Origin: Candidatus Oxydemutator sp.
GTDB taxonomy: Bacteria > Pseudomonadota > Gammaproteobacteria > Poriferisulfidales > Oxydemutatoraceae
Reading direction: 5' to 3'
DNA length: 64,000 bases
Assembly (NCBI GenBank): GCA_965203445.1
Contig: OZ241883.1
Span: forward strand, 352,001-416,000
The notes under the pieces were generated by a model. The model saw nothing but the letters and a program-made list of their open reading frames with translations. It did not search any database and was not told where the DNA came from. Below, piece after piece: positions 1 through 64,000 of the stretch (its first letter is position 1; each line of letters opens with the position of its first letter). A program made the position numbers and the translations under genes.

Positions 1-200
<200 letters not shown>

Positions 201-314
201 TCAGCGGCCCGGCGCGCCGCGTTTGCCGATACAAAAACGACGACGACTATCGTATTATAGCAACGCCGCTCGATGGCGACAAGGAATTAGACGACTCACA
301 CGGAGGCGAAAACG

Positions 315-689
315 ATGACGATAGCCAAAAATCTCCTCAGATTATACGCGCTGGCGGTATGCTTTGTATCGGTGCTGGTGTTCAGCATTGCCTTCGGCAC
401 CGGCGTCTATGACGTGATCCAGATGAACCTGCCGGAGACGACGATGAGCAGCTGGCACTACGAGCGCCATCAGAGCAACGACAACTTCATCCGCGACTGG
501 CCGCCCAAGAAGGCGGTGCCGGACGACGCCGAGCTGACGCGCATGCGCGAGCAGAGTTACGTCACGGCGGTCGAGCTCGAAATAAGGGACGCGCAACAAA
601 GCCTGATCGTGGTCGTCATCATCATGCTGATCACCGCGGCGCTCTTCGTGATCCACTGGAAACTGTCGAGAGCGACGCGCATCGGGTAA
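315..689 (+). CDS. Hypothetical membrane protein with two TM helices
   Basis: GGAGG RBS before ATG; hydrophobic N- and C-terminal segments. Confidence 0.75.
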   Translation: MTIAKNLLRLYALAVCFVSVLVFSIAFGTGVYDVIQMNLPETTMSSWHYERHQSNDNFIRDWPPKKAVPDDAELTRMREQSYVTAVELEIRDAQQSLIVVVIIMLITAALFVIHWKLSRATRIG

Positions 690-704
690 GCCGGGCGTCT
701 TTCG

Positions 705-1901
705 ATGCCGGGACGCGCGTTGATCATGGACGGCCACGTCGGCTGCCAACTGTGGCAGAGGGCGGTTTTGCGCGAGCTGGGAGTGGAGACGAAAGTCTTG
801 TCGTTGCGCAAAAGCGACGCGCGGCCGCAGTTGCCGCGCCACGACAATCCGGTGAGCGCGCGCGAACAAGAGATACTGAAAACCATAAAACGTCTGTGGC
901 GCAACGGCGGCGGTCGCCGCGGCTGGAACAAGGTGCACGCGACGCTGCTGCGCCTGGCCTGTGGCGCGCAGGATCTGGCCGACTTGTTCGGCGGTCACGA
1001 CGTGCTGCTGGGGTCTTATCCGCCCGCCGTCGGCAGGCTGCTGTTCGACCTCGCGCGCGACTGCAAAAGCAGGGTCATACTCAACCTCGGCAACCGTTGC
1101 ACCCTGAACGGCGCGTCGGTGCGGAAGTTCAGGAGCTTCGCCGCGCTGCTGACCGAAATCCACGAAAGCCGGGAACACGTGCTGGCGGCCATGCACGAAT
1201 ACGACTTCCAATACGCGCGCCACTACCTGGGCCTGGAACCGCGCAAGCTTTACGTCGCATGCCACCATCTTCCTCTGGCACCCCACCGCCCGACGCGCGA
1301 CGCCATCCTGGTCGGGCCGCCCTCCGCCCCCGGCAGCCCGCGCGCGCCGACGCCCTTCGGGTCGGTGGAGAACATGAACGCCGCGTACGCGAGCTGGCGC
1401 GCCAAAAACGGGCGCCGCAAAACAATGCGTTTCGAGCAGATAAGAAGCCTGTATCCGAATTACGGCTGGCGGGATCTGGCGGGACACCCCGCGGTCGTGA
1501 TCTTTCCGTATTCTTCCTTTTCGGTCTCGATGGCCGAACTGTACGAGATGAACGTGCCGTTCTTCGTGCCGTCGGCGGAGTTTCTGATACGCCATCGGAT
1601 GCCGCAGGAAATCGTGCACCACCGCTGCCAGGCGCCGCCCCACCCCCGCAGTCCGCACCCGTGTTCGTTCCACGACGGCGCGCGGGCGATGGCCTACTGG
1701 TTGCGGTTTTGCTATTTTTACCAGCTCGAAAACGCCGTCGTCTGGGACTCCGCGCCCGACCTGTTCCAGAAACTGAACGATTGCGACCTTTCCGAAATAT
1801 CGGAGAAAATGTACGTCGAGAACCGTGACCGACGCCGCGAGTCGCTGCGGTGCTGGAGCGAGGTCATGAAGAACGTCACCGGACGGACAAACAATGGATA
1901 A
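705..1901 (+). CDS. Hypothetical protein, possibly glycosyltransferase-like
   Basis: 398-aa ORF overlapping the next gene; segment DLAGHPAVVIFPYSSFSVSMAELYEMNVPFFVPS resembles a GT-B C-terminal donor-binding region; glycan-gene context. Confidence 0.6.
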   Translation: MPGRALIMDGHVGCQLWQRAVLRELGVETKVLSLRKSDARPQLPRHDNPVSAREQEILKTIKRLWRNGGGRRGWNKVHATLLRLACGAQDLADLFGGHDVLLGSYPPAVGRLLFDLARDCKSRVILNLGNRCTLNGASVRKFRSFAALLTEIHESREHVLAAMHEYDFQYARHYLGLEPRKLYVACHHLPLAPHRPTRDAILVGPPSAPGSPRAPTPFGSVENMNAAYASWRAKNGRRKTMRFEQIRSLYPNYGWRDLAGHPAVVIFPYSSFSVSMAELYEMNVPFFVPSAEFLIRHRMPQEIVHHRCQAPPHPRSPHPCSFHDGARAMAYWLRFCYFYQLENAVVWDSAPDLFQKLNDCDLSEISEKMYVENRDRRRESLRCWSEVMKNVTGRTNNG

Positions 1902-2877
1902 AAAATGCATAGTGCTGACGACGGTGCACAAGGTGACCGACGCGGTGCGCAAATTCGCAAACGGCGATTACGACCTGATCGTCGTCGGCGACCGCAAGAC
2001 GCCCGACGATTACCACGCGCTCGACTGCGTCTTTCTCGACGTCAAGGCGCAACAGAAACGTTACCCGCGCCTGAGCCGGCTGTTGCCGTGGAACAGCTAC
2101 TCGCGCAAGAATCTGGGCTATCTGTACGCGCTCCAGAACGGCTGTGACGTCATCGCCGAAAGCGACGACGACACCGTTCCGTACGACGACTGGGGCCGGC
2201 TCGAACACCCCTGCTCGCGCGCGATCATAGCGCCCCGCTACCCGAACGTGTACTCGCTGTTTTGCGACCGACCGATCTGGCCGCGCGGCTTCCCGCTCGA
2301 AAAAATACTGGCCGGCGAGGAAATTCTGATGGAGAGCGTGCTGTTTGAGGAACGCGGCGACAACGTGTTCATCATCCAGAACCTCGTGGACGGCGATCCC
2401 GACGTCGACGCCGTCTTCCGGCTGACGCACGGCGGCAAAGACGTGCGCTTCAAGCCGGGCTGCGTGCTCCTGGACAAGGGCGTGCTGTCCCCGTTCAACA
2501 CCCAGAACACGTTCTGGGTACACCGCCTGGCCTTTCCGTTCCTGTATCTGCCGGCGACAACGACGTTCCGCTATTGCGACATCCTGAGATCCTACGTCGC
2601 GCAGTATGGAATCTGGCGGCGTGGCGGCCAGCTTGCCTTTGCGTCCGCGTCCGCGTTCCAGCACCGCAATCCGCACGACCTGATCGAGGATTTCCGGCAG
2701 GAGCTGCCGCTGTATCTCGATTTCCACAAGACCATGGAAACGCTCGACGGCGTCGCCCTCGAGGGCGGCGACGACGATCTGTACGCGCTCTACCACGCGC
2801 TCTACAAAAGCGGCGGCGTCGCAAGAAATGAGTTGCGCCTGGTCGAGGAATGGCTGAAGGCCATAGCGCGACCATAG
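1894..2877 (+). CDS. STELLO/DUF288-family putative glycosyltransferase
   Basis: Motifs IVLTT, LIVVGDRKTP, YSRKNLGYLYA, ESDDD, WPRGFPL, PFNTQNT, FRYCDILRSY. Confidence 0.85.
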   Translation: MDKKCIVLTTVHKVTDAVRKFANGDYDLIVVGDRKTPDDYHALDCVFLDVKAQQKRYPRLSRLLPWNSYSRKNLGYLYALQNGCDVIAESDDDTVPYDDWGRLEHPCSRAIIAPRYPNVYSLFCDRPIWPRGFPLEKILAGEEILMESVLFEERGDNVFIIQNLVDGDPDVDAVFRLTHGGKDVRFKPGCVLLDKGVLSPFNTQNTFWVHRLAFPFLYLPATTTFRYCDILRSYVAQYGIWRRGGQLAFASASAFQHRNPHDLIEDFRQELPLYLDFHKTMETLDGVALEGGDDDLYALYHALYKSGGVARNELRLVEEWLKAIARP

Positions 2878-2915
2878 CGCGGCCATGGCGCAACCATGGC
2901 GCGGCCGTGGCGCGT
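2861..2915. repeat. Five degenerate 11-bp tandem repeats (CCRTRGCGCRN)
   Basis: ccatagcgcga/ccatagcgcgg/ccatggcgcaa/ccatggcgcgg/ccgtggcgcgt between convergent genes. Confidence 0.85.
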
Positions 2916-2920
2916 CGAAC

Positions 2921-4774
2921 CTACTCCACCGTCACCGACTTGGCGAGGTTGCGCGGCTGGTCTATGTCGGTGCCCTTCAGCAGCGCCGTGTGGTACGCCA
3001 GGATTTGCAACGGCAGCGTGAAAATAATCGGCGCCACCGCGTTCTCCGGCGCGTTGACCTCGATGACGACGAGCGACTCCCCTTCGGAACGAAAACCGGC
3101 GTCGGCGTCGGCGAACACGTGCAACACGCCGCCGCGCGCGCGCACTTCCTGGAGGTTGGACTTCAGCTTGGCCAACAGGTGGTCGTTCGGCGCCACCGAC
3201 ACCACCGGCATGTCGTTGTCTACCAGCGCCAGCGGGCCGTGCTTGAGTTCGCCCGCGGCGTAGGCCTCGGCGTGGATGTAGGAGATTTCCTTCATCTTCA
3301 AGGCGCCTTCCATCGCAATCGGGTAATGCCGTCCGCGCCCCAAGAACAAAGCATGGTGTTTTTCGACGTAGCGCTCGGCGAGCAGCGCGATGCGCGGCTC
3401 CAGCGCGAGCGTCTGCTCGAGGCGCGCCGGCAGGTTGCGCAACTGCGCGACGAGGTCGGCGCGCACCGCGTGCTCCACGCCGGCGCGCTTGCCGAGCAGT
3501 ATCGCCAGCAGCAGCAGCGTCACCAACTGGGTCGTGAACGCCTTGGTCGAGGCGACGCCGATCTCGGGGCCGGCGTGGGTCATCAGCACGCGGTCGGACT
3601 CGCGCACCAGGGAACTCTCGGGCACGTTGCAGATCGCGGTCGAGGCGAGATAGCCGCACTCCTTCGCCAGCATCAACGCCGCCAGCGTGTCCGCGGTCTC
3701 TCCCGACTGCGAGATCGTCACGAACAACGTGCCCGGCGGAACTACCCGTTTGCGGTAGCGAAACTCGCTCGCTATCTCGACGCGGCACGGCACGCCGGCG
3801 TACTCCTCGAACCAGTAGGACGCGACGAGGCCGGCGTGGTAACTGGTGCCGCAGGCGACGATTTGCACCGCGCGCACCTGATCGAGCAAAGGCGCGGCAT
3901 CGTGGCCTACAATTTCGTCCGGCACGGTGTCGTCGAGCAGGCGGCCCTCGAGCGTGTCGGTGACCGCGCGCGGCTGGTCGTGTATCTCCTTTTGCATGAA
4001 GTGATCGAACTCGCCGAGTTCGACGGCGTGCGGCGACAACGGCGTCTCGATGAGTTTGCGCTCCACCGGGCGCGGCGCGCCGTCGTCCGCCTCGCCGTTG
4101 AATACGCGCACGCCGCCGCGTTCGAGGAGCGCTACGTCGCCGTTCTCCAGCACGATGAATTGTTTCGTCACCTGCAACAGGGCCTGCACGTCGGAGGCGG
4201 CGTAGTTGCCGGCGCCGCCGCTGCCGACGCCGACGACCAGCGGGCTGCCGTTGCGCACCAGCACGATCTGCCCGGGCTGCTCGACGTCGAGCACCGCCAG
4301 CGCGTAGGTGCCCTTCAAATCTTTCAGTGAACGCTGTACCGCGCGCGCCAAATCGTCGGTGCGCGAGAGATACAACATGATCTGGTGCGCGATGACCTCG
4401 GTGTCGGTGTCGGAGGCGAAAGCGAAACCGTGCCCGATCTGCGCGTTCTTCAACTCCTCGTAGTTTTCGATGATGCCGTTGTGGACGATGACGATGCGGT
4501 CGCTCGAGACGTGCGGATGCGCGTTGGCCTCGTCCGGCGCGCCGTGCGTCGCCCAGCGCGTGTGCGCGACGCCGACGGCGCCGGCGCACGGCGAGGCGTC
4601 GAGCGCGGCTTGCAGTTCGGACACCTTGCCGAGCTTCCGGAGGCGCCGGATGCCGCCGCCGTTGATGACGGCGACGCCGGCGGAGTCGTAGCCGCGGTAT
4701 TCGAGACGCCGCAACCCTTCCATCAGCACGCCGCAGACGTCGCCTTCGGCGATTGCGGCGACGATGCCGCACAT
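2921..4774 (-). CDS. glmS: Glutamine-fructose-6-phosphate transaminase
   Basis: Starts MCGIVAA at ATG 4774; LEYRGYDSAG, HTRWATHG; ends PRNLAKSVTVE. Confidence 0.98.
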   Translation of the reverse strand: MCGIVAAIAEGDVCGVLMEGLRRLEYRGYDSAGVAVINGGGIRRLRKLGKVSELQAALDASPCAGAVGVAHTRWATHGAPDEANAHPHVSSDRIVIVHNGIIENYEELKNAQIGHGFAFASDTDTEVIAHQIMLYLSRTDDLARAVQRSLKDLKGTYALAVLDVEQPGQIVLVRNGSPLVVGVGSGGAGNYAASDVQALLQVTKQFIVLENGDVALLERGGVRVFNGEADDGAPRPVERKLIETPLSPHAVELGEFDHFMQKEIHDQPRAVTDTLEGRLLDDTVPDEIVGHDAAPLLDQVRAVQIVACGTSYHAGLVASYWFEEYAGVPCRVEIASEFRYRKRVVPPGTLFVTISQSGETADTLAALMLAKECGYLASTAICNVPESSLVRESDRVLMTHAGPEIGVASTKAFTTQLVTLLLLAILLGKRAGVEHAVRADLVAQLRNLPARLEQTLALEPRIALLAERYVEKHHALFLGRGRHYPIAMEGALKMKEISYIHAEAYAAGELKHGPLALVDNDMPVVSVAPNDHLLAKLKSNLQEVRARGGVLHVFADADAGFRSEGESLVVIEVNAPENAVAPIIFTLPLQILAYHTALLKGTDIDQPRNLAKSVTVE

Positions 4775-6150
4775 CAGTCCGCTCCTTTTTTCTTCTTGCG
4801 CGGGCGGCGCCAGCCTGGAACGGTCTTCTGCTCGCTGCGCGTCAGCGTCAGCGCGCCGGCTTCGGCGTCGCGCGTGATCGTCGAACCGGCACCGATGGTC
4901 GCGCCGTCGCCGATGGTGACCGGCGCGACGATTTGCGAGTTCGAACCGATGAACACGTCGTTGCCGATGACGGTGCGATGCTTGGCGGCGCCGTCGTAGT
5001 TGCAGGTGATGACGCCGGCGCCGACGTTGGTGGCGGCGCCGATCTCGCCGTCGCCGACGTAGCTCAGGTGGTTGACCTTGGTGGCGGCACCGATCTCGCT
5101 GTTTTTGACCTCGACGAAGTTGCCGATGCCGACCTCGTCGGCAAGCACCGTTTGCGGACGGATCCTGGCGTAGGGGCCGACGCGGCAACGCGCGCCGATA
5201 CGCGCGCCGTCAATGAAGGAATACGGCTCGATTACGCTGCCGGCGCCGACCGTGACGTCGCGCAACGTGCTGTAGGCGCCGACCGTGACGTCGTCGCCGA
5301 GAACGACTCGGCCCTCGAGAACGACGCCGACGTCGAACAGGACGCCGGCGCCAAGCGTCACGTCGCCGCGCACGTCGAGGCGGTTCGCGTCGCGCACGCC
5401 GGCGCCCGCGGCCATCAGCGCACGGACGCGGCGTCGTTGCAGAATGCGCTCGGCGCTTTCGAGCTGCACGCGGTCGTTGACACCCGACGTTTCGGTGATG
5501 TCTTGAACTTCGTGCGCGACGACGCGCAGTCCGCGCGCAACCGCGATGCCTACACAATCGGTCAGGTAATACTCGCGCTGGCTGTTGTCGCAGCCGACCT
5601 TGGCGATCATATCGCGCAGCAGCGACGCCTTCGCCGCCGTCACGCCCAGGTTGACCTCCATCAACGCGCGCTGCTCCGGCGTGGCGTCGCCCTCCTCGAC
5701 GATGCCGGTAATCTCGCCGCGCTCATCGCGCAAGATGCGCCCGTAACCGGTCGCTATCACGAGCTCCGCGGTCAGCAGCGAAACGTCGGCGTGCGCAAGG
5801 CCGGCGAGCACGCCGCGGTAGGTATCGAGACGGAGCAACGGCACGTCGCCGTAGGTAATCAACGCGACGTCGTCGCCTGGCAACGCCGGCAACGCGCACG
5901 AAACCGCATGCGCCGTACCCCGCTGCTCGCGCTGCTCGTGCCAGACGAGATCATCGCCGTCAAACGCCGCCCGCACCGCCTCCGCGCCGTGGCCGACGAC
6001 GACGTGCACCGCGTCCGGCCCAAGCCGCCGCATCGCGCCGATCACGTGCCCGAGCAACGGACTGCCGCCCAGGTCGCACAACACCTTGGGCCCCGTGGCC
6101 CCCATGCGCGTGCCTTCCCCGGCGGCCAAAATAATAGCTGAGAATTTCAT
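4774..6150 (-). CDS. glmU: Bifunctional UDP-GlcNAc pyrophosphorylase/glucosamine-1-P acetyltransferase
   Basis: ILAAGEGTRM, EYYLTD, hexapeptide repeats, GNFVEVK, HLSYVGD; adjacent to glmS. Confidence 0.98.
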   Translation of the reverse strand: MKFSAIILAAGEGTRMGATGPKVLCDLGGSPLLGHVIGAMRRLGPDAVHVVVGHGAEAVRAAFDGDDLVWHEQREQRGTAHAVSCALPALPGDDVALITYGDVPLLRLDTYRGVLAGLAHADVSLLTAELVIATGYGRILRDERGEITGIVEEGDATPEQRALMEVNLGVTAAKASLLRDMIAKVGCDNSQREYYLTDCVGIAVARGLRVVAHEVQDITETSGVNDRVQLESAERILQRRRVRALMAAGAGVRDANRLDVRGDVTLGAGVLFDVGVVLEGRVVLGDDVTVGAYSTLRDVTVGAGSVIEPYSFIDGARIGARCRVGPYARIRPQTVLADEVGIGNFVEVKNSEIGAATKVNHLSYVGDGEIGAATNVGAGVITCNYDGAAKHRTVIGNDVFIGSNSQIVAPVTIGDGATIGAGSTITRDAEAGALTLTRSEQKTVPGWRRPRKKKKGAD

Positions 6151-6338
6151 GCGGTACTTATCCGCGCGGCATTATAAAGGGACTTGCATGGAGATTATAT
6201 ACACGGCCACACAAAGACTTGGCGACAGTGGACGGTGGTTGCCAGTGCGTGAAGCGTCGAATTACAAAACGGCGCCTGTTCATTATTTTCCCTCGCCCTC
6301 ACCCGGCCCGCGGCAGACCCTCCCAGAGGGAGGGGATT

Positions 6339-6563
6339 TTACGGAATAAAATATCTGGAAACCGCACCGAGAATAACGACGGCGACAGTAGCCAGAATCC
6401 ACTTTATTACCACTAATTGTGACTTGATGCCTTCTATTTCAACGGACGTCGCCACGTGCTTCACATGCTCTTCCAATCTTACCAACCTTGCCCTCGTATC
6501 ATCTCTTCCGCCACCCCCGTTCCCGCCGGACGTCCTATGCTTGTCAAAAGGTACACCCTTCAT
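6339..6563 (-). CDS. Small coiled-coil protein with C-terminal TM helix (hypothetical)
   Basis: Gly-rich linker, ARLVRLEEHVKHVAT, then hydrophobic WILATVAVVILGAV. Confidence 0.5.
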   Translation of the reverse strand: MKGVPFDKHRTSGGNGGGGRDDTRARLVRLEEHVKHVATSVEIEGIKSQLVVIKWILATVAVVILGAVSRYFIP

Positions 6564-6565
6564 CG

Positions 6566-6733
6566 TCGTATAGAACCATCCGCTATCGCCCGCACCCGGG
6601 CACGCGCGCGACGGCGCGCAAACTTGCGGACACTACCGGCGCTTGTCGGTTTGTATGGAACCATTTTGTGGCCAAGTTGCGAGAGGAGTACCGATGTTAC
6701 GGCAAAAGCGAGTTTCGGTTTTTCACCGCGGGC
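6566..6733 (+). pseudogene. tnpB: IS200/IS605 TnpB N-terminal remnant
   Basis: YRTIRYRPHPGTRATARKLADTTGACRFVWNHFV matches the HTH_OrfB_IS605 pattern (YRYRLxP...GxCRFVWN); no RuvC or zinc finger follows. Confidence 0.75.
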
Positions 6734-6759
6734 CTGATTGGGGGGAAGGTCACCGGCCA

Positions 6760-7666
6760 TCACTTGCCGCGCATTTTACCACGTATGCAGCCTTCGAGCT
6801 TGGCGAGCATTGGAGACTTATTCACGAACATTCGTGCCATACCACGCCACTGGATTCCAGTTATCAGGCTCATAAAACGGCCCGTATCTTTCCAAATATA
6901 ATCCCTGTATTCCGGCCGAATGGAAAAAATCCTGAGTTTCGGCGACGTCAGTACTACTCCGTCAACGCCCCGGAACAGGAGGCTCGGCTCCAGACTTTCC
7001 AGTATTTGTCGAGCGCCACGCGGTGTTATGAAATACATCTTGGTGTCCCGATTATCCTTAGACTTGTCCAAAATACAGAAGCGCTCGTCGAAGTGGCTGA
7101 AACCATAGCATTCGTTACAAAGCCATAGAATATCGGCATCTTCGCAAGGCATCTCAATCTTGTTCATGCTCATCGTCGGGCTGGGCAGTACGTCGTCCTC
7201 CACAACCAATACCCCCCCCCCCCCCCCCCCCATCACCGAGGGCGCCGATGAATCGCCAAGCCTCGATATGGGACAAGAAGCAGCCCGTTACTCCCGCATA
7301 CCAGTGCCAGACTCTTCTCCGAGCTCTTCTCACCAGGGGATACCGGGGATACATGTGCAGTGGTTTGAAAAAAGCACCGTAGCGAGACGCGAAGTCAATC
7401 GCGTTTTTCTCCCAACCCATTTTGAGCTTGAGACGTACGAAGGGACTGCGTTTGTCGCGCAACAGCGAGAAATTTTCCCAGTTGCGCATATCGAGGTGGT
7501 TTGCGTTGACGCCGATATATTTCACCGGCGGCAGTCGGCCCTGAAATTGGGACAAGTGGCGGACAAATCTTTTCTTCCGTCTCCTGCCGAGACCCGGAGG
7601 ATTGATCACCACCAGGTAGTCTATTTTGCGAAAGATACGACGCTGGGCCTCTTGCGGCGCGCTCAT
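6760..7666 (-). pseudogene. Family 25 glycosyltransferase split by a frameshift at a G20 tract (phase-variable or sequencing slip)
   Basis: ORF 7154-7666 carries GCFLSH..W; ORF 6760-7236 continues VLVVEDD; the frames join if the tract at 7212-7231 is 19 or 22 nt. Confidence 0.8.
7212..7231 (-). repeat. Homopolymer G20 (C20 on + strand)
   Basis: 20 consecutive C on the + strand. Confidence 0.95.
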
Positions 7667-7670
7667 CAGG

Positions 7671-8099
7671 CTACTTCATCTTGCGCAGGCGCTCTATCAT
7701 GCGCAGTTGGGCCGCGATTTCGGCCAGTTCGGCCAGGGCCTTGGCGGCCTCGACGTCGGACAGTTTGGTTTGCAGCAGTTCCTCGGCGTGTTGCTTGGCC
7801 TCCAGGGCCTTGCTCTCGTCGAGATCGTCGCCGCGCATCGCGGTGTCGGACAACACCGTGACCTCGTCGGGTTGCACCTCGATGATGCCGCCGGAGACGA
7901 AGAAACGGCGGTCGGGTTCGCCCTCGATTCGCAGGCGCACCTCGCCCGGGCGCAGGCGCGACAAAAACGGCGCGTGTTGCGGGAAGATGCCGACCTCGCC
8001 CATCTCGGCGTCGGCGAACACGGCGTTGACCTCGCCGCTGAAGATCTGTTCCTCGGCGCTGACGATATGGGCGCGTATCGTACTCATCGTCGTAGTCAT
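7671..8099 (-). CDS. atpC: ATP synthase F1 epsilon
   Basis: IVSAEEQIFSG, GEVGIFPQHAP, SGGIIEVQP. Confidence 0.97.
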   Translation of the reverse strand: MTTTMSTIRAHIVSAEEQIFSGEVNAVFADAEMGEVGIFPQHAPFLSRLRPGEVRLRIEGEPDRRFFVSGGIIEVQPDEVTVLSDTAMRGDDLDESKALEAKQHAEELLQTKLSDVEAAKALAELAEIAAQLRMIERLRKMK

Positions 8100-8125
8100 C
8101 GGGCGTGGCTCACGGCGCGACGCGG

Positions 8126-10400
<2,275 letters not shown>

Positions 10401-10440
10401 GATCCCGTTCTATGCTCCGTTGCCGCGACCGCGCTACCGG

Positions 10441-11982
10441 CTACCAGGCGCCCGTGACCTTGAACGATTCGAGCGCCTGCTTGAGGCGCTTCTCGACGTC
10501 GTCGTTGTAGTCGGCGCTCTCATCTATCTCATCCATCAGGGCGGCGTGGTCGGCGCGCATGTACGCGTGCAGCGCCTCCTCGAACGCGCCCACTTTGTCG
10601 GTGTCGACGTCGTCCAGGTAGCCGCGGTCGGCGGCGAACAGCGACACCGCCATCTCGGCGATCTTAAGCGGCGAATACTGCCGCTGCTTCGTCAGTTCCA
10701 TGATGCGCTCGCCGCGCTCCAGTTGCTTGCGCGTCTGCTCGTCCAAGTCCGAGGCGAACTGCGAAAACGCCGCCAGTTCGCGGTACTGCGCGAGCGCCAG
10801 ACGCACGCCGCCGCCGAGTTTCTTTATGATTCTGGTCTGCGCCGCGCCGCCGACGCGCGACACCGACAAGCCCGCGTTCATCGCCGGGCGGAAGCCGGAG
10901 TTGAACAGGTCGGTCTCGAGAAAGATCTGTCCGTCGGTGATCGAGATCACGTTGGTCGGCACGAACGCCGACACGTCGCCGGCCTGGGTCTCGATAATCG
11001 GCAGCGCCGTCAACGAACCGGTGCGCCCCTTGACCTTGCCGTCGGTACATTTCTCGACGTAGGCCGCGTTCACGCGCGCCGCGCGCTCGAGCAGGCGCGA
11101 GTGCAGGTAGAACACGTCGCCGGGGTACGCCTCGCGCCCCGGCGGGCGGCGCAGCAACAGCGAGATCTGGCGATAGGCCCAGGCCTGCTTGGTCAGGTCG
11201 TCGTAGATGATCAGCGCGTCGCGCCCGCGGTCGCGGTAGTATTCGCCCATCGCGCAACCGGAGAAGGGCGCCAGAAACTGCATCGAGGCCGGATCCGACG
11301 CGGCTGCTGCGACGACGACGGTGTGTTCCAGCGCGCCGTATTCCTCGAGCTTGCGCACGATGCCCGCGACCGACGACTGCTTCTGCCCGACCGCGACGTA
11401 GATGCACGTCAGATTGCCGCCCTTCTGGTTGATGATCGTGTCTATCGCGAGCGCGGTCTTGCCGACCTGGCGGTCGCCGATGATCAGTTCGCGCTGGCCG
11501 CGCCCTATCGGCACCATCGAGTCTATCGCTTTCAGGCCGGTCTGCACCGGTTGGCCGACCGACTGGCGCGTGATCACGCCCGGCGCGACCTTCTCGACCG
11601 GCGACGTCAACGGCGCGTTGATCGGCCCCTTGCCGTCGAGCGGATTGCCAAGCGCGTCCACGACGCGCCCCTCGAGTTCGGGGCCGACCGGCACCTCGAG
11701 TATGCGCCCGGTGCAGTGACAGACGTCGCCCTCTTTCAAGCCCTCGTAGTCGCCGAGCACGACGGCGCCGACCGAGTCGCGCTCGAGGTTCAGCGCCATG
11801 CCGTAGAGATCGCCGTCGAACTGGATCATCTCGCCGTACATCACGTCGTGCAGACCGTGCACGCGCACGATGCCGTCGGTGACGGCGACGACGGTGCCCT
11901 CGGTGCGCGCCTCGGGCGCGGTCTCGAAGTTCTCGATCTTCTGCTTGATGAGACCGCTGATCTCGGTGGGATTCAGTTGCAT
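10441..11982 (-). CDS. atpA: ATP synthase F1 alpha
   Basis: [31 protein letters not shown]. Confidence 0.99.
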
Positions 11983-12041
11983 GGTTCGGTTCCTTTGTGT
12001 AGTTCCCCTATGTTAACGACCGTTCCGCGCGGCCAATTCCG

Positions 12042-12590
12042 TCAGCGGCCCATCTCCACGGCCAATTTGGCCAGCCTGCTCTTGAGCGAACCGTCTATCA
12101 CCCAATCGCCGGCGCGCACGACGGCGCCCGCGAGCAACGATGCATCCACGCGGCACGTGACGTCCACGTCCTTGCCCATCCGCCGCGACAGCGCCTCGCG
12201 GATGGAGTCCTGCTGCGCCTGATCGAGTGCGAACGCGCTGATGATCTCGGCGCCGACGCGCTGCTCCGCGGCGGCGCGATATTCCTCGAACAATTCGGCC
12301 AACGGCACGGCCAGCGCCAGGCGGCGGTTCTCGGCGAGCAGCCGCACGAAATTGCGCACGTGGTCGGAAGGCGGTGCGTCAAGCACGGCACCTAGCGCGC
12401 CGTTGATCAAGTCGGCCACGTGTGCCGGCGGCTGGCGCGGGTCGCGCACCAGGCGCGCGACCGTCTCGTCCACCGCGATCGCGGCCAACGCCGCCAGCGC
12501 ACCCGACCACCGTGCGATTGCACCGTGTTCGTCGGCGAACTCGAACGCGGCCCGCGCATAGGGCCTTGCCGCCGTTACCAGTTCCGACAT
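12042..12590 (-). CDS. atpH: ATP synthase delta
   Basis: ARPYARAAF, LLAENRRL, VIDGSLKSRL; operon position. Confidence 0.96.
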   Translation of the reverse strand: MSELVTAARPYARAAFEFADEHGAIARWSGALAALAAIAVDETVARLVRDPRQPPAHVADLINGALGAVLDAPPSDHVRNFVRLLAENRRLALAVPLAELFEEYRAAAEQRVGAEIISAFALDQAQQDSIREALSRRMGKDVDVTCRVDASLLAGAVVRAGDWVIDGSLKSRLAKLAVEMGR

Positions 12591-12616
12591 CGCAAACGGT
12601 CCGCCAACGACCCCGT

Positions 12617-13090
12617 CTAAGCGAGGCGGCTTTCCAGTTCCTTCAGCGCCGCCGCGTGCGCGCCGCTATCCACTTCCCTGCGCAGGATGCGCTCGCTGCC
12701 GGCGACGGCGAGGGCGCCGACTTCGCGTCGCAGGCTTTCGCGCGCCTGCAGAACCTGCCGTTCGATCTCGCCCTGCGCCGCGTGCTTGATGCGCTCCGCC
12801 TCCTCGCGCGCGGTGACTTTCGCGTCCTCGACGATGCCGGTCGCGCGCTTCTCGGCCTGCGCGATGACGCCGGCGGCTTTTTCGCGCGCCTCGTCCTCGG
12901 CGGCGCGCGCGCGCGCCTGCGCCTCTTCCAGATCCTTGCGGCCCTGCTCGCCGGCGGCAAGACCCTCGGCCACTTTCCTGCGTCGCTCCTCGAGCGCGCC
13001 GGTCAGCGGGCCCCACAGGAAGCGGTTGACGAGCCAGATCAGGATCAGGAAAGCCGCGACCTGCGCGAACAGCGTTGCGCTGATGTTCAT
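12617..13090 (-). CDS. atpF: ATP synthase F0 b
   Basis: [11 protein letters not shown]-terminal TM then coiled coil. Confidence 0.96.
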
Positions 13091-13096
13091 AGGATC

Positions 13097-13381
13097 TTAG
13101 AGCGGGAGCGCCGCGCCGAGCGCCCCGACGAACGGGTTGGCGAACAGAAACCACATCGCAAACGCCAGGATGATGAACGGGAACGACTCCATCAGCCCGG
13201 CGAAGATGAACATGTTGGTCATCAGCTGCGGGCGCAGTTCCGGCTGGCGCGCGATGCCTTCGAGCGTCTTGGCGCAGATCAGGCCCCAGCCAATGGCCGA
13301 ACCCAGTCCCGCGGCGGCCAGGATTACGCCGACGCCTACGGCGGTGTAGGCGTAGATGGTAGCAATCATGTCAGGTGTCAT
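13097..13381 (-). CDS. atpE: ATP synthase F0 c
   Basis: ARQPEL loop; ion-binding Glu in GLMESFP; AAGGAG RBS. Confidence 0.97.
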
Positions 13382-13409
13382 TACTTTCTCCTTTGTTGGT
13401 TCTACTTTG

Positions 13410-14243
13410 TTAGTGTTCTTCCTGATGCGCCATGCCGAGATAGACCACGGTCAGCACCATGAAAATAAACGCCTGCAACGTCACCACGAGCAGGTGAAAT
13501 ATCAGCCACGCCAAGTCGAGGCTGACCTGCAACGGCAGCCAGAACAACGCGGCAAAACCGACCGCGAGCGTTCCGCCGATCAGCGCGATCAACAAAAACA
13601 CCAGCTCGCCGGCGAACAGGTTGCCGAACAGACGCAGCGCGAGGCTCAGCGGTTTGGCCAGCTCCTCGATCGCGGTCATGACGACGTTGACCGGCACCAG
13701 GAACTTGCCGAACGGGTGAAACAGAAAAGTCCTCACGTAGCCGAGCGGCCCCTTGACCTTGACGCCGTAGAATATCGTCAGCGCGAACACGGTCAGCGAC
13801 AGCGCGAGCGTCGCGCTGATGTCGGTGGTCGGCACGACCTTGAGGTAGTCCACGCCGATCAATTTCGCCGCTTCCGGCAGCAGGTCCACCGGCACCAGGT
13901 CCATCGCGTTCATCAGCAGCACCCAGGTAAAGATCGTCAGCGCCATCGGCCCGATCAGCGGGTTGGTCTTCGGAAACACGTCGGCGACCTGCTTGTTGAC
14001 GAACTCGACCAGCACCTCGGCGGCGTTGACCAACCCCGACGGTTCGCCGGCGGTCGCGCGGCGCCCGATGCGCCACGCCAGCAGCACGATCAGCGCACCC
14101 AGCAGCACGCTGAAGAAAATCGTGTCCACGTGCCACGCGTTGAGTTTCAGCACCGAGTCGGATTTGCAGTCGGCGCCGACGCACAGGTTGGTCAGGTGAT
14201 GCTGGATATACTCGACGGTACCCAATTTTTCGCCGTCGCTCAT
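13410..14243 (-). CDS. atpB: ATP synthase F0 a
   Basis: [33 protein letters not shown]. Confidence 0.98.
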
Positions 14244-14638
14244 TTGCGCGCCTCGCGCAGGCTCATCCAGTAGGCCAGGTAGCAGACGACGAAGGTGGCC
14301 AACATCGGCAGCGGCGGCAGTCGCAACGCCGCTATGCCGAGCACGAACGCCGCCAGCGTCAGTATCATGCGCGGCGCAATGCCGACCAACAACAATCCCG
14401 TGGTTACCATTTCTTTGTTTTCAAGCCGTTTGTCGAGACGCCTCAGCTGCACGGTGAGAAGCAGGGACAACAATATCGCAACCACTCCGCCGTAGAGCGC
14501 GGAAAGCGCCTGCTGCGCGGACGCGGTTCCCTGAAAGAATAGAAAACCTCCAGCCACTATCAACGCGGCCGCCACTTGGCGCCGCACGACCTTTCCGCCA
14601 ACGTCGCTCCACTCGTAGTTTCCGCGGGAACTCGTCAT
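14240..14638 (-). CDS. atpI: ATP synthase protein I
   Basis: Four-TM protein directly upstream of atpB; SALYGG motif. Confidence 0.8.
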   Translation of the reverse strand: MTSSRGNYEWSDVGGKVVRRQVAAALIVAGGFLFFQGTASAQQALSALYGGVVAILLSLLLTVQLRRLDKRLENKEMVTTGLLLVGIAPRMILTLAAFVLGIAALRLPPLPMLATFVVCYLAYWMSLREARK

Positions 14639-14720
14639 CCCCGCAAAAGCGGGAGCGCGCGCGGACGAGACACGGCCTTTTCTCCAATGCCGTGCATTGC
14701 GTACGGTTCGGGCAGAGATT

Positions 14721-14990
14721 TCAAGCCAGTAACTTGTGGATTTTCAGTATGCCGCCGACAAATCCGAGACTGGCGAATAGTAGCATGAAAAGCGGCCTCG
14801 TATCAAGCCACACGTCGGCCCAATAGCCCAGGATGAAGCCGCTCAAAACCATCGAGGCGAGGATCGTGCCGACGCCGATCAGTCCGAGACCGCGGGCCGG
14901 CCGGGAGCGGCCGGTGGGAACCGCTACTTTGCGACGGGTTCCGTCTTTCTCTCCTTTCCCTCCTTCGGGAGAGGACCCGTCAAACGTCAT
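14721..14990 (-). CDS. AtpZ/AtpI-family (ATPase gene 1) membrane protein
   Basis: GFILGYWADVWLDTRPLFMLLFASLGFVGG pattern; first gene of the atp operon; start uncertain. Confidence 0.8.
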   Translation of the reverse strand: MTFDGSSPEGGKGEKDGTRRKVAVPTGRSRPARGLGLIGVGTILASMVLSGFILGYWADVWLDTRPLFMLLFASLGFVGGILKIHKLLA

Positions 14991-15754
14991 CCCGCCGCAC
15001 CACGTCCCCTTCCCCCTTCGCAACGGGGCCGGGGTAAGGGGCGCGCCGCAAAATGCTCCGCGATTCGGCGCTGCATTGCGCGCGCCGTCGCGCGCGGGTC
15101 GGCGGCCTCCCGAATCGGCCTGCCGACGACGACGTAGTCGGCGCCGCGCGCAAACGCCTCGCCGACGTCAACGGTGCGCTTCTGATCGTCGTCGTTGTCC
15201 ACCGGGCGGATGCCGGGCACGACGACGAAAAGCTCGTCGCCAAGCGCGGCGCGCAGCGCCGCCGCCTCCAGCCCCGAGGAGACGACGCCGTCGCAGCCGG
15301 CCCGCAACGCGCGCCTCGCGCGCGACAACACCAATTCGCCGACGTCGCATGCGAATCCGAGATCGCGCAGATCGTTGCGGTCGAGACTGGTGAGCGCGGT
15401 GACGCCTAAGATCTTCTGGCGCCCCTTCTCGGCGGCGGCGGCCCTGAGCATGTCCTCGTTGCCGTGCACCGACACGAAAGACGCGCCGCGTTCGCGCAAG
15501 CGGCGCACCGCGGCGCCGACGGTGCGCGGCACGTCGAAGAACTTGAGGTCGACGAACACTTTTTTGCCGGCGCCGACGAGTTCGCGCAACAGATCAAAGT
15601 AGCCGTCGCTCATGAACAGCTCGAGGCCGAGCTTGTAGAAGACGACCGCGTCGTCCAGCGTCGAGACCAGCTCGCGCGCGGCGCCGACTTCGGGCACGTC
15701 GAGGGCGAAGATCAGGCGCTCGGAGGGGAGGATCTGTTCTTTGGAGGCGGTCAT
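14987..15754 (-). CDS. pyrF: Orotidine-5'-phosphate decarboxylase
   Basis: RLIFALD, FVDLKFFDVPRTV, VTALTS, VPGIRP, VVGRPI; start ATG 15754. Confidence 0.96.
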   Translation of the reverse strand: MTASKEQILPSERLIFALDVPEVGAARELVSTLDDAVVFYKLGLELFMSDGYFDLLRELVGAGKKVFVDLKFFDVPRTVGAAVRRLRERGASFVSVHGNEDMLRAAAAEKGRQKILGVTALTSLDRNDLRDLGFACDVGELVLSRARRALRAGCDGVVSSGLEAAALRAALGDELFVVVPGIRPVDNDDDQKRTVDVGEAFARGADYVVVGRPIREAADPRATARAMQRRIAEHFAARPLPRPRCEGGRGRGAAG

Positions 15755-15812
15755 TTGCGGAATTATAGCGGGTGCTCCGCCACGGCCTCGGATATTTGTT
15801 TGCGTCCGGCAA

Positions 15813-16967
15813 TCAAATGATGCCGCCGTCCCACAAATTCCTGACGAAAGTCTTGGCGGGCATGATTTCGATGCCGTCGTCGGTCCTTCTCGTGCGGGGT
15901 TCGCGGCATACGACGATGCGGCGCGCAACGTGCGGATGATCCAGAACGAGGCTGCGCAAGCCCCGCAAGTGGTCGCTTTGCGTGCGCGCGGTTGATTTTG
16001 CCTCGATGGCAACGCGCACGTCGCCGAGGATGAAATCCACCTCGACGCCGCTTGCAAGCCGCCAGTAATACAGGCCGGTATCGCATTCGCGGTAACTCAG
16101 ACAGGTGGACAGTTCGTGAAAGACCCAGTTTTCAAACGCCTTGCCGTACAGTTCCGAACCGGCGATCAGCTGGCCGCGCTTGGCCAGCCGATTCACGATG
16201 CCGACGTCGGCGAAATAAAACTTCGGCGCGCCGACTACGCGGCGTTTGGGCCGCCTGCGATAGGCCGGTAGCCATCTTGCAAGCAGCGTGTCTTCCAGGA
16301 TCCCGAAGTAATTCCTGACCGTCTGGTTCGACGTGCCGCATTCGCGGGCGACGTTCGAGAAGTTGACGATGTCGCCGTCGCTGAGCGCGGCGACGTCCAG
16401 GAAGTCGGAGAACGTCGGCAGGTTGCGCACCAGCCCTTCCGCCGCAATTTCCTCCTTCAGGTAATCGGCGACGTAGGCGTCGAGCAGGCGGCGTGGGCGC
16501 CCGGCCTGGTACACGTGGGGGAAATAACCGTAGTTGAGCATCCGATCCAAATCGAACGCGCGACCAAGTTCGCCGGCGGAAAGACCGTGCAATTCGTAGC
16601 GCACGGCGCGGCCCCCCAGGAGGTTGGCGCCACCCCGCCTCACCTTGCGCGCACTCGAACCGCAAAGCGCGAAGTGTGAACCGCGGTTTTCGATGAGCCA
16701 GTGGACCTCATCGAGCAACGTGGGAACCTTCTGGATCTCGTCAATCACGATTTGGCATTCCGGTTCCGCCGCCGCCGCCTCGATTTCTTCGCGCAGCAAT
16801 TCGGGGCGGGTGAGGTAACGGCGGAATTCCTCCGACTTCAGCAGATCAATCCAGCGGGCGTCCTTATAGGCTGTCCGCAATAACGTGCTTTTGCCGGTCT
16901 GGCGCGGCCCCCAAAGGAAGAAGGTCTCGCTTCCGGCGGGCGGAAGCGTAAGGTTTCGATGGAACAT
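15813..16967 (-). CDS. AAA_14 ATPase with DUF4143 (C-terminal PD-(D/E)xK-like domain)
   Basis: GPRQTGKST, IDEIQK, CGSS, PKFYFADVG, EVDFIL..AIEAK; start ATG 16967. Confidence 0.9.
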   Translation of the reverse strand: MFHRNLTLPPAGSETFFLWGPRQTGKSTLLRTAYKDARWIDLLKSEEFRRYLTRPELLREEIEAAAAEPECQIVIDEIQKVPTLLDEVHWLIENRGSHFALCGSSARKVRRGGANLLGGRAVRYELHGLSAGELGRAFDLDRMLNYGYFPHVYQAGRPRRLLDAYVADYLKEEIAAEGLVRNLPTFSDFLDVAALSDGDIVNFSNVARECGTSNQTVRNYFGILEDTLLARWLPAYRRRPKRRVVGAPKFYFADVGIVNRLAKRGQLIAGSELYGKAFENWVFHELSTCLSYRECDTGLYYWRLASGVEVDFILGDVRVAIEAKSTARTQSDHLRGLRSLVLDHPHVARRIVVCREPRTRRTDDGIEIMPAKTFVRNLWDGGII

Positions 16968-17057
16968 GAACTTCAATATATCATGATAATCTGAATTGAA
17001 ACTACAAATTATCCGGGCGCGCCCAGCCCATGAAAAGGCTGTTGTAGAATGGACGCC

Positions 17058-17471
17058 ATGGGACAAATTACGACGAAAATCCATCTGTCCAACCCACGCG
17101 ACGTTGATCTTGAACCGCTGGAGGTAGAGGCGCTCGTGGACACCGGGGCCGTCACGCTGTGCATTCCGGAGCATGTCGCCATTCAGTTGAATCTCGACGT
17201 GTTGGAGCAACGCGAGGTTACGACGGCGCAAGGGAAGCACAAATGCGATTACGTCGGCCCGGTGCAGATCCGGTTCGGGAACCGGTCGTGCTTCGGCGGC
17301 GCGCTGGTGCTAGGCGACGGCGTACTGTTGGGCGCGATTCCGATGGAGGATATGGACCTGGTCATTCGCCCCCTGGACGGAACGGTGGCGGTCAACCCGC
17401 AAAGCCCCAACATTCCGTCCGCGATTGTAAAGATGGGCGCGACGTGGAAAACCCGACCCGCCACCGGGTAG
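17058..17471 (+). CDS. Clan AA (retropepsin-like) aspartic protease
   Basis: ALVDTGAVTLCIP catalytic motif; LLGAIPMEDMDLVI. Confidence 0.88.
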   Translation: MGQITTKIHLSNPRDVDLEPLEVEALVDTGAVTLCIPEHVAIQLNLDVLEQREVTTAQGKHKCDYVGPVQIRFGNRSCFGGALVLGDGVLLGAIPMEDMDLVIRPLDGTVAVNPQSPNIPSAIVKMGATWKTRPATG

Positions 17472-18748
17472 TCATCGGCGACTCGCGGCGCCTGCGCCTG
17501 GTCGAGGACGACTCGGTGCACCTCGTCGTGACCTCGCCCCCGTACTGGCAGCTGAAAGATTACGGCGACGAAAACCAGATCGGGTTCGACGACTCCTACG
17601 AGGACTACGTCAACCACCTGAACGTGGTGTGGAACGAGTGCCGCCGGGTGCTCGCCCCCGGGTGCAGGTTGTGCATAAACGTCGGCGACCAGTTCGCGCG
17701 CTCGGTCTATTACGGGCGCTACAAGGTGATTCCGATCAGGACCGAAATCATCAAGTTTTGCGAGAGCGTCGGCTTCGATTACATGGGCACCATCATCTGG
17801 CAGAAAGCGGCCACGATGAACACCACCGGCGGCGCCTCGGTCATGGGTTCCTACCCGTATCCGAGAAACGGCATCATCAAAATTGATTACGAGTGGATCC
17901 TGTTGTTCAAGAAACTCGGCACCGCACCGCCGGTCGAACGCGAGCGCAAAGAACGTTCGCGCCTGACCAAGGAGGAGTGGAACCAATACTTTCGCGGCCA
18001 CTGGAACTTTCCCGGCGAGCGCCAGGACAAGCACTTGGCGATGTTCCCGGCGGAACTGCCCAAACGCTTGATCAAGATGTTTTCGTTTGTCGGCGACACG
18101 CTGCTGGATCCGTTTCTGGGCAGCGGGACGACCTGCTTAAGCGCGATGAACCTGGGCCGGAATTCCATCGGTTACGAGATCAACGAGAAGTTCGTCGGCG
18201 TCATCAGGGAGAAGCTCGCGCTGGATCAGAGCAAACTATGGCAGCCGAGCGTGGAGATCATCCGAGACAACGAGGGAGAGGCCCCGGATTTCCGGCGGTT
18301 GATAGAAAAGTTGCCGTATGTTTTCAAGGACACGGTGCGGATGCAGAGGAAAATGGACCCGAAGAAGATGCAGTTCGGATCGAAACTGGATGAGAACGGC
18401 GGCAGGCGCGACACGTATTACTCGGTCAAGGAGATCAAGAGTCCCGACAGCCTGGTGCTGGACAATAAAATGGAAATCAGGCTGCTCGGCGTCAGACCAT
18501 TCAATAAAAAATCGGCGGAAGCAGAGAACTTCATCATGCAAAAAACGCGGGGCCGAAAAGTCTTCATCAGGTTCGACCAGAAGAAGTATGACGACGACGG
18601 AAAACTGCTGTGCTACCTGTATCTGTCCGACAAAACGTTCATCAATGCCCACCTGATCAAGAGGGGACTCGCAGCCGCCGACCACAGTATCCGACACCGT
18701 CACCTCAACAGATTCCTGAAGTATCAGGAGCAGGTGAAAAATGGCTAA
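17444..18748 (+). CDS. Beta-class N4-C/N6-A DNA methyltransferase with C-terminal thermonuclease (SNase)-like domain
   Basis: VTSPPY, HLAMFP, LDPFLGSGTT; tail IRLLGV...GKLLCYLYL...INAHLIKRGLA; GTG start 17444. Confidence 0.9.
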   Translation: MENPTRHRVVIGDSRRLRLVEDDSVHLVVTSPPYWQLKDYGDENQIGFDDSYEDYVNHLNVVWNECRRVLAPGCRLCINVGDQFARSVYYGRYKVIPIRTEIIKFCESVGFDYMGTIIWQKAATMNTTGGASVMGSYPYPRNGIIKIDYEWILLFKKLGTAPPVERERKERSRLTKEEWNQYFRGHWNFPGERQDKHLAMFPAELPKRLIKMFSFVGDTLLDPFLGSGTTCLSAMNLGRNSIGYEINEKFVGVIREKLALDQSKLWQPSVEIIRDNEGEAPDFRRLIEKLPYVFKDTVRMQRKMDPKKMQFGSKLDENGGRRDTYYSVKEIKSPDSLVLDNKMEIRLLGVRPFNKKSAEAENFIMQKTRGRKVFIRFDQKKYDDDGKLLCYLYLSDKTFINAHLIKRGLAAADHSIRHRHLNRFLKYQEQVKNG

Positions 18749-19370
18749 AGAGTGGATCCTGAACAGCGCGACGAATCGGTTTCAGCTCAACTTCAAGAGA
18801 AACGTCGGGGCGGTATCGGAAGAAATAAGGAAATGCTCCCCGAAATCTCTTGAAGAGTGGCGACGTTACTACTTTGATAACGTTCGAAAGAAAACCCATA
18901 TCGAGGAATTGGGGCGACGGCTCTACATCAAAATTACCGAGGTTATTCCCTCTGAGGTGGAAGAAATAACCGAGCAGGATTGTATAGACTACATGTTGAA
19001 CCTGGTCATCAGCCGAACTTATGAAGGCTATGAAACAGAAATCAAAACCATATACGGCCAACTAGAGAAAGCCTTGGGCTGCAAAATCGAGCCTGCCCCA
19101 GATGATTGGGATAGAGGCTACAACGTGGACTTCTACATCAAAGTGAATGAAAAATTCATCGGCATTCAAATCAAGCCGGTCAGCGACGTTGCACACGTCC
19201 CCCAGATGTATCAAGAAAGAGCAATACAGAAAGATTCCCACGCCGAATTCAAAAAGAAATTCGGGGGCGAGGTGTTTTATGTGTTTTCACTCAAAAAGAA
19301 CGGCCAAAAAACAATTCAAAACACTGAGGTTGTCGAGCAAATCAGGAACGAGATAAACAAGCTTCAATAA
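18741..19370 (+). CDS. MjaI-family type II restriction endonuclease
   Basis: SPKSLEEWRRYY, RTYEG, VDFYI..IGIQIKP (PD-(D/E)xK-like); overlaps the methylase stop. Confidence 0.8.
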   Translation: MAKEWILNSATNRFQLNFKRNVGAVSEEIRKCSPKSLEEWRRYYFDNVRKKTHIEELGRRLYIKITEVIPSEVEEITEQDCIDYMLNLVISRTYEGYETEIKTIYGQLEKALGCKIEPAPDDWDRGYNVDFYIKVNEKFIGIQIKPVSDVAHVPQMYQERAIQKDSHAEFKKKFGGEVFYVFSLKKNGQKTIQNTEVVEQIRNEINKLQ

Positions 19371-19420
19371 GGCAATCATTCCTCTTCCATGAGGAAGCAC
19401 CTTATCCAAGGTCGGATACC

Positions 19421-19516
19421 CTAATCCCGCAGATACTTGAAATAGAGTATGGCCGCGATGATGATCATCACGACGCTCAGGATCATCGCCGTTGCTTCGT
19501 ATATGTTCACGTCCAT
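19421..19516 (-). CDS. 31-aa single-TM micropeptide (MDVNIYEATAMILSVVMIIIAAILYFKYLRD)
   Basis: Manual translation; AAGGAG RBS; starts 3 nt after the upstream stop. Confidence 0.6.
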   Translation of the reverse strand: MDVNIYEATAMILSVVMIIIAAILYFKYLRD

Positions 19517-19519
19517 TTT

Positions 19520-19747
19520 TTACTCCTTGTTGTGGTTTGCGTTTCGGGGTCCACGTTTGTAGCCCATACCCACCAGCATCATGCCGACGGCATAGCAGCT
19601 AATCAGCCACATGATACTCGCAATGAGACCGGACAGCTTGTCCAACGTCCAATAAGACTGAACAAACAGCAACGCGGCCCCGACGTTGCCGAGGGCTATC
19701 AAGCCCTTGCCTGCCGCTTTCAGCGGTTCCGCGTAGTATTTTGCCAT
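19520..19747 (-). CDS. 75-aa two-TM hypothetical protein
   Basis: MAKYYAEPLK...; AAGGAG upstream; two hydrophobic helices. Confidence 0.6.
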   Translation of the reverse strand: MAKYYAEPLKAAGKGLIALGNVGAALLFVQSYWTLDKLSGLIASIMWLISCYAVGMMLVGMGYKRGPRNANHNKE

Positions 19748-19890
19748 AGAAGATCGCTCCTTTGGCTTTCCTTGTAGCACTCGATTCCAAAGCAGAGCGC
19801 AAGAACTGGAATGAACGGCACAAAACAGCCGACGAACGGTCATAGCGTGGACACGGCCCCGTTCTTGCCCGCACCCCTTACAATACCCCC

Positions 19891-21772
<1,882 letters not shown>

Positions 21773-21786
<14 letters not shown>

Positions 21787-22261
21787 CGCCAAAACCCGTG
21801 CTACCGTCGCCTGGATCGCGGCGCTGGCGCTGTTGACAAGCGCGGCGCCGGCGGCGGACTCGCCGACGTCGGACGGCATGCGCCACGTCAAGAGCCGCCA
21901 CGTCGTCGACGTAACCGTCGAGCGCGCGAAGCGCATGTTGGAGCATCACGGCTTCCGCGTGTTCGGCGTCATTGACCACGCCGACAACGCGAAGCAGGCC
22001 GACCTCGAACTGCCGCCGACGCAACTGCTGGTGTTCGGCAACCCGAAGGGCGGCACGCCGTTGATGCGCGCCAACCGGCTGATCGGCGCCGATCTGCCGA
22101 TGAAATTGTTGGTGTGGGAAGACGCCGACGGCGTCGTCTGGATCAGCTACAACGAAGCCGCCTATCTGCAAAAGCGCCACCACCTGGACGATCACGCAAA
22201 GCAGTTCGCGCAAATCGCGCGGTTGCTAGAAGACGTAAGCCGCGCGACGGCGAAAAAATAA
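21773..22261 (+). CDS. DUF302-domain exported protein
   Basis: Signal peptide; [26 protein letters not shown]. Confidence 0.85.
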
Positions 22262-22262
22262 A

Positions 22263-22928
22263 GTGGCGGGCGCGGCTGCGACCCTGCGCACGGGACTTGC
22301 GCAACTGGGGCTTGCGACGGACGCCGCGCGCATTGAGACGCTGCTCAAGTGGCTGCGATTGCTTGAAAAATGGAACCGCGCCTATAACCTGACCGCGATC
22401 GCCCCCGCGCAGATGATCCCGCGCCTGGTGCTGCCAAGCGCCGCCGCCGCGCCGTATCTGCGGGGTCGCGAGATCATAGACGTCGGCAGCGGCGCCGGCG
22501 TCCCCGGCATCCCGCTCGCGGTGCTCGCCCCCGAACGCCGCTACACCCTGCTCGACGGCAACGGCAAGAAGACCCGGTTTCTCGAACATTGCCGCCTGAG
22601 CCTGGCGCTCGAAAACATCGTCGTCGTGCGCGACCGCGTCGAGACGTTCCGCCCGCGCGCGCCGTTCGACACGATCATCAGCCGCGCCTACGCCAAATTG
22701 CCCGATTTCACCGCGACCACGCGCCATCTGGGACACGACGGCACGCTGTGGCTGGCGCTGAAAGGCAAAGCGACGGCGGCGGAGTTCGCAGAGCTGGAAC
22801 GGGATCGAAAAACCCGCGCCATCAAGTGCCAATCGAGGCTGCTGCGCGTCCTGGACGGCGGCGCGCCGGCAACGTTGGTCAGCATCGAAACCGGCGCCGC
22901 GGCAGGAATGCGGCAGGGGAAGTTATAA
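22263..22928 (+). CDS. rsmG: 16S rRNA m7G527 methyltransferase
   Basis: WNRAYNLTAI, DVGSGAGVPG, SRA; between mnmG and parA. Confidence 0.95.
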   Translation: MAGAAATLRTGLAQLGLATDAARIETLLKWLRLLEKWNRAYNLTAIAPAQMIPRLVLPSAAAAPYLRGREIIDVGSGAGVPGIPLAVLAPERRYTLLDGNGKKTRFLEHCRLSLALENIVVVRDRVETFRPRAPFDTIISRAYAKLPDFTATTRHLGHDGTLWLALKGKATAAEFAELERDRKTRAIKCQSRLLRVLDGGAPATLVSIETGAAAGMRQGKL

Positions 22929-22943
22929 TCACCCGGCTTCCCG

Positions 22944-23720
22944 ATGAAACCCATGAAGGGCGCCTACGCAATCACCAACCAGAAAGGCGGCGTCGGCAAG
23001 ACGACGACCAGCGTCAACCTGGCCGCGTCGCTGGCGGCGACCGGGCGGCGCGTGTTGCTGGCGGACCTCGACCCGCAGGGCAACGCCACGACCGCAAGCG
23101 GCGCGGACAAGAACGCGCTCGAGCATTCCACCGCCGACGTGCTGTCCGGCGAGGCGCCGCACTCGTGCATCGTCCACGCCGAGGTAGCCGGCTACGATCT
23201 GCTCGGCGCCAACGGCGCGCTGACGGTCAGCGAAGTGGAACTGATGAACAGTCCCAGGCGCGAATTTCGCCTGCGCAACGCGCTGGCCAGGCTGAACGTG
23301 AGCTACGACTACATTCTGATGGATTGCCCGCCGACGCTGAACGCGCTGACAATCAACGCGCTGGTCGCGGCGCAAGGCGTCATCATCCCGATCCAGTGCG
23401 AGTATTTCGCGCTCGAGGGGCTGTCGTCGCTGCTGGAAACCATCGAGCGCGTACGCCAGACCGCGAACCCCGAACTGCGCATCGAGGGCGTGCTGCGAAC
23501 AATGTTCGATCCGCGCAACAATCTCGCGCGCGACGTCTCACGACAACTGACGATCCATTTCGAGAAGGAGCTGTACGAGGCGATCATCCCGCGCAACGTG
23601 ACCCTGGCGGAGGCGCCTAGCCACGGCATGCCGATCCTGCAATACGACAGACATTCACGCGGCTCGCAGGCGTACCTGGCGTTGGCCGGCGAGGTGCTGA
23701 CGCGCGAGGGCGCGGGATAA
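22944..23720 (+). CDS. parA: Chromosome partitioning ATPase ParA/Soj
   Basis: NQKGGVGKTTT, DLDPQGNAT, DCPP, QCEYFALEG. Confidence 0.97.
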   Translation: MKPMKGAYAITNQKGGVGKTTTSVNLAASLAATGRRVLLADLDPQGNATTASGADKNALEHSTADVLSGEAPHSCIVHAEVAGYDLLGANGALTVSEVELMNSPRREFRLRNALARLNVSYDYILMDCPPTLNALTINALVAAQGVIIPIQCEYFALEGLSSLLETIERVRQTANPELRIEGVLRTMFDPRNNLARDVSRQLTIHFEKELYEAIIPRNVTLAEAPSHGMPILQYDRHSRGSQAYLALAGEVLTREGAG

Positions 23721-23724
23721 CGGC

Positions 23725-24609
23725 ATGACCAGGGGCAAACGCAGGGGCCTGGGCGCGCTCGGAGTGGACGTGCTGCTGACGTCTTCGCGCGCGGTCGCGG
23801 TCGGCGGCGACGGCGACGTCCAACTGCGACAAATCCGGCTCGACGACATCCGCCCCGGCCACCACCAGCCGCGCCGGCGTATAGACGAGGACACGTTGCG
23901 CGAACTCGCCGAATCGATCAAGAGCCAGGGCCTGATCCAGCCGGTGATCGTGCGCGGCGACGCGAACGACGCGGGCCGCTACGAGCTGATCGCCGGCGAG
24001 CGGCGCTGGCGCGCCGCGCGCATCGCCGGGCTTGCGCGGATCCCGGCGCTGGTGCGCTCGCTCGACGAAAACGACGCCGCCGCGATTGCACTGATAGAAA
24101 ACATCCAGCGCGAGGACCTGAATCCGCTCGAGGAGGCGTCCGCGATCCAGCAGCTCATCGTCCAGTTCGAGCTCACCCACGAACAGGCCGCCAGCGCGAT
24201 CGGGCGTTCGCGCCCGGCGGTCTCGAACCTGCTGCGCCTGCTCGAACTCAGTCCCGAAGTGCGCGACTGGCTCGCACAGCGGCGCTTCGAGATGGGACAC
24301 GCGCGCACGCTGCTGCAACTGGAAAAAGAGCGGCAGGTCGACGCCGCGCGCGCGATTATCGAGCAGCAGATGTCGGTGCGCGAGGCCGAGCGCTACGTCG
24401 CCGCGTCGCTGAAGAAAAACGGCGCGAGCGCCGGCGCCGAACGCCGCAAGCGCAAACCGCCCGAGATCGCGTCGTTGGAGCGAGAATTGTCCGAGCGCCT
24501 GGGCGCCGCGGTGGACGTTCGCCACAGTGCCGCCTCGGGTAAGGGCAAACTGCTGATCTATTACAGCGACCTCGACGAACTCGAGGGCATACTCGAAAAA
24601 ATCCGCTGA
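23725..24609 (+). CDS. parB: Chromosome partitioning protein ParB
   Basis: QPRR, AGERRWRA, ENIQREDLNPLEEA, HTH. Confidence 0.97.
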   Translation: MTRGKRRGLGALGVDVLLTSSRAVAVGGDGDVQLRQIRLDDIRPGHHQPRRRIDEDTLRELAESIKSQGLIQPVIVRGDANDAGRYELIAGERRWRAARIAGLARIPALVRSLDENDAAAIALIENIQREDLNPLEEASAIQQLIVQFELTHEQAASAIGRSRPAVSNLLRLLELSPEVRDWLAQRRFEMGHARTLLQLEKERQVDAARAIIEQQMSVREAERYVAASLKKNGASAGAERRKRKPPEIASLERELSERLGAAVDVRHSAASGKGKLLIYYSDLDELEGILEKIR

Positions 24610-24672
24610 ACGCACCCGTCCCCGCCCTTTCCGGGAACGGCAAAGCGGCCGGCCGCGGCCGAAGACGGCGGA

Positions 24673-25503
24673 CTAAGGCGGACGGTGCTTCCAGCGGCGG
24701 TGCGTCCACAACCAGCTTTGCGGGTCGTGCAGTATGCGGCGCTCTATGGCCGCGGCGTAGCGCCGCATGAACTCTTCCTCGCGGCCCTTCTCGACCGTGC
24801 CCAGAGGCTCGAAACGTGCTTTGTAAAGGCCGCGCCCGCGCCGTTCGCAGACGATGAAAAACACCGGCGTCCGGAACATGACCGCGAGCCTTGCGACGTC
24901 CGCGCCGAACGCGGCGCGCCGTCCTAGGAACGGGATCCAGAACGCGTCCTCGGCGCGCTTCGGCGCCTGGTCGGCGACTATCGCGAAAAAACAGCGGCGG
25001 CGGCGCTGGCGCGCGACTACGGCACCGACGTCGCGGTGCGCCACCGGCACCGCGCCGAAGCGCGCGCGCAGGTCTCGGATGAAGGCGCCGGCGGCGCCGC
25101 GCTGCGGCTTATAGACCGCGAACATCGGCCACCCCAGCGACAACGTGCAACTCTGCAACAGCCACTCCCAGTTGCCGAAGTGCGCCGACAGCAACAGCAC
25201 CGGCCGTCCGGCGTCGGCGGCGTCGAGGATCTCGGGGTTCTCCAGAGGTACGCGCCGCCGTACGTCCTCAGGGCGCATCGTCGCCAATTTGACGGCTTCG
25301 GCGAAGACCGCGCCCAAATCGCGGTAGAAACGACCGGCCAAACTTCTGACGCGCGCCTCGCCATAGTCGGGAAACGCCGCACGCAGATTCTCGAACACCA
25401 CGTCGCGGCGATAGCGGACGACGCGATGGCCCAACGTGGAGAGCACGCGCGCGACGCCGTAGAGCACGCACAGCGGCAGGCGGGAGAGCAGGCGATAAAG
25501 CAT
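24673..25503 (-). CDS. Lipid A lauroyl/myristoyl acyltransferase (LpxL family)
   Basis: AHFGNWE, ADQ, WLWTHRRWK. Confidence 0.9.
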   Translation of the reverse strand: MLYRLLSRLPLCVLYGVARVLSTLGHRVVRYRRDVVFENLRAAFPDYGEARVRSLAGRFYRDLGAVFAEAVKLATMRPEDVRRRVPLENPEILDAADAGRPVLLLSAHFGNWEWLLQSCTLSLGWPMFAVYKPQRGAAGAFIRDLRARFGAVPVAHRDVGAVVARQRRRRCFFAIVADQAPKRAEDAFWIPFLGRRAAFGADVARLAVMFRTPVFFIVCERRGRGLYKARFEPLGTVEKGREEEFMRRYAAAIERRILHDPQSWLWTHRRWKHRPP

Positions 25504-25755
25504 GACGACGAGGTTTATTATAAGGGCACGACCGAGACGAATGACGGTGGGGTAGCGACGCAGAGCAGGGCATTATTACGATCCACCGTGAAGCAATCTA
25601 CAAGGAAAAAATCCGTCTCGAAGACCGGCGCGATGCCCATGGCCTACCCGCCGCCGCACGTCAACCTGATGGACGGCGTGGACTTCCGCGAAACCGCCGC
25701 GGCCACGCGCAAGTAACGGGAAAGAAAAGAACAAGCCTGATAATTCCCGAATAAC

Positions 25756-25782
25756 AAAAGGGGCGCCAAGCGCGCCCCTTTT
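25756..25782. terminator. Rho-independent terminator downstream of pstS (possibly bidirectional)
   Basis: aaaaggggcgc-caagc-gcgcccctttt perfect hairpin with A/T tails. Confidence 0.85.
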
Positions 25783-25804
25783 GCGTTGCAGGCGTAGTCG
25801 GATA

Positions 25805-26857
25805 TCAGAGTTTTGCGCTGAGCGTCTGCATCCGGCGCACCGCCGGAAGCAGTTCCTTTCTCTCGGCGTCGGACAACGGAATCATGCCCTTGTCGGCCAG
25901 GTAGCCCTCGGCGCCCGACGCGGCCTCGCTGATGAACTCTTCCACGTACTCGGCCAGACCCGGCACCTTGCCGACGTGTGCCTTCTTCACGTAGAAGTAC
26001 AGCGTGCGCGCCACCGGATACTCGCCGCTTGCAATCGCGTCGAAGGTCGGGGCGACGCCGTCAACCAGCGCGCCGCGCATCGTGTCGAGATTCTGATCGA
26101 GAAAACTGAAGCCGAACACGCCGCGCGCGTTCGAGTTGACCATCAGTTTCTGCACGATCAGGTTGTCGTTCTCGCCGGCCTCGACGTAAGCGCCGTCCTC
26201 GCGGATCGTGTGGCAACGCGCCTTGTATGCCCGCTTGTCCTCGTTCTTCATCGCCTTGACCCAGGTGAACTTCTTGCAGCCGCCTTCCAGCGCCAGCTCG
26301 ACGAAGGCGTCGCGCGTACCCGAGGTCGGCGGCGGCCCCAACACCTCGATGCGCGTCGCCGGCAACGATGAGCCGACGTCGCTCCACTTCTTGTGGGGAT
26401 TCGGCACAAAGGACTCGGAACCATCCGGGTTCGGCACGTCCTTGGCCAGCGCCAGATATATCTGCTTCAGCGTCACCTCCAGCTTCGGCGCCTTCTTCGA
26501 TCCGGCGAGCACGATGCCGTCGTAACCGATGCGCACCTCGACAACGTCGGTGACGCCGTTCTTGCGGCACAAGTCCACTTCCTTTTGTTTGATCCGGCGC
26601 GACGCATTGGCCACGTCGGGCGTGTCCATGCCGACGCCGGCGCAAAACAGTTTCAGGCCGCCGCCGGAGCCGGTGGCCTCGACCTTGGGCGTCTTGAACT
26701 TGCCGGACCTGCCGAACTGCTCGGCGACCACGGTCGAGAACGGATACACCGTGGACGAGCCGACGACGTTGATCTGATCCCTGGCGACGGCCGCACCGCC
26801 CGCCAACGGCCCGCAGGCGGCCAGCGCAAACGCCAGAGGGACAACTCGGTTTTTCAT
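25805..26857 (-). CDS. pstS: Phosphate ABC transporter substrate-binding protein
   Basis: Signal peptide; GSSTVYP, TGSGGG, SGTRDAF. Confidence 0.93.
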   Translation of the reverse strand: MKNRVVPLAFALAACGPLAGGAAVARDQINVVGSSTVYPFSTVVAEQFGRSGKFKTPKVEATGSGGGLKLFCAGVGMDTPDVANASRRIKQKEVDLCRKNGVTDVVEVRIGYDGIVLAGSKKAPKLEVTLKQIYLALAKDVPNPDGSESFVPNPHKKWSDVGSSLPATRIEVLGPPPTSGTRDAFVELALEGGCKKFTWVKAMKNEDKRAYKARCHTIREDGAYVEAGENDNLIVQKLMVNSNARGVFGFSFLDQNLDTMRGALVDGVAPTFDAIASGEYPVARTLYFYVKKAHVGKVPGLAEYVEEFISEAASGAEGYLADKGMIPLSDAERKELLPAVRRMQTLSAKL

Positions 26858-26914
26858 AAAGAACCCTCCCGTGGATTCGATGGTTGCAGAAAATTGGCGG
26901 AGAGTCTCGCACCC

Positions 26915-26936
26915 GAATGTGACAGGAATGTGGCAG
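26915..26936 (-). promoter_or_regulatory. Pho box (PhoB site) upstream of pstS
   Basis: Minus strand CTGCCACATTC-CTGTCACATTC: two 11-bp units resembling the CTGTCAY consensus. Confidence 0.75.
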
Positions 26937-26937
26937 T

Positions 26938-27014
26938 TGGTGGGCCCGGCAGGATTCGAACCTGCGACCTAAGGATTATGAGTCCCCCGCTCTAACCGAC
27001 TGAGCTACAGGCCC
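26938..27014 (-). tRNA. ileX: tRNA-Ile2 (anticodon CAT, lysidine type)
   Basis: GGGCCTGTAGCTCAGTCGGTTAGAGCGGGGGACTCATAATCCTTAGGTCGCAGGTTCGAATCCTGCCGGGCCCACCA; cloverleaf, encoded CCA, usual position after rpoD. Confidence 0.9.
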
Positions 27015-27041
27015 TTGTAAAGAAGGGCGCGACGCGGCGCC

Positions 27042-28886
27042 TTACTCCGAACCGAGAAAGCCGCGCAATAGTTCCGAGCGTATCGGGTGGCGCAGCTTTC
27101 TGAGCGCCTTGGCCTCGATCTGGCGGATACGCTCGCGCGTCACGTCGAACTGCTTGCCGACCTCCTCCAGCGTGTGGTCGGTGTTCATGTCTATGCCGAA
27201 ACGCATCCGCAGCACCTGCGCCTCACGCGGCGTCAGCGACGCCAGCAGCTCGCGCATCCGGTCCTTGAGCGCATCCGAATAGGCGGCCTCGTCCGGCGCC
27301 TGCGTGGTCTCGTCGTTGATGAAGTGGCCGAGCTGCGAGTCCTCGTCCTCCCCCACCGGGGTCTCCAGGGACAGCGGCTCCTTGGTCACCTCCAACACCT
27401 TGCGCACCTTGTCCTCGGCCATCTCGAGACGCCGCGCCAGTTCCTCCGGCTTCGGCTCGCGCCCCATCTCCTGCACCATGCGCCGCGTCAGCCGGTTGAA
27501 CTTGTTGATCGTCTCGATCATGTGCACCGGAATGCGGATGGTGCGCGCCTGATCGGCGATCGAGCGCGTGATCGCCTGGCGTATCCACCACGTCGCGTAG
27601 GTCGAGAACTTGTAGCCGCGACGGTACTCGAACTTGTCCACCGCCTTCATCAAGCCGATGTTGCCCTCCTGGATCAGGTCGAGGAATTGCAGGCCACGAT
27701 TGGTGTATTTCTTGGCGATGGAGATGACCAGCCGCAGGTTGGCCTCGACCATCTCCTTCTTGGCGCGACGCGCCTTCGCCTTGCCGATCTGTGCGAGGCG
27801 TCCCAGTTCCTTGATCTCGCCGATCCCGATCCCCGTCTGCTCCTCGTACTCGCGCAGCTTGGCCTGCTCCTTGCGAAAGCTCGCTTCGTTGGCCTTCAAG
27901 CCTTTGCGGTACTTGGAACCGGCCCTGGTGTGGCGCGAGAACCACACCGGGTCGGTCTCGCGGCCACGAAACTTCTCGATGAAATACGCGCGCGGCATCC
28001 GCGCCCGGTTGAGGCAGATGTTCTCGATGATTTTCTCGCTGCCGCGAATCCGGGAGATCGCCAAGCGCAGCCACTGGTCTAGTTCCTCGCGCACGTCGGG
28101 CGTCAGCTTCAGCTCGAGCAACATCTCGGCCATGCGCACGCGCATCCGCGCGTAGCCGGCCGCGGAGGCGCGCACCGAATTCCTGCGCGAGCGTTTGTAG
28201 AGCCTCTTCAGCGTCTCGAAATGCTCGGCGACCTGATCGCGGTCGAAAACGTCGTCGCCCAGGCCGTCGTTTTTGCCCTGCTCGTACTCCTCGTTTTCCT
28301 CCAGCGCAAATCCCAGGAATCTCGGCGAGCAACCATCCACCTGAAAAATACCCTCGTTGGCACCGTCGCAGGCCTGGTAATCCCAGAAACCGCTGAAAAT
28401 TTCCTCCAATTTCAATTCGCCGCGCTCGCTGCGCTCGTAATACGAGAGCAGCAGGGCGATGGACGGCGGGAACAAGGCCAGACTTGCGAGCACTTCATCC
28501 AGGCCGGCCTCGATACGCTTGGCGAGCTTGATCTCGCCTTTGCGGTCGAGCAGGTTGACCGAGCCCATCTCGCGCATGTACATGCGCACCGGGTCGGTGG
28601 TGCGCCCGATCTCGCTGCTGACGTTGGCGAGCATCACGGCGGCCTCCTCGGTCGCCACGTCGTCGGCCGTCTCCTCGGACATCAACAGGTCGCCGGCGGG
28701 CGCCTTCTCGAGCACCTTGATGCCCATGTCGTTGATCACCCGGATCACGTCCTCGATCTGATCCGGATCTACGATGTCCTCCGGCAGGTGATCGCTGACC
28801 TCGGCATAGGTCAAAAAGCCCCTCTCCTTGCCCTTTGCGATCAGATCTTTGTTGAGTCCCGATTGTTCCCTGCGGCGTGCGGCCAC
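27042..28886 (-). CDS. rpoD: RNA polymerase sigma-70
   Basis: [52 protein letters not shown]. Confidence 0.99.
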
Positions 28887-28926
28887 TGCTTCCCCCTGTT
28901 CTCCCGTGAACGGCCAGTCGGTTATA

Positions 28927-29979
28927 TTACCACAATCTATTGTACAGGCGCCGCAACCGCGACAGGATACGCACGGCAGGGTTGCGGGAACATTCGATCA
29001 GGTGAATCGGGAGGCTTGCGACGGGGGCTTCGCCCACCATGCTCAGATATTTGCTCAAACCCACGGGGGACATCCAGCTCTGTCGGCTGATGCGCAAGCG
29101 CGCGGAGGCGAACAGGTAATACTCGACTTGCGCAAGCAGCGGATCGTCCAATGGTGCGTCGGACATATACAAGCGCTCCAACTCTCGAAACTGGCGGCAG
29201 TGGAAAACAGTGAAATGTTTTTCAAGGGTTTGCCACCAACGATCAATGTAGTAGCTGTCCCAGTCCGCCATAAAATAAACGGGCATATCCCCCCCCTGGT
29301 CTGAGACCATCCTCCTGATGTCGGCAACGAACAACCCGGGAAACGACCTGACCGCGGCGGAAATCAGGCGCTCCGCATAGTTGCCAAAATAGCGCGACAT
29401 CCTGACGTGCAGGCATACATAGTTTTCTCCAATCTCGCTCAACACCTCCTGCGCCAATGACTTCACCGATTCGGAAGGCTTCAGCCCCACCTCCACGTCG
29501 GCGATGCCCCTGGACTTTTTGTACGAATGCCAAGGAATAACGCTGCGGTTCATCTCGCGGCCGGGCGTTGCCTTGACAACCACCCGGTATCCTCCGTATT
29601 CATCGGACACCGGGACTTCCCCCGGCAAACGCAGACGTTCTTTGTTCCGGATCTTCAAGGTGGAAAAATCACTCATCCGTATAGTTCGCGGCCGAAGGGT
29701 CTCGATTTCTCCGTCCTCGTACGTCACTCGAACAATGGAGTTTTCCAGATCTATGTAATTTTCCCACGGAAAACGGGCGCTGCATGCAACCGATTCCGGC
29801 CGTGGCAGAGTGCGGCCCCCGCTGAAATACCTCAACAAATTCGGGTTCGGTACAACCAGAATCCGCTGCGACCAGACGGCCTCCCGTATCAGGTCCTGCA
29901 AGTTGGAAAGATTATGATTCCAGCCCCCGCCGGAGCCGATGGAGTCGTAGGCCAGATACCTGTCCGCCGGTTTCTGCAT
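28927..29979 (-). CDS. Hypothetical protein, O-fucosyltransferase-like
   Basis: GGGWNHN..., RILVVP, YVCLHVR, VYFMAD motifs recall GDP-fucose transferases; lower GC than neighbours; ATG 29979 directly after the dnaG stop. Confidence 0.55.
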
Positions 29980-29981
29980 GA

Positions 29982-31766
29982 TCAACCCGAGGTGCCGCGT
30001 ATGCGCGACAAGCGCGTGAATTCTTCGCGCTCGGTCTTGCTCAAACCGTCTTTCTCGGCTTTTGCGGCCAAGCCGGCCATCGCTTTCTCGGCGTCCTGCC
30101 GTCGAAGGTCTTTTTTCATGCGTGCAACGGCGTCGGCAAACTCGGCGCACCGGTCCAGCTCCACGCCGGCGGCGGCCGCCGGGGCGAGCAGCCGTCTCAG
30201 GCTCTGCTCCTCGCCGGTGTCGCGGTACAGTTCGAGCACGCCCGCGGTGGTCGTCGGCTTGTGGGTCTTGATTTTGTCCATCAGATCGGCGAGAAAGCGG
30301 GCACCGCGCTTCTCGAGGCGCCGCAGTTCGGCCGTGTCCATCGTCGCTTGCGGCGCCTCGCGCGCGTCCATCAATCGCGGCTGTTCGAGCAGCGCGCGCA
30401 CCGCGACGCGGATCGTCGAATACAGCGCGCCTTGCGCCGGCGCGCGCCTCGCCGGAGGCGGTTTTCTGGTCGCGGCCGCGGAGCGCCGCCGCAGACCCTC
30501 CACCGCAACGCCGGTCTTGTCGGCCAGCTTCGAGAACATCAGCTCGCGGAACACGCTCTGCGGCGGCAGTCGCGCAAGCAGAGGTTGCAGCCTGCCCGCC
30601 AACCCGGCGCAGGCCGCGGGGTCGGACAGATCCAAGCCCTCGCCGTGGTGGCGAAACAGAAACTCCGCCAGCGGAACCGCGTCGCGGCTCGCCGCGCTGA
30701 ACGCGTCGCCGCCGCGCGCGCGCACGTAACTGTCCGGATCCTGGCCTTCGGACAGAAACATGAAGGCAATCTCACGTCCGTCCTCAAACACCGGCAGCGC
30801 CTGCTCAGCGGCGCGCGCCGCGGCCTCGTTGCCGGCGCGGTCGCCGTCGAAACAAAACACGATGCGCGACGTGAGCTTGAGCAGCGCCCGTATCTGCGAG
30901 CGCGTCGTCGCGGTGCCCAACGTCGCGACCGCGTTGTGCACGCCGTGCTGCGCGAGCGAGACGACGTCCATGTAGCCCTCGACGACGATGACGCGGTCGA
31001 AGCCTCGCGCCTTTCTAAGCTGAGGCAGGCCGTAGAGCGTCTCGCGCTTCTTGAACACGCGCGTTTCCGGCGAGTTGAGATACTTCGCCGGATTCTCGCG
31101 TCCGGGCAACAGGCGCCCGCCGAAACCGACGACGCGCCCGCGCGCGGCGTGTATCGGAAAGATCACGCGGTCGCGCAGGCGTTCGTAGGCGCCGCGCCCG
31201 CCACCTTCGCCACGCGCCAGCAACCCGGCCTCGACCAACAGCGCCTCATCGTAATCGGAACCGAAGCACCTCTTGAGGTGGCCGTACGCAGGCGGCGCGT
31301 AACCCAGGTGAAAGGCGTCGAGCGCCGGGCGCTCGAGACCGCGCGACTTGAGGTAGTTGGCCGCCTCGACGTGTTCGCCCAGCTGCGCGCGGTAAAACCG
31401 CGCGGCCTTGTCGAGCGCGTCGTAGATCGCGTTGAACCGCGCCGTCTCGCGCGGCGAACCGCCGCCCTCGCGCGGTACCGCAAGCCCGTAGTGTCCGGCC
31501 AGCGTCTCGACCGCCTCGACGAACTGCATGCGCTGGTGCTCCATCAGAAACTGGATCACGCTGCCGCCGGCACCGCAGCCGAAGCAGTGATAAAACTGCC
31601 TGGCGGCGTCCACCTTGAACGACGGGGTCTTCTCCTCGTGGAACGGGCAACAGGCCCAGTGGTCGCGCCCGCGCTGCTTGAGCGCCACGTAGCGCCCGAC
31701 GATCTCGACGATGTCGGCGCGCGCAAGCAGGCCGTCTATGAAAGACGGCGGGATTCTGCCGGCCAT
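29982..31766 (-). CDS. dnaG: DNA primase
   Basis: CPFHEEKTPSF, CFGC, KYLNSPET, EGYMDV, FDGDRAG. Confidence 0.99.
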   Translation of the reverse strand: MAGRIPPSFIDGLLARADIVEIVGRYVALKQRGRDHWACCPFHEEKTPSFKVDAARQFYHCFGCGAGGSVIQFLMEHQRMQFVEAVETLAGHYGLAVPREGGGSPRETARFNAIYDALDKAARFYRAQLGEHVEAANYLKSRGLERPALDAFHLGYAPPAYGHLKRCFGSDYDEALLVEAGLLARGEGGGRGAYERLRDRVIFPIHAARGRVVGFGGRLLPGRENPAKYLNSPETRVFKKRETLYGLPQLRKARGFDRVIVVEGYMDVVSLAQHGVHNAVATLGTATTRSQIRALLKLTSRIVFCFDGDRAGNEAAARAAEQALPVFEDGREIAFMFLSEGQDPDSYVRARGGDAFSAASRDAVPLAEFLFRHHGEGLDLSDPAACAGLAGRLQPLLARLPPQSVFRELMFSKLADKTGVAVEGLRRRSAAATRKPPPARRAPAQGALYSTIRVAVRALLEQPRLMDAREAPQATMDTAELRRLEKRGARFLADLMDKIKTHKPTTTAGVLELYRDTGEEQSLRRLLAPAAAAGVELDRCAEFADAVARMKKDLRRQDAEKAMAGLAAKAEKDGLSKTEREEFTRLSRIRGTSG

Positions 31767-31823
31767 GCCGGTGGATTACAGGTCTTCATCCGCGGCCTCC
31801 ATGCGGGGCTTTCGTGCAAGGCT

Positions 31824-34800
31824 CTACGCGGCGCGCAACAGGCTCGCCATCAGCGCGCCGAGTTCGGCCGCCTTCGGCTTGATCAGCCAGAAGCGCGCGA
31901 GGAAGGCGGAGAAGTCTTCTGCCACCTGCCGTCCCCAGTCGCTGGCGGTGCGCCCGACGTAGTCGGACAGCAGCGAGTGCAGGTACTGGCGCTGGCGCTC
32001 CATACCCTCGACGTCCATGCGGAAGGTCTCGACCAGTTCGTGGTTGTAGCGGTCGCTGAAAGCGCCGTCGAGATCGAGCACCCAGGCGATGCCGCCGGTC
32101 ATGCCGGCGCCGAAGTTCAGGCCGGTGGCGCCGAGCACCGCGACCACGCCGCCGGTCATGTATTCGCAGCCGTGGTCGCCGACGCCCTCGGCCACGGCGA
32201 CGGCACCGGAGTTGCGCACCGCGAAACGCTCGCCGGCACGGCCCGCGGCGAACAACCTGCCGCCGGTGGCACCGTAGAGGCAGGTGTTGCCGACGATGGT
32301 CGTGTCGCGCGATGCGGTCGTCGCGCTCGGCGGCGGGCGGATTACGATTTCGCCGCCGGCCATGCCCTTGCCGACGTAATCGTTGGCGTCGCCCACCAGG
32401 TGCAAGTGCACGCCGCCGGCGTTCCACGCGCCGAAACTCTGCCCGGCGGTGCCTTCGAGGTGTATCGCCAGCGGCGCGTCGGCCATGCCGTGGTTGCCGT
32501 GGCGCCTTGCGACCTCGCCGGAGACGCGCGCGCCTATCGAGCGGTTGACGTTGGTAATTTTGTAATGGAACTCGCCGCCGCTGCCGTTCTCGATTGCGGC
32601 GCGCGCGTCGCGTACCATGCGCTCGGCGACTTCGCCCTTGTCGGCGGGCGGGTTGTCGGGCTTGCGGCAAAAGCGCGGCCGGTGCGCGGCGACGCCGGCG
32701 TCGCCTAATAGCGGCGACAGATCGAGCACGCCGCGCGGCGCCGCGTGCCCGACCTCGGCTTCAGCCGCGACGCGCAGCAACTCGGTGCGCCCGATCAGCT
32801 CCTCGAAGGTGCGCGCGCCCAGCGCGGCCATGTGTTCGCGCGTCTCGCGCGCGACGAACAGAAAGTAGTTCCTGACCATCTCGGCCTGGCCGATGAAATG
32901 ATCGCGCCGCAGTATCTTGTCCTGGGTGGCGACGCCGGTGGCGCAGTTGTTCAGGTGGCAGATGCGCAGGTACTTGCAGCCGAGCGCGACCATCGGCGCG
33001 GTACCGAAACCGAAGCTGTCGGCGCCTAAGATCGCGGCCTTGACTATGTCCAGGCCGGTCTTCAAGCCGCCGTCGGTCTGTACGCGCACCTTGTCGCGCA
33101 GGTTGTTGGCGCGCAGCGCCTGGTGCGTTTCCGGCAGGCCCAGTTCCCACGGCGCGCCCGCGTATTTGATGCTGGTCAGCGGGCTGGCGCCGGTGCCACC
33201 GTCGTAGCCGGAAATCGTGATCAGGTCGGCGTAGGCCTTGGCGACGCCGACGGCGATGGTGCCGACGCCGGCCTCGGCCACCAATTTGACCGACACCAGC
33301 GCCCCGGGGTTGACCTGTTTCAGGTCGAAGATCAACTGCGCCAGATCCTCGATCGAGTAAATGTCGTGGTGCGGCGGCGGCGAGATCAACGCGATGCCCG
33401 GGTTGGCGTAGCGCAGCCTGGCGATCATCGCGTTGACCTTGTGCCCGGGCAGCTGGCCGCCCTCGCCGGGTTTCGCGCCTTGCGCGATCTTGATTTGCAA
33501 CACCTCGGCGTCCGTCAGGTAATGAGGCGTGACGCCGAAGCGCCCGGAGGCAACCTGCTTGATCTTCGACGCGCGCGCGGTGCCGAAACGCGCCGGGTCC
33601 TCGCCGCCCTCGCCCGAGTTCGAGCGCCCGCCGAGGCCGTTCATCGCCAGCGCCAGGGCCTCGTGCGCCTCCGGCGACAATGCGCCCAGCGACATGCCGG
33701 CGGTGTCGAAACGCCTGACGATTTCCTCGGCGGACTCGACCTCGGCGAGCGCGACCGGCTCGCAATCGTCGCGCAGGCGCAGCAGATCCCGAAACACCAT
33801 CGGCGGGCGGTTGTTGACGGCGTCGGCGAAGACACGATAGTCGTCGTAGTCGCCGCCCTGCACCGCGCGGTGCAGGCTGTGCACGACGTCGGGGTTGAAC
33901 GCGTGGTACTCGCCGTCGTGGGTGTACTTGAGCAGGCCGCCCTGTTGCAGCGGACGGCGCGCGTTCCACGCCCGCCACGCCAGCTTCAGCTGATCGTCCT
34001 TGAGGTCGGAGAAGCGCGCGCCCTGCACGCGGCTGACGGTGCCTTTGAAACACAGTTCGACGACCTCGTCGTGCAGGCCGACGATCTCGAACAACTGCGC
34101 GCCGCGGTAGCTGGCGACGGTCGAGATTCCCATCTTCGAAAGGATCTTATACAGCCCCTTGTTGACGCCGGCGCGGTACGAGACCGCGAGCGCGTCGGGC
34201 GCGAGCTCGGGGGCGATCTCGCCGCGGCGGCGCATACCGTCCAGGATCTGAAAAGCCAGGTACGGATACACCGCCGTCGCGCCGTAACCGATGAGCACCG
34301 CGAAGTGGTGCGGGTCGCGCGCGAAGCCGGTCTCGATCAGCAGGTTGGCGTCGCAGCGCAGGCCGTCGGCGATCAGGCGGTGGTGCACCGCGCCGCACGC
34401 GAGCGCGCCGTGTATCGGCAGGCGCCCGCGCGCGACGGCGCGGTCGGACAGCACCACGAGGATCACCCCGTCGTCGCGCACCGAGGCGCTGACGTCGTCG
34501 CACAGACGCCCGACGGCGGCGCGCAGATCCTCGCCCTCGTCGTAGTGCAGATCGAAGACCCGATGCGGGTAGCCTTGCTCGAGAATCCTGGCGAACTTGT
34601 ATTCGGACAGCACCGGCGAGTCTATGACCAGGCGGTCGGCGTGGTCGCCCAGTTCCTCGAACGGGTTCAGCTCGCGCCCGAGCGTCGTCTCCAGCGACAT
34701 CACGATGCGCTCGCGCAGCGGGTCAATCGGCGGGTTTGTGACCTGCGCGAACTGCTGGCGGAAATTGTCGAACGGCGAACGCACCTCGCGCGACAACACC

Positions 34801-36314
34801 GGCAGCGGCGTGTCGTCGCCCATCGAGCCGACCGCCTCCTGGCCGGCGCGCGCGAGCACCTTGATGACCTGGTCCTGCTCCTCGAACGAGACGCCGAACA
34901 TCTTCTCGTACATCCGCAGGCGCTTGTCCGAGAACGGTTCCGCGACGAGCGCGTCGGCGGCCGCAACAGCCGGCAGACGACGCACGCGCCGGTCGAGCCA
35001 GCGGCGGTACGGGTGGCGCTTTTTCAGGCGCTCGTCTATCGCCGCGGGCGCCAGCAACTCGCCGCTTGCGGTATCCACCGCGAGCATCTCGCCCGGCCTG
35101 AGGCGCCCCTTGGCTGTGACCTCGTCGGGCGCGTAATCATAGACGCCGATCTCCGAGGCCAGCGTGATGTGGCGGTCGCGCGTGATCACGTAGCGCGCCG
35201 GACGCAGGCCGTTGCGATCCATCACGCAGGCGGCGTAGCGGCCGTCGCTCAGCACGACGCCGGCGGGCCCGTCCCACGGTTCCATGTGGATCGCGTTGTA
35301 TTCGTAAAACGCCTTCAAGTCGGGGTCCATGTGGGTCACGTTCTGCCACGCCGGCGGGATCAAGAGACGCATCGCGCGAAACACGTCCATGCCGCCCATC
35401 ATCAAAACTTCGAGCATGTTGTCGAGGCTGCACGAGTCGGAACCATCCATCGAGACCAGCGGCAACAGTTGTGCAAGGTCGGGCAGGTGCGCGCTCTTGA
35501 AGATAGAAGCGCGCGCCTGCGCCCAGTTGCGGTTGCCGCCTATCGTGTTGATCTCGCCGTTGTGGGCGAGGAAGCGAAACGGCTGCGCCAGACGCCACTG
35601 CGGCCACGTGTTGGTCGAGAAACGCTGATGGAAGACACAGATCGAGGCCGCGAGCGACTCGTCGTTGAGGTCCCGGTAGAACGTCGGCAGGTTGTCCGGC
35701 ATGACCAGCCCCTTGTAGGACAGGGTGCGCGCCGACAGACTGGCGACGTAGAACACCGGGTCAATCGGCGCGCGCGCGATCTCGGCGCGCCGGCGGGCGA
35801 CGAACAGGCGGCGCTCGAAATCATCCTCGCCGGCGCCGTCGGGCGCGCCGACGAAGATCTGTTCGATGCGCGGTAGCGTCGCCAGCGCGTCGCGCCCACA
35901 CGCCGAAGGATCCACCGGCACCTCGCGCCAACCCGCCACCGTAAGGCCCTCGTCGCGCACCGCCTGCTCCAGACCGCGCCTGCCGGCGGCGGCGGCCTTC
36001 GGATGCAGGAACACCTGGCCGACCGCGAACCTCGCCGGCGGCGAAAAACCAGCCTCGCGCGCCTTGCCCCGCATGTAGTCCGACGGCATTTTCAGCAGCA
36101 GGCCGCAACCGTCGCCGGTCTTGCCGTCGGCTGCGACCGCGCCGCGATGGGTGAGCCGGCCAAGCGCGTGAATCGCGGTGCGCACCAGCCAGTGACTGGC
36201 ATGCCCGTCCATCTGCGCAATCAGGCCGAAACCGCAGCTGTCCTTCTCGAACTCGGGCCGAAGCAGGCCCCGAGACGATCCCCGAAGAGGGCTATCCACC
36301 GGTGTTTTTTGCAT
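31824..36314 (-). CDS. gltB: Glutamate synthase large subunit
   Basis: [38 protein letters not shown]; start ATG 36314. Confidence 0.98.
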
Positions 36315-36710
36315 AATTATAAGTAACCGCTCCCGACCGGCCAGTATAGCACCGCAACGCACCCGGGGGCGGGGGAACACCGATGGCGAACCAGGCGGCG
36401 CGCATGACAAAGACGGCTTTGTCGGCCAGCCTTCCCTTGTGGGAAAGCATGCCCTGCCCACACGTGGTGATAGAGGAGTTTTCCGTTAGAACACGCCAGA
36501 TAGATGATGAAAAATTGCGATTGGATACGTCTGAGGGCCGACGAGAAAACTCACGCAAAGGCCTGCATCCTCTCTATCCCACACCTGACGAAACCGAGTG
36601 AGCACGCTCGCGGTGTCACGCGCCTCTCCCAGAAGGAGAGGAAGAGCGCTTGTATCCTCACTTCTTCCGGAGAAACAAAAAAGAAGGGATACATCGCTCT
36701 CCCTCTGAAT

Positions 36711-36746
36711 GCAAATGATAATAACTATTATTACTATTATTGTAAA
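36711..36746 (-). promoter_or_regulatory. Sigma-70 promoter overlapped by a Fur-box-like AT-rich site
   Basis: Minus strand TTTACA-17 nt-TATTAT; + strand AATGATAATAACTATTATT resembles GATAATGATAATCATTATC. Confidence 0.65.
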
Positions 36747-36840
36747 GCCCCGGTGTGAAATTTCTTGAACAAATTGTTTTTACAGGTTTTTTCTCCTAGT
36801 TCGCAGCGTAGCAACCGAACCAGCCCCTGCCCCAGTGCGG

Positions 36841-37932
36841 CTATAGCACGGCACGCACTTGCGACGGGTCGGTGCTTTCGCCGATATAGGCGTCGCCTAT
36901 CGCGCGCAACAATATGAAGCGGGTGGCACCTGCGATATTCTTTTTGTCGAGCGCCATGATTTCGAGCATTTTTCCGGCGTTCAGTTGCGCGGGTCTTGCG
37001 GTCGGCAGGCCGGCGCGCTCGACGAGACCCGCGATGCGCCGCACCACCTCGTCCTCGATATGACCCAGGCGCGCCGACAGGCGCGCCGCGAGCACCAGGC
37101 CGCAGCCTACCGCCTCGCCGTGCAGCCAGTCGCCGTGTCCCAGGCCGGTCTCGATCGCGTGACCGAAGGTGTGGCCCAGGTTCAGCAGCGCGCGACGGCC
37201 GCTGCGCTCGCGTTCGTCGGCGGCCACGACCGCGGCCTTGATTTCGCATGAGCGGTGGACGGCGTGCGCCAGGGCCTGCTCGTCGCGCGCGAGCAGCGCG
37301 TCCACGTTGCGCTCCAGCCAATCGAAGAAGGCGGCGTCGAGTATCAGGCCGTATTTGATGATCTCGGCGATGCCGGCGGCGTAGTGGCGCGGCGGCAGCG
37401 TGTCCAGCGTGTCGAGGTCGGACACCACGCAGCACGGTTGGTGAAACGCGCCGATCATGTTCTTGCCGAGCGCATGATTGACGCCGGTCTTGCCGCCGAC
37501 CGCCGAGTCCACCTGCGCCAGCAACGTCGTCGGCAGTTGCGCGAAGGCAACGCCGCGCTGGTAGGCGGCCGCGGCAAAGCCGGCGACGTCGCCGGTAACG
37601 CCGCCACCGAGCGCGACGACCACGGCGTCGCGGCCCAACTTGCGCTCCAACATACCGGTGCAGATGCGCTCGAAGGTCACCAGGTTCTTGTTGTGTTCGC
37701 CGAGCGCAAGCACTATCGCATCGCCAGTGAAGCCGGGCGCCGACTCGAGCGCGGCCAACACTCCCTTAAGGTACAGCGGCGCCACGGCATCGTCGCTTAC
37801 GACGACGAAGCGACGCGCGCGCGCGGGTTCGGGCAGGCACGCGCGCAGGTAGTCGCCGGCGCGCGCGAGCAAGCCGCGACCTATGTGGATCGGATAGCGC
37901 CCGCCGCTCGTTTGCAGCGTCAATGTATTCAT
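36841..37932 (-). CDS. aroB: 3-dehydroquinate synthase
   Basis: GGGVTGD, PTTLLAQVDSAVGGKTG, LNLGHTFGHAIE. Confidence 0.98.
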   Translation of the reverse strand: MNTLTLQTSGGRYPIHIGRGLLARAGDYLRACLPEPARARRFVVVSDDAVAPLYLKGVLAALESAPGFTGDAIVLALGEHNKNLVTFERICTGMLERKLGRDAVVVALGGGVTGDVAGFAAAAYQRGVAFAQLPTTLLAQVDSAVGGKTGVNHALGKNMIGAFHQPCCVVSDLDTLDTLPPRHYAAGIAEIIKYGLILDAAFFDWLERNVDALLARDEQALAHAVHRSCEIKAAVVAADERERSGRRALLNLGHTFGHAIETGLGHGDWLHGEAVGCGLVLAARLSARLGHIEDEVVRRIAGLVERAGLPTARPAQLNAGKMLEIMALDKKNIAGATRFILLRAIGDAYIGESTDPSQVRAVL

Positions 37933-38444
37933 GCTTCCGCGCCGACGAAGCGAGTGATTTCCTTGACCGCCTCGTCCACCGATCCGTCATTATCCACGAT
38001 ACAGTCGGCGAGCGCCTCGTACAACGGGCGGCGCTCGCGATCCAGGCGCGCCAGTTCGGCGCGCACCGCGCGTCCCGCCAACAGCGGGCGCTCGGAACCG
38101 TCGCCGACGCGCGCCGCGCGATGCTCGAGATCCGCGCGCAGCCAGACGACGGCGTTGCCTTCTTTCAACAGCCGGCGGTTTTGTTCCAGCAGCACGCAAC
38201 CGCCGCCGGTGGCGCAGACGATGCCTTCTCGGGCCGCGAGTTCAACGATGACCGCGGCCTCGCGCGCACGAAAACCGGCCTCGCCCTCGGACGCGAAGAT
38301 CGCCGCGATGTCGCGCCCGGCGGCGCGCGCGACCCGTTCGTCACTGTCATAAAAGCGCAGGCGCAAACGGCGCGCGAGCGCGGCGCCGACGCTGCTCTTG
38401 CCGGCGCCCATCGGCCCGATCAGAAAAACGTTGCGGTAGATCAT
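37929..38444 (-). CDS. aroK: Shikimate kinase
   Basis: GPMGAGKSSVG, EGEAGFR, ATGGG, RPLL. Confidence 0.97.
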   Translation of the reverse strand: MIYRNVFLIGPMGAGKSSVGAALARRLRLRFYDSDERVARAAGRDIAAIFASEGEAGFRAREAAVIVELAAREGIVCATGGGCVLLEQNRRLLKEGNAVVWLRADLEHRAARVGDGSERPLLAGRAVRAELARLDRERRPLYEALADCIVDNDGSVDEAVKEITRFVGAEA

Positions 38445-38621
38445 CGTGTAAGCCGTGTAAGTATGGGGTGATATGGGAGTCGGCCGTGCGCGGCATTGTA
38501 TAGCCTACCCATTCGACCCGCCCGTTCGCTGCCGGAGGATGGGGCCGGAAGGGTACACCGGGGGCGGGCGTGGCGGTTCCATCGTCGGTCGGCGCGGCGC
38601 GCTTTCTGTATAATTGCCAAA

Positions 38622-41066
38622 GTGTTTTTCAAAACCCTGTTCGGATTGGCGGGCCTGCTTTTGTCGCTGCTCATACTGCTCACGGTCGCGGTCATAGGCG
38701 CCTACGCCTGGGTCGCGTCCGACCTGCCGTCCGCCGAGGCCGTGCGCAACGTCCAGCTGCAAACGCCGCTCAGGGTGCACGCGCGCGGCGGCGAAGTCAT
38801 CGCCGTATTCGGCGACAAGCGGCGCAAGCCGGTCTCGTACGAGCAGGTGCCGGAGCGCATGATCGAAGCCTTTCTCGCGGCCGAGGACGACCGCTTCTTC
38901 GAGCACCCCGGCGTGGACTACATGGGGCTGATACGCGCCGCGCTCGAGCTGATACGCACCGGCAAAAAAACACAGGGCGGCAGCACCATCACGATGCAGC
39001 TGGCGCGCAACTTCTTCCTGACGAACCAGCGCACCTACGAGAGAAAGATCAAGGAGATTTTTCTGGCGCTGCGCATCGAGCGGCTGTTCAGCAAGGAGGA
39101 AATCCTGAGCCTCTACCTGAACAAGATCTTTCTCGGCAAGCGCGCCTACGGCGTGGCCGCGGCGGCCGAGGTGTATTACGGCAAGGACGTCGCCGAACTG
39201 ACGCTGGCGCAGACCGCGATGCTCGCGGGAATGCCGAAGGCGCCGTCGGTCTCCAATCCGCTGACCAATCCCGACAAGGCGCTGGAGCGGCGCAACTACG
39301 TGCTGAAGCGGATGCACGAACTCGACAAAATCAACGTATCGGAATACGCCGAGGCGCTCGCCGCCGGCATTACCGCGACGCCGCACAGCCTGCAAGTCGA
39401 GCTGAAGGCGCCCTACGTCGCCGAGATGGTGCGCAAGGAAATGCTCGAGCGCTACGGCGAGGAGGCCTACACCGGCGGCTTTACGGTGCGCACGACGGTG
39501 GACTCCGAGTTGCAACGCCACGCCCAGGCCAGCTTGCGCAAGGGGCTGCTCGCGTACTCCAGACGCCACGGCTGGATCGGCACCGAGGGGCGCGTGGCGG
39601 TGGACGTGGCGAACGACCCGACGGCGCTTGCGCGCGAACTCAATGCGCTCGCGGTGGTCGGCGGCCTGGAACCGGGCATCGTCGTCGGCGTCGAGGGGCG
39701 AACGCTGCACGTCGCCGTCAAGAACGGCGACGTCGTGGCGCTCGATGCCGCCGGATGGCAGTGGGCGCGACCACGCCTCGCGGGCGGCCGGGTCGGCGCG
39801 CGCCCCGAAAACGCCGCGGCCGTGGCCGCCGTCGGCGACGTAGTGCGCGTCTTTGGCGACGACGAGACGCGGCGGCTTGCGCATATCCCCGAAGTCGGCG
39901 GCGCGCTGGTCGCGCTCGCGCCCGACAGCGGCGCGATCATCGCGCTCACCGGCGGCTTCGACTTCTACCACAGCAAGTTCAACCGCGCGACCCAGGCCAA
40001 GCGCCAACCCGGATCGAGTTTCAAGCCCTTCGTGTACTCGGCGGCGCTCGGCAACGGCCTCACGCCGGCGACCATCATCAAGGACACGCCGGTCGTGTTC
40101 ACCGACCCCAACAACCGCGCTTGGCGCCCGCAAAACTATAGCGGCAAATTCTACGGCCCGACGCGCCTGCGCGAGGCGCTCCAATTCTCGCGCAACCTGG
40201 TGTCGGTCAAACTGGTGGATCAGATCGGCGTCGAGCAGACGCTCGACTACGTGCGACGCTTCGGCTTTCAGCGCGCGGATCAGCCGCGCAATCTGACGCT
40301 GGCCCTGGGTTCCGGCACCGCCACCCCGCTCGAGATCGCTCGCGGCTACGCCGTTTTTGCCAACGGCGGGTTTCTCGTGAAGCCGTATCTGATAGACAAA
40401 ATCACGGTCCTAGACGAAACCGTATTCGCCGCGGAACCGTTGGCGCTTTGCACCGAAGGTTGTGCGATCTATCCGTACGACGACGCGCCTGAGGACGCCG
40501 ATGAGGGTACGCCCGAGGATGCGGACGCGGACGTGAACGACGGCACACGCACCGCGTCCATGGAAACGCCCGACGCGCAATACGCGCCGCGCGCGATTCC
40601 GTCCGACGTCGCCTATCAGATGACGAGCATGATGCGGGGCGTGATCCGCCACGGCACCGGACGCCGCGCGCGCACCCTGAGACGAGACGACGTCGCCGGC
40701 AAGACCGGCACCACGAACGAGCAGCGCGACGCCTGGTTCTCCGGCTTCAACCGCGACCTGGTCGGCACCGTCTGGGTCGGCTTCGACGACCACAAGCCGT
40801 TGGGCGAACGCGAGACCGGCGCGGTCGCCGCGCTGCCGACGTGGATAGACTTCATGCGCAAGGCGCTCGCCGACAAGCCGGAACGCCCCTACTACAAACC
40901 CCCCAACATCGTCTCCGCGCGCATAGACCCCGAAAACGGCCTGCTCGCGCACCCCGGCGACGAAAACGCCATCAGCGAAACCTTCCGCATGCGCCACCTG
41001 CCCAAAAAAATCACAAAACCGGCCAAAGAGGGAGAATCATCGGCGGAAACGGAAGGGTTGTTTTAG
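38622..41066 (+). CDS. mrcA: Penicillin-binding protein 1A
   Basis: AEDDRFFEH, GGSTITMQL, QPGSSFKP (SxxK), SRN, KTGT; GTG start approximate. Confidence 0.97.
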   Translation: MFFKTLFGLAGLLLSLLILLTVAVIGAYAWVASDLPSAEAVRNVQLQTPLRVHARGGEVIAVFGDKRRKPVSYEQVPERMIEAFLAAEDDRFFEHPGVDYMGLIRAALELIRTGKKTQGGSTITMQLARNFFLTNQRTYERKIKEIFLALRIERLFSKEEILSLYLNKIFLGKRAYGVAAAAEVYYGKDVAELTLAQTAMLAGMPKAPSVSNPLTNPDKALERRNYVLKRMHELDKINVSEYAEALAAGITATPHSLQVELKAPYVAEMVRKEMLERYGEEAYTGGFTVRTTVDSELQRHAQASLRKGLLAYSRRHGWIGTEGRVAVDVANDPTALARELNALAVVGGLEPGIVVGVEGRTLHVAVKNGDVVALDAAGWQWARPRLAGGRVGARPENAAAVAAVGDVVRVFGDDETRRLAHIPEVGGALVALAPDSGAIIALTGGFDFYHSKFNRATQAKRQPGSSFKPFVYSAALGNGLTPATIIKDTPVVFTDPNNRAWRPQNYSGKFYGPTRLREALQFSRNLVSVKLVDQIGVEQTLDYVRRFGFQRADQPRNLTLALGSGTATPLEIARGYAVFANGGFLVKPYLIDKITVLDETVFAAEPLALCTEGCAIYPYDDAPEDADEGTPEDADADVNDGTRTASMETPDAQYAPRAIPSDVAYQMTSMMRGVIRHGTGRRARTLRRDDVAGKTGTTNEQRDAWFSGFNRDLVGTVWVGFDDHKPLGERETGAVAALPTWIDFMRKALADKPERPYYKPPNIVSARIDPENGLLAHPGDENAISETFRMRHLPKKITKPAKEGESSAETEGLF

Positions 41067-41091
41067 GAGTCAGGGAGCCTGAGCGCGGTGG

Positions 41092-41575
41092 TGGCCTTCC
41101 CCCACAATCAGAGTCACGCGATTTGAAAGATTTTCCTATAATTTTGACCATAGGAGGTCTCGCTATGAAACACAATCGGTTCAGTGAGGAACGGATCATA
41201 TCTATCCTCAAGGAATATGAGGCGGGCGCGCGCATGGCGGATTTGTCTCGCAAGCACGGGGTCAGCGAGCAGAGTCTCTATCGCTGGAGGTCGAAGTATG
41301 AGGGGATGAGCGTAAGCGAGGCGAAGCGCTTGAGGCAGTTGGAGAGGGAGAACGCCAAGTTGAAGCACCTGCTGAAAGAGGCGAGATTAGACAAAAAGGC
41401 GCTGAAAGAGTTGTTGTCAAAAGATTGGTAACGCCCGAGGCGCATCGTGAGCATGGCTTGCAGGTGCGCCGGCGGCGGAGCAAGAAGCTGTCGCGCCCGC
41501 GCATGGTCAGGCCGGCACTGGGTGCTGCAAACCAGCGTGGGAGAATCGGGTACAATACACCTCGCTCGGACGGGT
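41092..41575 (+). mobile_element. IS3-family (IS407-group-like) remnant, copy 1: left end, intact orfA 41165-41431, internally deleted orfB
   Basis: TGGCCTTCCCCC end; orfA MKHNRFSEERII...YRWRSKY...RLRQLEREN; orfB scraps GLQVRRRR..ANQR. Confidence 0.85.
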
Positions 41576-41622
41576 ATGTGCCGGTCCGCATAAACACCAG
41601 CATCTGACAGGAGGACACACCG

Positions 41623-41847
41623 ATGAAAAAAGCCAATGCTGCTCGCCATATGAGAGAAACACCTCTGGGATGCTACGAGGTTGACGAGGAATTGGAAGCA
41701 AAAATGAAGAGAATGGCCAAAATGAAGCTGTCAAAAGAGGAGAGGCGGGCACAGGCAATCTCCTGGGTTTATGGCAACTTGCCGATAGATTCTGAGCGGA
41801 CCATAGAGGACGTCGCCAAGTTTCTTGAGGAGCACGAAGGTTTGTGA
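41623..41847 (+). CDS. Small protein upstream of fic, putative Fic antitoxin (copy 1)
   Basis: AGGAGG RBS; ERRAQAISWVYGN; stop overlaps the fic start (GTGA). Confidence 0.65.
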   Translation: MKKANAARHMRETPLGCYEVDEELEAKMKRMAKMKLSKEERRAQAISWVYGNLPIDSERTIEDVAKFLEEHEGL

Positions 41848-42452
41848 TCCTGCACCATCTCCTCGGAGGAGAGCAGCATCGCATATACGCCGACCTTTCC
41901 GACGGCAATCTTTTCAGGCAATACGGTTTTCTACAATCTGCCGTGGCCGCGGCGATAAACGTCAAACGGCCGCTGGTCTCAGCGACGCTTATCAAAGCGT
42001 TGAATTATCATGCTATCGCGTGCCTGCATCCCAATGCCGGGGAATACCGCCCCTGTCCAGTGAAGGCGGGAGACTATGAACCGCCGGAGCATTTTCACGT
42101 GCCGGAGATGATGAACGACTTTATCAATGTAGCCAACCGGAATTGGGATGCCTGTGACACACATACCCTGGCCGCGTATTGTCTCTGGCGCCTGAATTTC
42201 ATCCATCCATTTATTAACGGAAACGGCAGAACGGCGCGCGCGCTTTGTTACTTTGTCGTCTGCGTCAAGTCTGGCGGTCTGATACAGGGCGAACCAATGC
42301 TGCCAACGTTGATTCGAGAAAGGCATGAAGAATATAGAAAATTACTAAGCTCCACTGACAGAGAGGCCGAAAACGGAAATCCAGACTACTTGAATGGTTT
42401 GCGTGACTTTGTCGCCCGTCTGGTGGAACGGCAATTACGATCCGCGACCTGA
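41844..42452 (+). CDS. Fic-domain protein (copy 1)
   Basis: HPFINGNGRTARAL Fic motif; AGEYR. Confidence 0.92.
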   Translation: MILHHLLGGEQHRIYADLSDGNLFRQYGFLQSAVAAAINVKRPLVSATLIKALNYHAIACLHPNAGEYRPCPVKAGDYEPPEHFHVPEMMNDFINVANRNWDACDTHTLAAYCLWRLNFIHPFINGNGRTARALCYFVVCVKSGGLIQGEPMLPTLIRERHEEYRKLLSSTDREAENGNPDYLNGLRDFVARLVERQLRSAT

Positions 42453-42467
42453 AGGTTCGGCGGATGA

Positions 42468-42630
42468 TGCCGGCGGCATAGTCCGCTGCATGAACTCGTC
42501 GAACAACGGCACCGTGAACGCGGTATCGCCGTGCTGTGACGCCAATGTCTCGCAACAGTGAGTTTCGACCTGCCAATGCGAGGGGAAGATAGCCGGCACC
42601 AAGCGCATAGGGGCTGTTGGTCGCATCCAT
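42468..42630 (-). pseudogene. Internally deleted paralog of the 60154-61344 ATPase (5' and 3' ends fused)
   Basis: MDATNSPYALGAGYLPLALAGRNSLL joined out of frame to HGDTAFTVPLFDEFMQRTMPPAS. Confidence 0.85.
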
Positions 42631-42756
42631 TTACAAGGAGTTTAACCCGGTTTATGGAAATTTCATAAACCGGGGTAAACTCCTTATAACTCCAATAATT
42701 CCGCGTTATATCAACGCAGAATAAATCCGTCGGATCTCGCCTGTCAGATGATCAAG

Positions 42757-43240
42757 TGACCTTCCCCCACAATCAGGGCCACGCGATGGGAGAGATTTTC
42801 CTATAATTTCGACCATAGGAGGTCTCACTATGAAACACAATCGGTTCAGCGTGGAACGGATCATATCTATCCTCAAGGAATACGAGGCGGGCGCGCGCAT
42901 GGCGGATTTGTCTCGCAAGCACGGGGTCAGCGAGCAGAGTCTCTATCGCTGGAGGTCTAAGTATGGGAGGATGAGCGTAAGCGAGGCGAAGCGCTTGAGG
43001 CAGTTGGAGAGGGAGAACGCCAAGTTGAAGCACTTGCTGAAAGAGGCGAGATTAGACAAGAAAGCGCTGAAGGAGTTGTTGTCAAAAGATTGGTAACGCC
43101 CGGGGCGCGTCGTGAGCAAGGCTTGCAGGTGCGCCGGCGGCGGCGCAAGAAGCTGTCGCGCCCGCGCATGGTCAGGCCGGCACTGGGTGCTGCAAACCAG
43201 CGTGGGAGAATCGGGTACAATGCACCCCGCTCGGACGGGG
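42757..43240 (+). mobile_element. IS3-family remnant, copy 2 (orfA 42830-43096)
   Basis: TGACCTTCCCCC end; near-identical to copy 1. Confidence 0.85.
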
Positions 43241-43287
43241 ATGTCCCGTCCCGCAAAAACACTGGCATCTGACAGGAGGACACACCG

Positions 43288-43524
43288 ATGAAAAAAGCCA
43301 ATGCTGCTCGCCATATGAGAATGACACCTGCGGACTCGCCTCTGGGATGCTGCGAGTATGACGAGGAATTGGAAGCAAAAATGAAGAAAATGGCCAAAAT
43401 GAAGCTGTCAAAAGAGGAGAGGCGGGCACAGGCAATCTCCTGGGTTTATGGCAACCTGCCGATAGATTCTGAGCGGACCATAGAGGACGTCGCCAAGTTT
43501 CTTGAGGAGCACGAAGGTTTGTGA
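43288..43524 (+). CDS. Putative Fic antitoxin (copy 2)
   Basis: Near-identical to 41623-41847 and 4 aa longer. Confidence 0.65.
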   Translation: MKKANAARHMRMTPADSPLGCCEYDEELEAKMKKMAKMKLSKEERRAQAISWVYGNLPIDSERTIEDVAKFLEEHEGL

Positions 43525-44129
43525 TCCTGCACCATCTCCTCGGAGGAGAGCAGCATCGCATATACGCCGACCTTTCCGACAGCAATCTTTTAAGGCAATA
43601 CGGTTTTCTACAATCTGCCGTGGCCGCGGCGATAAACGTCAAACGGCCGCTGGTCTCAGCGACGCTTGTCAAAGCGTTGAATTATCACTCTATCGCGTGC
43701 CTGCATCCCAATGCCGGGGAATACCGCCCCTGTCCAGTGAAGGCGGGAGACTATGAACCGCCGGAGCATTTTCACGTGCCGGAGATGATGAACGACTTTA
43801 TCAACGTAGCCAACCGGAATTGGGATGCCTGTGACGCACCGTCTCTGGCCGCGTATTGTCTATGGCGCCTGAATTTCATCCATCCGTTTATTAACGGAAA
43901 CGGCAGAACGGCGCGCGCGCTTTGTTACTTTGTCGTCTGCGTCAAGTCTGGCGGTCTGATACAGGGCGAACCAATGCTGCCAACGTTGATTCGAGAAAGG
44001 CATGAAGAATATAGAGAATTACTAAGATCCACCGACAGAGAGGCCGAAAACGGAAATCCAGACTACTTGAATGGTTTGCGTGACTTTGTCGCCCGCTTGG
44101 TGGAACGGCAATTACGATCCGCGACCTGA
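43521..44129 (+). CDS. Fic-domain protein (copy 2)
   Basis: HPFINGNGRTARAL; 9 of 202 residues differ from copy 1. Confidence 0.92.
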   Translation: MILHHLLGGEQHRIYADLSDSNLLRQYGFLQSAVAAAINVKRPLVSATLVKALNYHSIACLHPNAGEYRPCPVKAGDYEPPEHFHVPEMMNDFINVANRNWDACDAPSLAAYCLWRLNFIHPFINGNGRTARALCYFVVCVKSGGLIQGEPMLPTLIRERHEEYRELLRSTDREAENGNPDYLNGLRDFVARLVERQLRSAT

Positions 44130-44175
44130 AGGTTCGGCGGATGATGCCGGCGGCATAGTCCGCTTGCAGAATAAA

Positions 44176-44244
44176 TCCGGCGGACGTCGCCTGTCGGATG
44201 ATGGGCATGGTGCGGGGCGTGATCCGCTTTGGCACTGGACGGCG
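44176..44244 (+). pseudogene. Decayed internal fragment of mrcA
   Basis: 57/69 nt identical to 40598-40666 (manual ungapped alignment). Confidence 0.85.
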
Positions 44245-44279
44245 GGAAAGGCTGAACAGGGGACCGGTTTGCGGTGCGC

Positions 44280-47075
44280 TCATGCGCGATCCGCATTCAG
44301 AAGAATATCTTTTACGTCCGACGGGCTTCTTGAAACATCTGCGCACCACTGACCGAAACGACCGTCCTCGTTGACGGCGCGCGTCCACTCCTCCAGGAAA
44401 CGGCGCTTGGTTTTGTCCTGCTCCGTTTCCCGTCCCTTGGTTTCCAGCACGAGAAACTTTCCCGATTTCATGCGCACGATAAAATCCGGCCAGTACTTTC
44501 TGACGATCCCGTTGTGGGTATAGAGAATCTCAAAACCGAGATGGTCGTTTTTCACCCATGCGTCCACCGCCGGGTTGCGATCCAGCTCAAAAGCCTCGGC
44601 GGCTTCCCAGGTGCCGTCGTATACGCAGAAGTTGACGTGCGAGCGTTGGCTGTATTCACAGGGTCTGCTTGTGTACCACGTTCTCATATCGCCGGTCGAA
44701 CGAATCGGTCTGTCGCGATCAAACACCAGCTCGGTCCCGGCCACGTTTTCAAAGCGGATCGCGTTCTGAAAATGCTGCACGACTTTGGTCGCGTTCAGCG
44801 CGATCATCAGCCGCCGGCGCAAGGCGTCGTCATGATACGCCCTCGGTTCGATCTGAATCCGGTTTGAGCGGATGAACTCGTCCGCCAGACCGATGATTTG
44901 CGCTATCAGAGTCTCCCTGCCGCCTTTCCATTCTCCCTGCATCTGCTCATAGACGGACTGCGACGCCTCGAAAACAAGCCGCTGCATCCGCAATGTGCCG
45001 GCCAGGTTCTCGATGTCCACCGTCTCGATCTTTGTGACGTCGGCCTTGCCCTCGACCGTCGGCGCCAATTCCGCCAGACGAGGAGTTTGCTCGGCCTTGA
45101 GCGTCAGCGGCGCCACTTTCGCCCAATCTACGGAAAGTCTGGGCGAGTATGAATAATCTATCCGCACCACGTTCGGCCAGGTGATCTCGAATTGCCGTTT
45201 GTCCGCCACCGGCTCTATCGCCGTCTTGGGGACGGGCGGCGGCGGCGGCAGATCATCGCTCTGCTCATGCGGCAGAAAAGTGAACGGCACCCCGAAGACA
45301 TTGACGTATTCCGGATCGAGCATGCCGTTCTCGTTGAGGTCGTAGGAAAGGCGGCGCAGGCCGCGTCCCACGACCTGCTCGCACAACAACTGGCTGGTGA
45401 ACGCGCGCAGCCCCATGATGTGCGTTACGGTCCTGGCGTCCCAGCCCTCGGACAACATACCGACGGAAATCACTTTCTGTATCCGCTCGCCCGGCTGTCC
45501 GGGTTTGCCGACGGTATCCACCTGCCGGCGCAAAAACTCCGCCGCTTTTTCCTTGGATGTGCGTTTGCGGCCCGTCACTTCGGTGCCGCCGGCGCCGGCG
45601 CCGTTTATGGGCGTCGTTTCTTCCATGGCCTCGGCGGCCGCCAGAACCTTCGAGTCGACGTGGAGAATCCGCTCCGGGACGCACAATGCGTCAATCTGTA
45701 TTTTCTTTTTCCGTAAGGCATGATTGATCCGAGCGGCCGTCTCGGTGCGGTTGGCCACCGTGATCATCACTGGCGGAGTCGGTGCTCCTTCCCGTGCCCA
45801 CAGCGCCTTCGTTTTTTGCCAATCGTGGCCGAGCAGGGTATAGGCGATTCTTACAATGTCCGGCAGCGGCGTCTCGGGCTTGGCGCCGCCGTTGAAGTCG
45901 TCCTTGACTTCGGGGTCGTTGTATATGTGGTAGAGGCGCGACTTGTAGGTCCTGGCATCCGGCAGGGCGTCGTCGCGCACGACCACGCGGGGGGTCTTGA
46001 CCAGTCCGGACTCGACGGCGTCGCTCAGGGAAAAATCGCTGACGATCCAGCCGAACAGGTCTTCCTCGGAACTCTGTTTGCCGGACGGCATGAAGGGCGT
46101 GGCCGAAAAATCGTAGCACGCCAGAATCCCGCGCGCCCGGTGTATCCGATCCAGGCCGCCCACCCAGACGGTGGCTTCCTCGACGCTGTCTTTTGCGCCT
46201 TTGTTTTTTGCCCCGGGAGGGACGCGCCAAGCGTGATGCGCCTCGTCGTTGATGACCAGAACGTTGCGCGCCCCCGCCACGTCTCCGAGCACGTCGCGCA
46301 CGTATGCCTCGTCGCTCATCACGCCGCGCTTGTCCACGCCTTTCTTTCTCCGAATCTTGTCCGCGGTTTCCCAATGGAGGGTATGCCAGTTGCAGATACG
46401 CACCTTGCCGCGACGCATTTTGTCCATCAGTTCCGACGGCACAACGTCGAACTCTTTGTAGTAGTTGTCCGCGTCGGCAGGATGGAGAACGGAAAGACGG
46501 TTTTTTACGGTCAGGCCGGGAGCGACGATAAAGATGTTTTTTGAAAAGCGCGCGTCCTGAGGCGCGGCCACCTTGTTCAGGATATGCCAGGCTATGGCCA
46601 TCGCCATGACGACGGTCTTGCCGGTGCCGGTGGCCATCTTTGCGCACAACCGCCGAAACTCGCCGCCGTCGGAAGGGACGTCAATTCCCACCTTGGCGTC
46701 GGCGGGCGCCTCGGCGAACCAGATCAGGGTTTCTATCGCCTCCAGCTGGCAGAAGAAAAACCGCGGCCCGCTGCGCTGCTCATCAGCGTTCCAGTGATCC
46801 AGCAGGCGTCTGGTGATGCCGCTGACGCCGGGATAGCCGGCCTGCCGCCACGCCTTGATGCGCTTGCGAACGTCGTCAACCAGCGGTATGGGGACGAATA
46901 CACCCGGATCGTCGGTGCCCTTGAAACGCGGCGTCGCCTTCAAATACCCGGCGGGACGCCGCCCTGCTTCCTGCGAGAAAGCCTTGGTCTCACGAGAGTG
47001 GAACCAATGCTCGCGCGGCTCCTCGTAGGGGGAGTTGAGGATGAGGGGGGATGGTTTTTCTACATTGCCGGACAT
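44280..47075 (-). CDS. res: Type III restriction endonuclease Res subunit (BPTD_3080-like)
   Basis: MATGTGKT, NDEAHH, FSATP, MLSEGWD, QVVGRGLR; C-terminal PDFIV..LETKG nuclease. Confidence 0.93.
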   Translation of the reverse strand: MSGNVEKPSPLILNSPYEEPREHWFHSRETKAFSQEAGRRPAGYLKATPRFKGTDDPGVFVPIPLVDDVRKRIKAWRQAGYPGVSGITRRLLDHWNADEQRSGPRFFFCQLEAIETLIWFAEAPADAKVGIDVPSDGGEFRRLCAKMATGTGKTVVMAMAIAWHILNKVAAPQDARFSKNIFIVAPGLTVKNRLSVLHPADADNYYKEFDVVPSELMDKMRRGKVRICNWHTLHWETADKIRRKKGVDKRGVMSDEAYVRDVLGDVAGARNVLVINDEAHHAWRVPPGAKNKGAKDSVEEATVWVGGLDRIHRARGILACYDFSATPFMPSGKQSSEEDLFGWIVSDFSLSDAVESGLVKTPRVVVRDDALPDARTYKSRLYHIYNDPEVKDDFNGGAKPETPLPDIVRIAYTLLGHDWQKTKALWAREGAPTPPVMITVANRTETAARINHALRKKKIQIDALCVPERILHVDSKVLAAAEAMEETTPINGAGAGGTEVTGRKRTSKEKAAEFLRRQVDTVGKPGQPGERIQKVISVGMLSEGWDARTVTHIMGLRAFTSQLLCEQVVGRGLRRLSYDLNENGMLDPEYVNVFGVPFTFLPHEQSDDLPPPPPVPKTAIEPVADKRQFEITWPNVVRIDYSYSPRLSVDWAKVAPLTLKAEQTPRLAELAPTVEGKADVTKIETVDIENLAGTLRMQRLVFEASQSVYEQMQGEWKGGRETLIAQIIGLADEFIRSNRIQIEPRAYHDDALRRRLMIALNATKVVQHFQNAIRFENVAGTELVFDRDRPIRSTGDMRTWYTSRPCEYSQRSHVNFCVYDGTWEAAEAFELDRNPAVDAWVKNDHLGFEILYTHNGIVRKYWPDFIVRMKSGKFLVLETKGRETEQDKTKRRFLEEWTRAVNEDGRFGQWCADVSRSPSDVKDILLNADRA

Positions 47076-47088
47076 GACGTTTCGAGTT

Positions 47089-47652
47089 TCAATTTATCAG
47101 CGTCTCAATGGCAAAGTTTGTGCCTATGAGAGTCTTGATTCTTATATTCCTATAACGCTCCGTCCCTGCCAGCCTCGTTTTGGCCCGGGTCGGTTGTTTG
47201 TCAAGATTTTTGCTGGTTTGCTTGGCTATCAGAACGTATTTTGTTGAGGGTACTTCTCGGTTGTTCCCACATTCAATCTCACAAACCGAGAAAAGATAAT
47301 CCCAGATAGGCAATGAACGCCGGAGTTGCTCTTTTCCCTCTTCTTTTCTGGTCTCATCCAGGGATGTCTTCAGTTCAACCAGTACGACGTGACATTGCGT
47401 TTGCAGCTGATACACAAGGAGATAGTCACAGCGTTTTGCGATTGACTGCTGTCCTTGCTTCAGATAAGCATCCCAGTGCCCTCTTTCTTGTAAGGGAATC
47501 GTTAAAACGGGATCAGTCACGCCTGTAACCGTAACTTCCATATCCGACTGCTCATCCTCCAGTAAAATTTGTCCTCCGCTATTTTCGTTTGCCACGTTTG
47601 TCAAACTGCTATTCAAAATCTTTTCCAGCTCCTCTACCTTCAGAAATTCCAT
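47089..47652 (-). CDS. Hypothetical protein with PD-(D/E)xK-like motif
   Basis: KRCDYLLV...VLVELKT...EQL; starts 3 nt after the ATPase stop. Confidence 0.65.
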   Translation of the reverse strand: MEFLKVEELEKILNSSLTNVANENSGGQILLEDEQSDMEVTVTGVTDPVLTIPLQERGHWDAYLKQGQQSIAKRCDYLLVYQLQTQCHVVLVELKTSLDETRKEEGKEQLRRSLPIWDYLFSVCEIECGNNREVPSTKYVLIAKQTSKNLDKQPTRAKTRLAGTERYRNIRIKTLIGTNFAIETLIN

Positions 47653-47655
47653 CCT

Positions 47656-49065
47656 CTACTCCTCACCCACCTCTTCACTGGTATCTTCCAACCGATAGGT
47701 AAGCTCATTGGACGCCTTGTTGATTGTATCAATAGTCTTGTCAAAAACCGGTATATCAACTCCAAACTTGTCAATGTCGCAAGGGGTCAAGCCGCCATTC
47801 TCAGCCACATAACAACGCAATGATTCGGGTGACAAGCAATCATCCTTACCGTATCTCAGTCTTTTGATAGCCTTTTCTTTCTCTTTGAAGGAGCTGTTCA
47901 ACATAATCAGGTTGTTGATCTCTTTGAGAATATAATCGCTGTGGGTGGTGATCAACACTTTGATTCCCTTACGGACAAAGTGGGCCAGCATACGCGCCAT
48001 CATAATCTGATTCCGAGTATCCAGATGGCTTTCCGGCTCGTCAATAATGAGTAGTTGATCTGACCTTGCCACGTGTCGCAGGTAAAAATAAAGATCCGAT
48101 AAGCCACGCGCCGAGGAAGAAGCGATGTGCAAAGGTATGTCGAAGGGATTCTTTTGGGCTTCGGATACAAAGCGAATGTCATTATCACTGCTTTTATAAC
48201 ACCCGCCCATAAGGTTTTTAATATCATCATGCAGCTTGCTGTCTTCCAGCTCACTTTTCCCCTTAACGATATTGGGTATATCGCGCGTGTAGTTAATATT
48301 ATCCCTGATGGGCAAAGCATAACGGCTCGCAGTTTCGTCTATCAGTGCGAATGGAGAAAAGCGATCACTGTCTTTTTCATCCCCCATTTTTTGCAGCCTT
48401 TCGACCAGAAGGTTTTTGGCAAGATCCAATTCTTTGTAGAACAAGGAGATGCCAAAACGCTCAGCGGAAAGAATGAATGGAAAAGGAAATTCGGCCAGCA
48501 AAAACCGCATATATGAATGTGCGAGAAGAAAGACCACATCGGATTCCTGAAAATTCCCGAGTCTTCTTATAGAAAAAGTTAGAACCTCCTCTTTGTACTC
48601 AGCAAAAACAGACATCTTATTTGAATACCTTACTTCATCCTTGTACGGGCCCTCTGGGAAATCACGGTCAAAATTGACACTGATCTTCGCATCTGCGAAG
48701 TCGCCAGCCGGTAAACTGAATACGTTGGCAATTTCTCTATCGGAAAATTGGCTTGATAATTTTGCAATCAATGCCTGCCGTTCCTTGTTGAGCCTCGCCC
48801 GGTTTACTTTGCACTTATACTGCCCATCCTCCATCAGCTTCCTGCCGACTTGTTCAATATCAATGCCTTTAGCCTCAGGGTTTCCCCCATTCCCTGCGAA
48901 ATATCTTTCAAAATCCGGCCAGCCGACCCATTCCTTTAAAAACCCATAAAGGGTGTACACCAGGTAAGTTTTACCAGTGTTATTGTGACCGGCAATTATT
49001 GTTAAATCCCCGAGCTCCAGCTCGGCTTCAGTTATCGGGCCAATATGCTCGAAACGAAATTTCAT
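47656..49065 (-). CDS. ABC-type AAA_15/AAA_21 ATPase (defence-associated class)
   Basis: GHNNTGKT, IIDEPESHLD, ITTHS; low GC. Confidence 0.88.
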   Translation of the reverse strand: MKFRFEHIGPITEAELELGDLTIIAGHNNTGKTYLVYTLYGFLKEWVGWPDFERYFAGNGGNPEAKGIDIEQVGRKLMEDGQYKCKVNRARLNKERQALIAKLSSQFSDREIANVFSLPAGDFADAKISVNFDRDFPEGPYKDEVRYSNKMSVFAEYKEEVLTFSIRRLGNFQESDVVFLLAHSYMRFLLAEFPFPFILSAERFGISLFYKELDLAKNLLVERLQKMGDEKDSDRFSPFALIDETASRYALPIRDNINYTRDIPNIVKGKSELEDSKLHDDIKNLMGGCYKSSDNDIRFVSEAQKNPFDIPLHIASSSARGLSDLYFYLRHVARSDQLLIIDEPESHLDTRNQIMMARMLAHFVRKGIKVLITTHSDYILKEINNLIMLNSSFKEKEKAIKRLRYGKDDCLSPESLRCYVAENGGLTPCDIDKFGVDIPVFDKTIDTINKASNELTYRLEDTSEEVGEE

Positions 49066-49067
49066 CC

Positions 49068-49140
49068 CTACACCTCCAAAACCCGCAACCTTTCAAGGCC
49101 GCGGTCGTCCACCGTTTTAACGGCCATGTGTTTGTGCTTG
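49068..49140 (-). pseudogene. Decayed copy of the mod 3' end
   Basis: KHKHMAVKTVDDRGLERLRVLEV* vs mod EHKRIAVKIVDDRGVESLRVVNL*; 49/60 nt match 57436-57495. Confidence 0.88.
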
Positions 49141-49180
49141 CGACCTGCCCCCTGAATCAGGGCCACAGCCATTGGAGAGA
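49141..49180. mobile_element. Solo IS3-family terminal inverted repeat
   Basis: gacctgccccctgaatcagggccac matches the IS end at 42758 in 22/25 nt. Confidence 0.75.
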
Positions 49181-49192
49181 ATGCCCATTGTA

Positions 49193-49309
49193 TCAGGCCA
49201 CCCCCCACGAGAAAGTCCTGGTCTCCACTGAACGACGCCAATGCGCACGCGGCTCCTCACAGGAGGAATTGAGGATGAGGTGGGTTATTTGCTCTGTATT
49301 GCCGGACAT
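49193..49309 (-). pseudogene. Decayed copy of the res 5' end (38 codons)
   Basis: MSGNTEQITHLILNSSCEEPRAHWRRSVETRTFS vs res MSGNVEKPSPLILNSPYEEPREHWFHSRETKAFS (21/34 aa). Confidence 0.88.
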
Positions 49310-49394
49310 TCTGTTGGGTTTTCGGGCAAAAAAACATATTCAAAAAATGAAAATATTTATCGGCATATGTGAACGATCTCGTACGATATTCGGG

Positions 49395-52300
49395 TTAGCT
49401 ACGGGCTAGCTTGATAGCTTCCCTGAGCCTCCTCTCGATGCGCCTGCCCCTTCTGAAACCGAGGTCGCACCGCATTTCGGTCATCAACTGGTCCTCAGTC
49501 CGCAGCAGGCGGTCGGAGTTGATCCAGCGGGCGAGGGCCACCAGCTGGTCGGGGCGGTAGTTGGTGATGGCGTTGTAGCCAGCCGTTCCCTTGCAAGGCA
49601 CGCGCGGGCGCGGGCCGCGCGACGGCGCGGATGGCGGTTCGGCCACGGGCGGTGGTCCGGCCACGGGAGACGATTCGGTGGCGGGAGACGGCGCGTCGGC
49701 GTCCGCGACGGCCTTTCGCCATGCCGCCTCGGCCTTGTCCAGCTCAGCCTCGGGGTTGCGGAACCAAGCCGTCGACCAGATGCGGTGGAAGCGCCAACCC
49801 TTGTCTTCCAGCACTTGCTGGCGGAGGCGGTCGCGGTCGCGGGCCGTGGGGGTGGAGTGGTAGCTGGCGCCGTCGGCCTCGATGGCGAGCACCATGCGCC
49901 CGGGCTGGTCGGGATGGGCGCAGGCGAAATCTATGCGGTAGCCAGAGACTCCGTACTGGGCATTGACGGGGATACCGCGCCGCTCCAGCCCGTCCTTGAT
50001 GTCCAGCTCGAAGGGATTAAGCGGCTCGTCCACCACATCCGCGCCGAGGTTCTCGCCGCCGGAGGCCGCGAATTCGAGGTACTTCCGCAATAGCTCCACA
50101 CCCTTCGCGTCCGAACGCCCTGGCTCCATGTCGCGGTGGCTGAAGGAGGAGACAAGCGTGAGGTGGGAACGGGCGCGCGTGACGGCCACGTTCAACCGCC
50201 GCTCGCCACCCTCTCGATTAAGGGGGCCGAAGCTATAGGCCAGCCGCCCGTTCGCGTCCTTGTGATAGCCGACGCTGAGGATGATGGCGTCGCGCTCGTC
50301 GCCCTGCACGCGCTCGATGTTCTTCACGAAGAAGCGCTCCGCTTTCGTATCTGCGAAGAACTCATCCAGCGAAGGATCGTTCAGTTCGCCCAGGCGGTGC
50401 AGCAGGAAGTTCTCAATGTTGTTGGCATGAGGCAAGCCGAAGGCAATGACGCCCAGTGTCTCGCGCGGGCGCTCGCGGGCGTGCGCGATGACCAGATCAA
50501 CAACCTTCTCGATTTCGTCCGGGTGCGAGCGGGTACCGCGAGCACCGGGGAGCGGGCGGAAGGGGACGAGGCAGTGCTCGACGGGCGGATCGGCCAAGCT
50601 GCCGGGGAAGGTGGTCAGCCTGCCGCCGTAGATGTGGTTGTTGGAGAAAGCGATGAGACGAGCGTCGCGGCTGCGGTAGTGCCACTGGAGCATCGTGTCA
50701 CGCAGCAACGGCCCGGCGGCGTCGAGCAGGGACTCGATGTCGGCAGGGAGTGCCAGGGTGTCCTCCTCCTCGTCGCCGTCGTCCGTGGCGCCCCTGAAGA
50801 ACGGCGTGGGCGGCAGCTGGTGGCGGTCGCCCGCGATCACAGCCTGCGGCGCACGCGCGAGGCTGCCGATGGCCTTCGCCGGCCGAATCTGCGAAGCCTC
50901 GTCGAATACGACCACGTCGAACAGGTCGAGATCGGGGGGGATCATCTCGGTGGCGAGCACGGGCGACATCGTCCAACAGGGACGCAATGCGGAGAGCACG
51001 TGCGGGGCCCGCTTGAATAGCCGACGCACGCTCAGGTGGCCGCGCCGCTTGGCTGCCTCCCGCCGGATGATCTGCGTTTGATCGTGGTGTTCGTCCATCG
51101 CCTCCACGGTGGCCTCGGCGACGAGCCGCCGAATGCGCTGTGGCGTCAAAGAGAGATGCTTGCGGTCGATCTCAATGAACTTGTCACGGTGGTGGGAGTG
51201 AGCGGCGGAGTCGAAGGCAGAGAGGCGGCGGTCGGCGAACTCGAGGTCTTCGAGCACGCGCGACAGCCAGGCGTGCTCGACGGCGGCAGCGGCATGCTCC
51301 TGCGGGATGTCCTCGCCCACGCGCTCGAGGACGGTGGCGACCCCCGCCTCGCGGAACCCCGCCTCCAGTTTGCGGAGGCGAGGAAGGCTGGCGACCGCTG
51401 TCCTGCTGGAGTCGGACGCCAGCCTGTCCAACAGGGCGGCAAGGTCGTCAATGGTCCGCTCGTGAAGACCATTGTCCTTGATGATCGCACCCAGGGCGTT
51501 AAGCGCATGGACAAGCCTTTCGACGCGCTCTCGCGCGCCGTCCAGGCCAGCAGGCGTGCGCGGTTCACCGCCGTCCAAGCTCCGCCGCTGCCACTCGTCC
51601 AGTTGGTTCCCGGCGCTCCGGACCATATCGAGAGCATCGGTCGCAGAGAGCGTGGCCGGTTGCCGTGCTGTCTCCCGCAACGACCGCAGCGCCGAGCGGT
51701 ACTCTTTCGAGAAGCACCATGCCCATAGACGACCCGCGAAAGACCTGCCTGCCGGTGCCAATGTCGTGCCAAGCGCCGCATGGTCAAGGCGGTACACATC
51801 CTTGCCACGCGCGAGCATCCGCTCGACGTCCGACAGGAGCGTCAGCGCATCGCGCCACGCGGATACGGTGTCGGTGTCCGGCCGCGCGAGACCAACCTCG
51901 TCGAGTGCGATGAAGAGGGCATCGCGCGCGGTGGTGAGGTACGTGCCTGCCAGTTCGCGGACCAGTTCGAACGTCGCGCGCGCCTCGTCCGAAGTCGTGA
52001 TGGTAGTCCGGGACCATTCGGGGTGATTGGCAGCGAACGTGTGACCGTCGAGGCCAACCCATTCTCGTATCTCGCCTTCGAGCCGCCGGAACCCATCCTC
52101 ATCGAGGCCGCGAGCCGCGCTGGTGGACAGGCGCAGTTGCGTGCGCGCACCCCCGGGGATGGCGAGCAGGCGCTCTTCCACGTCGTAGAGGGACATCCCC
52201 CACGGATCGCGCCGGCAGTGGACAGCGTCGGCGTGGTCAAGCAGCGCATCGCGGTGGTTCCGCAGGTCGCCGTGCAATTCCGAGTAATCATGCGCGGGGA

Positions 52301-53450
52301 CGGTGGCAACGTGTCCGAGGGAGGCGGCGAGCGTGCGCGCGAACTCACGGCGGGAGGTGATGCCGCCGTGCATATCCATCACCAGATCGCCCAGCCCCAC
52401 GGCGTCGAGGCGCTTCGTGACAGCCTCGATAGCGGCGCGCTTCTCGGCTACGAAGAGAACGCGCTTGCCGCGGGCGATGAATGCTGCAATGAGGTTGGCA
52501 ATGGTCTGTGACTTGCCCGTGCCGGGCGGCCCCTGGATGACCAGCGACTCGCCGCCCAGTGCGCGATTGATGGCCATGTGCTGGCTGGAATCGGCATCGA
52601 GCACGAGAAACTCGTCCGCCAGCGGATCGGTATCCGGCTGGTCGGGCGCGGGATTGCAGATGCATCCCTTGAGCACCTCGTGCGCGTCCCGGTCACCCGC
52701 GATGGCGGCGATGAGGTCGTTCGCGGCAAACTGCTCGGCGTTCGCCTCCAGATCGCTCACCAGCGGCATGGTGGCGTAGGAGAACACGGCGGCGACGACG
52801 CGCCGTTCGATGGAGAATCGGGGGAGCGTAGCCCACAACTCTGCCAACTGGTGGAGCAGGGCCCAAAAGTCGTCGAGGTTCGTGGGCGACACCTCGGCCA
52901 CCGCCGCCTCGGAAGCCTCGATATTGATGCCATGCTCGCGCCGCAGGATGTGCGTAAGCACGGGGTTGAGGTGGGCGTCCCCGGAAACCATGATGGTGAA
53001 ATCGTGGCGGGCGGCGCCAGTGGCCTCGGCTTCCAGAGGCAGAAGGATGACGGGCGCGTTGGGGGCTGTCCCGTTATCAACCTCCCACTTCGCCAGTCCG
53101 ATGGCAGCGAAGAGCGTGGCGATGCCCCGCTCCTCGAGGTCTTCGCGGGCCTTGCGGTGGATGGCAGAAAAGCGGCGGCGGGCGTCGTCGAAGGCTCCGT
53201 TGTTGCCCTCGTGCGACGGGAAGAGCATCTTGAGCTTGACCTTGCTGCCCGCCAGCAGCTGGTTCAACTGCCGCGGATCGAGACCGTTGTCGTCGGCGCC
53301 GTTGTCGTCGGGTGGCGTGAGGTCGAGCGTGCTCTTCGGCAAGTCGTGGTAGTTGCGCAGGCGGTTGGGCCCCGTTGTATCCACGAGTTGCTGCTGCCAA
53401 CGCTTGGCAGCGGCGCGAACAACCTCGATTCGGTCGGCAGGTACAGGCAT
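49395..53450 (-). CDS. DUF4011-SF1 helicase-Vsr-like nuclease fusion (Hhe-like architecture)
   Basis: WQQQLVD..NRL N-terminus, QGPPGTGKS, DEASQ, HYRS, QGDERD, NVAVTRAR, AIEADGASYH..RDRLRQ..GWRFHRIWS. Confidence 0.88.
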   Translation of the reverse strand: MPVPADRIEVVRAAAKRWQQQLVDTTGPNRLRNYHDLPKSTLDLTPPDDNGADDNGLDPRQLNQLLAGSKVKLKMLFPSHEGNNGAFDDARRRFSAIHRKAREDLEERGIATLFAAIGLAKWEVDNGTAPNAPVILLPLEAEATGAARHDFTIMVSGDAHLNPVLTHILRREHGINIEASEAAVAEVSPTNLDDFWALLHQLAELWATLPRFSIERRVVAAVFSYATMPLVSDLEANAEQFAANDLIAAIAGDRDAHEVLKGCICNPAPDQPDTDPLADEFLVLDADSSQHMAINRALGGESLVIQGPPGTGKSQTIANLIAAFIARGKRVLFVAEKRAAIEAVTKRLDAVGLGDLVMDMHGGITSRREFARTLAASLGHVATVPAHDYSELHGDLRNHRDALLDHADAVHCRRDPWGMSLYDVEERLLAIPGGARTQLRLSTSAARGLDEDGFRRLEGEIREWVGLDGHTFAANHPEWSRTTITTSDEARATFELVRELAGTYLTTARDALFIALDEVGLARPDTDTVSAWRDALTLLSDVERMLARGKDVYRLDHAALGTTLAPAGRSFAGRLWAWCFSKEYRSALRSLRETARQPATLSATDALDMVRSAGNQLDEWQRRSLDGGEPRTPAGLDGARERVERLVHALNALGAIIKDNGLHERTIDDLAALLDRLASDSSRTAVASLPRLRKLEAGFREAGVATVLERVGEDIPQEHAAAAVEHAWLSRVLEDLEFADRRLSAFDSAAHSHHRDKFIEIDRKHLSLTPQRIRRLVAEATVEAMDEHHDQTQIIRREAAKRRGHLSVRRLFKRAPHVLSALRPCWTMSPVLATEMIPPDLDLFDVVVFDEASQIRPAKAIGSLARAPQAVIAGDRHQLPPTPFFRGATDDGDEEEDTLALPADIESLLDAAGPLLRDTMLQWHYRSRDARLIAFSNNHIYGGRLTTFPGSLADPPVEHCLVPFRPLPGARGTRSHPDEIEKVVDLVIAHARERPRETLGVIAFGLPHANNIENFLLHRLGELNDPSLDEFFADTKAERFFVKNIERVQGDERDAIILSVGYHKDANGRLAYSFGPLNREGGERRLNVAVTRARSHLTLVSSFSHRDMEPGRSDAKGVELLRKYLEFAASGGENLGADVVDEPLNPFELDIKDGLERRGIPVNAQYGVSGYRIDFACAHPDQPGRMVLAIEADGASYHSTPTARDRDRLRQQVLEDKGWRFHRIWSTAWFRNPEAELDKAEAAWRKAVADADAPSPATESSPVAGPPPVAEPPSAPSRGPRPRVPCKGTAGYNAITNYRPDQLVALARWINSDRLLRTEDQLMTEMRCDLGFRRGRRIERRLREAIKLARS

Positions 53451-53536
53451 GATTATTACTGTCCACTAACTCCTTTTTCGATGCCACGCAATTTTAACAA
53501 AGCCCTCAAACTGCCTCAGAAAACAGGACTACTTCA

Positions 53537-54742
53537 CTACTTTTTCCACAATGTCACTTTGAACGCATTTTCAGTTTCTTCAAAATCCGGTTCCCTGTCA
53601 TTTTGCTCAAGCATTAACGGAATTACCTTGCGGCGTATGCCCATGCCCCGTTCTTCCAGGTAGCCGTACTCCCTGAAAATCCTCGTGCACTTCGGATTGC
53701 GTAATACTTGCTCGCCGCTTTTGATGTTTTCTACGGTCACCCCATTAGGCAGCCCGCCGGGACTGATAATCTCCAGGCGGTTGCTATAGGCAGCTATGCG
53801 TACATAGTTACTTTTTGTCCAGTCCCTGTGTATGAGGGCATTGACAATCAACTCCCTGACGGCCTCATATGGATAGTCCCAGGTTCGCCTGCGTGTCGTT
53901 TCCTGCAACTCCTCCTTGCTGATGTGTGGCCTGATAAGTGCTATCAGCCTGTCGTGCAGGGCGGGTTCAATGGCTTTGTTGCCTGAACTCTCGCCGCGAA
54001 ATTCCAGAAAAGGCGCATCCAGAATTTCATCGAGGACACTGTCGTAATCCTTATCTTCGCCCGGATACACCGTAAGGCGCACAACCGCCTGTGGCAGTCT
54101 CAATCCGGGTTGTCTGGCAAACAGTACATACGCGAAATAACTGCATGTATATGGCTCGTCCTCACCCACCAGGAAATTCCGGCTGATCAGCATTTGCCGC
54201 CAATCCGATATGGAAGAATCATCCAGGACTCTTTCAAAGTACTCGACGTAGCGGCGCCTATCCAAATCTTCCATAGAGGAACCGTGCACGGGGAAATTAT
54301 CTGTGGCCAGCAACCCCCCGGAGGCGAACAAGCGGGCCTGTTGTTCACGCCCGGCCAACCGGCAGGTGTTCCCGTAACGCACGTAAACGTCTTCACGATC
54401 ATGATGTTTGAGCACATGAGGCTTGCTGTTGCCTTGAGGGATTTGCACGACGGCGACGGATTTTCCCTCGATATCGAATATTTCGTAACCCGGCTCTATA
54501 TGCGGGTGGACGTGCCTGCCAATGACCGTATCCATCAACCATTCCTGAAGATTGCCTCGCTGGGTACCGCTGACGTGGCCATCATCCTCGACGCCTATCA
54601 GAATAGTGCCGCCGTTCATGTTGGCGAAGGCAACGATTTCTTTGGCAAATGTCTCGGCGCGCTCATTGTCACGCTTAAACTCCAATTTCGCACCCCCGCC
54701 CTGTGCAATCATTGCCAATACATCACTTTTCAGCATTATCAA
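53537..54742 (-). CDS. Schlafen/AlbA_2 domain plus HATPase_c_4 (RecG-C-like) protein
   Basis: LEFKR, IVAFANMNGGTILIGVEDDG, RELIVNALIHRDW, ISPGGLP, RNP, GMGI; start TTG 54742 or ATG 54736. Confidence 0.88.
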   Translation of the reverse strand: MIMLKSDVLAMIAQGGGAKLEFKRDNERAETFAKEIVAFANMNGGTILIGVEDDGHVSGTQRGNLQEWLMDTVIGRHVHPHIEPGYEIFDIEGKSVAVVQIPQGNSKPHVLKHHDREDVYVRYGNTCRLAGREQQARLFASGGLLATDNFPVHGSSMEDLDRRRYVEYFERVLDDSSISDWRQMLISRNFLVGEDEPYTCSYFAYVLFARQPGLRLPQAVVRLTVYPGEDKDYDSVLDEILDAPFLEFRGESSGNKAIEPALHDRLIALIRPHISKEELQETTRRRTWDYPYEAVRELIVNALIHRDWTKSNYVRIAAYSNRLEIISPGGLPNGVTVENIKSGEQVLRNPKCTRIFREYGYLEERGMGIRRKVIPLMLEQNDREPDFEETENAFKVTLWKK

Positions 54743-57426
54743 TAACCGTATTTGCGTCCGCGCATCTCAAAGGCCGCCTTGCCGCCTTCCAGTATCTTGG
54801 CCGCCTGCTTGCGTACTGCCGGTTTATCAATGGAACCCGCCTCCTTGACTTTCCCCTTGTCCTTTTCGCTGTGCAATACCGCGATCAATTCGGCATCACC
54901 AAAAACTGGAATATTGGCGTTGTGGGTTGCAAAAATGAACTGTCGGCCAGTCTTGAACTTTCTCAAGTCACGTACAATCCGATCGGCGATGAAGGCGTTA
55001 TCCAAGTTATCCTCCGGCTGATCAATAATCAATGGATCATCACGGTTTAATAGCAGCAGGTTCAAAATAGCAGTACATTGTTGACCAGTGGAAAGGCTGT
55101 CCAGCGGTTTATACTCCTCGCCGTCATGCGCGATATTCAATTCGATCTCAATTTTATCCTCCAATTCAATCTCTTCCAGCTCGAGTCTTTTCTTCAAATC
55201 CAGCCTTGATAATTTTTCAGCGGTACTTTTTTGCATTCCGACAGACCTGTATTCCTTCATAAAGGCCTCTACATTTCCTTTCTCTGCCCATTTTGACCAA
55301 GCCAACAGGTTCAAATCGGCTACTTCATCCAGCCATTTTATTCTGGCTTCGCCTATACCCCCAATATCGAGCAAAAAAACTTTCAGTGGTTGCAGATCGC
55401 CAAAACGTTTTACAGTAAGTCTCACTTTCCCTTTCAAGTCATTTTCATTTAAATTCTCTACGGCTTCTTGCAGAGCCCTATATCGCTCAAAGGCAGTTTG
55501 GCGATATTCTTCCATAAGATCTTCTCTTTCTTTTTTAAGAACCCCGATCAACTGCTTTTGGCGACGGTGCTCTTCTTTTTGTCTGTCTATACGTCTCAGC
55601 TCCTCGATAATGTCCGTGTATTCCTGCCCCAATTCGCTACCTGGCTTTCCTGATTGTTCCGGCAACTGGGCCTTTACCTGACGCAGATCATCTTCGATTT
55701 TCTCGACCTCGCTTTCCCATTCTTTTTCTAATGCAGCGAGTTCATTGGAAGTGTCCTCCAAGCTTTTATCCGCTTGCTCAACCATACCGTCCGTTTGTTC
55801 CTTCAGCCTCTCAAGTGCTCCTCGCATCTTTGCCAGGATAACTCTGTCGGGTAGTGCGCTGATTCTGGATTCCTGCAAGAATTCCAAGTCAAATACTTCC
55901 TCATACCTTTTCAGCCAATCCTTGACTAGCGCAACCTGCTCCTTGACACGTGCCTGGATATTTTTTTCCTTTCCGACCAGATCAACCTTTTTCAATTTCT
56001 TGCTTACACCCAGATCTTCAAAACGCTTCAATTGTTCCTGCAGCATCGGTATCCGCTGAACGGAACTATCCAGATTTTCAAACTCTTTGTCCGCCTTAAT
56101 CCATTTTTCTCTATTGTCCGCCATTCGTTTCCTGCTTTCCCGAAGACTTCCATCAAACTTATCCCTACCAGATAAAAAGCCGTTCATCAGCTCCCGCTTG
56201 GCTGTATCGTTTTCTACGATTTCCAGGATCTCATTCTGTCCCAACAATGTAACGGCAGGCAAAATTTCTTTCGAACTAAGATTAGAAACTTCGCCATTCT
56301 TGTTTTTCACGATGGCCCGTTCGCCAAAACGCCTGCTGATCGTGTAACACTGGCTCGACTGCGCCCTCGATTTGACGCTTAGGGTAATTTTTGAATCGCC
56401 CAGATTTTTTTTATAAAACTCATTGGATACCTTGCTTCCCTCCGACACGTACCGTTCCAGGACGTAGCGTATGCCTTCAATCAGAGTTGTTTTACCAGTG
56501 CCACGGCCACCGATAACGGCATTTAAATTTGGGGAGAAATAGAGTGTATTTTCCTCAAAAAATCCTTTGCCTTTGCCTTCCCATTGAATGGAACTGATAA
56601 CTGAATAAGAAGGCTCTGCAATATCATGATTCAATCGGATGCGGGATTCAGGATCGTGGAACGCCTGCCTGAAAGCCTCAAAACTGGGTTCGGTCATTTT
56701 CACTAGGCAGGATGCAGAAGTATCTGACAGTGTTTCAGGCTTATCTATATCCTTGGCATTGATAATGACGATAGGCTTTTCTCTTTTGTAATCAAGATTT
56801 TTGTTTTCTATGATTTTCCTGTATCTAGCTAAATCTTCTTTTTCCAACTGTAAGTCTTCTATACGTCCGGGAATTTGTCCGACGATTACTACTTTCTCTT
56901 TTTTCCACAAATGTACGAGGTTTCCGCCACTGCCGTCTAATCTCAATAAGCCATTCTTACCGGTCATATGTGCGGCGTACCAGAAGCCGTTTTGCTCATC
57001 TATTTTTTTAGCAATATCTTCGCAGCTTAATGAGGAAGGGTGGGTTGGTTCGCACTGAAGCTGGGCGTAGTTTGTGCCCATCAACTGGGCAAGATGCCCG
57101 TTGAGGCTATCCAAGGGAGTATCTTCAGCATAAAGACAAACCATATGAATATTCTCGGAACTGGAAATCTCAAACCCCGGAAACACGGTGAGATCTTTAT
57201 CTCGATCCCGCAAAAAGTTCCGTAGGCCTTCCGAGTCTTTAACTCCTCCGTGATCTGCAAGTCCTACAACTTTGATTTTATTCTGTTTGCATTGCCACAA
57301 TACTTCCTGGTTGTAATTTTCTGCGCTCGATTTTGGCTGTCCCCGATACTCCAGGCCGTAGGTACAGGGATTAACCTGCAATGCACACTTGTAAAAGCGT
57401 GCTCCCTGATATTCCTCGTTATTCAT
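54739..57426 (-). CDS. PHP-like domain plus SMC/ABC ATPase (TrlF/Ppl-like)
   Basis: N-terminal ADH, FPGFE, H-containing PHP-type motifs; GGRGTGKT, coiled coil, LSTGQ, IIDQPEDNLD, ATHN; ATGA overlap with mod. Confidence 0.85.
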   Translation of the reverse strand: MNNEEYQGARFYKCALQVNPCTYGLEYRGQPKSSAENYNQEVLWQCKQNKIKVVGLADHGGVKDSEGLRNFLRDRDKDLTVFPGFEISSSENIHMVCLYAEDTPLDSLNGHLAQLMGTNYAQLQCEPTHPSSLSCEDIAKKIDEQNGFWYAAHMTGKNGLLRLDGSGGNLVHLWKKEKVVIVGQIPGRIEDLQLEKEDLARYRKIIENKNLDYKREKPIVIINAKDIDKPETLSDTSASCLVKMTEPSFEAFRQAFHDPESRIRLNHDIAEPSYSVISSIQWEGKGKGFFEENTLYFSPNLNAVIGGRGTGKTTLIEGIRYVLERYVSEGSKVSNEFYKKNLGDSKITLSVKSRAQSSQCYTISRRFGERAIVKNKNGEVSNLSSKEILPAVTLLGQNEILEIVENDTAKRELMNGFLSGRDKFDGSLRESRKRMADNREKWIKADKEFENLDSSVQRIPMLQEQLKRFEDLGVSKKLKKVDLVGKEKNIQARVKEQVALVKDWLKRYEEVFDLEFLQESRISALPDRVILAKMRGALERLKEQTDGMVEQADKSLEDTSNELAALEKEWESEVEKIEDDLRQVKAQLPEQSGKPGSELGQEYTDIIEELRRIDRQKEEHRRQKQLIGVLKKEREDLMEEYRQTAFERYRALQEAVENLNENDLKGKVRLTVKRFGDLQPLKVFLLDIGGIGEARIKWLDEVADLNLLAWSKWAEKGNVEAFMKEYRSVGMQKSTAEKLSRLDLKKRLELEEIELEDKIEIELNIAHDGEEYKPLDSLSTGQQCTAILNLLLLNRDDPLIIDQPEDNLDNAFIADRIVRDLRKFKTGRQFIFATHNANIPVFGDAELIAVLHSEKDKGKVKEAGSIDKPAVRKQAAKILEGGKAAFEMRGRKYGY

Positions 57427-60011
57427 AAGTTCACCACCCGCAGGCTTTCGACGCCGCGGTCGTCTACTATTTTTACGGCTATGCGTTTGTGCTCGCCCGG
57501 CTGGAAGGGCAGCGACGTTACGCCGTGATAGTTCTTTATCAAATCCTGATCTATTTCGGCTTTCAGGCTTTTGGCGAGTTTTGACCAGCCGTCTTTGTTG
57601 CCGGCCATCGGGAAAAACACCTGTTTCGGGTACAGGCTTCGTCCGTCATAGTCGGTGTCCAGCATCCAGACGGCTATCTGGCTCTGGTCGCCGGATTCGA
57701 GTTCGCCGGTTCTGGTGTTGAAATAATCGAAGCCGCGAACCTCCACCCGCCATTGGCCTTCGTCGGCGCCTTCGCCAATCCGGTGCGCTTCCACGTCCGG
57801 CTGGCCGACGAGCCAGAAACTGTCGCTGCCGCGCTGTTTTTTGCGCAGGTCTTCGGTTTGCAGGTCGGCGTTCATCTGCACTTTCAGCAGCGTCATGCCC
57901 GGCCAGTCGGTTTCATCAACGTCTTTCGCCGCCTCGGGGTCGAACTGGAAGGCGACGAAGATGATAATCGCGGGCTTGGGGCGCAAGGTGCCGGCTTCCT
58001 CGAGGGCGCGTTCCACCTGTCGCTGTTCCAGCGGCGCGTGTTCGGGGCCGAAGCAGATGACGACGCGCCGCGGCTGGTACGCGGTCGCGGCCTTTTCCGC
58101 CACCTTGTCGGCGCCGCTGTCGTCGGGGCGGGTCTCGGCTTCGGCGTGCAGATGCTCTCCGGGAAACGGCTCCACCCGCGAGAACATGATCCGCTGGCCG
58201 CTTTTGCCGCGGATGCCGGTCTTCAGCAGTTCATTCCGCCATTCGTCCTGGCGCAGCGTCTCGCCGGAGCGGGCGATGGAGTCGGCAGTCTCTTGCTTCT
58301 CCCTCTCGGAGAGGGTTGGGGTCGGGGGCGCCTTTTCTACCATCTCTGCAATGGATTTGACCATCGGCGCCGGCACCGCTTCCACGGTGAAGGGACCGGT
58401 TACGCGGGCCTTTTTGGTGTCGCGCAGCGGCTGGTCGTAGAGGGTTTCGGTGGCCGGTGGTTCGTTATTGGCGATGCTTTTTAACGTGATATGTGGAACC
58501 GTCTTGTACTTGAAACCACTGCCCACGCCTTCGTCGGGATAAGCCAGTTGGTAGTAGTCAAATACCGCAGCTATCAACCGCTGCTTGGCAAGCGTCAGTG
58601 CCACACGGGAGGTATCGCAGGTAATCCAGCGCCGGCCCCATTGCTCGGCGACATGGGCGGTGGTGCCGCTGCCGCAGGTCGGGTCAAAGACTAAATCGCC
58701 GGGGTCAGTGGTCATCAACATGCAGCGTTGGATGACTTTATTGGAGGTCTGTACAGCATAAAGCATATCAGTCGCTCCATGCGTATCGTCCCATATGTTA
58801 TGCAGAGACTGAACGGGGAAATCATCATAGTACTGGACAAAACAAGGCAAGGCTCCTGGTGCCATAACCCTCTTTTTAGAAATTAGATTTTCCATCCCCT
58901 TCCGATGAGTGCGCCAACTTTTCTTACCACACTTGATTAGTTGTCCATCAAGTTTAAAATCGTACATACAAGTTGGCGTATAACCAGAGGAAGACAGGGC
59001 AGACGTGAAGAAAGGCCGACCATCTCGAGGCAAAAGATTAGGGTTATTCTTTTCCTCACGGGTCATCTTTCGACGTTCCCCATTATTCAACTCGACCCAT
59101 GTATATCCAGTGTTTTGTCCTATTGGCTTTTTCTCAAAAAGGTTTCTGAATTTCGCTTTCTTACCATCTTTCGCATACCAAACCAAGTAGTCGGATATTC
59201 CAGGCAGACCAGAGCTTCCAAGAGGAAGAGTTTTCTTAAAAGTAATCAAACTCACAAAATTCTCCGTCCTAAACACCTCATCCATCAGATTCCGCACCAA
59301 ATGCACGTTCTCATCCGAAATCTGCACAAAGCACGATCCGCTTTCATGCAGCAACTCCCGCGCCAGCAGCAGGCGGTCGCGCATGTAAGTCAAGTACGAA
59401 TGGATCCCCAACTCCCAGGTATCCCGGAACGCGCGGATCATCTCCGGTTCGGCGGTCAGGTCCTCGTCCTTGCCGTCCTTCACGTCGCGCTGGTTGACGA
59501 ACGGCTGAAAATTGCTGCCGTAGCGAATCCCGTAAGGCGGGTCCATATAAACGCACTGCACCTTGCCCGCCATGCCCTCTTTCTCCAGCAGCGAGTTCAT
59601 CACCAGCAGGCTGTCGCCGGCGACCAGACGATTGCTCCAGCCGTGCCGGTGCCGGTAAAACTCGACCGCCTCGCGCAGCGGCGGGTTCTGCTCGGCGGAC
59701 GAGAACAAAGGCTGCTGCGGCATGCCGCCGTTGCCGTTCGCTTTGCGCACCGCCTCGATAATCGTGCGCGCCTCGATGCGCTCGTGCACGTGCAGCGAGA
59801 CCGTCGGCACCTCGAAGGAAGTATGCTCGGCTTTGCCCGCCCATTGCAGCGCCGGATCAATGTGCTGATCGTAGGTCCAGGTCTTGTTCCGGCCCGCGTC
59901 CGCGTCCGTATCCGGCGTGACCAGTCCCACCGGCGGATTGTTGACGCGCGCCTTGTCCGCGTGGGCGTAGCTTTCTATCGGCTTTTTCCGGTTTGCCTTT
60001 TTTCTGGGCAT
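57423..60011 (-). CDS. mod: Type III R-M methyltransferase Mod subunit (m6A)
   Basis: YMDPPYG, FDPTCGSGTT, central variable region; ATG 60011. Confidence 0.93.
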   Translation of the reverse strand: MPRKKANRKKPIESYAHADKARVNNPPVGLVTPDTDADAGRNKTWTYDQHIDPALQWAGKAEHTSFEVPTVSLHVHERIEARTIIEAVRKANGNGGMPQQPLFSSAEQNPPLREAVEFYRHRHGWSNRLVAGDSLLVMNSLLEKEGMAGKVQCVYMDPPYGIRYGSNFQPFVNQRDVKDGKDEDLTAEPEMIRAFRDTWELGIHSYLTYMRDRLLLARELLHESGSCFVQISDENVHLVRNLMDEVFRTENFVSLITFKKTLPLGSSGLPGISDYLVWYAKDGKKAKFRNLFEKKPIGQNTGYTWVELNNGERRKMTREEKNNPNLLPRDGRPFFTSALSSSGYTPTCMYDFKLDGQLIKCGKKSWRTHRKGMENLISKKRVMAPGALPCFVQYYDDFPVQSLHNIWDDTHGATDMLYAVQTSNKVIQRCMLMTTDPGDLVFDPTCGSGTTAHVAEQWGRRWITCDTSRVALTLAKQRLIAAVFDYYQLAYPDEGVGSGFKYKTVPHITLKSIANNEPPATETLYDQPLRDTKKARVTGPFTVEAVPAPMVKSIAEMVEKAPPTPTLSEREKQETADSIARSGETLRQDEWRNELLKTGIRGKSGQRIMFSRVEPFPGEHLHAEAETRPDDSGADKVAEKAATAYQPRRVVICFGPEHAPLEQRQVERALEEAGTLRPKPAIIIFVAFQFDPEAAKDVDETDWPGMTLLKVQMNADLQTEDLRKKQRGSDSFWLVGQPDVEAHRIGEGADEGQWRVEVRGFDYFNTRTGELESGDQSQIAVWMLDTDYDGRSLYPKQVFFPMAGNKDGWSKLAKSLKAEIDQDLIKNYHGVTSLPFQPGEHKRIAVKIVDDRGVESLRVVNL

Positions 60012-60070
60012 CTGGCTTTTGCGGGGTTGCTGTGGCAGTTCCCCGAAGGGCGCACTCACTTATTGTAACC

Positions 60071-60165
60071 GCTATCGCGTGCCTGCATCCCACTGCCGGG
60101 GAATACCGCCCCTGCCTGGTGAGGGCGGAAAGCTATGAACCGCCGGAGCATTTTCACGTGCCGGA
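60071..60165 (+). pseudogene. Third, fragmentary copy of fic
   Basis: AIACLHPTAGEYRPCLVRAESYEPPEHFHVPE vs fic AIACLHPNAGEYRPCPVKAGDYEPPEHFHVPE (42012-42106). Confidence 0.9.
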
Positions 60166-61344
60166 ACTTGCCGGCGGCATAGCCCGCTGCATGAACTCGT
60201 CGAACAGCGGCACCGTGAACGCGGTATCGCCGTGTTTCGGACTGTAGATCATGCCTTTCGCTATGAGGCTGCCGCGACGCGGTGCGACGGCTCGAACGTC
60301 TTTGTTCATTCGAGCGGCGATTTCTCTGGATTTGTGAGGACCAGACCCTAGTTCCGCCATCGCTCTAAGGTATTCTCTCTCACGCGGAGTGCAGCGGTCG
60401 TAACGGACGCGAAAGAACCCCACGTCCAGCCGGTCCAAGGCATGGACGGTGGCGGTCTCGACGTCCGACAGCGTGATGGTTTCCCCCTTTGCGACCAGCC
60501 AGGATTGAGAACCCCACTCCTGGAGAAAATAAGGGTAGCCCTGCGTCTGCGACAGGATTTCCCGCAAAGCGGGCGCCTCAAAAGACACCCCCTCGCGTTC
60601 GGCGGGATCCTGTATCGCATAACGCGCCGCCTCGTCGTCCAGTTTTCCGATCTCTGAAAACTCGAACAATCGTTCCGCATAGGACTTGGCCTTGCCAACG
60701 TCTCTGATCAGTTGCGGCAGCCCGGCCCCGATGACGGTGACGGGCCGCTGCTTCTGCTGGCATTTGTGCAAAGCCGTAATCAATGCCTCCAACTGACTTT
60801 CCTTCACGTACTGAAGCTCGTCAATGAAAATGGCGATGGCGGTTTTTTTCTCCTTCGCCGCCTCGCCGATGGCGCAGAGTAGATCGGGCAGGTCCGTTTC
60901 GAGCTTGCCCGTGTTGGCAATGCCGGAACCACCGTCGATCTCGAGACGCACCGTTACGTCTTTGTATTTCACTCGCACACTGTTGAGGAAGTCGGCAAAA
61001 GCATGCCACGCTTTCATCACGTAGCCTCTTGCCTTCTCGTACGGATCCAGCGCGGTAAGGGTCTTGCGCAATTCCGGAACCAGCAGCGAGGGCAAAGAGT
61101 ATTTTTCCAGCATCTCCAGTTGCAGGCAGACAATACCGCGGGTTTGCGCATCTTCGGCAATGCGGTTCAGGAGCACGGTTTTACCGACACCTCGGAGCCC
61201 GATATAGAGAATACCGTTCACGTGGCGCCCGGCGAGAAGCCGCTTTGAGTTGACGATGGCGGTTTCCAGCAGCGAAGCTCGGCCCGCCAATGCAGGGGGA
61301 GTACGGCCGGCACTGGGCACATAGGGGTTTTTAACTGCATCCAT
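60154..61344 (-). CDS. AAA+ ATPase (AAA_16-like) with probable C-terminal winged helix
   Basis: NPY..AG, GLRGVGKT, IFIDELQ, GYPYFLQ; C-terminal EIAARM...RGSLIAKGMIY. Confidence 0.88.
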   Translation of the reverse strand: MDAVKNPYVPSAGRTPPALAGRASLLETAIVNSKRLLAGRHVNGILYIGLRGVGKTVLLNRIAEDAQTRGIVCLQLEMLEKYSLPSLLVPELRKTLTALDPYEKARGYVMKAWHAFADFLNSVRVKYKDVTVRLEIDGGSGIANTGKLETDLPDLLCAIGEAAKEKKTAIAIFIDELQYVKESQLEALITALHKCQQKQRPVTVIGAGLPQLIRDVGKAKSYAERLFEFSEIGKLDDEAARYAIQDPAEREGVSFEAPALREILSQTQGYPYFLQEWGSQSWLVAKGETITLSDVETATVHALDRLDVGFFRVRYDRCTPREREYLRAMAELGSGPHKSREIAARMNKDVRAVAPRRGSLIAKGMIYSPKHGDTAFTVPLFDEFMQRAMPPASSGT

Positions 61345-61710
61345 TTATAAGAATTTTACCCTGTTTTATGAGATCTTGATAAACTGGGGTAAAAATTTTA
61401 TAAATAGCTGGCGCCAAGCGCATAGGGGCTGTTGGCCACGTCCATTTATAAGAAGTTTATCCTGTTTTATGGGATTTTGATAAAATGGGGTAAAAAATTT
61501 ATAAACAGCTGGCGCCAAGCGCATAGGGGCTGTTGGCCACGTCCATTTATAAGAATTTTACCCTGCTTTATGAGATTTTGATAAAATGGGGTAAAAAATT
61601 TATAAATAGGCGGCGCCAAGCGCATAGGGGCTGTTGGCCGCGTCCATTTATAAGAAGTTTATCCTGGTTTATGGGATTTTGATAAACTGGGGTAAAAATT
61701 TTATAAATAG
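61340..61710. repeat. Four tandem 101-bp units, each a ~63-bp AT-rich imperfect palindrome; three also carry a copy of the ATPase start
   Basis: ccatttataa recurs at 61341, 61442, 61543 and 61644. Confidence 0.95.
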
Positions 61711-61727
61711 AATTATTCCGCGTTATA

Positions 61728-62795
61728 TCAGCGTGCGCCGGCGTGCACCGCGTCCACCAGCACCGCTACTTTGGCCGGGTCGGTCTGCTTGAGGACGCCG
61801 TGCCCCAGGTTGAACACGTGGCCGGGAGCGGCGCCGAACTCTTCGAGGATGCGGCGGGTCTCGGCGCGGATGACTTTTTCCGAGGCGAGCAGCGCGGTCG
61901 GGTCGAGGTTGCCCTGGAGCGCAACCGTCGCACCGACGCGGCGTCTGGCGTCGCCCAAGTGCATGCTCCAGTCGAGGCCGAGTGCGTCGCAGCCGGCGGC
62001 GGCCATGTCTTCCAGCCACGCGCCGCCGCCCTTCGTGAACAGGATGACCGGCGCGTCGCGGCGGCTTTTCAGCTTCGCAATCGCGCGGCGCGCCGGCGCC
62101 AGCGAAAAGCGCCGGTAGCGGTCGCCCGACAGCACGCCGCCCCAGGTGTCGAAAATCATCACGCAATCGGCGCCGGCTGCTATCTGCGCGTCGAGATACG
62201 CGGCCACCGATTCGGCCAGCACCTCCAGCAGCCGTTCGAGCAACGCCGGGCGGTCGAACATCATTTGTTTTATCACCCGGAAGTCGCGCGACGCGCGGCC
62301 CTCGACCATGTAGGCGGCGAGCGTCCACGGGCTGCCCGCAAAACCGATCAGCGGCACGCGCCCGGCGAGCGCGCGACGCAACAGGCGGACGGCCTCCATC
62401 ACGTAGGCCAGGTCTTCGTCGGGGGCCGGCGCGCGCAGTGCGTTTATGTGCGCCTCGTCGCGCACCGGGCGCGCGAAATACGGGCCTTCGTTTTCCCGAA
62501 AGCCCAACCCCAGCCCCATCGCATCGGGGATCGTCAGGATGTCCGAAAACACTATCGCGGCGTCGAGCGGATAGCGTTCGACGGGTTGCAGGCTGACCTC
62601 GCAGGCCAGTTCCGGCGTCTTGCACAACGTCAGAAAATCGCCGGCGCGTTCGCGCGCGCGACGGTACTCGGGCAGATAGCGCCCGGCCTGGCGCATCAAC
62701 CAGACGGGCGTGGCGTCCACCGGCTGGCGGCGCAGCGCGCGCAGCAGGCGGTCGTTGTCCGGCGGGGCGTTGTCCGGCGGGGCAGTTCCCGGCAT
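61728..62795 (-). CDS. hemE: Uroporphyrinogen decarboxylase
   Basis: [35 protein letters not shown]. Confidence 0.98.
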
Positions 62796-62800
62796 ACGCT

Positions 62801-64000
<1,200 letters not shown>

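Follow-up and report, generated by a model that had tools for sequence, protein, structure and literature searches.

The window analysed here is a stretch of 64,000 nucleotides from Candidatus Oxydemutator sp. (contig OZ241883.1, positions 352,001 to 416,000 of the forward strand). On its minus strand, the mod and res genes of a type III R-M system are found on the right strand and in the right order, with 10,347 nt of cargo between them (Table 1). The five intact same-strand genes in this interval place the locus within the definition of an embedded defence system (Payne et al. 2024). Read in the direction of transcription, the row is mod-(Ppl-like, AlbA, helicase)-res'/IS end/'mod-(PD-T4-4 A, partner)-res, where res' and 'mod stand for a decayed start of res and a decayed 3' end of mod. 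This is the layout proposed in an earlier note on this DNA, and it is borne out by Pfam, PADLOC and BLASTN. The same note had described the locus as integrase-free, in agreement with our scan of the main island ORFs between 41 and 61.7 kb, where no integrase or recombinase gene was detected.

Table 1. Genes of the operon and pieces of the scar, in window coordinates.
Feature	Position	Strand	Basis or description
mod, type III methyltransferase, first gene	57423..60059	-	Pfam N6_N4_Mtase 2.8e-29; PADLOC MTase_III 1.2e-156
Ppl-like ABC-type ATPase, cargo 1 gene 1	54739..57426	-	PADLOC Ppl 1.3e-32; Pfam AAA_23/AAA_21
Schlafen/AlbA_2 protein, cargo 1 gene 2	53537..54742	-	Pfam SLFN_AlbA_2 1e-25; C-terminal HATPase_c_4 1.5e-21
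PDC-S37/Hhe-type superfamily-1 helicase, cargo 1 gene 3	49395..53450	-	PADLOC PDC-S37 3.5e-266, Hhe 4.7e-139
Scar, 242 nt	49068..49309	-	
res', decayed res start, first 34 codons	49208..49309	-	BLASTN to 46974-47075
Solo right end, IS3-family element	49142..~49207	-	orfB stop codon region to inverted-repeat tip
TGATACAAT, extended -10-like motif	49187..49195	-	Faces out of the IS end toward PD-T4-4
34-codon open frame	49068..49172	-	ATG in the IS end, through 'mod, stop 2 nt before the PD-T4-4_A ATG
'mod, decayed mod 3' end, last ~24 codons and TAG	49068..49141	-	BLASTN, nhmmer
PD-T4-4_A / PDC-M47A-type ABC ATPase, cargo 2 gene 1	47656..49065	-	PADLOC PD-T4-4_A 1.3e-110, full length; Pfam AAA_15, AAA_21
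Small putative partner, cargo 2 gene 2	47089..47652	-	PADLOC PDC-M47B 3.9e-7 only
res, type III restriction subunit, last gene	44280..47075	-	Pfam ResIII 3.1e-8; PADLOC REase_III 4.2e-11

In the first cargo block, two stretches of the Ppl-like ATPase were matched, the best-scoring of which covers only residues 769-889, the C-terminal ~120, and Pfam detects no PHP domain in this protein at E<=1e-3. Its gene overlaps the mod stop codon by 4 nt, and the overlap with the AlbA gene is also 4 nt. The helicase matches the Pfam families MTES_1575 (a C-terminal nuclease domain), AAA_11, AAA_12 and DUF4011. In the second block, the small gene that the earlier note had called a nuclease has no Pfam match. 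In the resident res, ResIII represents a superfamily-2 helicase domain, and the REase_III match is partial, covering residues 500-578.

The two blocks are separated by a gap of 329 nt between the helicase and PD-T4-4_A. Self-BLASTN of positions 49000-49460 against the window resolves this gap into three pieces, all on the operon strand and in operon order. The first, res', matches the 5' end of the resident res with 77/102 identical nucleotides (75.5%, E 2e-16). It keeps its ATG and an open frame of 38 codons from 49309 to 49193, in which 21 of 34 amino acids are identical to the start of Res; the last four codons and the stop (TGA at 49193-49195) derive from the IS remnant that follows. Among 73 res heads, its best match is the resident one, with a score of 52 against 31 for the runner-up, and it is also recovered by a profile search built from 81 relatives (nhmmer E 1.4e-9). 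The last piece, 'mod, matches the 3' end of the resident mod (49081-49141 against 57436-57496; 50/61 nt, 82%, E 8e-11) and is likewise found by profile search (nhmmer E 2.8e-10, profile positions 107-178 of 180). Its stop codon, TAG at 49068-49070, lies 2 nt ahead of the PD-T4-4_A ATG at 49065. As controls, the two profiles gave no match on the opposite strand and a single one, at E 0.5, in five shuffles.

The middle piece matches positions 42758-42795 of the window (49142-49180; 84.6% over 39 nt, E 8e-5) and belongs to a dispersed repeat of ~57 nt. The 2.38-Mb genome has at least six more copies of this repeat, which are 88% identical to the middle piece over 57-58 nt. In a decayed full copy at 1981.5-1982.7 kb of the genome, this repeat spans the region from the orfB stop codon to the tip of the terminal inverted repeat, and the frame that ends there carries HTH_21, rve (1.4e-16) and rve_3 (9.9e-22) domains. 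The paralogous end at 42758 adjoins an OrfA with an HTH_Tnp_1 domain (1.8e-21; window 42830-43096). From these OrfA and OrfB domains, which stand beside other copies, the scar itself holding an end only, the middle piece is assigned by sequence as the right end of an IS3-family element. TG...CA tips define the IS3 family; the tip reads TGACC in the copies c984, c1982 and c1223 and CGACC in the scar. Inverted partner ends are present in c1223 and c1916, and two copies are short elements that keep both ends. Three copies are solo ends, namely two others and that of the scar, for which no inverted partner was found within 260 nt. The tip of the scar copy (49142) abuts the first base of 'mod (49141) and its inner side joins res'. 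The same element is scattered in the island as decayed copies or solo ends, at 41091 and 42756, besides at least six other places.

All three pieces that the earlier note had claimed for this gap, including the solo IS3-type end, are therefore at their places and far beyond chance by these E values, and its coordinates and counts were right to a base or two. It had also pointed to an extended -10-like motif, which is indeed present at that place and strand but turns out to belong to the IS end: it includes the stop codon of orfB as its TGA, and the motif is conserved in the other copies. A two-hexamer promoter scan of 48900-49600 returned no site, and neither did a terminator scan. The IS end may supply an outward promoter. 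Judging from its sequence, the scar today probably acts merely as a linker between the cassettes, in which 'mod would provide a ribosome-binding site and a short frame before PD-T4-4_A. The GGAGG ahead of the PD-T4-4_A start codon sits within 'mod, and the 34-codon frame makes translational coupling to PD-T4-4_A possible. Comparable short frames end at or beside the first gene of the downstream cassette in two related loci, L096 and L097.

To place this locus among its relatives, res was used as the query. The search yielded 80 loci from genomes, 80 from metagenomes and 8 from seven genomes that share the family or order of the window. In 124 of them (72 genome loci, the 8 loci of the relatives and 44 metagenome loci), the end of mod and the start of res could both be used, with res homologues 51-67% identical to that of the window. 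The two genes touch or overlap in 40 loci, and 82 hold 0.2-10 kb of mostly defence or toxin-antitoxin cargo, in agreement with the claim that the mod-res junction is a variable cargo site. In the genome loci, the two genes touch in 11 cases (-10 to +14 nt between them) and enclose 184-9257 nt in 61, and all eight loci of the family and order relatives hold 1.1-10.1 kb. In the metagenome loci, they touch in 29 cases, stand 78 and 103 nt apart in two and enclose 488-2700 nt in 13, the short contigs biasing this set against long cargo. The cargo falls into about 67 sequence clusters. PADLOC matches at E<=1e-8 were obtained for 16 of 38 cargo representatives, under the names PDC-S09, PDC-S35, HEC-01, HEC-02, SoFic, PDC-M41, PDC-S03, PD-T4-4-like, PD-T4-6 and E1-E2. 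Pfam matches were obtained for 17 of 26 representatives and include PIN, HepT, TIR and an E2/ThiF-JAB/multi-ubiquitin set, as well as an AAA+ ATPase with an S8 protease and two transposases.

Individual cassettes recur, alone in some loci and stacked in different order in others, which supports the exchangeable cassettes of the earlier note. L023 holds only a Ppl and an AlbA gene, 64% and 69% identical to those of the window; further AlbA homologues are found in L096 (52.6%) and as an orphan copy in the genome G004 (57%), and tblastn detected no homologue of the helicase in 168 related loci. A block of an ATPase pair with ubiquitin-like genes is the sole cargo in L092, L094, L095 and L098, comes first in L096 and comes second in L097; the AAA+/S8 pair closes the cargo of L096 and opens that of L097. 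In L030, the cargo of L024 is joined to cargo of the L028 type, with a res' in between. PDC-S35 stands alone in L021, L068 and L007 and together with the PDC-S09/HepT pair in L002, L010 and L019. Stacks without a scar include L002, L010, L019, L013, L035 and the ATPase-plus-ubiquitin block, among others; they may reflect another stacking route, or their scars may have been lost.

The earlier note had suggested looking for relatives with one of the two cassettes of the window. L023 has two genes of the first block alone, and a single-cassette mod-PD-T4-4-res locus is absent both from the 124 loci and from the 61 genomes that the search of relatives covered (G000, to which the locus belongs, included). 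In L009 and L026, PD-T4-4 sits outside the mod-res interval, L016 holds only an 80-residue remnant and L025 only a distant relative, so that none of these four qualifies. The same set contains no near-identical mod-res locus with one cassette that could represent the donor or the pre-stacking allele, the closest res being 67% identical. Among the joints read from the contigs of four runs, one of 61730 to 44166 (+AC) was considered as an empty site or circle and rejected, since the paralogous stretch 42589-42752 of the window aligns across exactly that junction. As a separate observation, joints of 60951 to 53006 and of 61758 to 46948 correspond to records at other depths or of lower likeness.

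Scars were searched in the related loci with nucleotide profiles of 81 res heads and of the mod tails of those 81 loci that reach 180 nt, against 70 cargo intervals and then 13 metagenome intervals. Of the 82 other cargo-bearing loci, 6 contain internal res heads, namely L096 (two), L097, L067, L045, L030 and L004. L003 also has a res-head remnant, upstream of res on the operon strand, its mod lying off the fetched DNA. Such scars, for which the earlier note had proposed a search, hence recur in other loci. In a scan of both strands of 169 sequences (2.46 Mb of locus DNA), every non-canonical hit falls inside the mod-res interval and on the operon strand wherever the mod end and res start could be placed. 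Only three loci (the window, L096 and L097) have an internal mod tail, and in each it lies just downstream of a res head; the joints of a res head with a mod tail are therefore found in two other genomes of the window's family, with different cargo. In L097, 56 res codons run in frame straight into 25 mod codons, and the joint contains neither a spacer nor an IS. In L096, res' and 'mod are about 130 nt apart; the spacer between them was rejected as an IS, its sole other match in the genome G006 being an intergenic stretch, ~70% identical, that lies upstream of a methyltransferase-like ORF. The scars of the gammaproteobacterial loci (L003, L004, L045 and L067) consist of a res head without a mod tail, and L045 and L067 share one scar by descent, as they have the same frameshift. 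The scars hence represent at least five independent lineages: the window, L096, L097, L030 and the gammaproteobacterial group.

In G004, an orphan AlbA gene is followed by a res head of 330 nt, and neither mod nor a full-length res was detected in the 33.9 kb fetched around this unit, which shows that cassettes can move with a flanking piece of a host gene. A res-head search of 401 genomes across the phylum gave matches in 48 at E<=0.01, mostly distant paralogues, and no new scars; G000 alone had more than one match (four, with just two of them at this locus, the res start and the scar). No scar was found in the 13 cargo-bearing metagenome loci, whose contigs are short.

Comparison of the remnants with the resident genes indicates where they came from. 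In the window, res' is identical to its own res head at 77/102 positions and 'mod to its own mod tail at 50/61 (0.75 and 0.82). The corresponding values are 271/316 (102/110 over the first 110 nt) and 46/53 in L096, and 153/170 and 52/64 in L097. At comparable lengths, own-locus identities amount to 0.93/0.87 in L096 and 0.87/0.81 in L097, and identities between loci reach at most 0.79. Each remnant is thus closest to the mod or res of its own locus, which points to recombination between sister alleles or within the locus and, at the sequence level, fits scars that are copies of resident genes or near-identical alleles and not of distant donors. The same observation speaks against the general exchange system envisaged in the earlier note. 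Nor do the conserved mod end and res start that it had cast as homology arms appear in our comparison: mean pairwise nucleotide identity across loci amounts to 0.61-0.75 in the mod tail and to 0.38-0.65 in the res head, no better than for the rest of the genes, so that such arms would be usable for homology only between near-identical alleles. The three mod-tail remnants, in the window, L096 and L097, all begin 63-78 nt before the mod stop, within ~15 nt of each other, and the ends of the res-head remnants vary widely, between about 55 and about 320 nt. All three mod-tail loci have a short frame that stops at the next start codon. The clustered starts might reflect a lower limit set by function (the ribosome-binding site and short frame) and an upper one set by the instability of repeats.

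On balance, we lean towards reading the scar as the seam at which unequal or illegitimate recombination between near-identical mod-cargo-res alleles added a second cassette, a mechanism read from the anatomy alone. The starting point would be two near-identical alleles of one R-M system with different cargo, mod-A-res and mod-B-res, where A (Ppl-like, AlbA and helicase) was already in place and B (PD-T4-4 A and its partner) was added behind it. In an unequal illegitimate crossover, the res head of the first allele would have been joined, near codon 35, to the mod tail of the second, broken ~73 nt before its stop codon. One possible route is an incoming fragment that was held by homology in res at one end while the other end was joined illegitimately; another is a circularised 'mod-B-res fragment that integrated in the Campbell manner through the res head. 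Both routes would give mod-A-res'/'mod-B-res with the outer mod and res intact, the outcome that would be retained under selection for a functional R-M system. DNA is added and a segment of the anchor duplicated both in homology-facilitated illegitimate recombination, by one homologous anchor and one illegitimate joint, and in Campbell-type integration, by one crossover with a circle; this matches the pattern of the scars. The remnants would since have drifted to 75-82% identity with the resident genes, and the stack would now be fixed, because homologous deletion between such drifted repeats is unlikely. No dedicated recombination system for stacking is indicated. Three features fit poorly with a joint between near-identical alleles: the gammaproteobacterial scars without a mod tail, the scarless stacks and the clustered mod-tail starts, the last of which weigh against it because random illegitimate breakpoints predict no clustering. 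In addition, the IS end lies exactly at the joint of the window, so the original junction is not preserved there.

The position of the IS end also raises the question of its part in the event. It could have come with the incoming DNA, or have been inserted later and then mostly deleted. The earlier note considered that it may have made the joint. In that case, an IS3-family copy in the mod tail of the incoming or a neighbouring unit would have been fused to the res head by IS-mediated deletion, or by recombination between copies of the IS, and later mostly lost. The direct contact of the IS tip with 'mod and of its inner side with res', and the decayed copies and solo ends throughout the genome and the island, agree with this, and one contig of depth 2 (run X2) links position 57462 in the resident mod tail to the IS end at 49142 with 4 letters between, a weak lead that comes from a single low-support metagenome record. 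With one IS end left, however, a target duplication is unreadable, and the idea is weakened further by the in-frame joint of L097, which has no IS, and by the spacer of L096, which resembles a non-IS intergenic region. Since neither of these joints involves an IS, the IS end appears secondary and not required for such joints, and we regard its having made the one in the window as unlikely.

A more far-reaching possibility is that the final ~70 nt of mod form a docking module together with the initial 100-300 nt of res, with cassettes travelling between alleles as 'mod-cargo-res units, perhaps by way of circles, a single crossover in the res head and a preferred break ~70 nt before the mod stop; we give this a similarly small chance. 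In-place tandem duplication of mod tail, cargo and res head, after which homologous exchange with a different allele would have replaced one of the two cargo copies, predicts remnants closest to the resident mod and res, as seen in every locus examined. It nevertheless needs two events where one suffices, and none of the 124 loci has the same cassette on both sides of a scar, the repeated cargo pieces of L006 and L042 being cargo genes split by transposase genes, which makes this route improbable.

An identical final structure would also result from two complete tandem operons, mod-A-res and mod-B-res, by a single internal deletion of most of the first res and the second mod. Several type III-like loci per genome are indeed carried by G000 and its relatives, but a complete tandem pair was seen in none of the 168 fetched loci, and paralogous operons with nearly identical mod and res, as required here, would be unstable; we consider this origin very improbable. 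A dedicated integron-like site-specific system, in which cassettes are captured at attachment sites formed by the mod tail and the res head, would suit the permuted order of cassettes and the mod-tail remnants that begin within about 15 nt in three loci, but is hardly credible given that the scanned island ORFs encode no integrase or recombinase, that res-head remnants end anywhere from about 55 to about 320 nt, that conservation of the arms does not exceed that of the remaining gene sequence and that each remnant copies its own resident gene.

Recombination between near-identical alleles thus seems to account best for the stack, and the similar remnants elsewhere suggest that type III R-M operons often collect defence genes by such joining. 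If this recombination runs between alleles of one methylation specificity, the R-M system would decide which strains trade defence cargo. The host-gene fragments at the boundaries constitute a readable record of cassette addition, and in practice profiles of host-gene ends can mark cassette boundaries in long embedded regions. If mod tails and res heads instead acted as a docking module, they would form an integrase-free counterpart of integrons and could explain embedding and stacking in multi-gene defence systems generally.

Embedding itself is already known; the type III R-M system as its site and the scars appear to be a new form of it. In the literature searched, with most subscription journals lying outside it, neither host-gene remnants at the boundaries of embedded cassettes nor the stacking of cargo between type III mod and res is described. 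Embedding of defence genes has been published for Hma, BREX, DISARM and type I R-M (bioRxiv 10.1101/2024.01.29.577857), and according to the main text of that work it serves to uncover new defence systems, its origin being left open under the idea of a 'genomic sink'. With boundaries marked as they are here, this origin becomes answerable by genome surveys and simple recombination experiments.

The likeness to the cases in the main text of Payne et al. ('guilt-by-embedding'; 10.1101/2024.01.29.577857) is close: defence genes of the same orientation sit inside a multi-gene defence system, between its genes, and the cargo described here carries several of their candidate names as PADLOC matches (PDC-S37, PDC-M47, PDC-S09, PDC-S35, HEC-01 and HEC-02). 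Their main text uses 'type III' only in 'DRT type III', whereas the host here is a type III mod-res pair; the words 'recombination', 'remnant' and 'exchange' have no occurrence in it, and host-gene fragments mark the cassette boundaries here. PrrC in the EcoprrI type IC hsd locus is likewise an ABC-type ATPase defence gene inside an R-M operon, possibly as a backup (PMC12707154; 10.1101/2024.01.29.577857). It differs in being a single embedded gene in a type I locus, and the passages on it in these two sources mention neither stacking nor host-gene remnants. The mod-res site also resembles the fixed chromosomal site described in part of the same source (PMC12707154), where restriction and defence genes are interchangeable between conserved anchor genes; the anchors there are housekeeping-type flanking genes, whereas here they are the two halves of one R-M enzyme. 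Finally, sedentary chromosomal integrons, as presented in bioRxiv 10.1101/2024.07.02.601686, likewise carry tandem defence cassettes in one orientation behind a fixed point. Integrons need IntI and attC, whereas the scanned main ORFs of this island include no integrase, and its joints are copies of host genes with breakpoints that vary.

Homologues of parts of the cargo of the type III R-M locus also occur separately. In genome G004, a 330-nt res-head fragment comes immediately after an AlbA homologue 57% identical to that of the window (locus L181:15463-16981, away from the R-M locus of the same genome); neither mod nor full-length res was detected within the 33.9 kb retrieved around this AlbA/res-head unit. 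In the window, AlbA and the helicase are separated by 86 nt (53451-53536) in which no res or mod remnant is detectable. Since Ppl and AlbA are present without the helicase in the related locus L023, gene content suggests that the helicase joined the window cargo as a separate addition.

Homologues of PD-T4-4 A and B are found just outside the mod-res pair in two relatives, upstream of mod in one (L009:443-2399; 61% and 41% identical) and downstream of res on the opposite strand in the other (L026:12938-14913; 44% and 32% identical). The cassette thus docks beside the R-M genes as well as between them. Cargo is also decayed and disrupted in relatives: a PD-T4-4_A homologue is reduced to its last ~80 residues inside a 375-nt gap (L016:9677-9916), and cargo genes are split by a DDE_Tnp_1 transposase gene (L042:7777-9913) and by an IS66 transposase gene (L006:7950-9965).

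In the relative's locus L096, the spacer between the decayed res start and the decayed mod end (13119-13219) is ~70% identical to a stretch elsewhere in the same genome, G006, located upstream of a methyltransferase-like ORF (L183:2882-2986). The motif TTATAAT is present in the spacer, together with a 9-bp hairpin, so the two stretches may represent a shared promoter or leader element.

Matches to the IS3-family element whose right end lies in the scar between the two cargo cassettes occur at no fewer than six positions in the genome of the window, G000 (Table), and no intact copy was found among the five orfA matches there. Stops and frameshifts mark the sole full-length copy read, at 1981.5-1982.7 kb, as decayed. 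Copies c1223 and c1916 are MITE-like, having lost internal sequence, and c1815 and c2241 each consist of a solo end. In metagenome run X2, a single depth-2 contig connects position 57462 in the resident mod tail with the IS-end sequence at 49142 across four intervening letters, the orientation being that of the scar; it could stem from a rare insertion of the IS into the mod tail or from another organism.

Repeated features in and around the R-M locus, and IS3-family matches in G000
Feature	Position	Remarks
IS3-family element matches	G000, 984.6, 1223.5, 1815.1, 1916.7, 1982.7 and 2241.4 kb	
Tandem duplication	window 41091-42487 and 42756-44164	95.1% identity over 1409 nt
Two Fic pairs	window 41623-42452 and 43288-44129	next to res
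AT-rich tandem repeat	window 61340-61710	101-nt unit, 3.7 copies; between AAA ATPase gene (60154-61344) and hemE

Each copy of the duplicated block carries the left end of an IS3-family element, whose orfA is truncated, together with a small ORF and a Fic/DOC gene, and it is the tandem duplication of this block that places two Fic pairs next to res. In the paralogous stretch 42589-42752, a diverged unit of the 101-nt repeat (42589-42716) passes directly into a copy of 44166-44202, so that positions 61733 and 44166, which bound the 17.5-kb R-M block, adjoin each other there, in an arrangement resembling a circular permutation. Judging from this arrangement, the whole 17.5-kb block may formerly have been a circular or iteron-bearing element.

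Follow-up and report, generated by a model that had tools for sequence, protein, structure and literature searches.

What does a fourfold-repeated palindrome do in front of a bacterial ATPase gene, and does it belong to this one locus or to the gene wherever it occurs? In the window (the whole 64,000-nucleotide stretch of Candidatus Oxydemutator sp. contig OZ241883.1 analyzed here), a tandem array lies in the gap that separates the hemE stop from the gene of a 396-aa ATPase, and a first-pass annotation had read it as a multi-site operator for an oligomeric autoregulator, amplified as a tunable promoter or decoy array. Judged by sequence comparison, the palindrome is a family-wide element standing before this ATPase gene in many bacteria; this family-wide operator, together with a solitary ATPase, is our main finding, and the fourfold repeat only revealed it.

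Palindromes and boxes in the window

The array of four 101-bp units that had been described is present and, at 3.7 copies, it holds four palindromes yet only three full units. The features needed for what follows are these:

61340–61710: 101-bp tandem array (TRF: period 101, 3.7 copies, 92% matches)
61343–61405: palindrome copy 1, six phased boxes, abuts the ATPase ATG (model score 41.3)
61444–61506: palindrome copy 2, weakest symmetry, without a promoter call (model score 34.6)
61545–61607: palindrome copy 3, with a −35/−10-like site at 61584–61555 (model score 33.4)
61646–61708: palindrome copy 4, outermost, without a promoter call (model score 42.0)
42629–42691: fifth palindrome, precedes a deleted ATPase paralog (model score 38.8)
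60154–61344, minus strand: 396-aa AAA+/STAND-type ATPase with a C-terminal winged helix
44280–60011, minus strand: co-directional defense run behind the ATPase (context; possibly co-transcribed)

Three TTTA boxes (61344, 61355 and 61365) face three TAAA boxes (61380, 61390 and 61401) at a 10/11-bp phase in unit 1, just as the first-pass annotation had it, and the six-box model described below finds five strong sites in the 64-kb window, every one of them before an ATPase start or stub. Array copies 1 to 4 are symmetric at 46, 40, 46 and 44 of 63 positions (23, 20, 23 and 22 of 31 pairs) and the fifth palindrome at 54 of 63 (27 of 31), against a window background of 8.3 ± 2.7 of 31 over 63,920 centers; the fifth palindrome is the top-symmetry center of the window, and the weakest array copy, with 20 pairs, equals three unrelated centers. 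The earlier remark that this fifth copy keeps pairing is right, but its box set includes just two TAAA. Compared with unit 1 it carries 17 differences, with only 2 mirror pairs altered on both sides, so its better pairing reflects mostly one-sided rather than compensatory changes.

Of 59 palindrome positions, 3–6 differ between array copies, distributed like a mosaic, which argues that the array is no echo of the assembly, and the four copies diverge by 5–10%, so the array has persisted for some time, something not required of an array without use. Two left-arm and two right-arm alleles appear among the four palindromes in every possible pairing (too few sites for a test), as if exchange had taken place near the palindrome center.

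A six-box palindrome across the ATPase family

A GTDB scan gave at least 595 confirmed homologues among 600 stretches, from which we took the best 80 loci (50–56% identity), spanning 13 phylum groups; the closest homologues are 60–99% identical, and operator copy counts rest on the 80 loci at 50–56%. We trained a six-box model on half of the loci and tested it on the other half against a background of 9,943 blocks. With box positions seeded from all loci and relatives present in both the training and test halves, the site directly upstream of the ATPase gene exceeded the 99.9th background percentile in 77 of 80 loci and the upstream palindrome was the best site of its locus in 77 of 80, bearing out the idea that homologues share the 3+3 phased palindrome. 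A model-free symmetry test was weaker, with 44 of 80 loci beating all 30 shuffles. In 75 of 80 loci the inner gap has one and the same length, and box spacings are 10 or 11 bp, while the core reads TTA-N11-TAA plus further T/A at ±17 in 64 well-fitted loci, a set from which 7 related, 4 weak and 5 nonstandard-gap loci had been dropped, such that the "invariant" core comes from loci chosen by fit. Among 20 further plasmid and phage homologues (26–54% identity), a significant palindrome is kept in 13 (model-free) with its box sequence altered. A 26% homologue (L095) shows, upstream of position 1459, direct TATAA repeats at a 9–10-bp phase and no clear palindrome.

Additional operator copies are uncommon: 79 of 80 loci have a single upstream operator copy, and a tandem pair occurs in one locus only (L052, two copies). 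An operator-like palindrome follows the ATPase stop in L034, L052 and L073. L073 shows a TTG/CAA variant of the box in both its sites, the second of which lies just ahead of the start of a UvrD-like gene. No neighbor family recurs beyond 5 of 80 loci and there is no conserved partner gene, hence no other gene that the site could serve instead. Our literature search, which covered mostly open-access texts without supplements (where defense-gene prediction tables might list the protein), returned no description of the ATPase or its operator.

Predicted promoter overlap, a probable leaderless start, and symmetry

The site overlaps a predicted promoter, with −35/−10-like hexamers inside the palindrome's right arm. 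In the window, TTATCA-18-TAAAAT occupies 61382–61353 on the minus strand, 8 nt before the ATPase ATG, and −35/−10-like matches are kept in two of the four array copies (1 and 3). Counting consensus matches only, 52 of 80 loci have their best −10-like hexamer 6–8 nt before the ATG, and 7 of 80 have an SD-like motif; an ATG predicted to lie at or near the transcription start makes a leaderless mRNA likely. By comparison, the earlier operator reading is well backed by the conserved site, the promoter overlap and the C-terminal winged helix; that the ATPase would bind and repress at its own operator is the part that we infer from sequence.

Mirror boxes agree at 11.70 of 18 versus 9.66 expected (z 8.7), the cross-box control reaching only z 1.3 and the same-arm control z 2.0, and mirror covariation exceeds a nearest-relative control (16.64 versus 15.44 of 27, Wilcoxon p = 0.0016). 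Mirror agreement is in part lineage, with the excess over the nearest relative remaining, and this excess counts against our best explanation below, since pure protein recognition does not require it. Template switching homogenizes and perfects inverted repeats in proteobacteria without selection, according to one study (PMC5941160), and mirror covariation is therefore no proof of selection for a hairpin. The suggestion that symmetry itself is selected finds partial support only: the arms covary mirror-wise across the family, but template switching of this kind could align inverted repeats without it. Operator similarity correlates with the AAA domain at r 0.43 and with the wHTH at r 0.35; with the former no lower than the latter, co-evolution of operator and wHTH is unsupported.

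The ATPase and its likeness to known systems

As modeled, the ATPase is an AAA+/STAND fold with a C-terminal winged helix, resembling PAB2304, SSO1545 and Orc1/Cdc6. Its sequence maps to Walker A at 49–56 (GLRGVGKT at 49), Walker B at 172–178, R225, GxP at 269–271 and a wHTH at about 310–388; all 119 aligned proteins share K55, D175, E176, R225, P271, P355 and R357, and 109 of the 119 have G269. We read R225 as a candidate arginine finger, and P355-x-R357 lies in a putative recognition helix. GxP is a mark of STAND proteins, whose winged helices often do not bind DNA, a point against the reading of boxes by this one. The AF2 model of the full protein (pLDDT 83.5) matched PAB2304 (2qen; Z 24.2, rmsd 4.3, 321 aligned) and SSO1545 (2fna; Z 23.0) over residues 5–387, and Orc1/Cdc6 (2qby; Z 19.4, rmsd 7.5, 316 aligned), with NLRs, TnsC and MuB also matching; residues 304–392 alone (AF2, pLDDT 85.5) gave winged-helix matches at Z 8–9.4, the top ones including NLR/STAND proteins. 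By Pfam, AAA_16 passes (41.2 bits versus a cut-off of 32.6) and ATPase_2 falls short (30.7 versus 33.2). Domain and fold searches of the ATPase found no nuclease, recombinase, helicase, sensor or effector domain, a PDB sequence search gave weak ORC4 P-loop matches only, one homologue searched in the ESM Atlas fell in unnamed AAA_16/AAA_22 clusters only, and PADLOC 2.0 (2023 library) returned only mad8, weakly (E 5e-6 over the ATPase core).

The best whole-chain fold matches, PAB2304 and SSO1545, are only 14–15% identical and have the same layout of P-loop domain, helical domain with GxP and then winged helix; no cognate DNA site for either turned up among the literature titles searched. In type Ia ParA proteins the Walker A is deviant, the wHTH is N-terminal and ParB acts as a partner. 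The window ATPase differs in its GLRGVGKT Walker A, its AAA+/STAND fold, its C-terminal wHTH and the lack of a recurrent partner, and a type Ia ParA identity was rejected on Walker A, wHTH position and partner. Type Ia ParA is nonetheless the closest "works like" model, being likewise a winged-helix ATPase on its own promoter: as one report describes, six protomers of F plasmid ParA bind as three dimers, cooperatively, on inverted motifs across their own promoter (10.1101/2021.05.10.443373).

Orc1/Cdc6 has the same size and the same AAA+ plus C-terminal wHTH layout as the window ATPase. Orc1/Cdc6 carries a sensor-2 arginine, at the position of which the window ATPase has GYP. The archaeal Orc1/Cdc6 gene lies beside repeated ORB sites, which flank an AT-rich unwinding element, and origins can arrive by horizontal transfer (PMC5333045); unlike ORB origins so described, the palindrome arms with their inner cores are just 11 bp apart and overlap a promoter, with no separate unwinding element found. 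MalT and IniR are STAND ATPases that oligomerize and control promoters, the ATPase domain of IniR having been modeled on SSO1545 (PMC5760070); unlike the window ATPase (396 aa, without sensor or effector), they are large activators of other operons with sensor and LuxR-type domains. BrxR/CapW WYL proteins and CapS are also reported to place a wHTH on palindromes heading defense operons, and differ in having other sensor domains and no such ATPase fold, whereas most loci of this ATPase lie outside defense operons. Iteron plasmid origins have direct 17–22-bp iterons and DnaA boxes beside a rep gene; this identity was rejected on the inverted boxes, a nearest DnaA-box match at 56901 and the lack of a Rep family match.

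Mini-ORFs as gene debris and a duplication scar

Between and beyond the palindromes lie the following pieces:

61398–61445, minus strand: mini-ORF, 5′ stub of a paralog-type ATPase gene, the next palindrome supplying the stop
61499–61546, minus strand: second mini-ORF, 5′ gene stub
61600–61647, minus strand: third mini-ORF, 5′ gene stub, with CTAT at its junction, a microhomology that recurs at the outer flank of the array
42461–42630, minus strand: dead ATPase paralog, in which a deletion has joined 78 nt of the 5′ end (70.5% identical to the intact gene) to a 3′ piece (73 nt, 93%)
61707–61733: flank between the hemE stop and copy 4, recurring upstream of the fifth palindrome at 42689–42716

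The three 15-codon minus-strand ORFs that the first-pass annotation saw ending inside the next palindrome are there, encoding, each up to its stop, MDAANSPYALGAAYL from 61647, MDVANSPYALGASCL from 61546 and MDVANSPYALGASYL from 61445, and they are indeed nearer to the dead paralog (36–38 of 42 nt over codons 1–14) than to the intact ATPase gene (27–28 of 42 nt). The inter-palindrome stretches are gene stubs, 38–41 of 42 nt identical among themselves. A CRISPR-like array was rejected on that identity, the stretches between repeats not being unique spacers. The mini-ORFs are gene debris, that is 5′ gene starts, and not peptides with a role.

Paralog codons 13–15 read ...GGCTATCTT and the array's outer flank reads ...TTCTATTTATAA; the CTAT common to both would explain the 101-bp duplication, whose junction creates the stop codon, and the four-copy array looks like a microhomology tandem duplication. 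This junction falls within 1 nt of the first box. Among the 80 homologue loci, there is no adjacent 5′ stub beside the ATPase gene, and the stub search over these loci gave a single match (L065), distant from the gene. The 27 bp at the fifth palindrome (42689–42716) resemble the hemE stop plus intergenic stretch (61707–61733), which implies that the dead paralog formerly stood behind a hemE gene.

The island around the array

The array heads eight co-directional genes (gaps of 142, −4, −4, 86, 329, 3 and 13 bp), the defense run comprising a type III Mod, TrlF ATPase, Schlafen/RecG-C, DUF4011 helicase, a PD-T4-4-like ATPase with its partner, and a type III Res. Rearrangement has marked this island: an IS3-remnant/small ORF/Fic block is present twice (41091–42487 and 42756–44164, 95% alike), with an extra Fic piece at 60071–60165. 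Within 41091–44244, ATPase remnants follow each IS3/Fic copy and are followed by degenerate fragments like 40598–40666 (82–85%), a segment of the preceding gene, which we take to be penicillin-binding-protein-like. A Mod 3′-end stub (49081–49141, 82%) and a Res 5′-start stub (49208–49309, 75%) lie inside the split type III restriction-modification operon, between two non-ATPase cargo blocks, and suggest repeated recombinational capture. The island is flanked by glutamate synthase genes about 26 kb apart, the large-subunit gene at 31824–36461 and, at 62801–64000, what its translation suggests is the small-subunit gene.

Family distribution and genomic behavior

The family is large, with 8,000 of 8,000 scored candidates and 813 clusters (50% identity) at E values up to 1e-30, and the ATPase occurs in 115 of 72,556 plasmids and 1 of 50,697 phage records. 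When E. coli genomes were searched at the DNA level for a Pantoea homologue, nothing matched. In a neighbor survey that left out L038, together with 2 loci that had no qualifying ORF per side, and in which 93 of 154 picked frames had no Pfam match, 11 of 61 Pfam-annotated neighbors were defense or mobility genes by our own classification, the remainder being metabolic or housekeeping. With these 11 of 61 neighbors and the weak mad8 match, a defense role is thinly supported.

Operator plus gene is enclosed by long direct repeats (96–217 bp or more) in 5 of 74 loci, whereas just 2 of 460 control intervals are so enclosed (Fisher p = 0.0008), 6 short-flank loci having been left out and the controls not being other acquired genes. 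The repeat-flanked loci are L008 (ribD), L039, L052, L067 and L068, their host-DNA repeats being 84–94% identical, and the L008 cassette lies between two ribD starts, one truncated and one complete. The L008 repeat, like that of L067, ends at most 1 nt from the first box. Short target-site duplications were unconvincing (8 nt, 12 of 77 versus 8.2 expected; 9 nt, 5 versus 2.1). In a Vibrio record the ATPase is a cassette between two 127-bp repeats, and the gene appears from its surroundings to occupy an integron in one case and toxin-antitoxin or defense slots in some plasmids. In three sphingomonad plasmids (L101, L102, L103), for instance, the slot after traG holds MqsRA and AbiE, or the ATPase and an AbiE module, or the ATPase with SoxR, HU and CBASS genes, the ATPase sitting upstream of the CBASS genes in the latter. 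At 6195–6800 of L020, after the ATPase stop, the 3′ end of a uvrA-like gene (named by translation) is duplicated in inverted orientation (80%), which could reflect either rearrangement or misassembly.

A quick tree shows the phyla interspersed (26 changes, against a minimum of 12 and 45 when shuffled; 31 of 77 branches open), and this partial mixing fits horizontal transfer and is no proof of it. Gene GC follows host GC (r 0.86), a match that suggests long residence.

Weighing the explanations

Our best explanation, to which we give a probability of about 0.65, is that the palindrome is the promoter-operator of an autorepressed ATPase gene, itself an accessory defense or selfish module, and that the array is a by-product of a recombining island. 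ATPase protomers would oligomerize through the nucleotide-binding domain, each winged helix reading one of the six boxes, which lie three facing three on one face of the DNA helix; the complex would cover the promoter and repress transcription of its own gene, with nucleotide state setting occupancy. A 101-bp piece (operator plus first 14 codons, of the paralog-type allele) would have been tandemly duplicated at the 4-bp CTAT, a different ATPase allele now following the last operator. The extra operator copies probably still bind protein, and the array would be a by-product of a recombining defense island rather than a selected tuning device. For the gene's job, an accessory defense or selfish module kept low by autorepression is most likely, and this is the weakest step.

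The array might instead be a selected device, with stacked promoters or repressor-titrating decoys tuning the 17-kb defense run. It heads eight co-directional genes, all its copies score 33–42 in the model, two retain −35/−10 matches, and other loci have tandem operators (L052) or an operator after the stop (L034, L052, L073); yet 79 of 80 loci are single-copy upstream, the same Mod gene adjoins the ATPase in only 3 of 80, palindromes are as variable as stubs (variable sites at 7 of 59 versus 4 of 42 positions), and the sites at which the four copies vary show no significant avoidance of conserved positions (P = 0.10). We find this unlikely, and the proposed amplification as a tunable promoter or decoy array fares poorly against one tandem locus in 80, no gene-adjacent stubs and that P value. 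Palindrome and ATPase could also form a minimal self-spreading unit, its Orc1/Cdc6- or TnsC-like oligomer opening or stalling DNA at the palindrome so as to cause local duplication, circles and reinsertion with long target duplications, the array being a scar. Long flanking repeats (5 of 74 versus 2 of 460), repeat ends in L008 and L067 and a window junction within 1 nt of the first box, all four arm-allele combinations, intermixed phyla and fold likeness to Orc1/Cdc6, TnsC and MuB speak for it, but it has no nuclease, recombinase or helicase domain and no partner, 69 of 74 loci are without long repeats, short target duplications are not clearly enriched, and the controls were not other acquired genes, with window stubs also surrounding non-ATPase cargo. 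Nor is there a separate unwinding element or a DnaA box near the array, and a single record among 50,697 phages and gene GC that tracks host GC (r 0.86) point the same way, leaving this idea unlikely as well. A combined picture, also unlikely in our estimate, is of a minimal, effector-less selfish or defense element in which an Orc1/TnsC-like oligomer on six boxes would both silence its leaderless promoter and provoke breakage or re-replication there, duplicating and moving the cassette with 100–300 bp of host DNA and leaving the array and the repeat-flanked insertions as footprints.

Far less probable is that the element acts as a DNA cruciform or RNA hairpin, with the mini-ORFs as leader or toxin peptides. 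The mirror-specific covariation (z 8.7) and the folding of the fifth copy (−21 kcal/mol as DNA, −36 as RNA) favor such a structure, but folding of the array copies as DNA is weak (−3.4 to −9.5 kcal/mol), family-wide pairing is about 60%, conservation follows the 10-bp phase and not a stem, the predicted transcription start is downstream of the palindrome, and homologue loci have no adjacent stubs. An Rfam 15 scan of the window gave one tRNA only and no match to the element at gathering score (best local matches 26 bits versus a cut-off of 119), and tRNA/tmRNA scans at the array found nothing; the hairpin-RNA alternative of the first-pass annotation is thus not borne out. An assembly artefact or a plasmid-type iteron origin would account for a short tandem repeat beside a wHTH protein, yet mosaic differences at 3–6 of 59 positions are not expected from a collapsed or expanded assembly, and for the iterons that had also been suggested, the boxes are inverted rather than direct, no DnaA box lies within 4 kb of the array (nearest match 56901) and the flanking genes are chromosomal, such that we give this origin almost no credence.

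Significance

The four-copy array matters less in itself, offering a natural variant for testing operator dosage. What the autorepression reading provides, for a large uncharacterized family of bacterial ATPases, is a cognate DNA site as a prediction and a mechanism open to testing; with its minimal STAND/Orc1-like protein and its phased operator of six boxes, the system would serve as a simple model for ATPase assembly on DNA. Palindrome and ATPase together would constitute a portable module of leaderless autorepression, and they raise the question of why a lone, self-regulated, effector-less ATPase is kept across many phyla.
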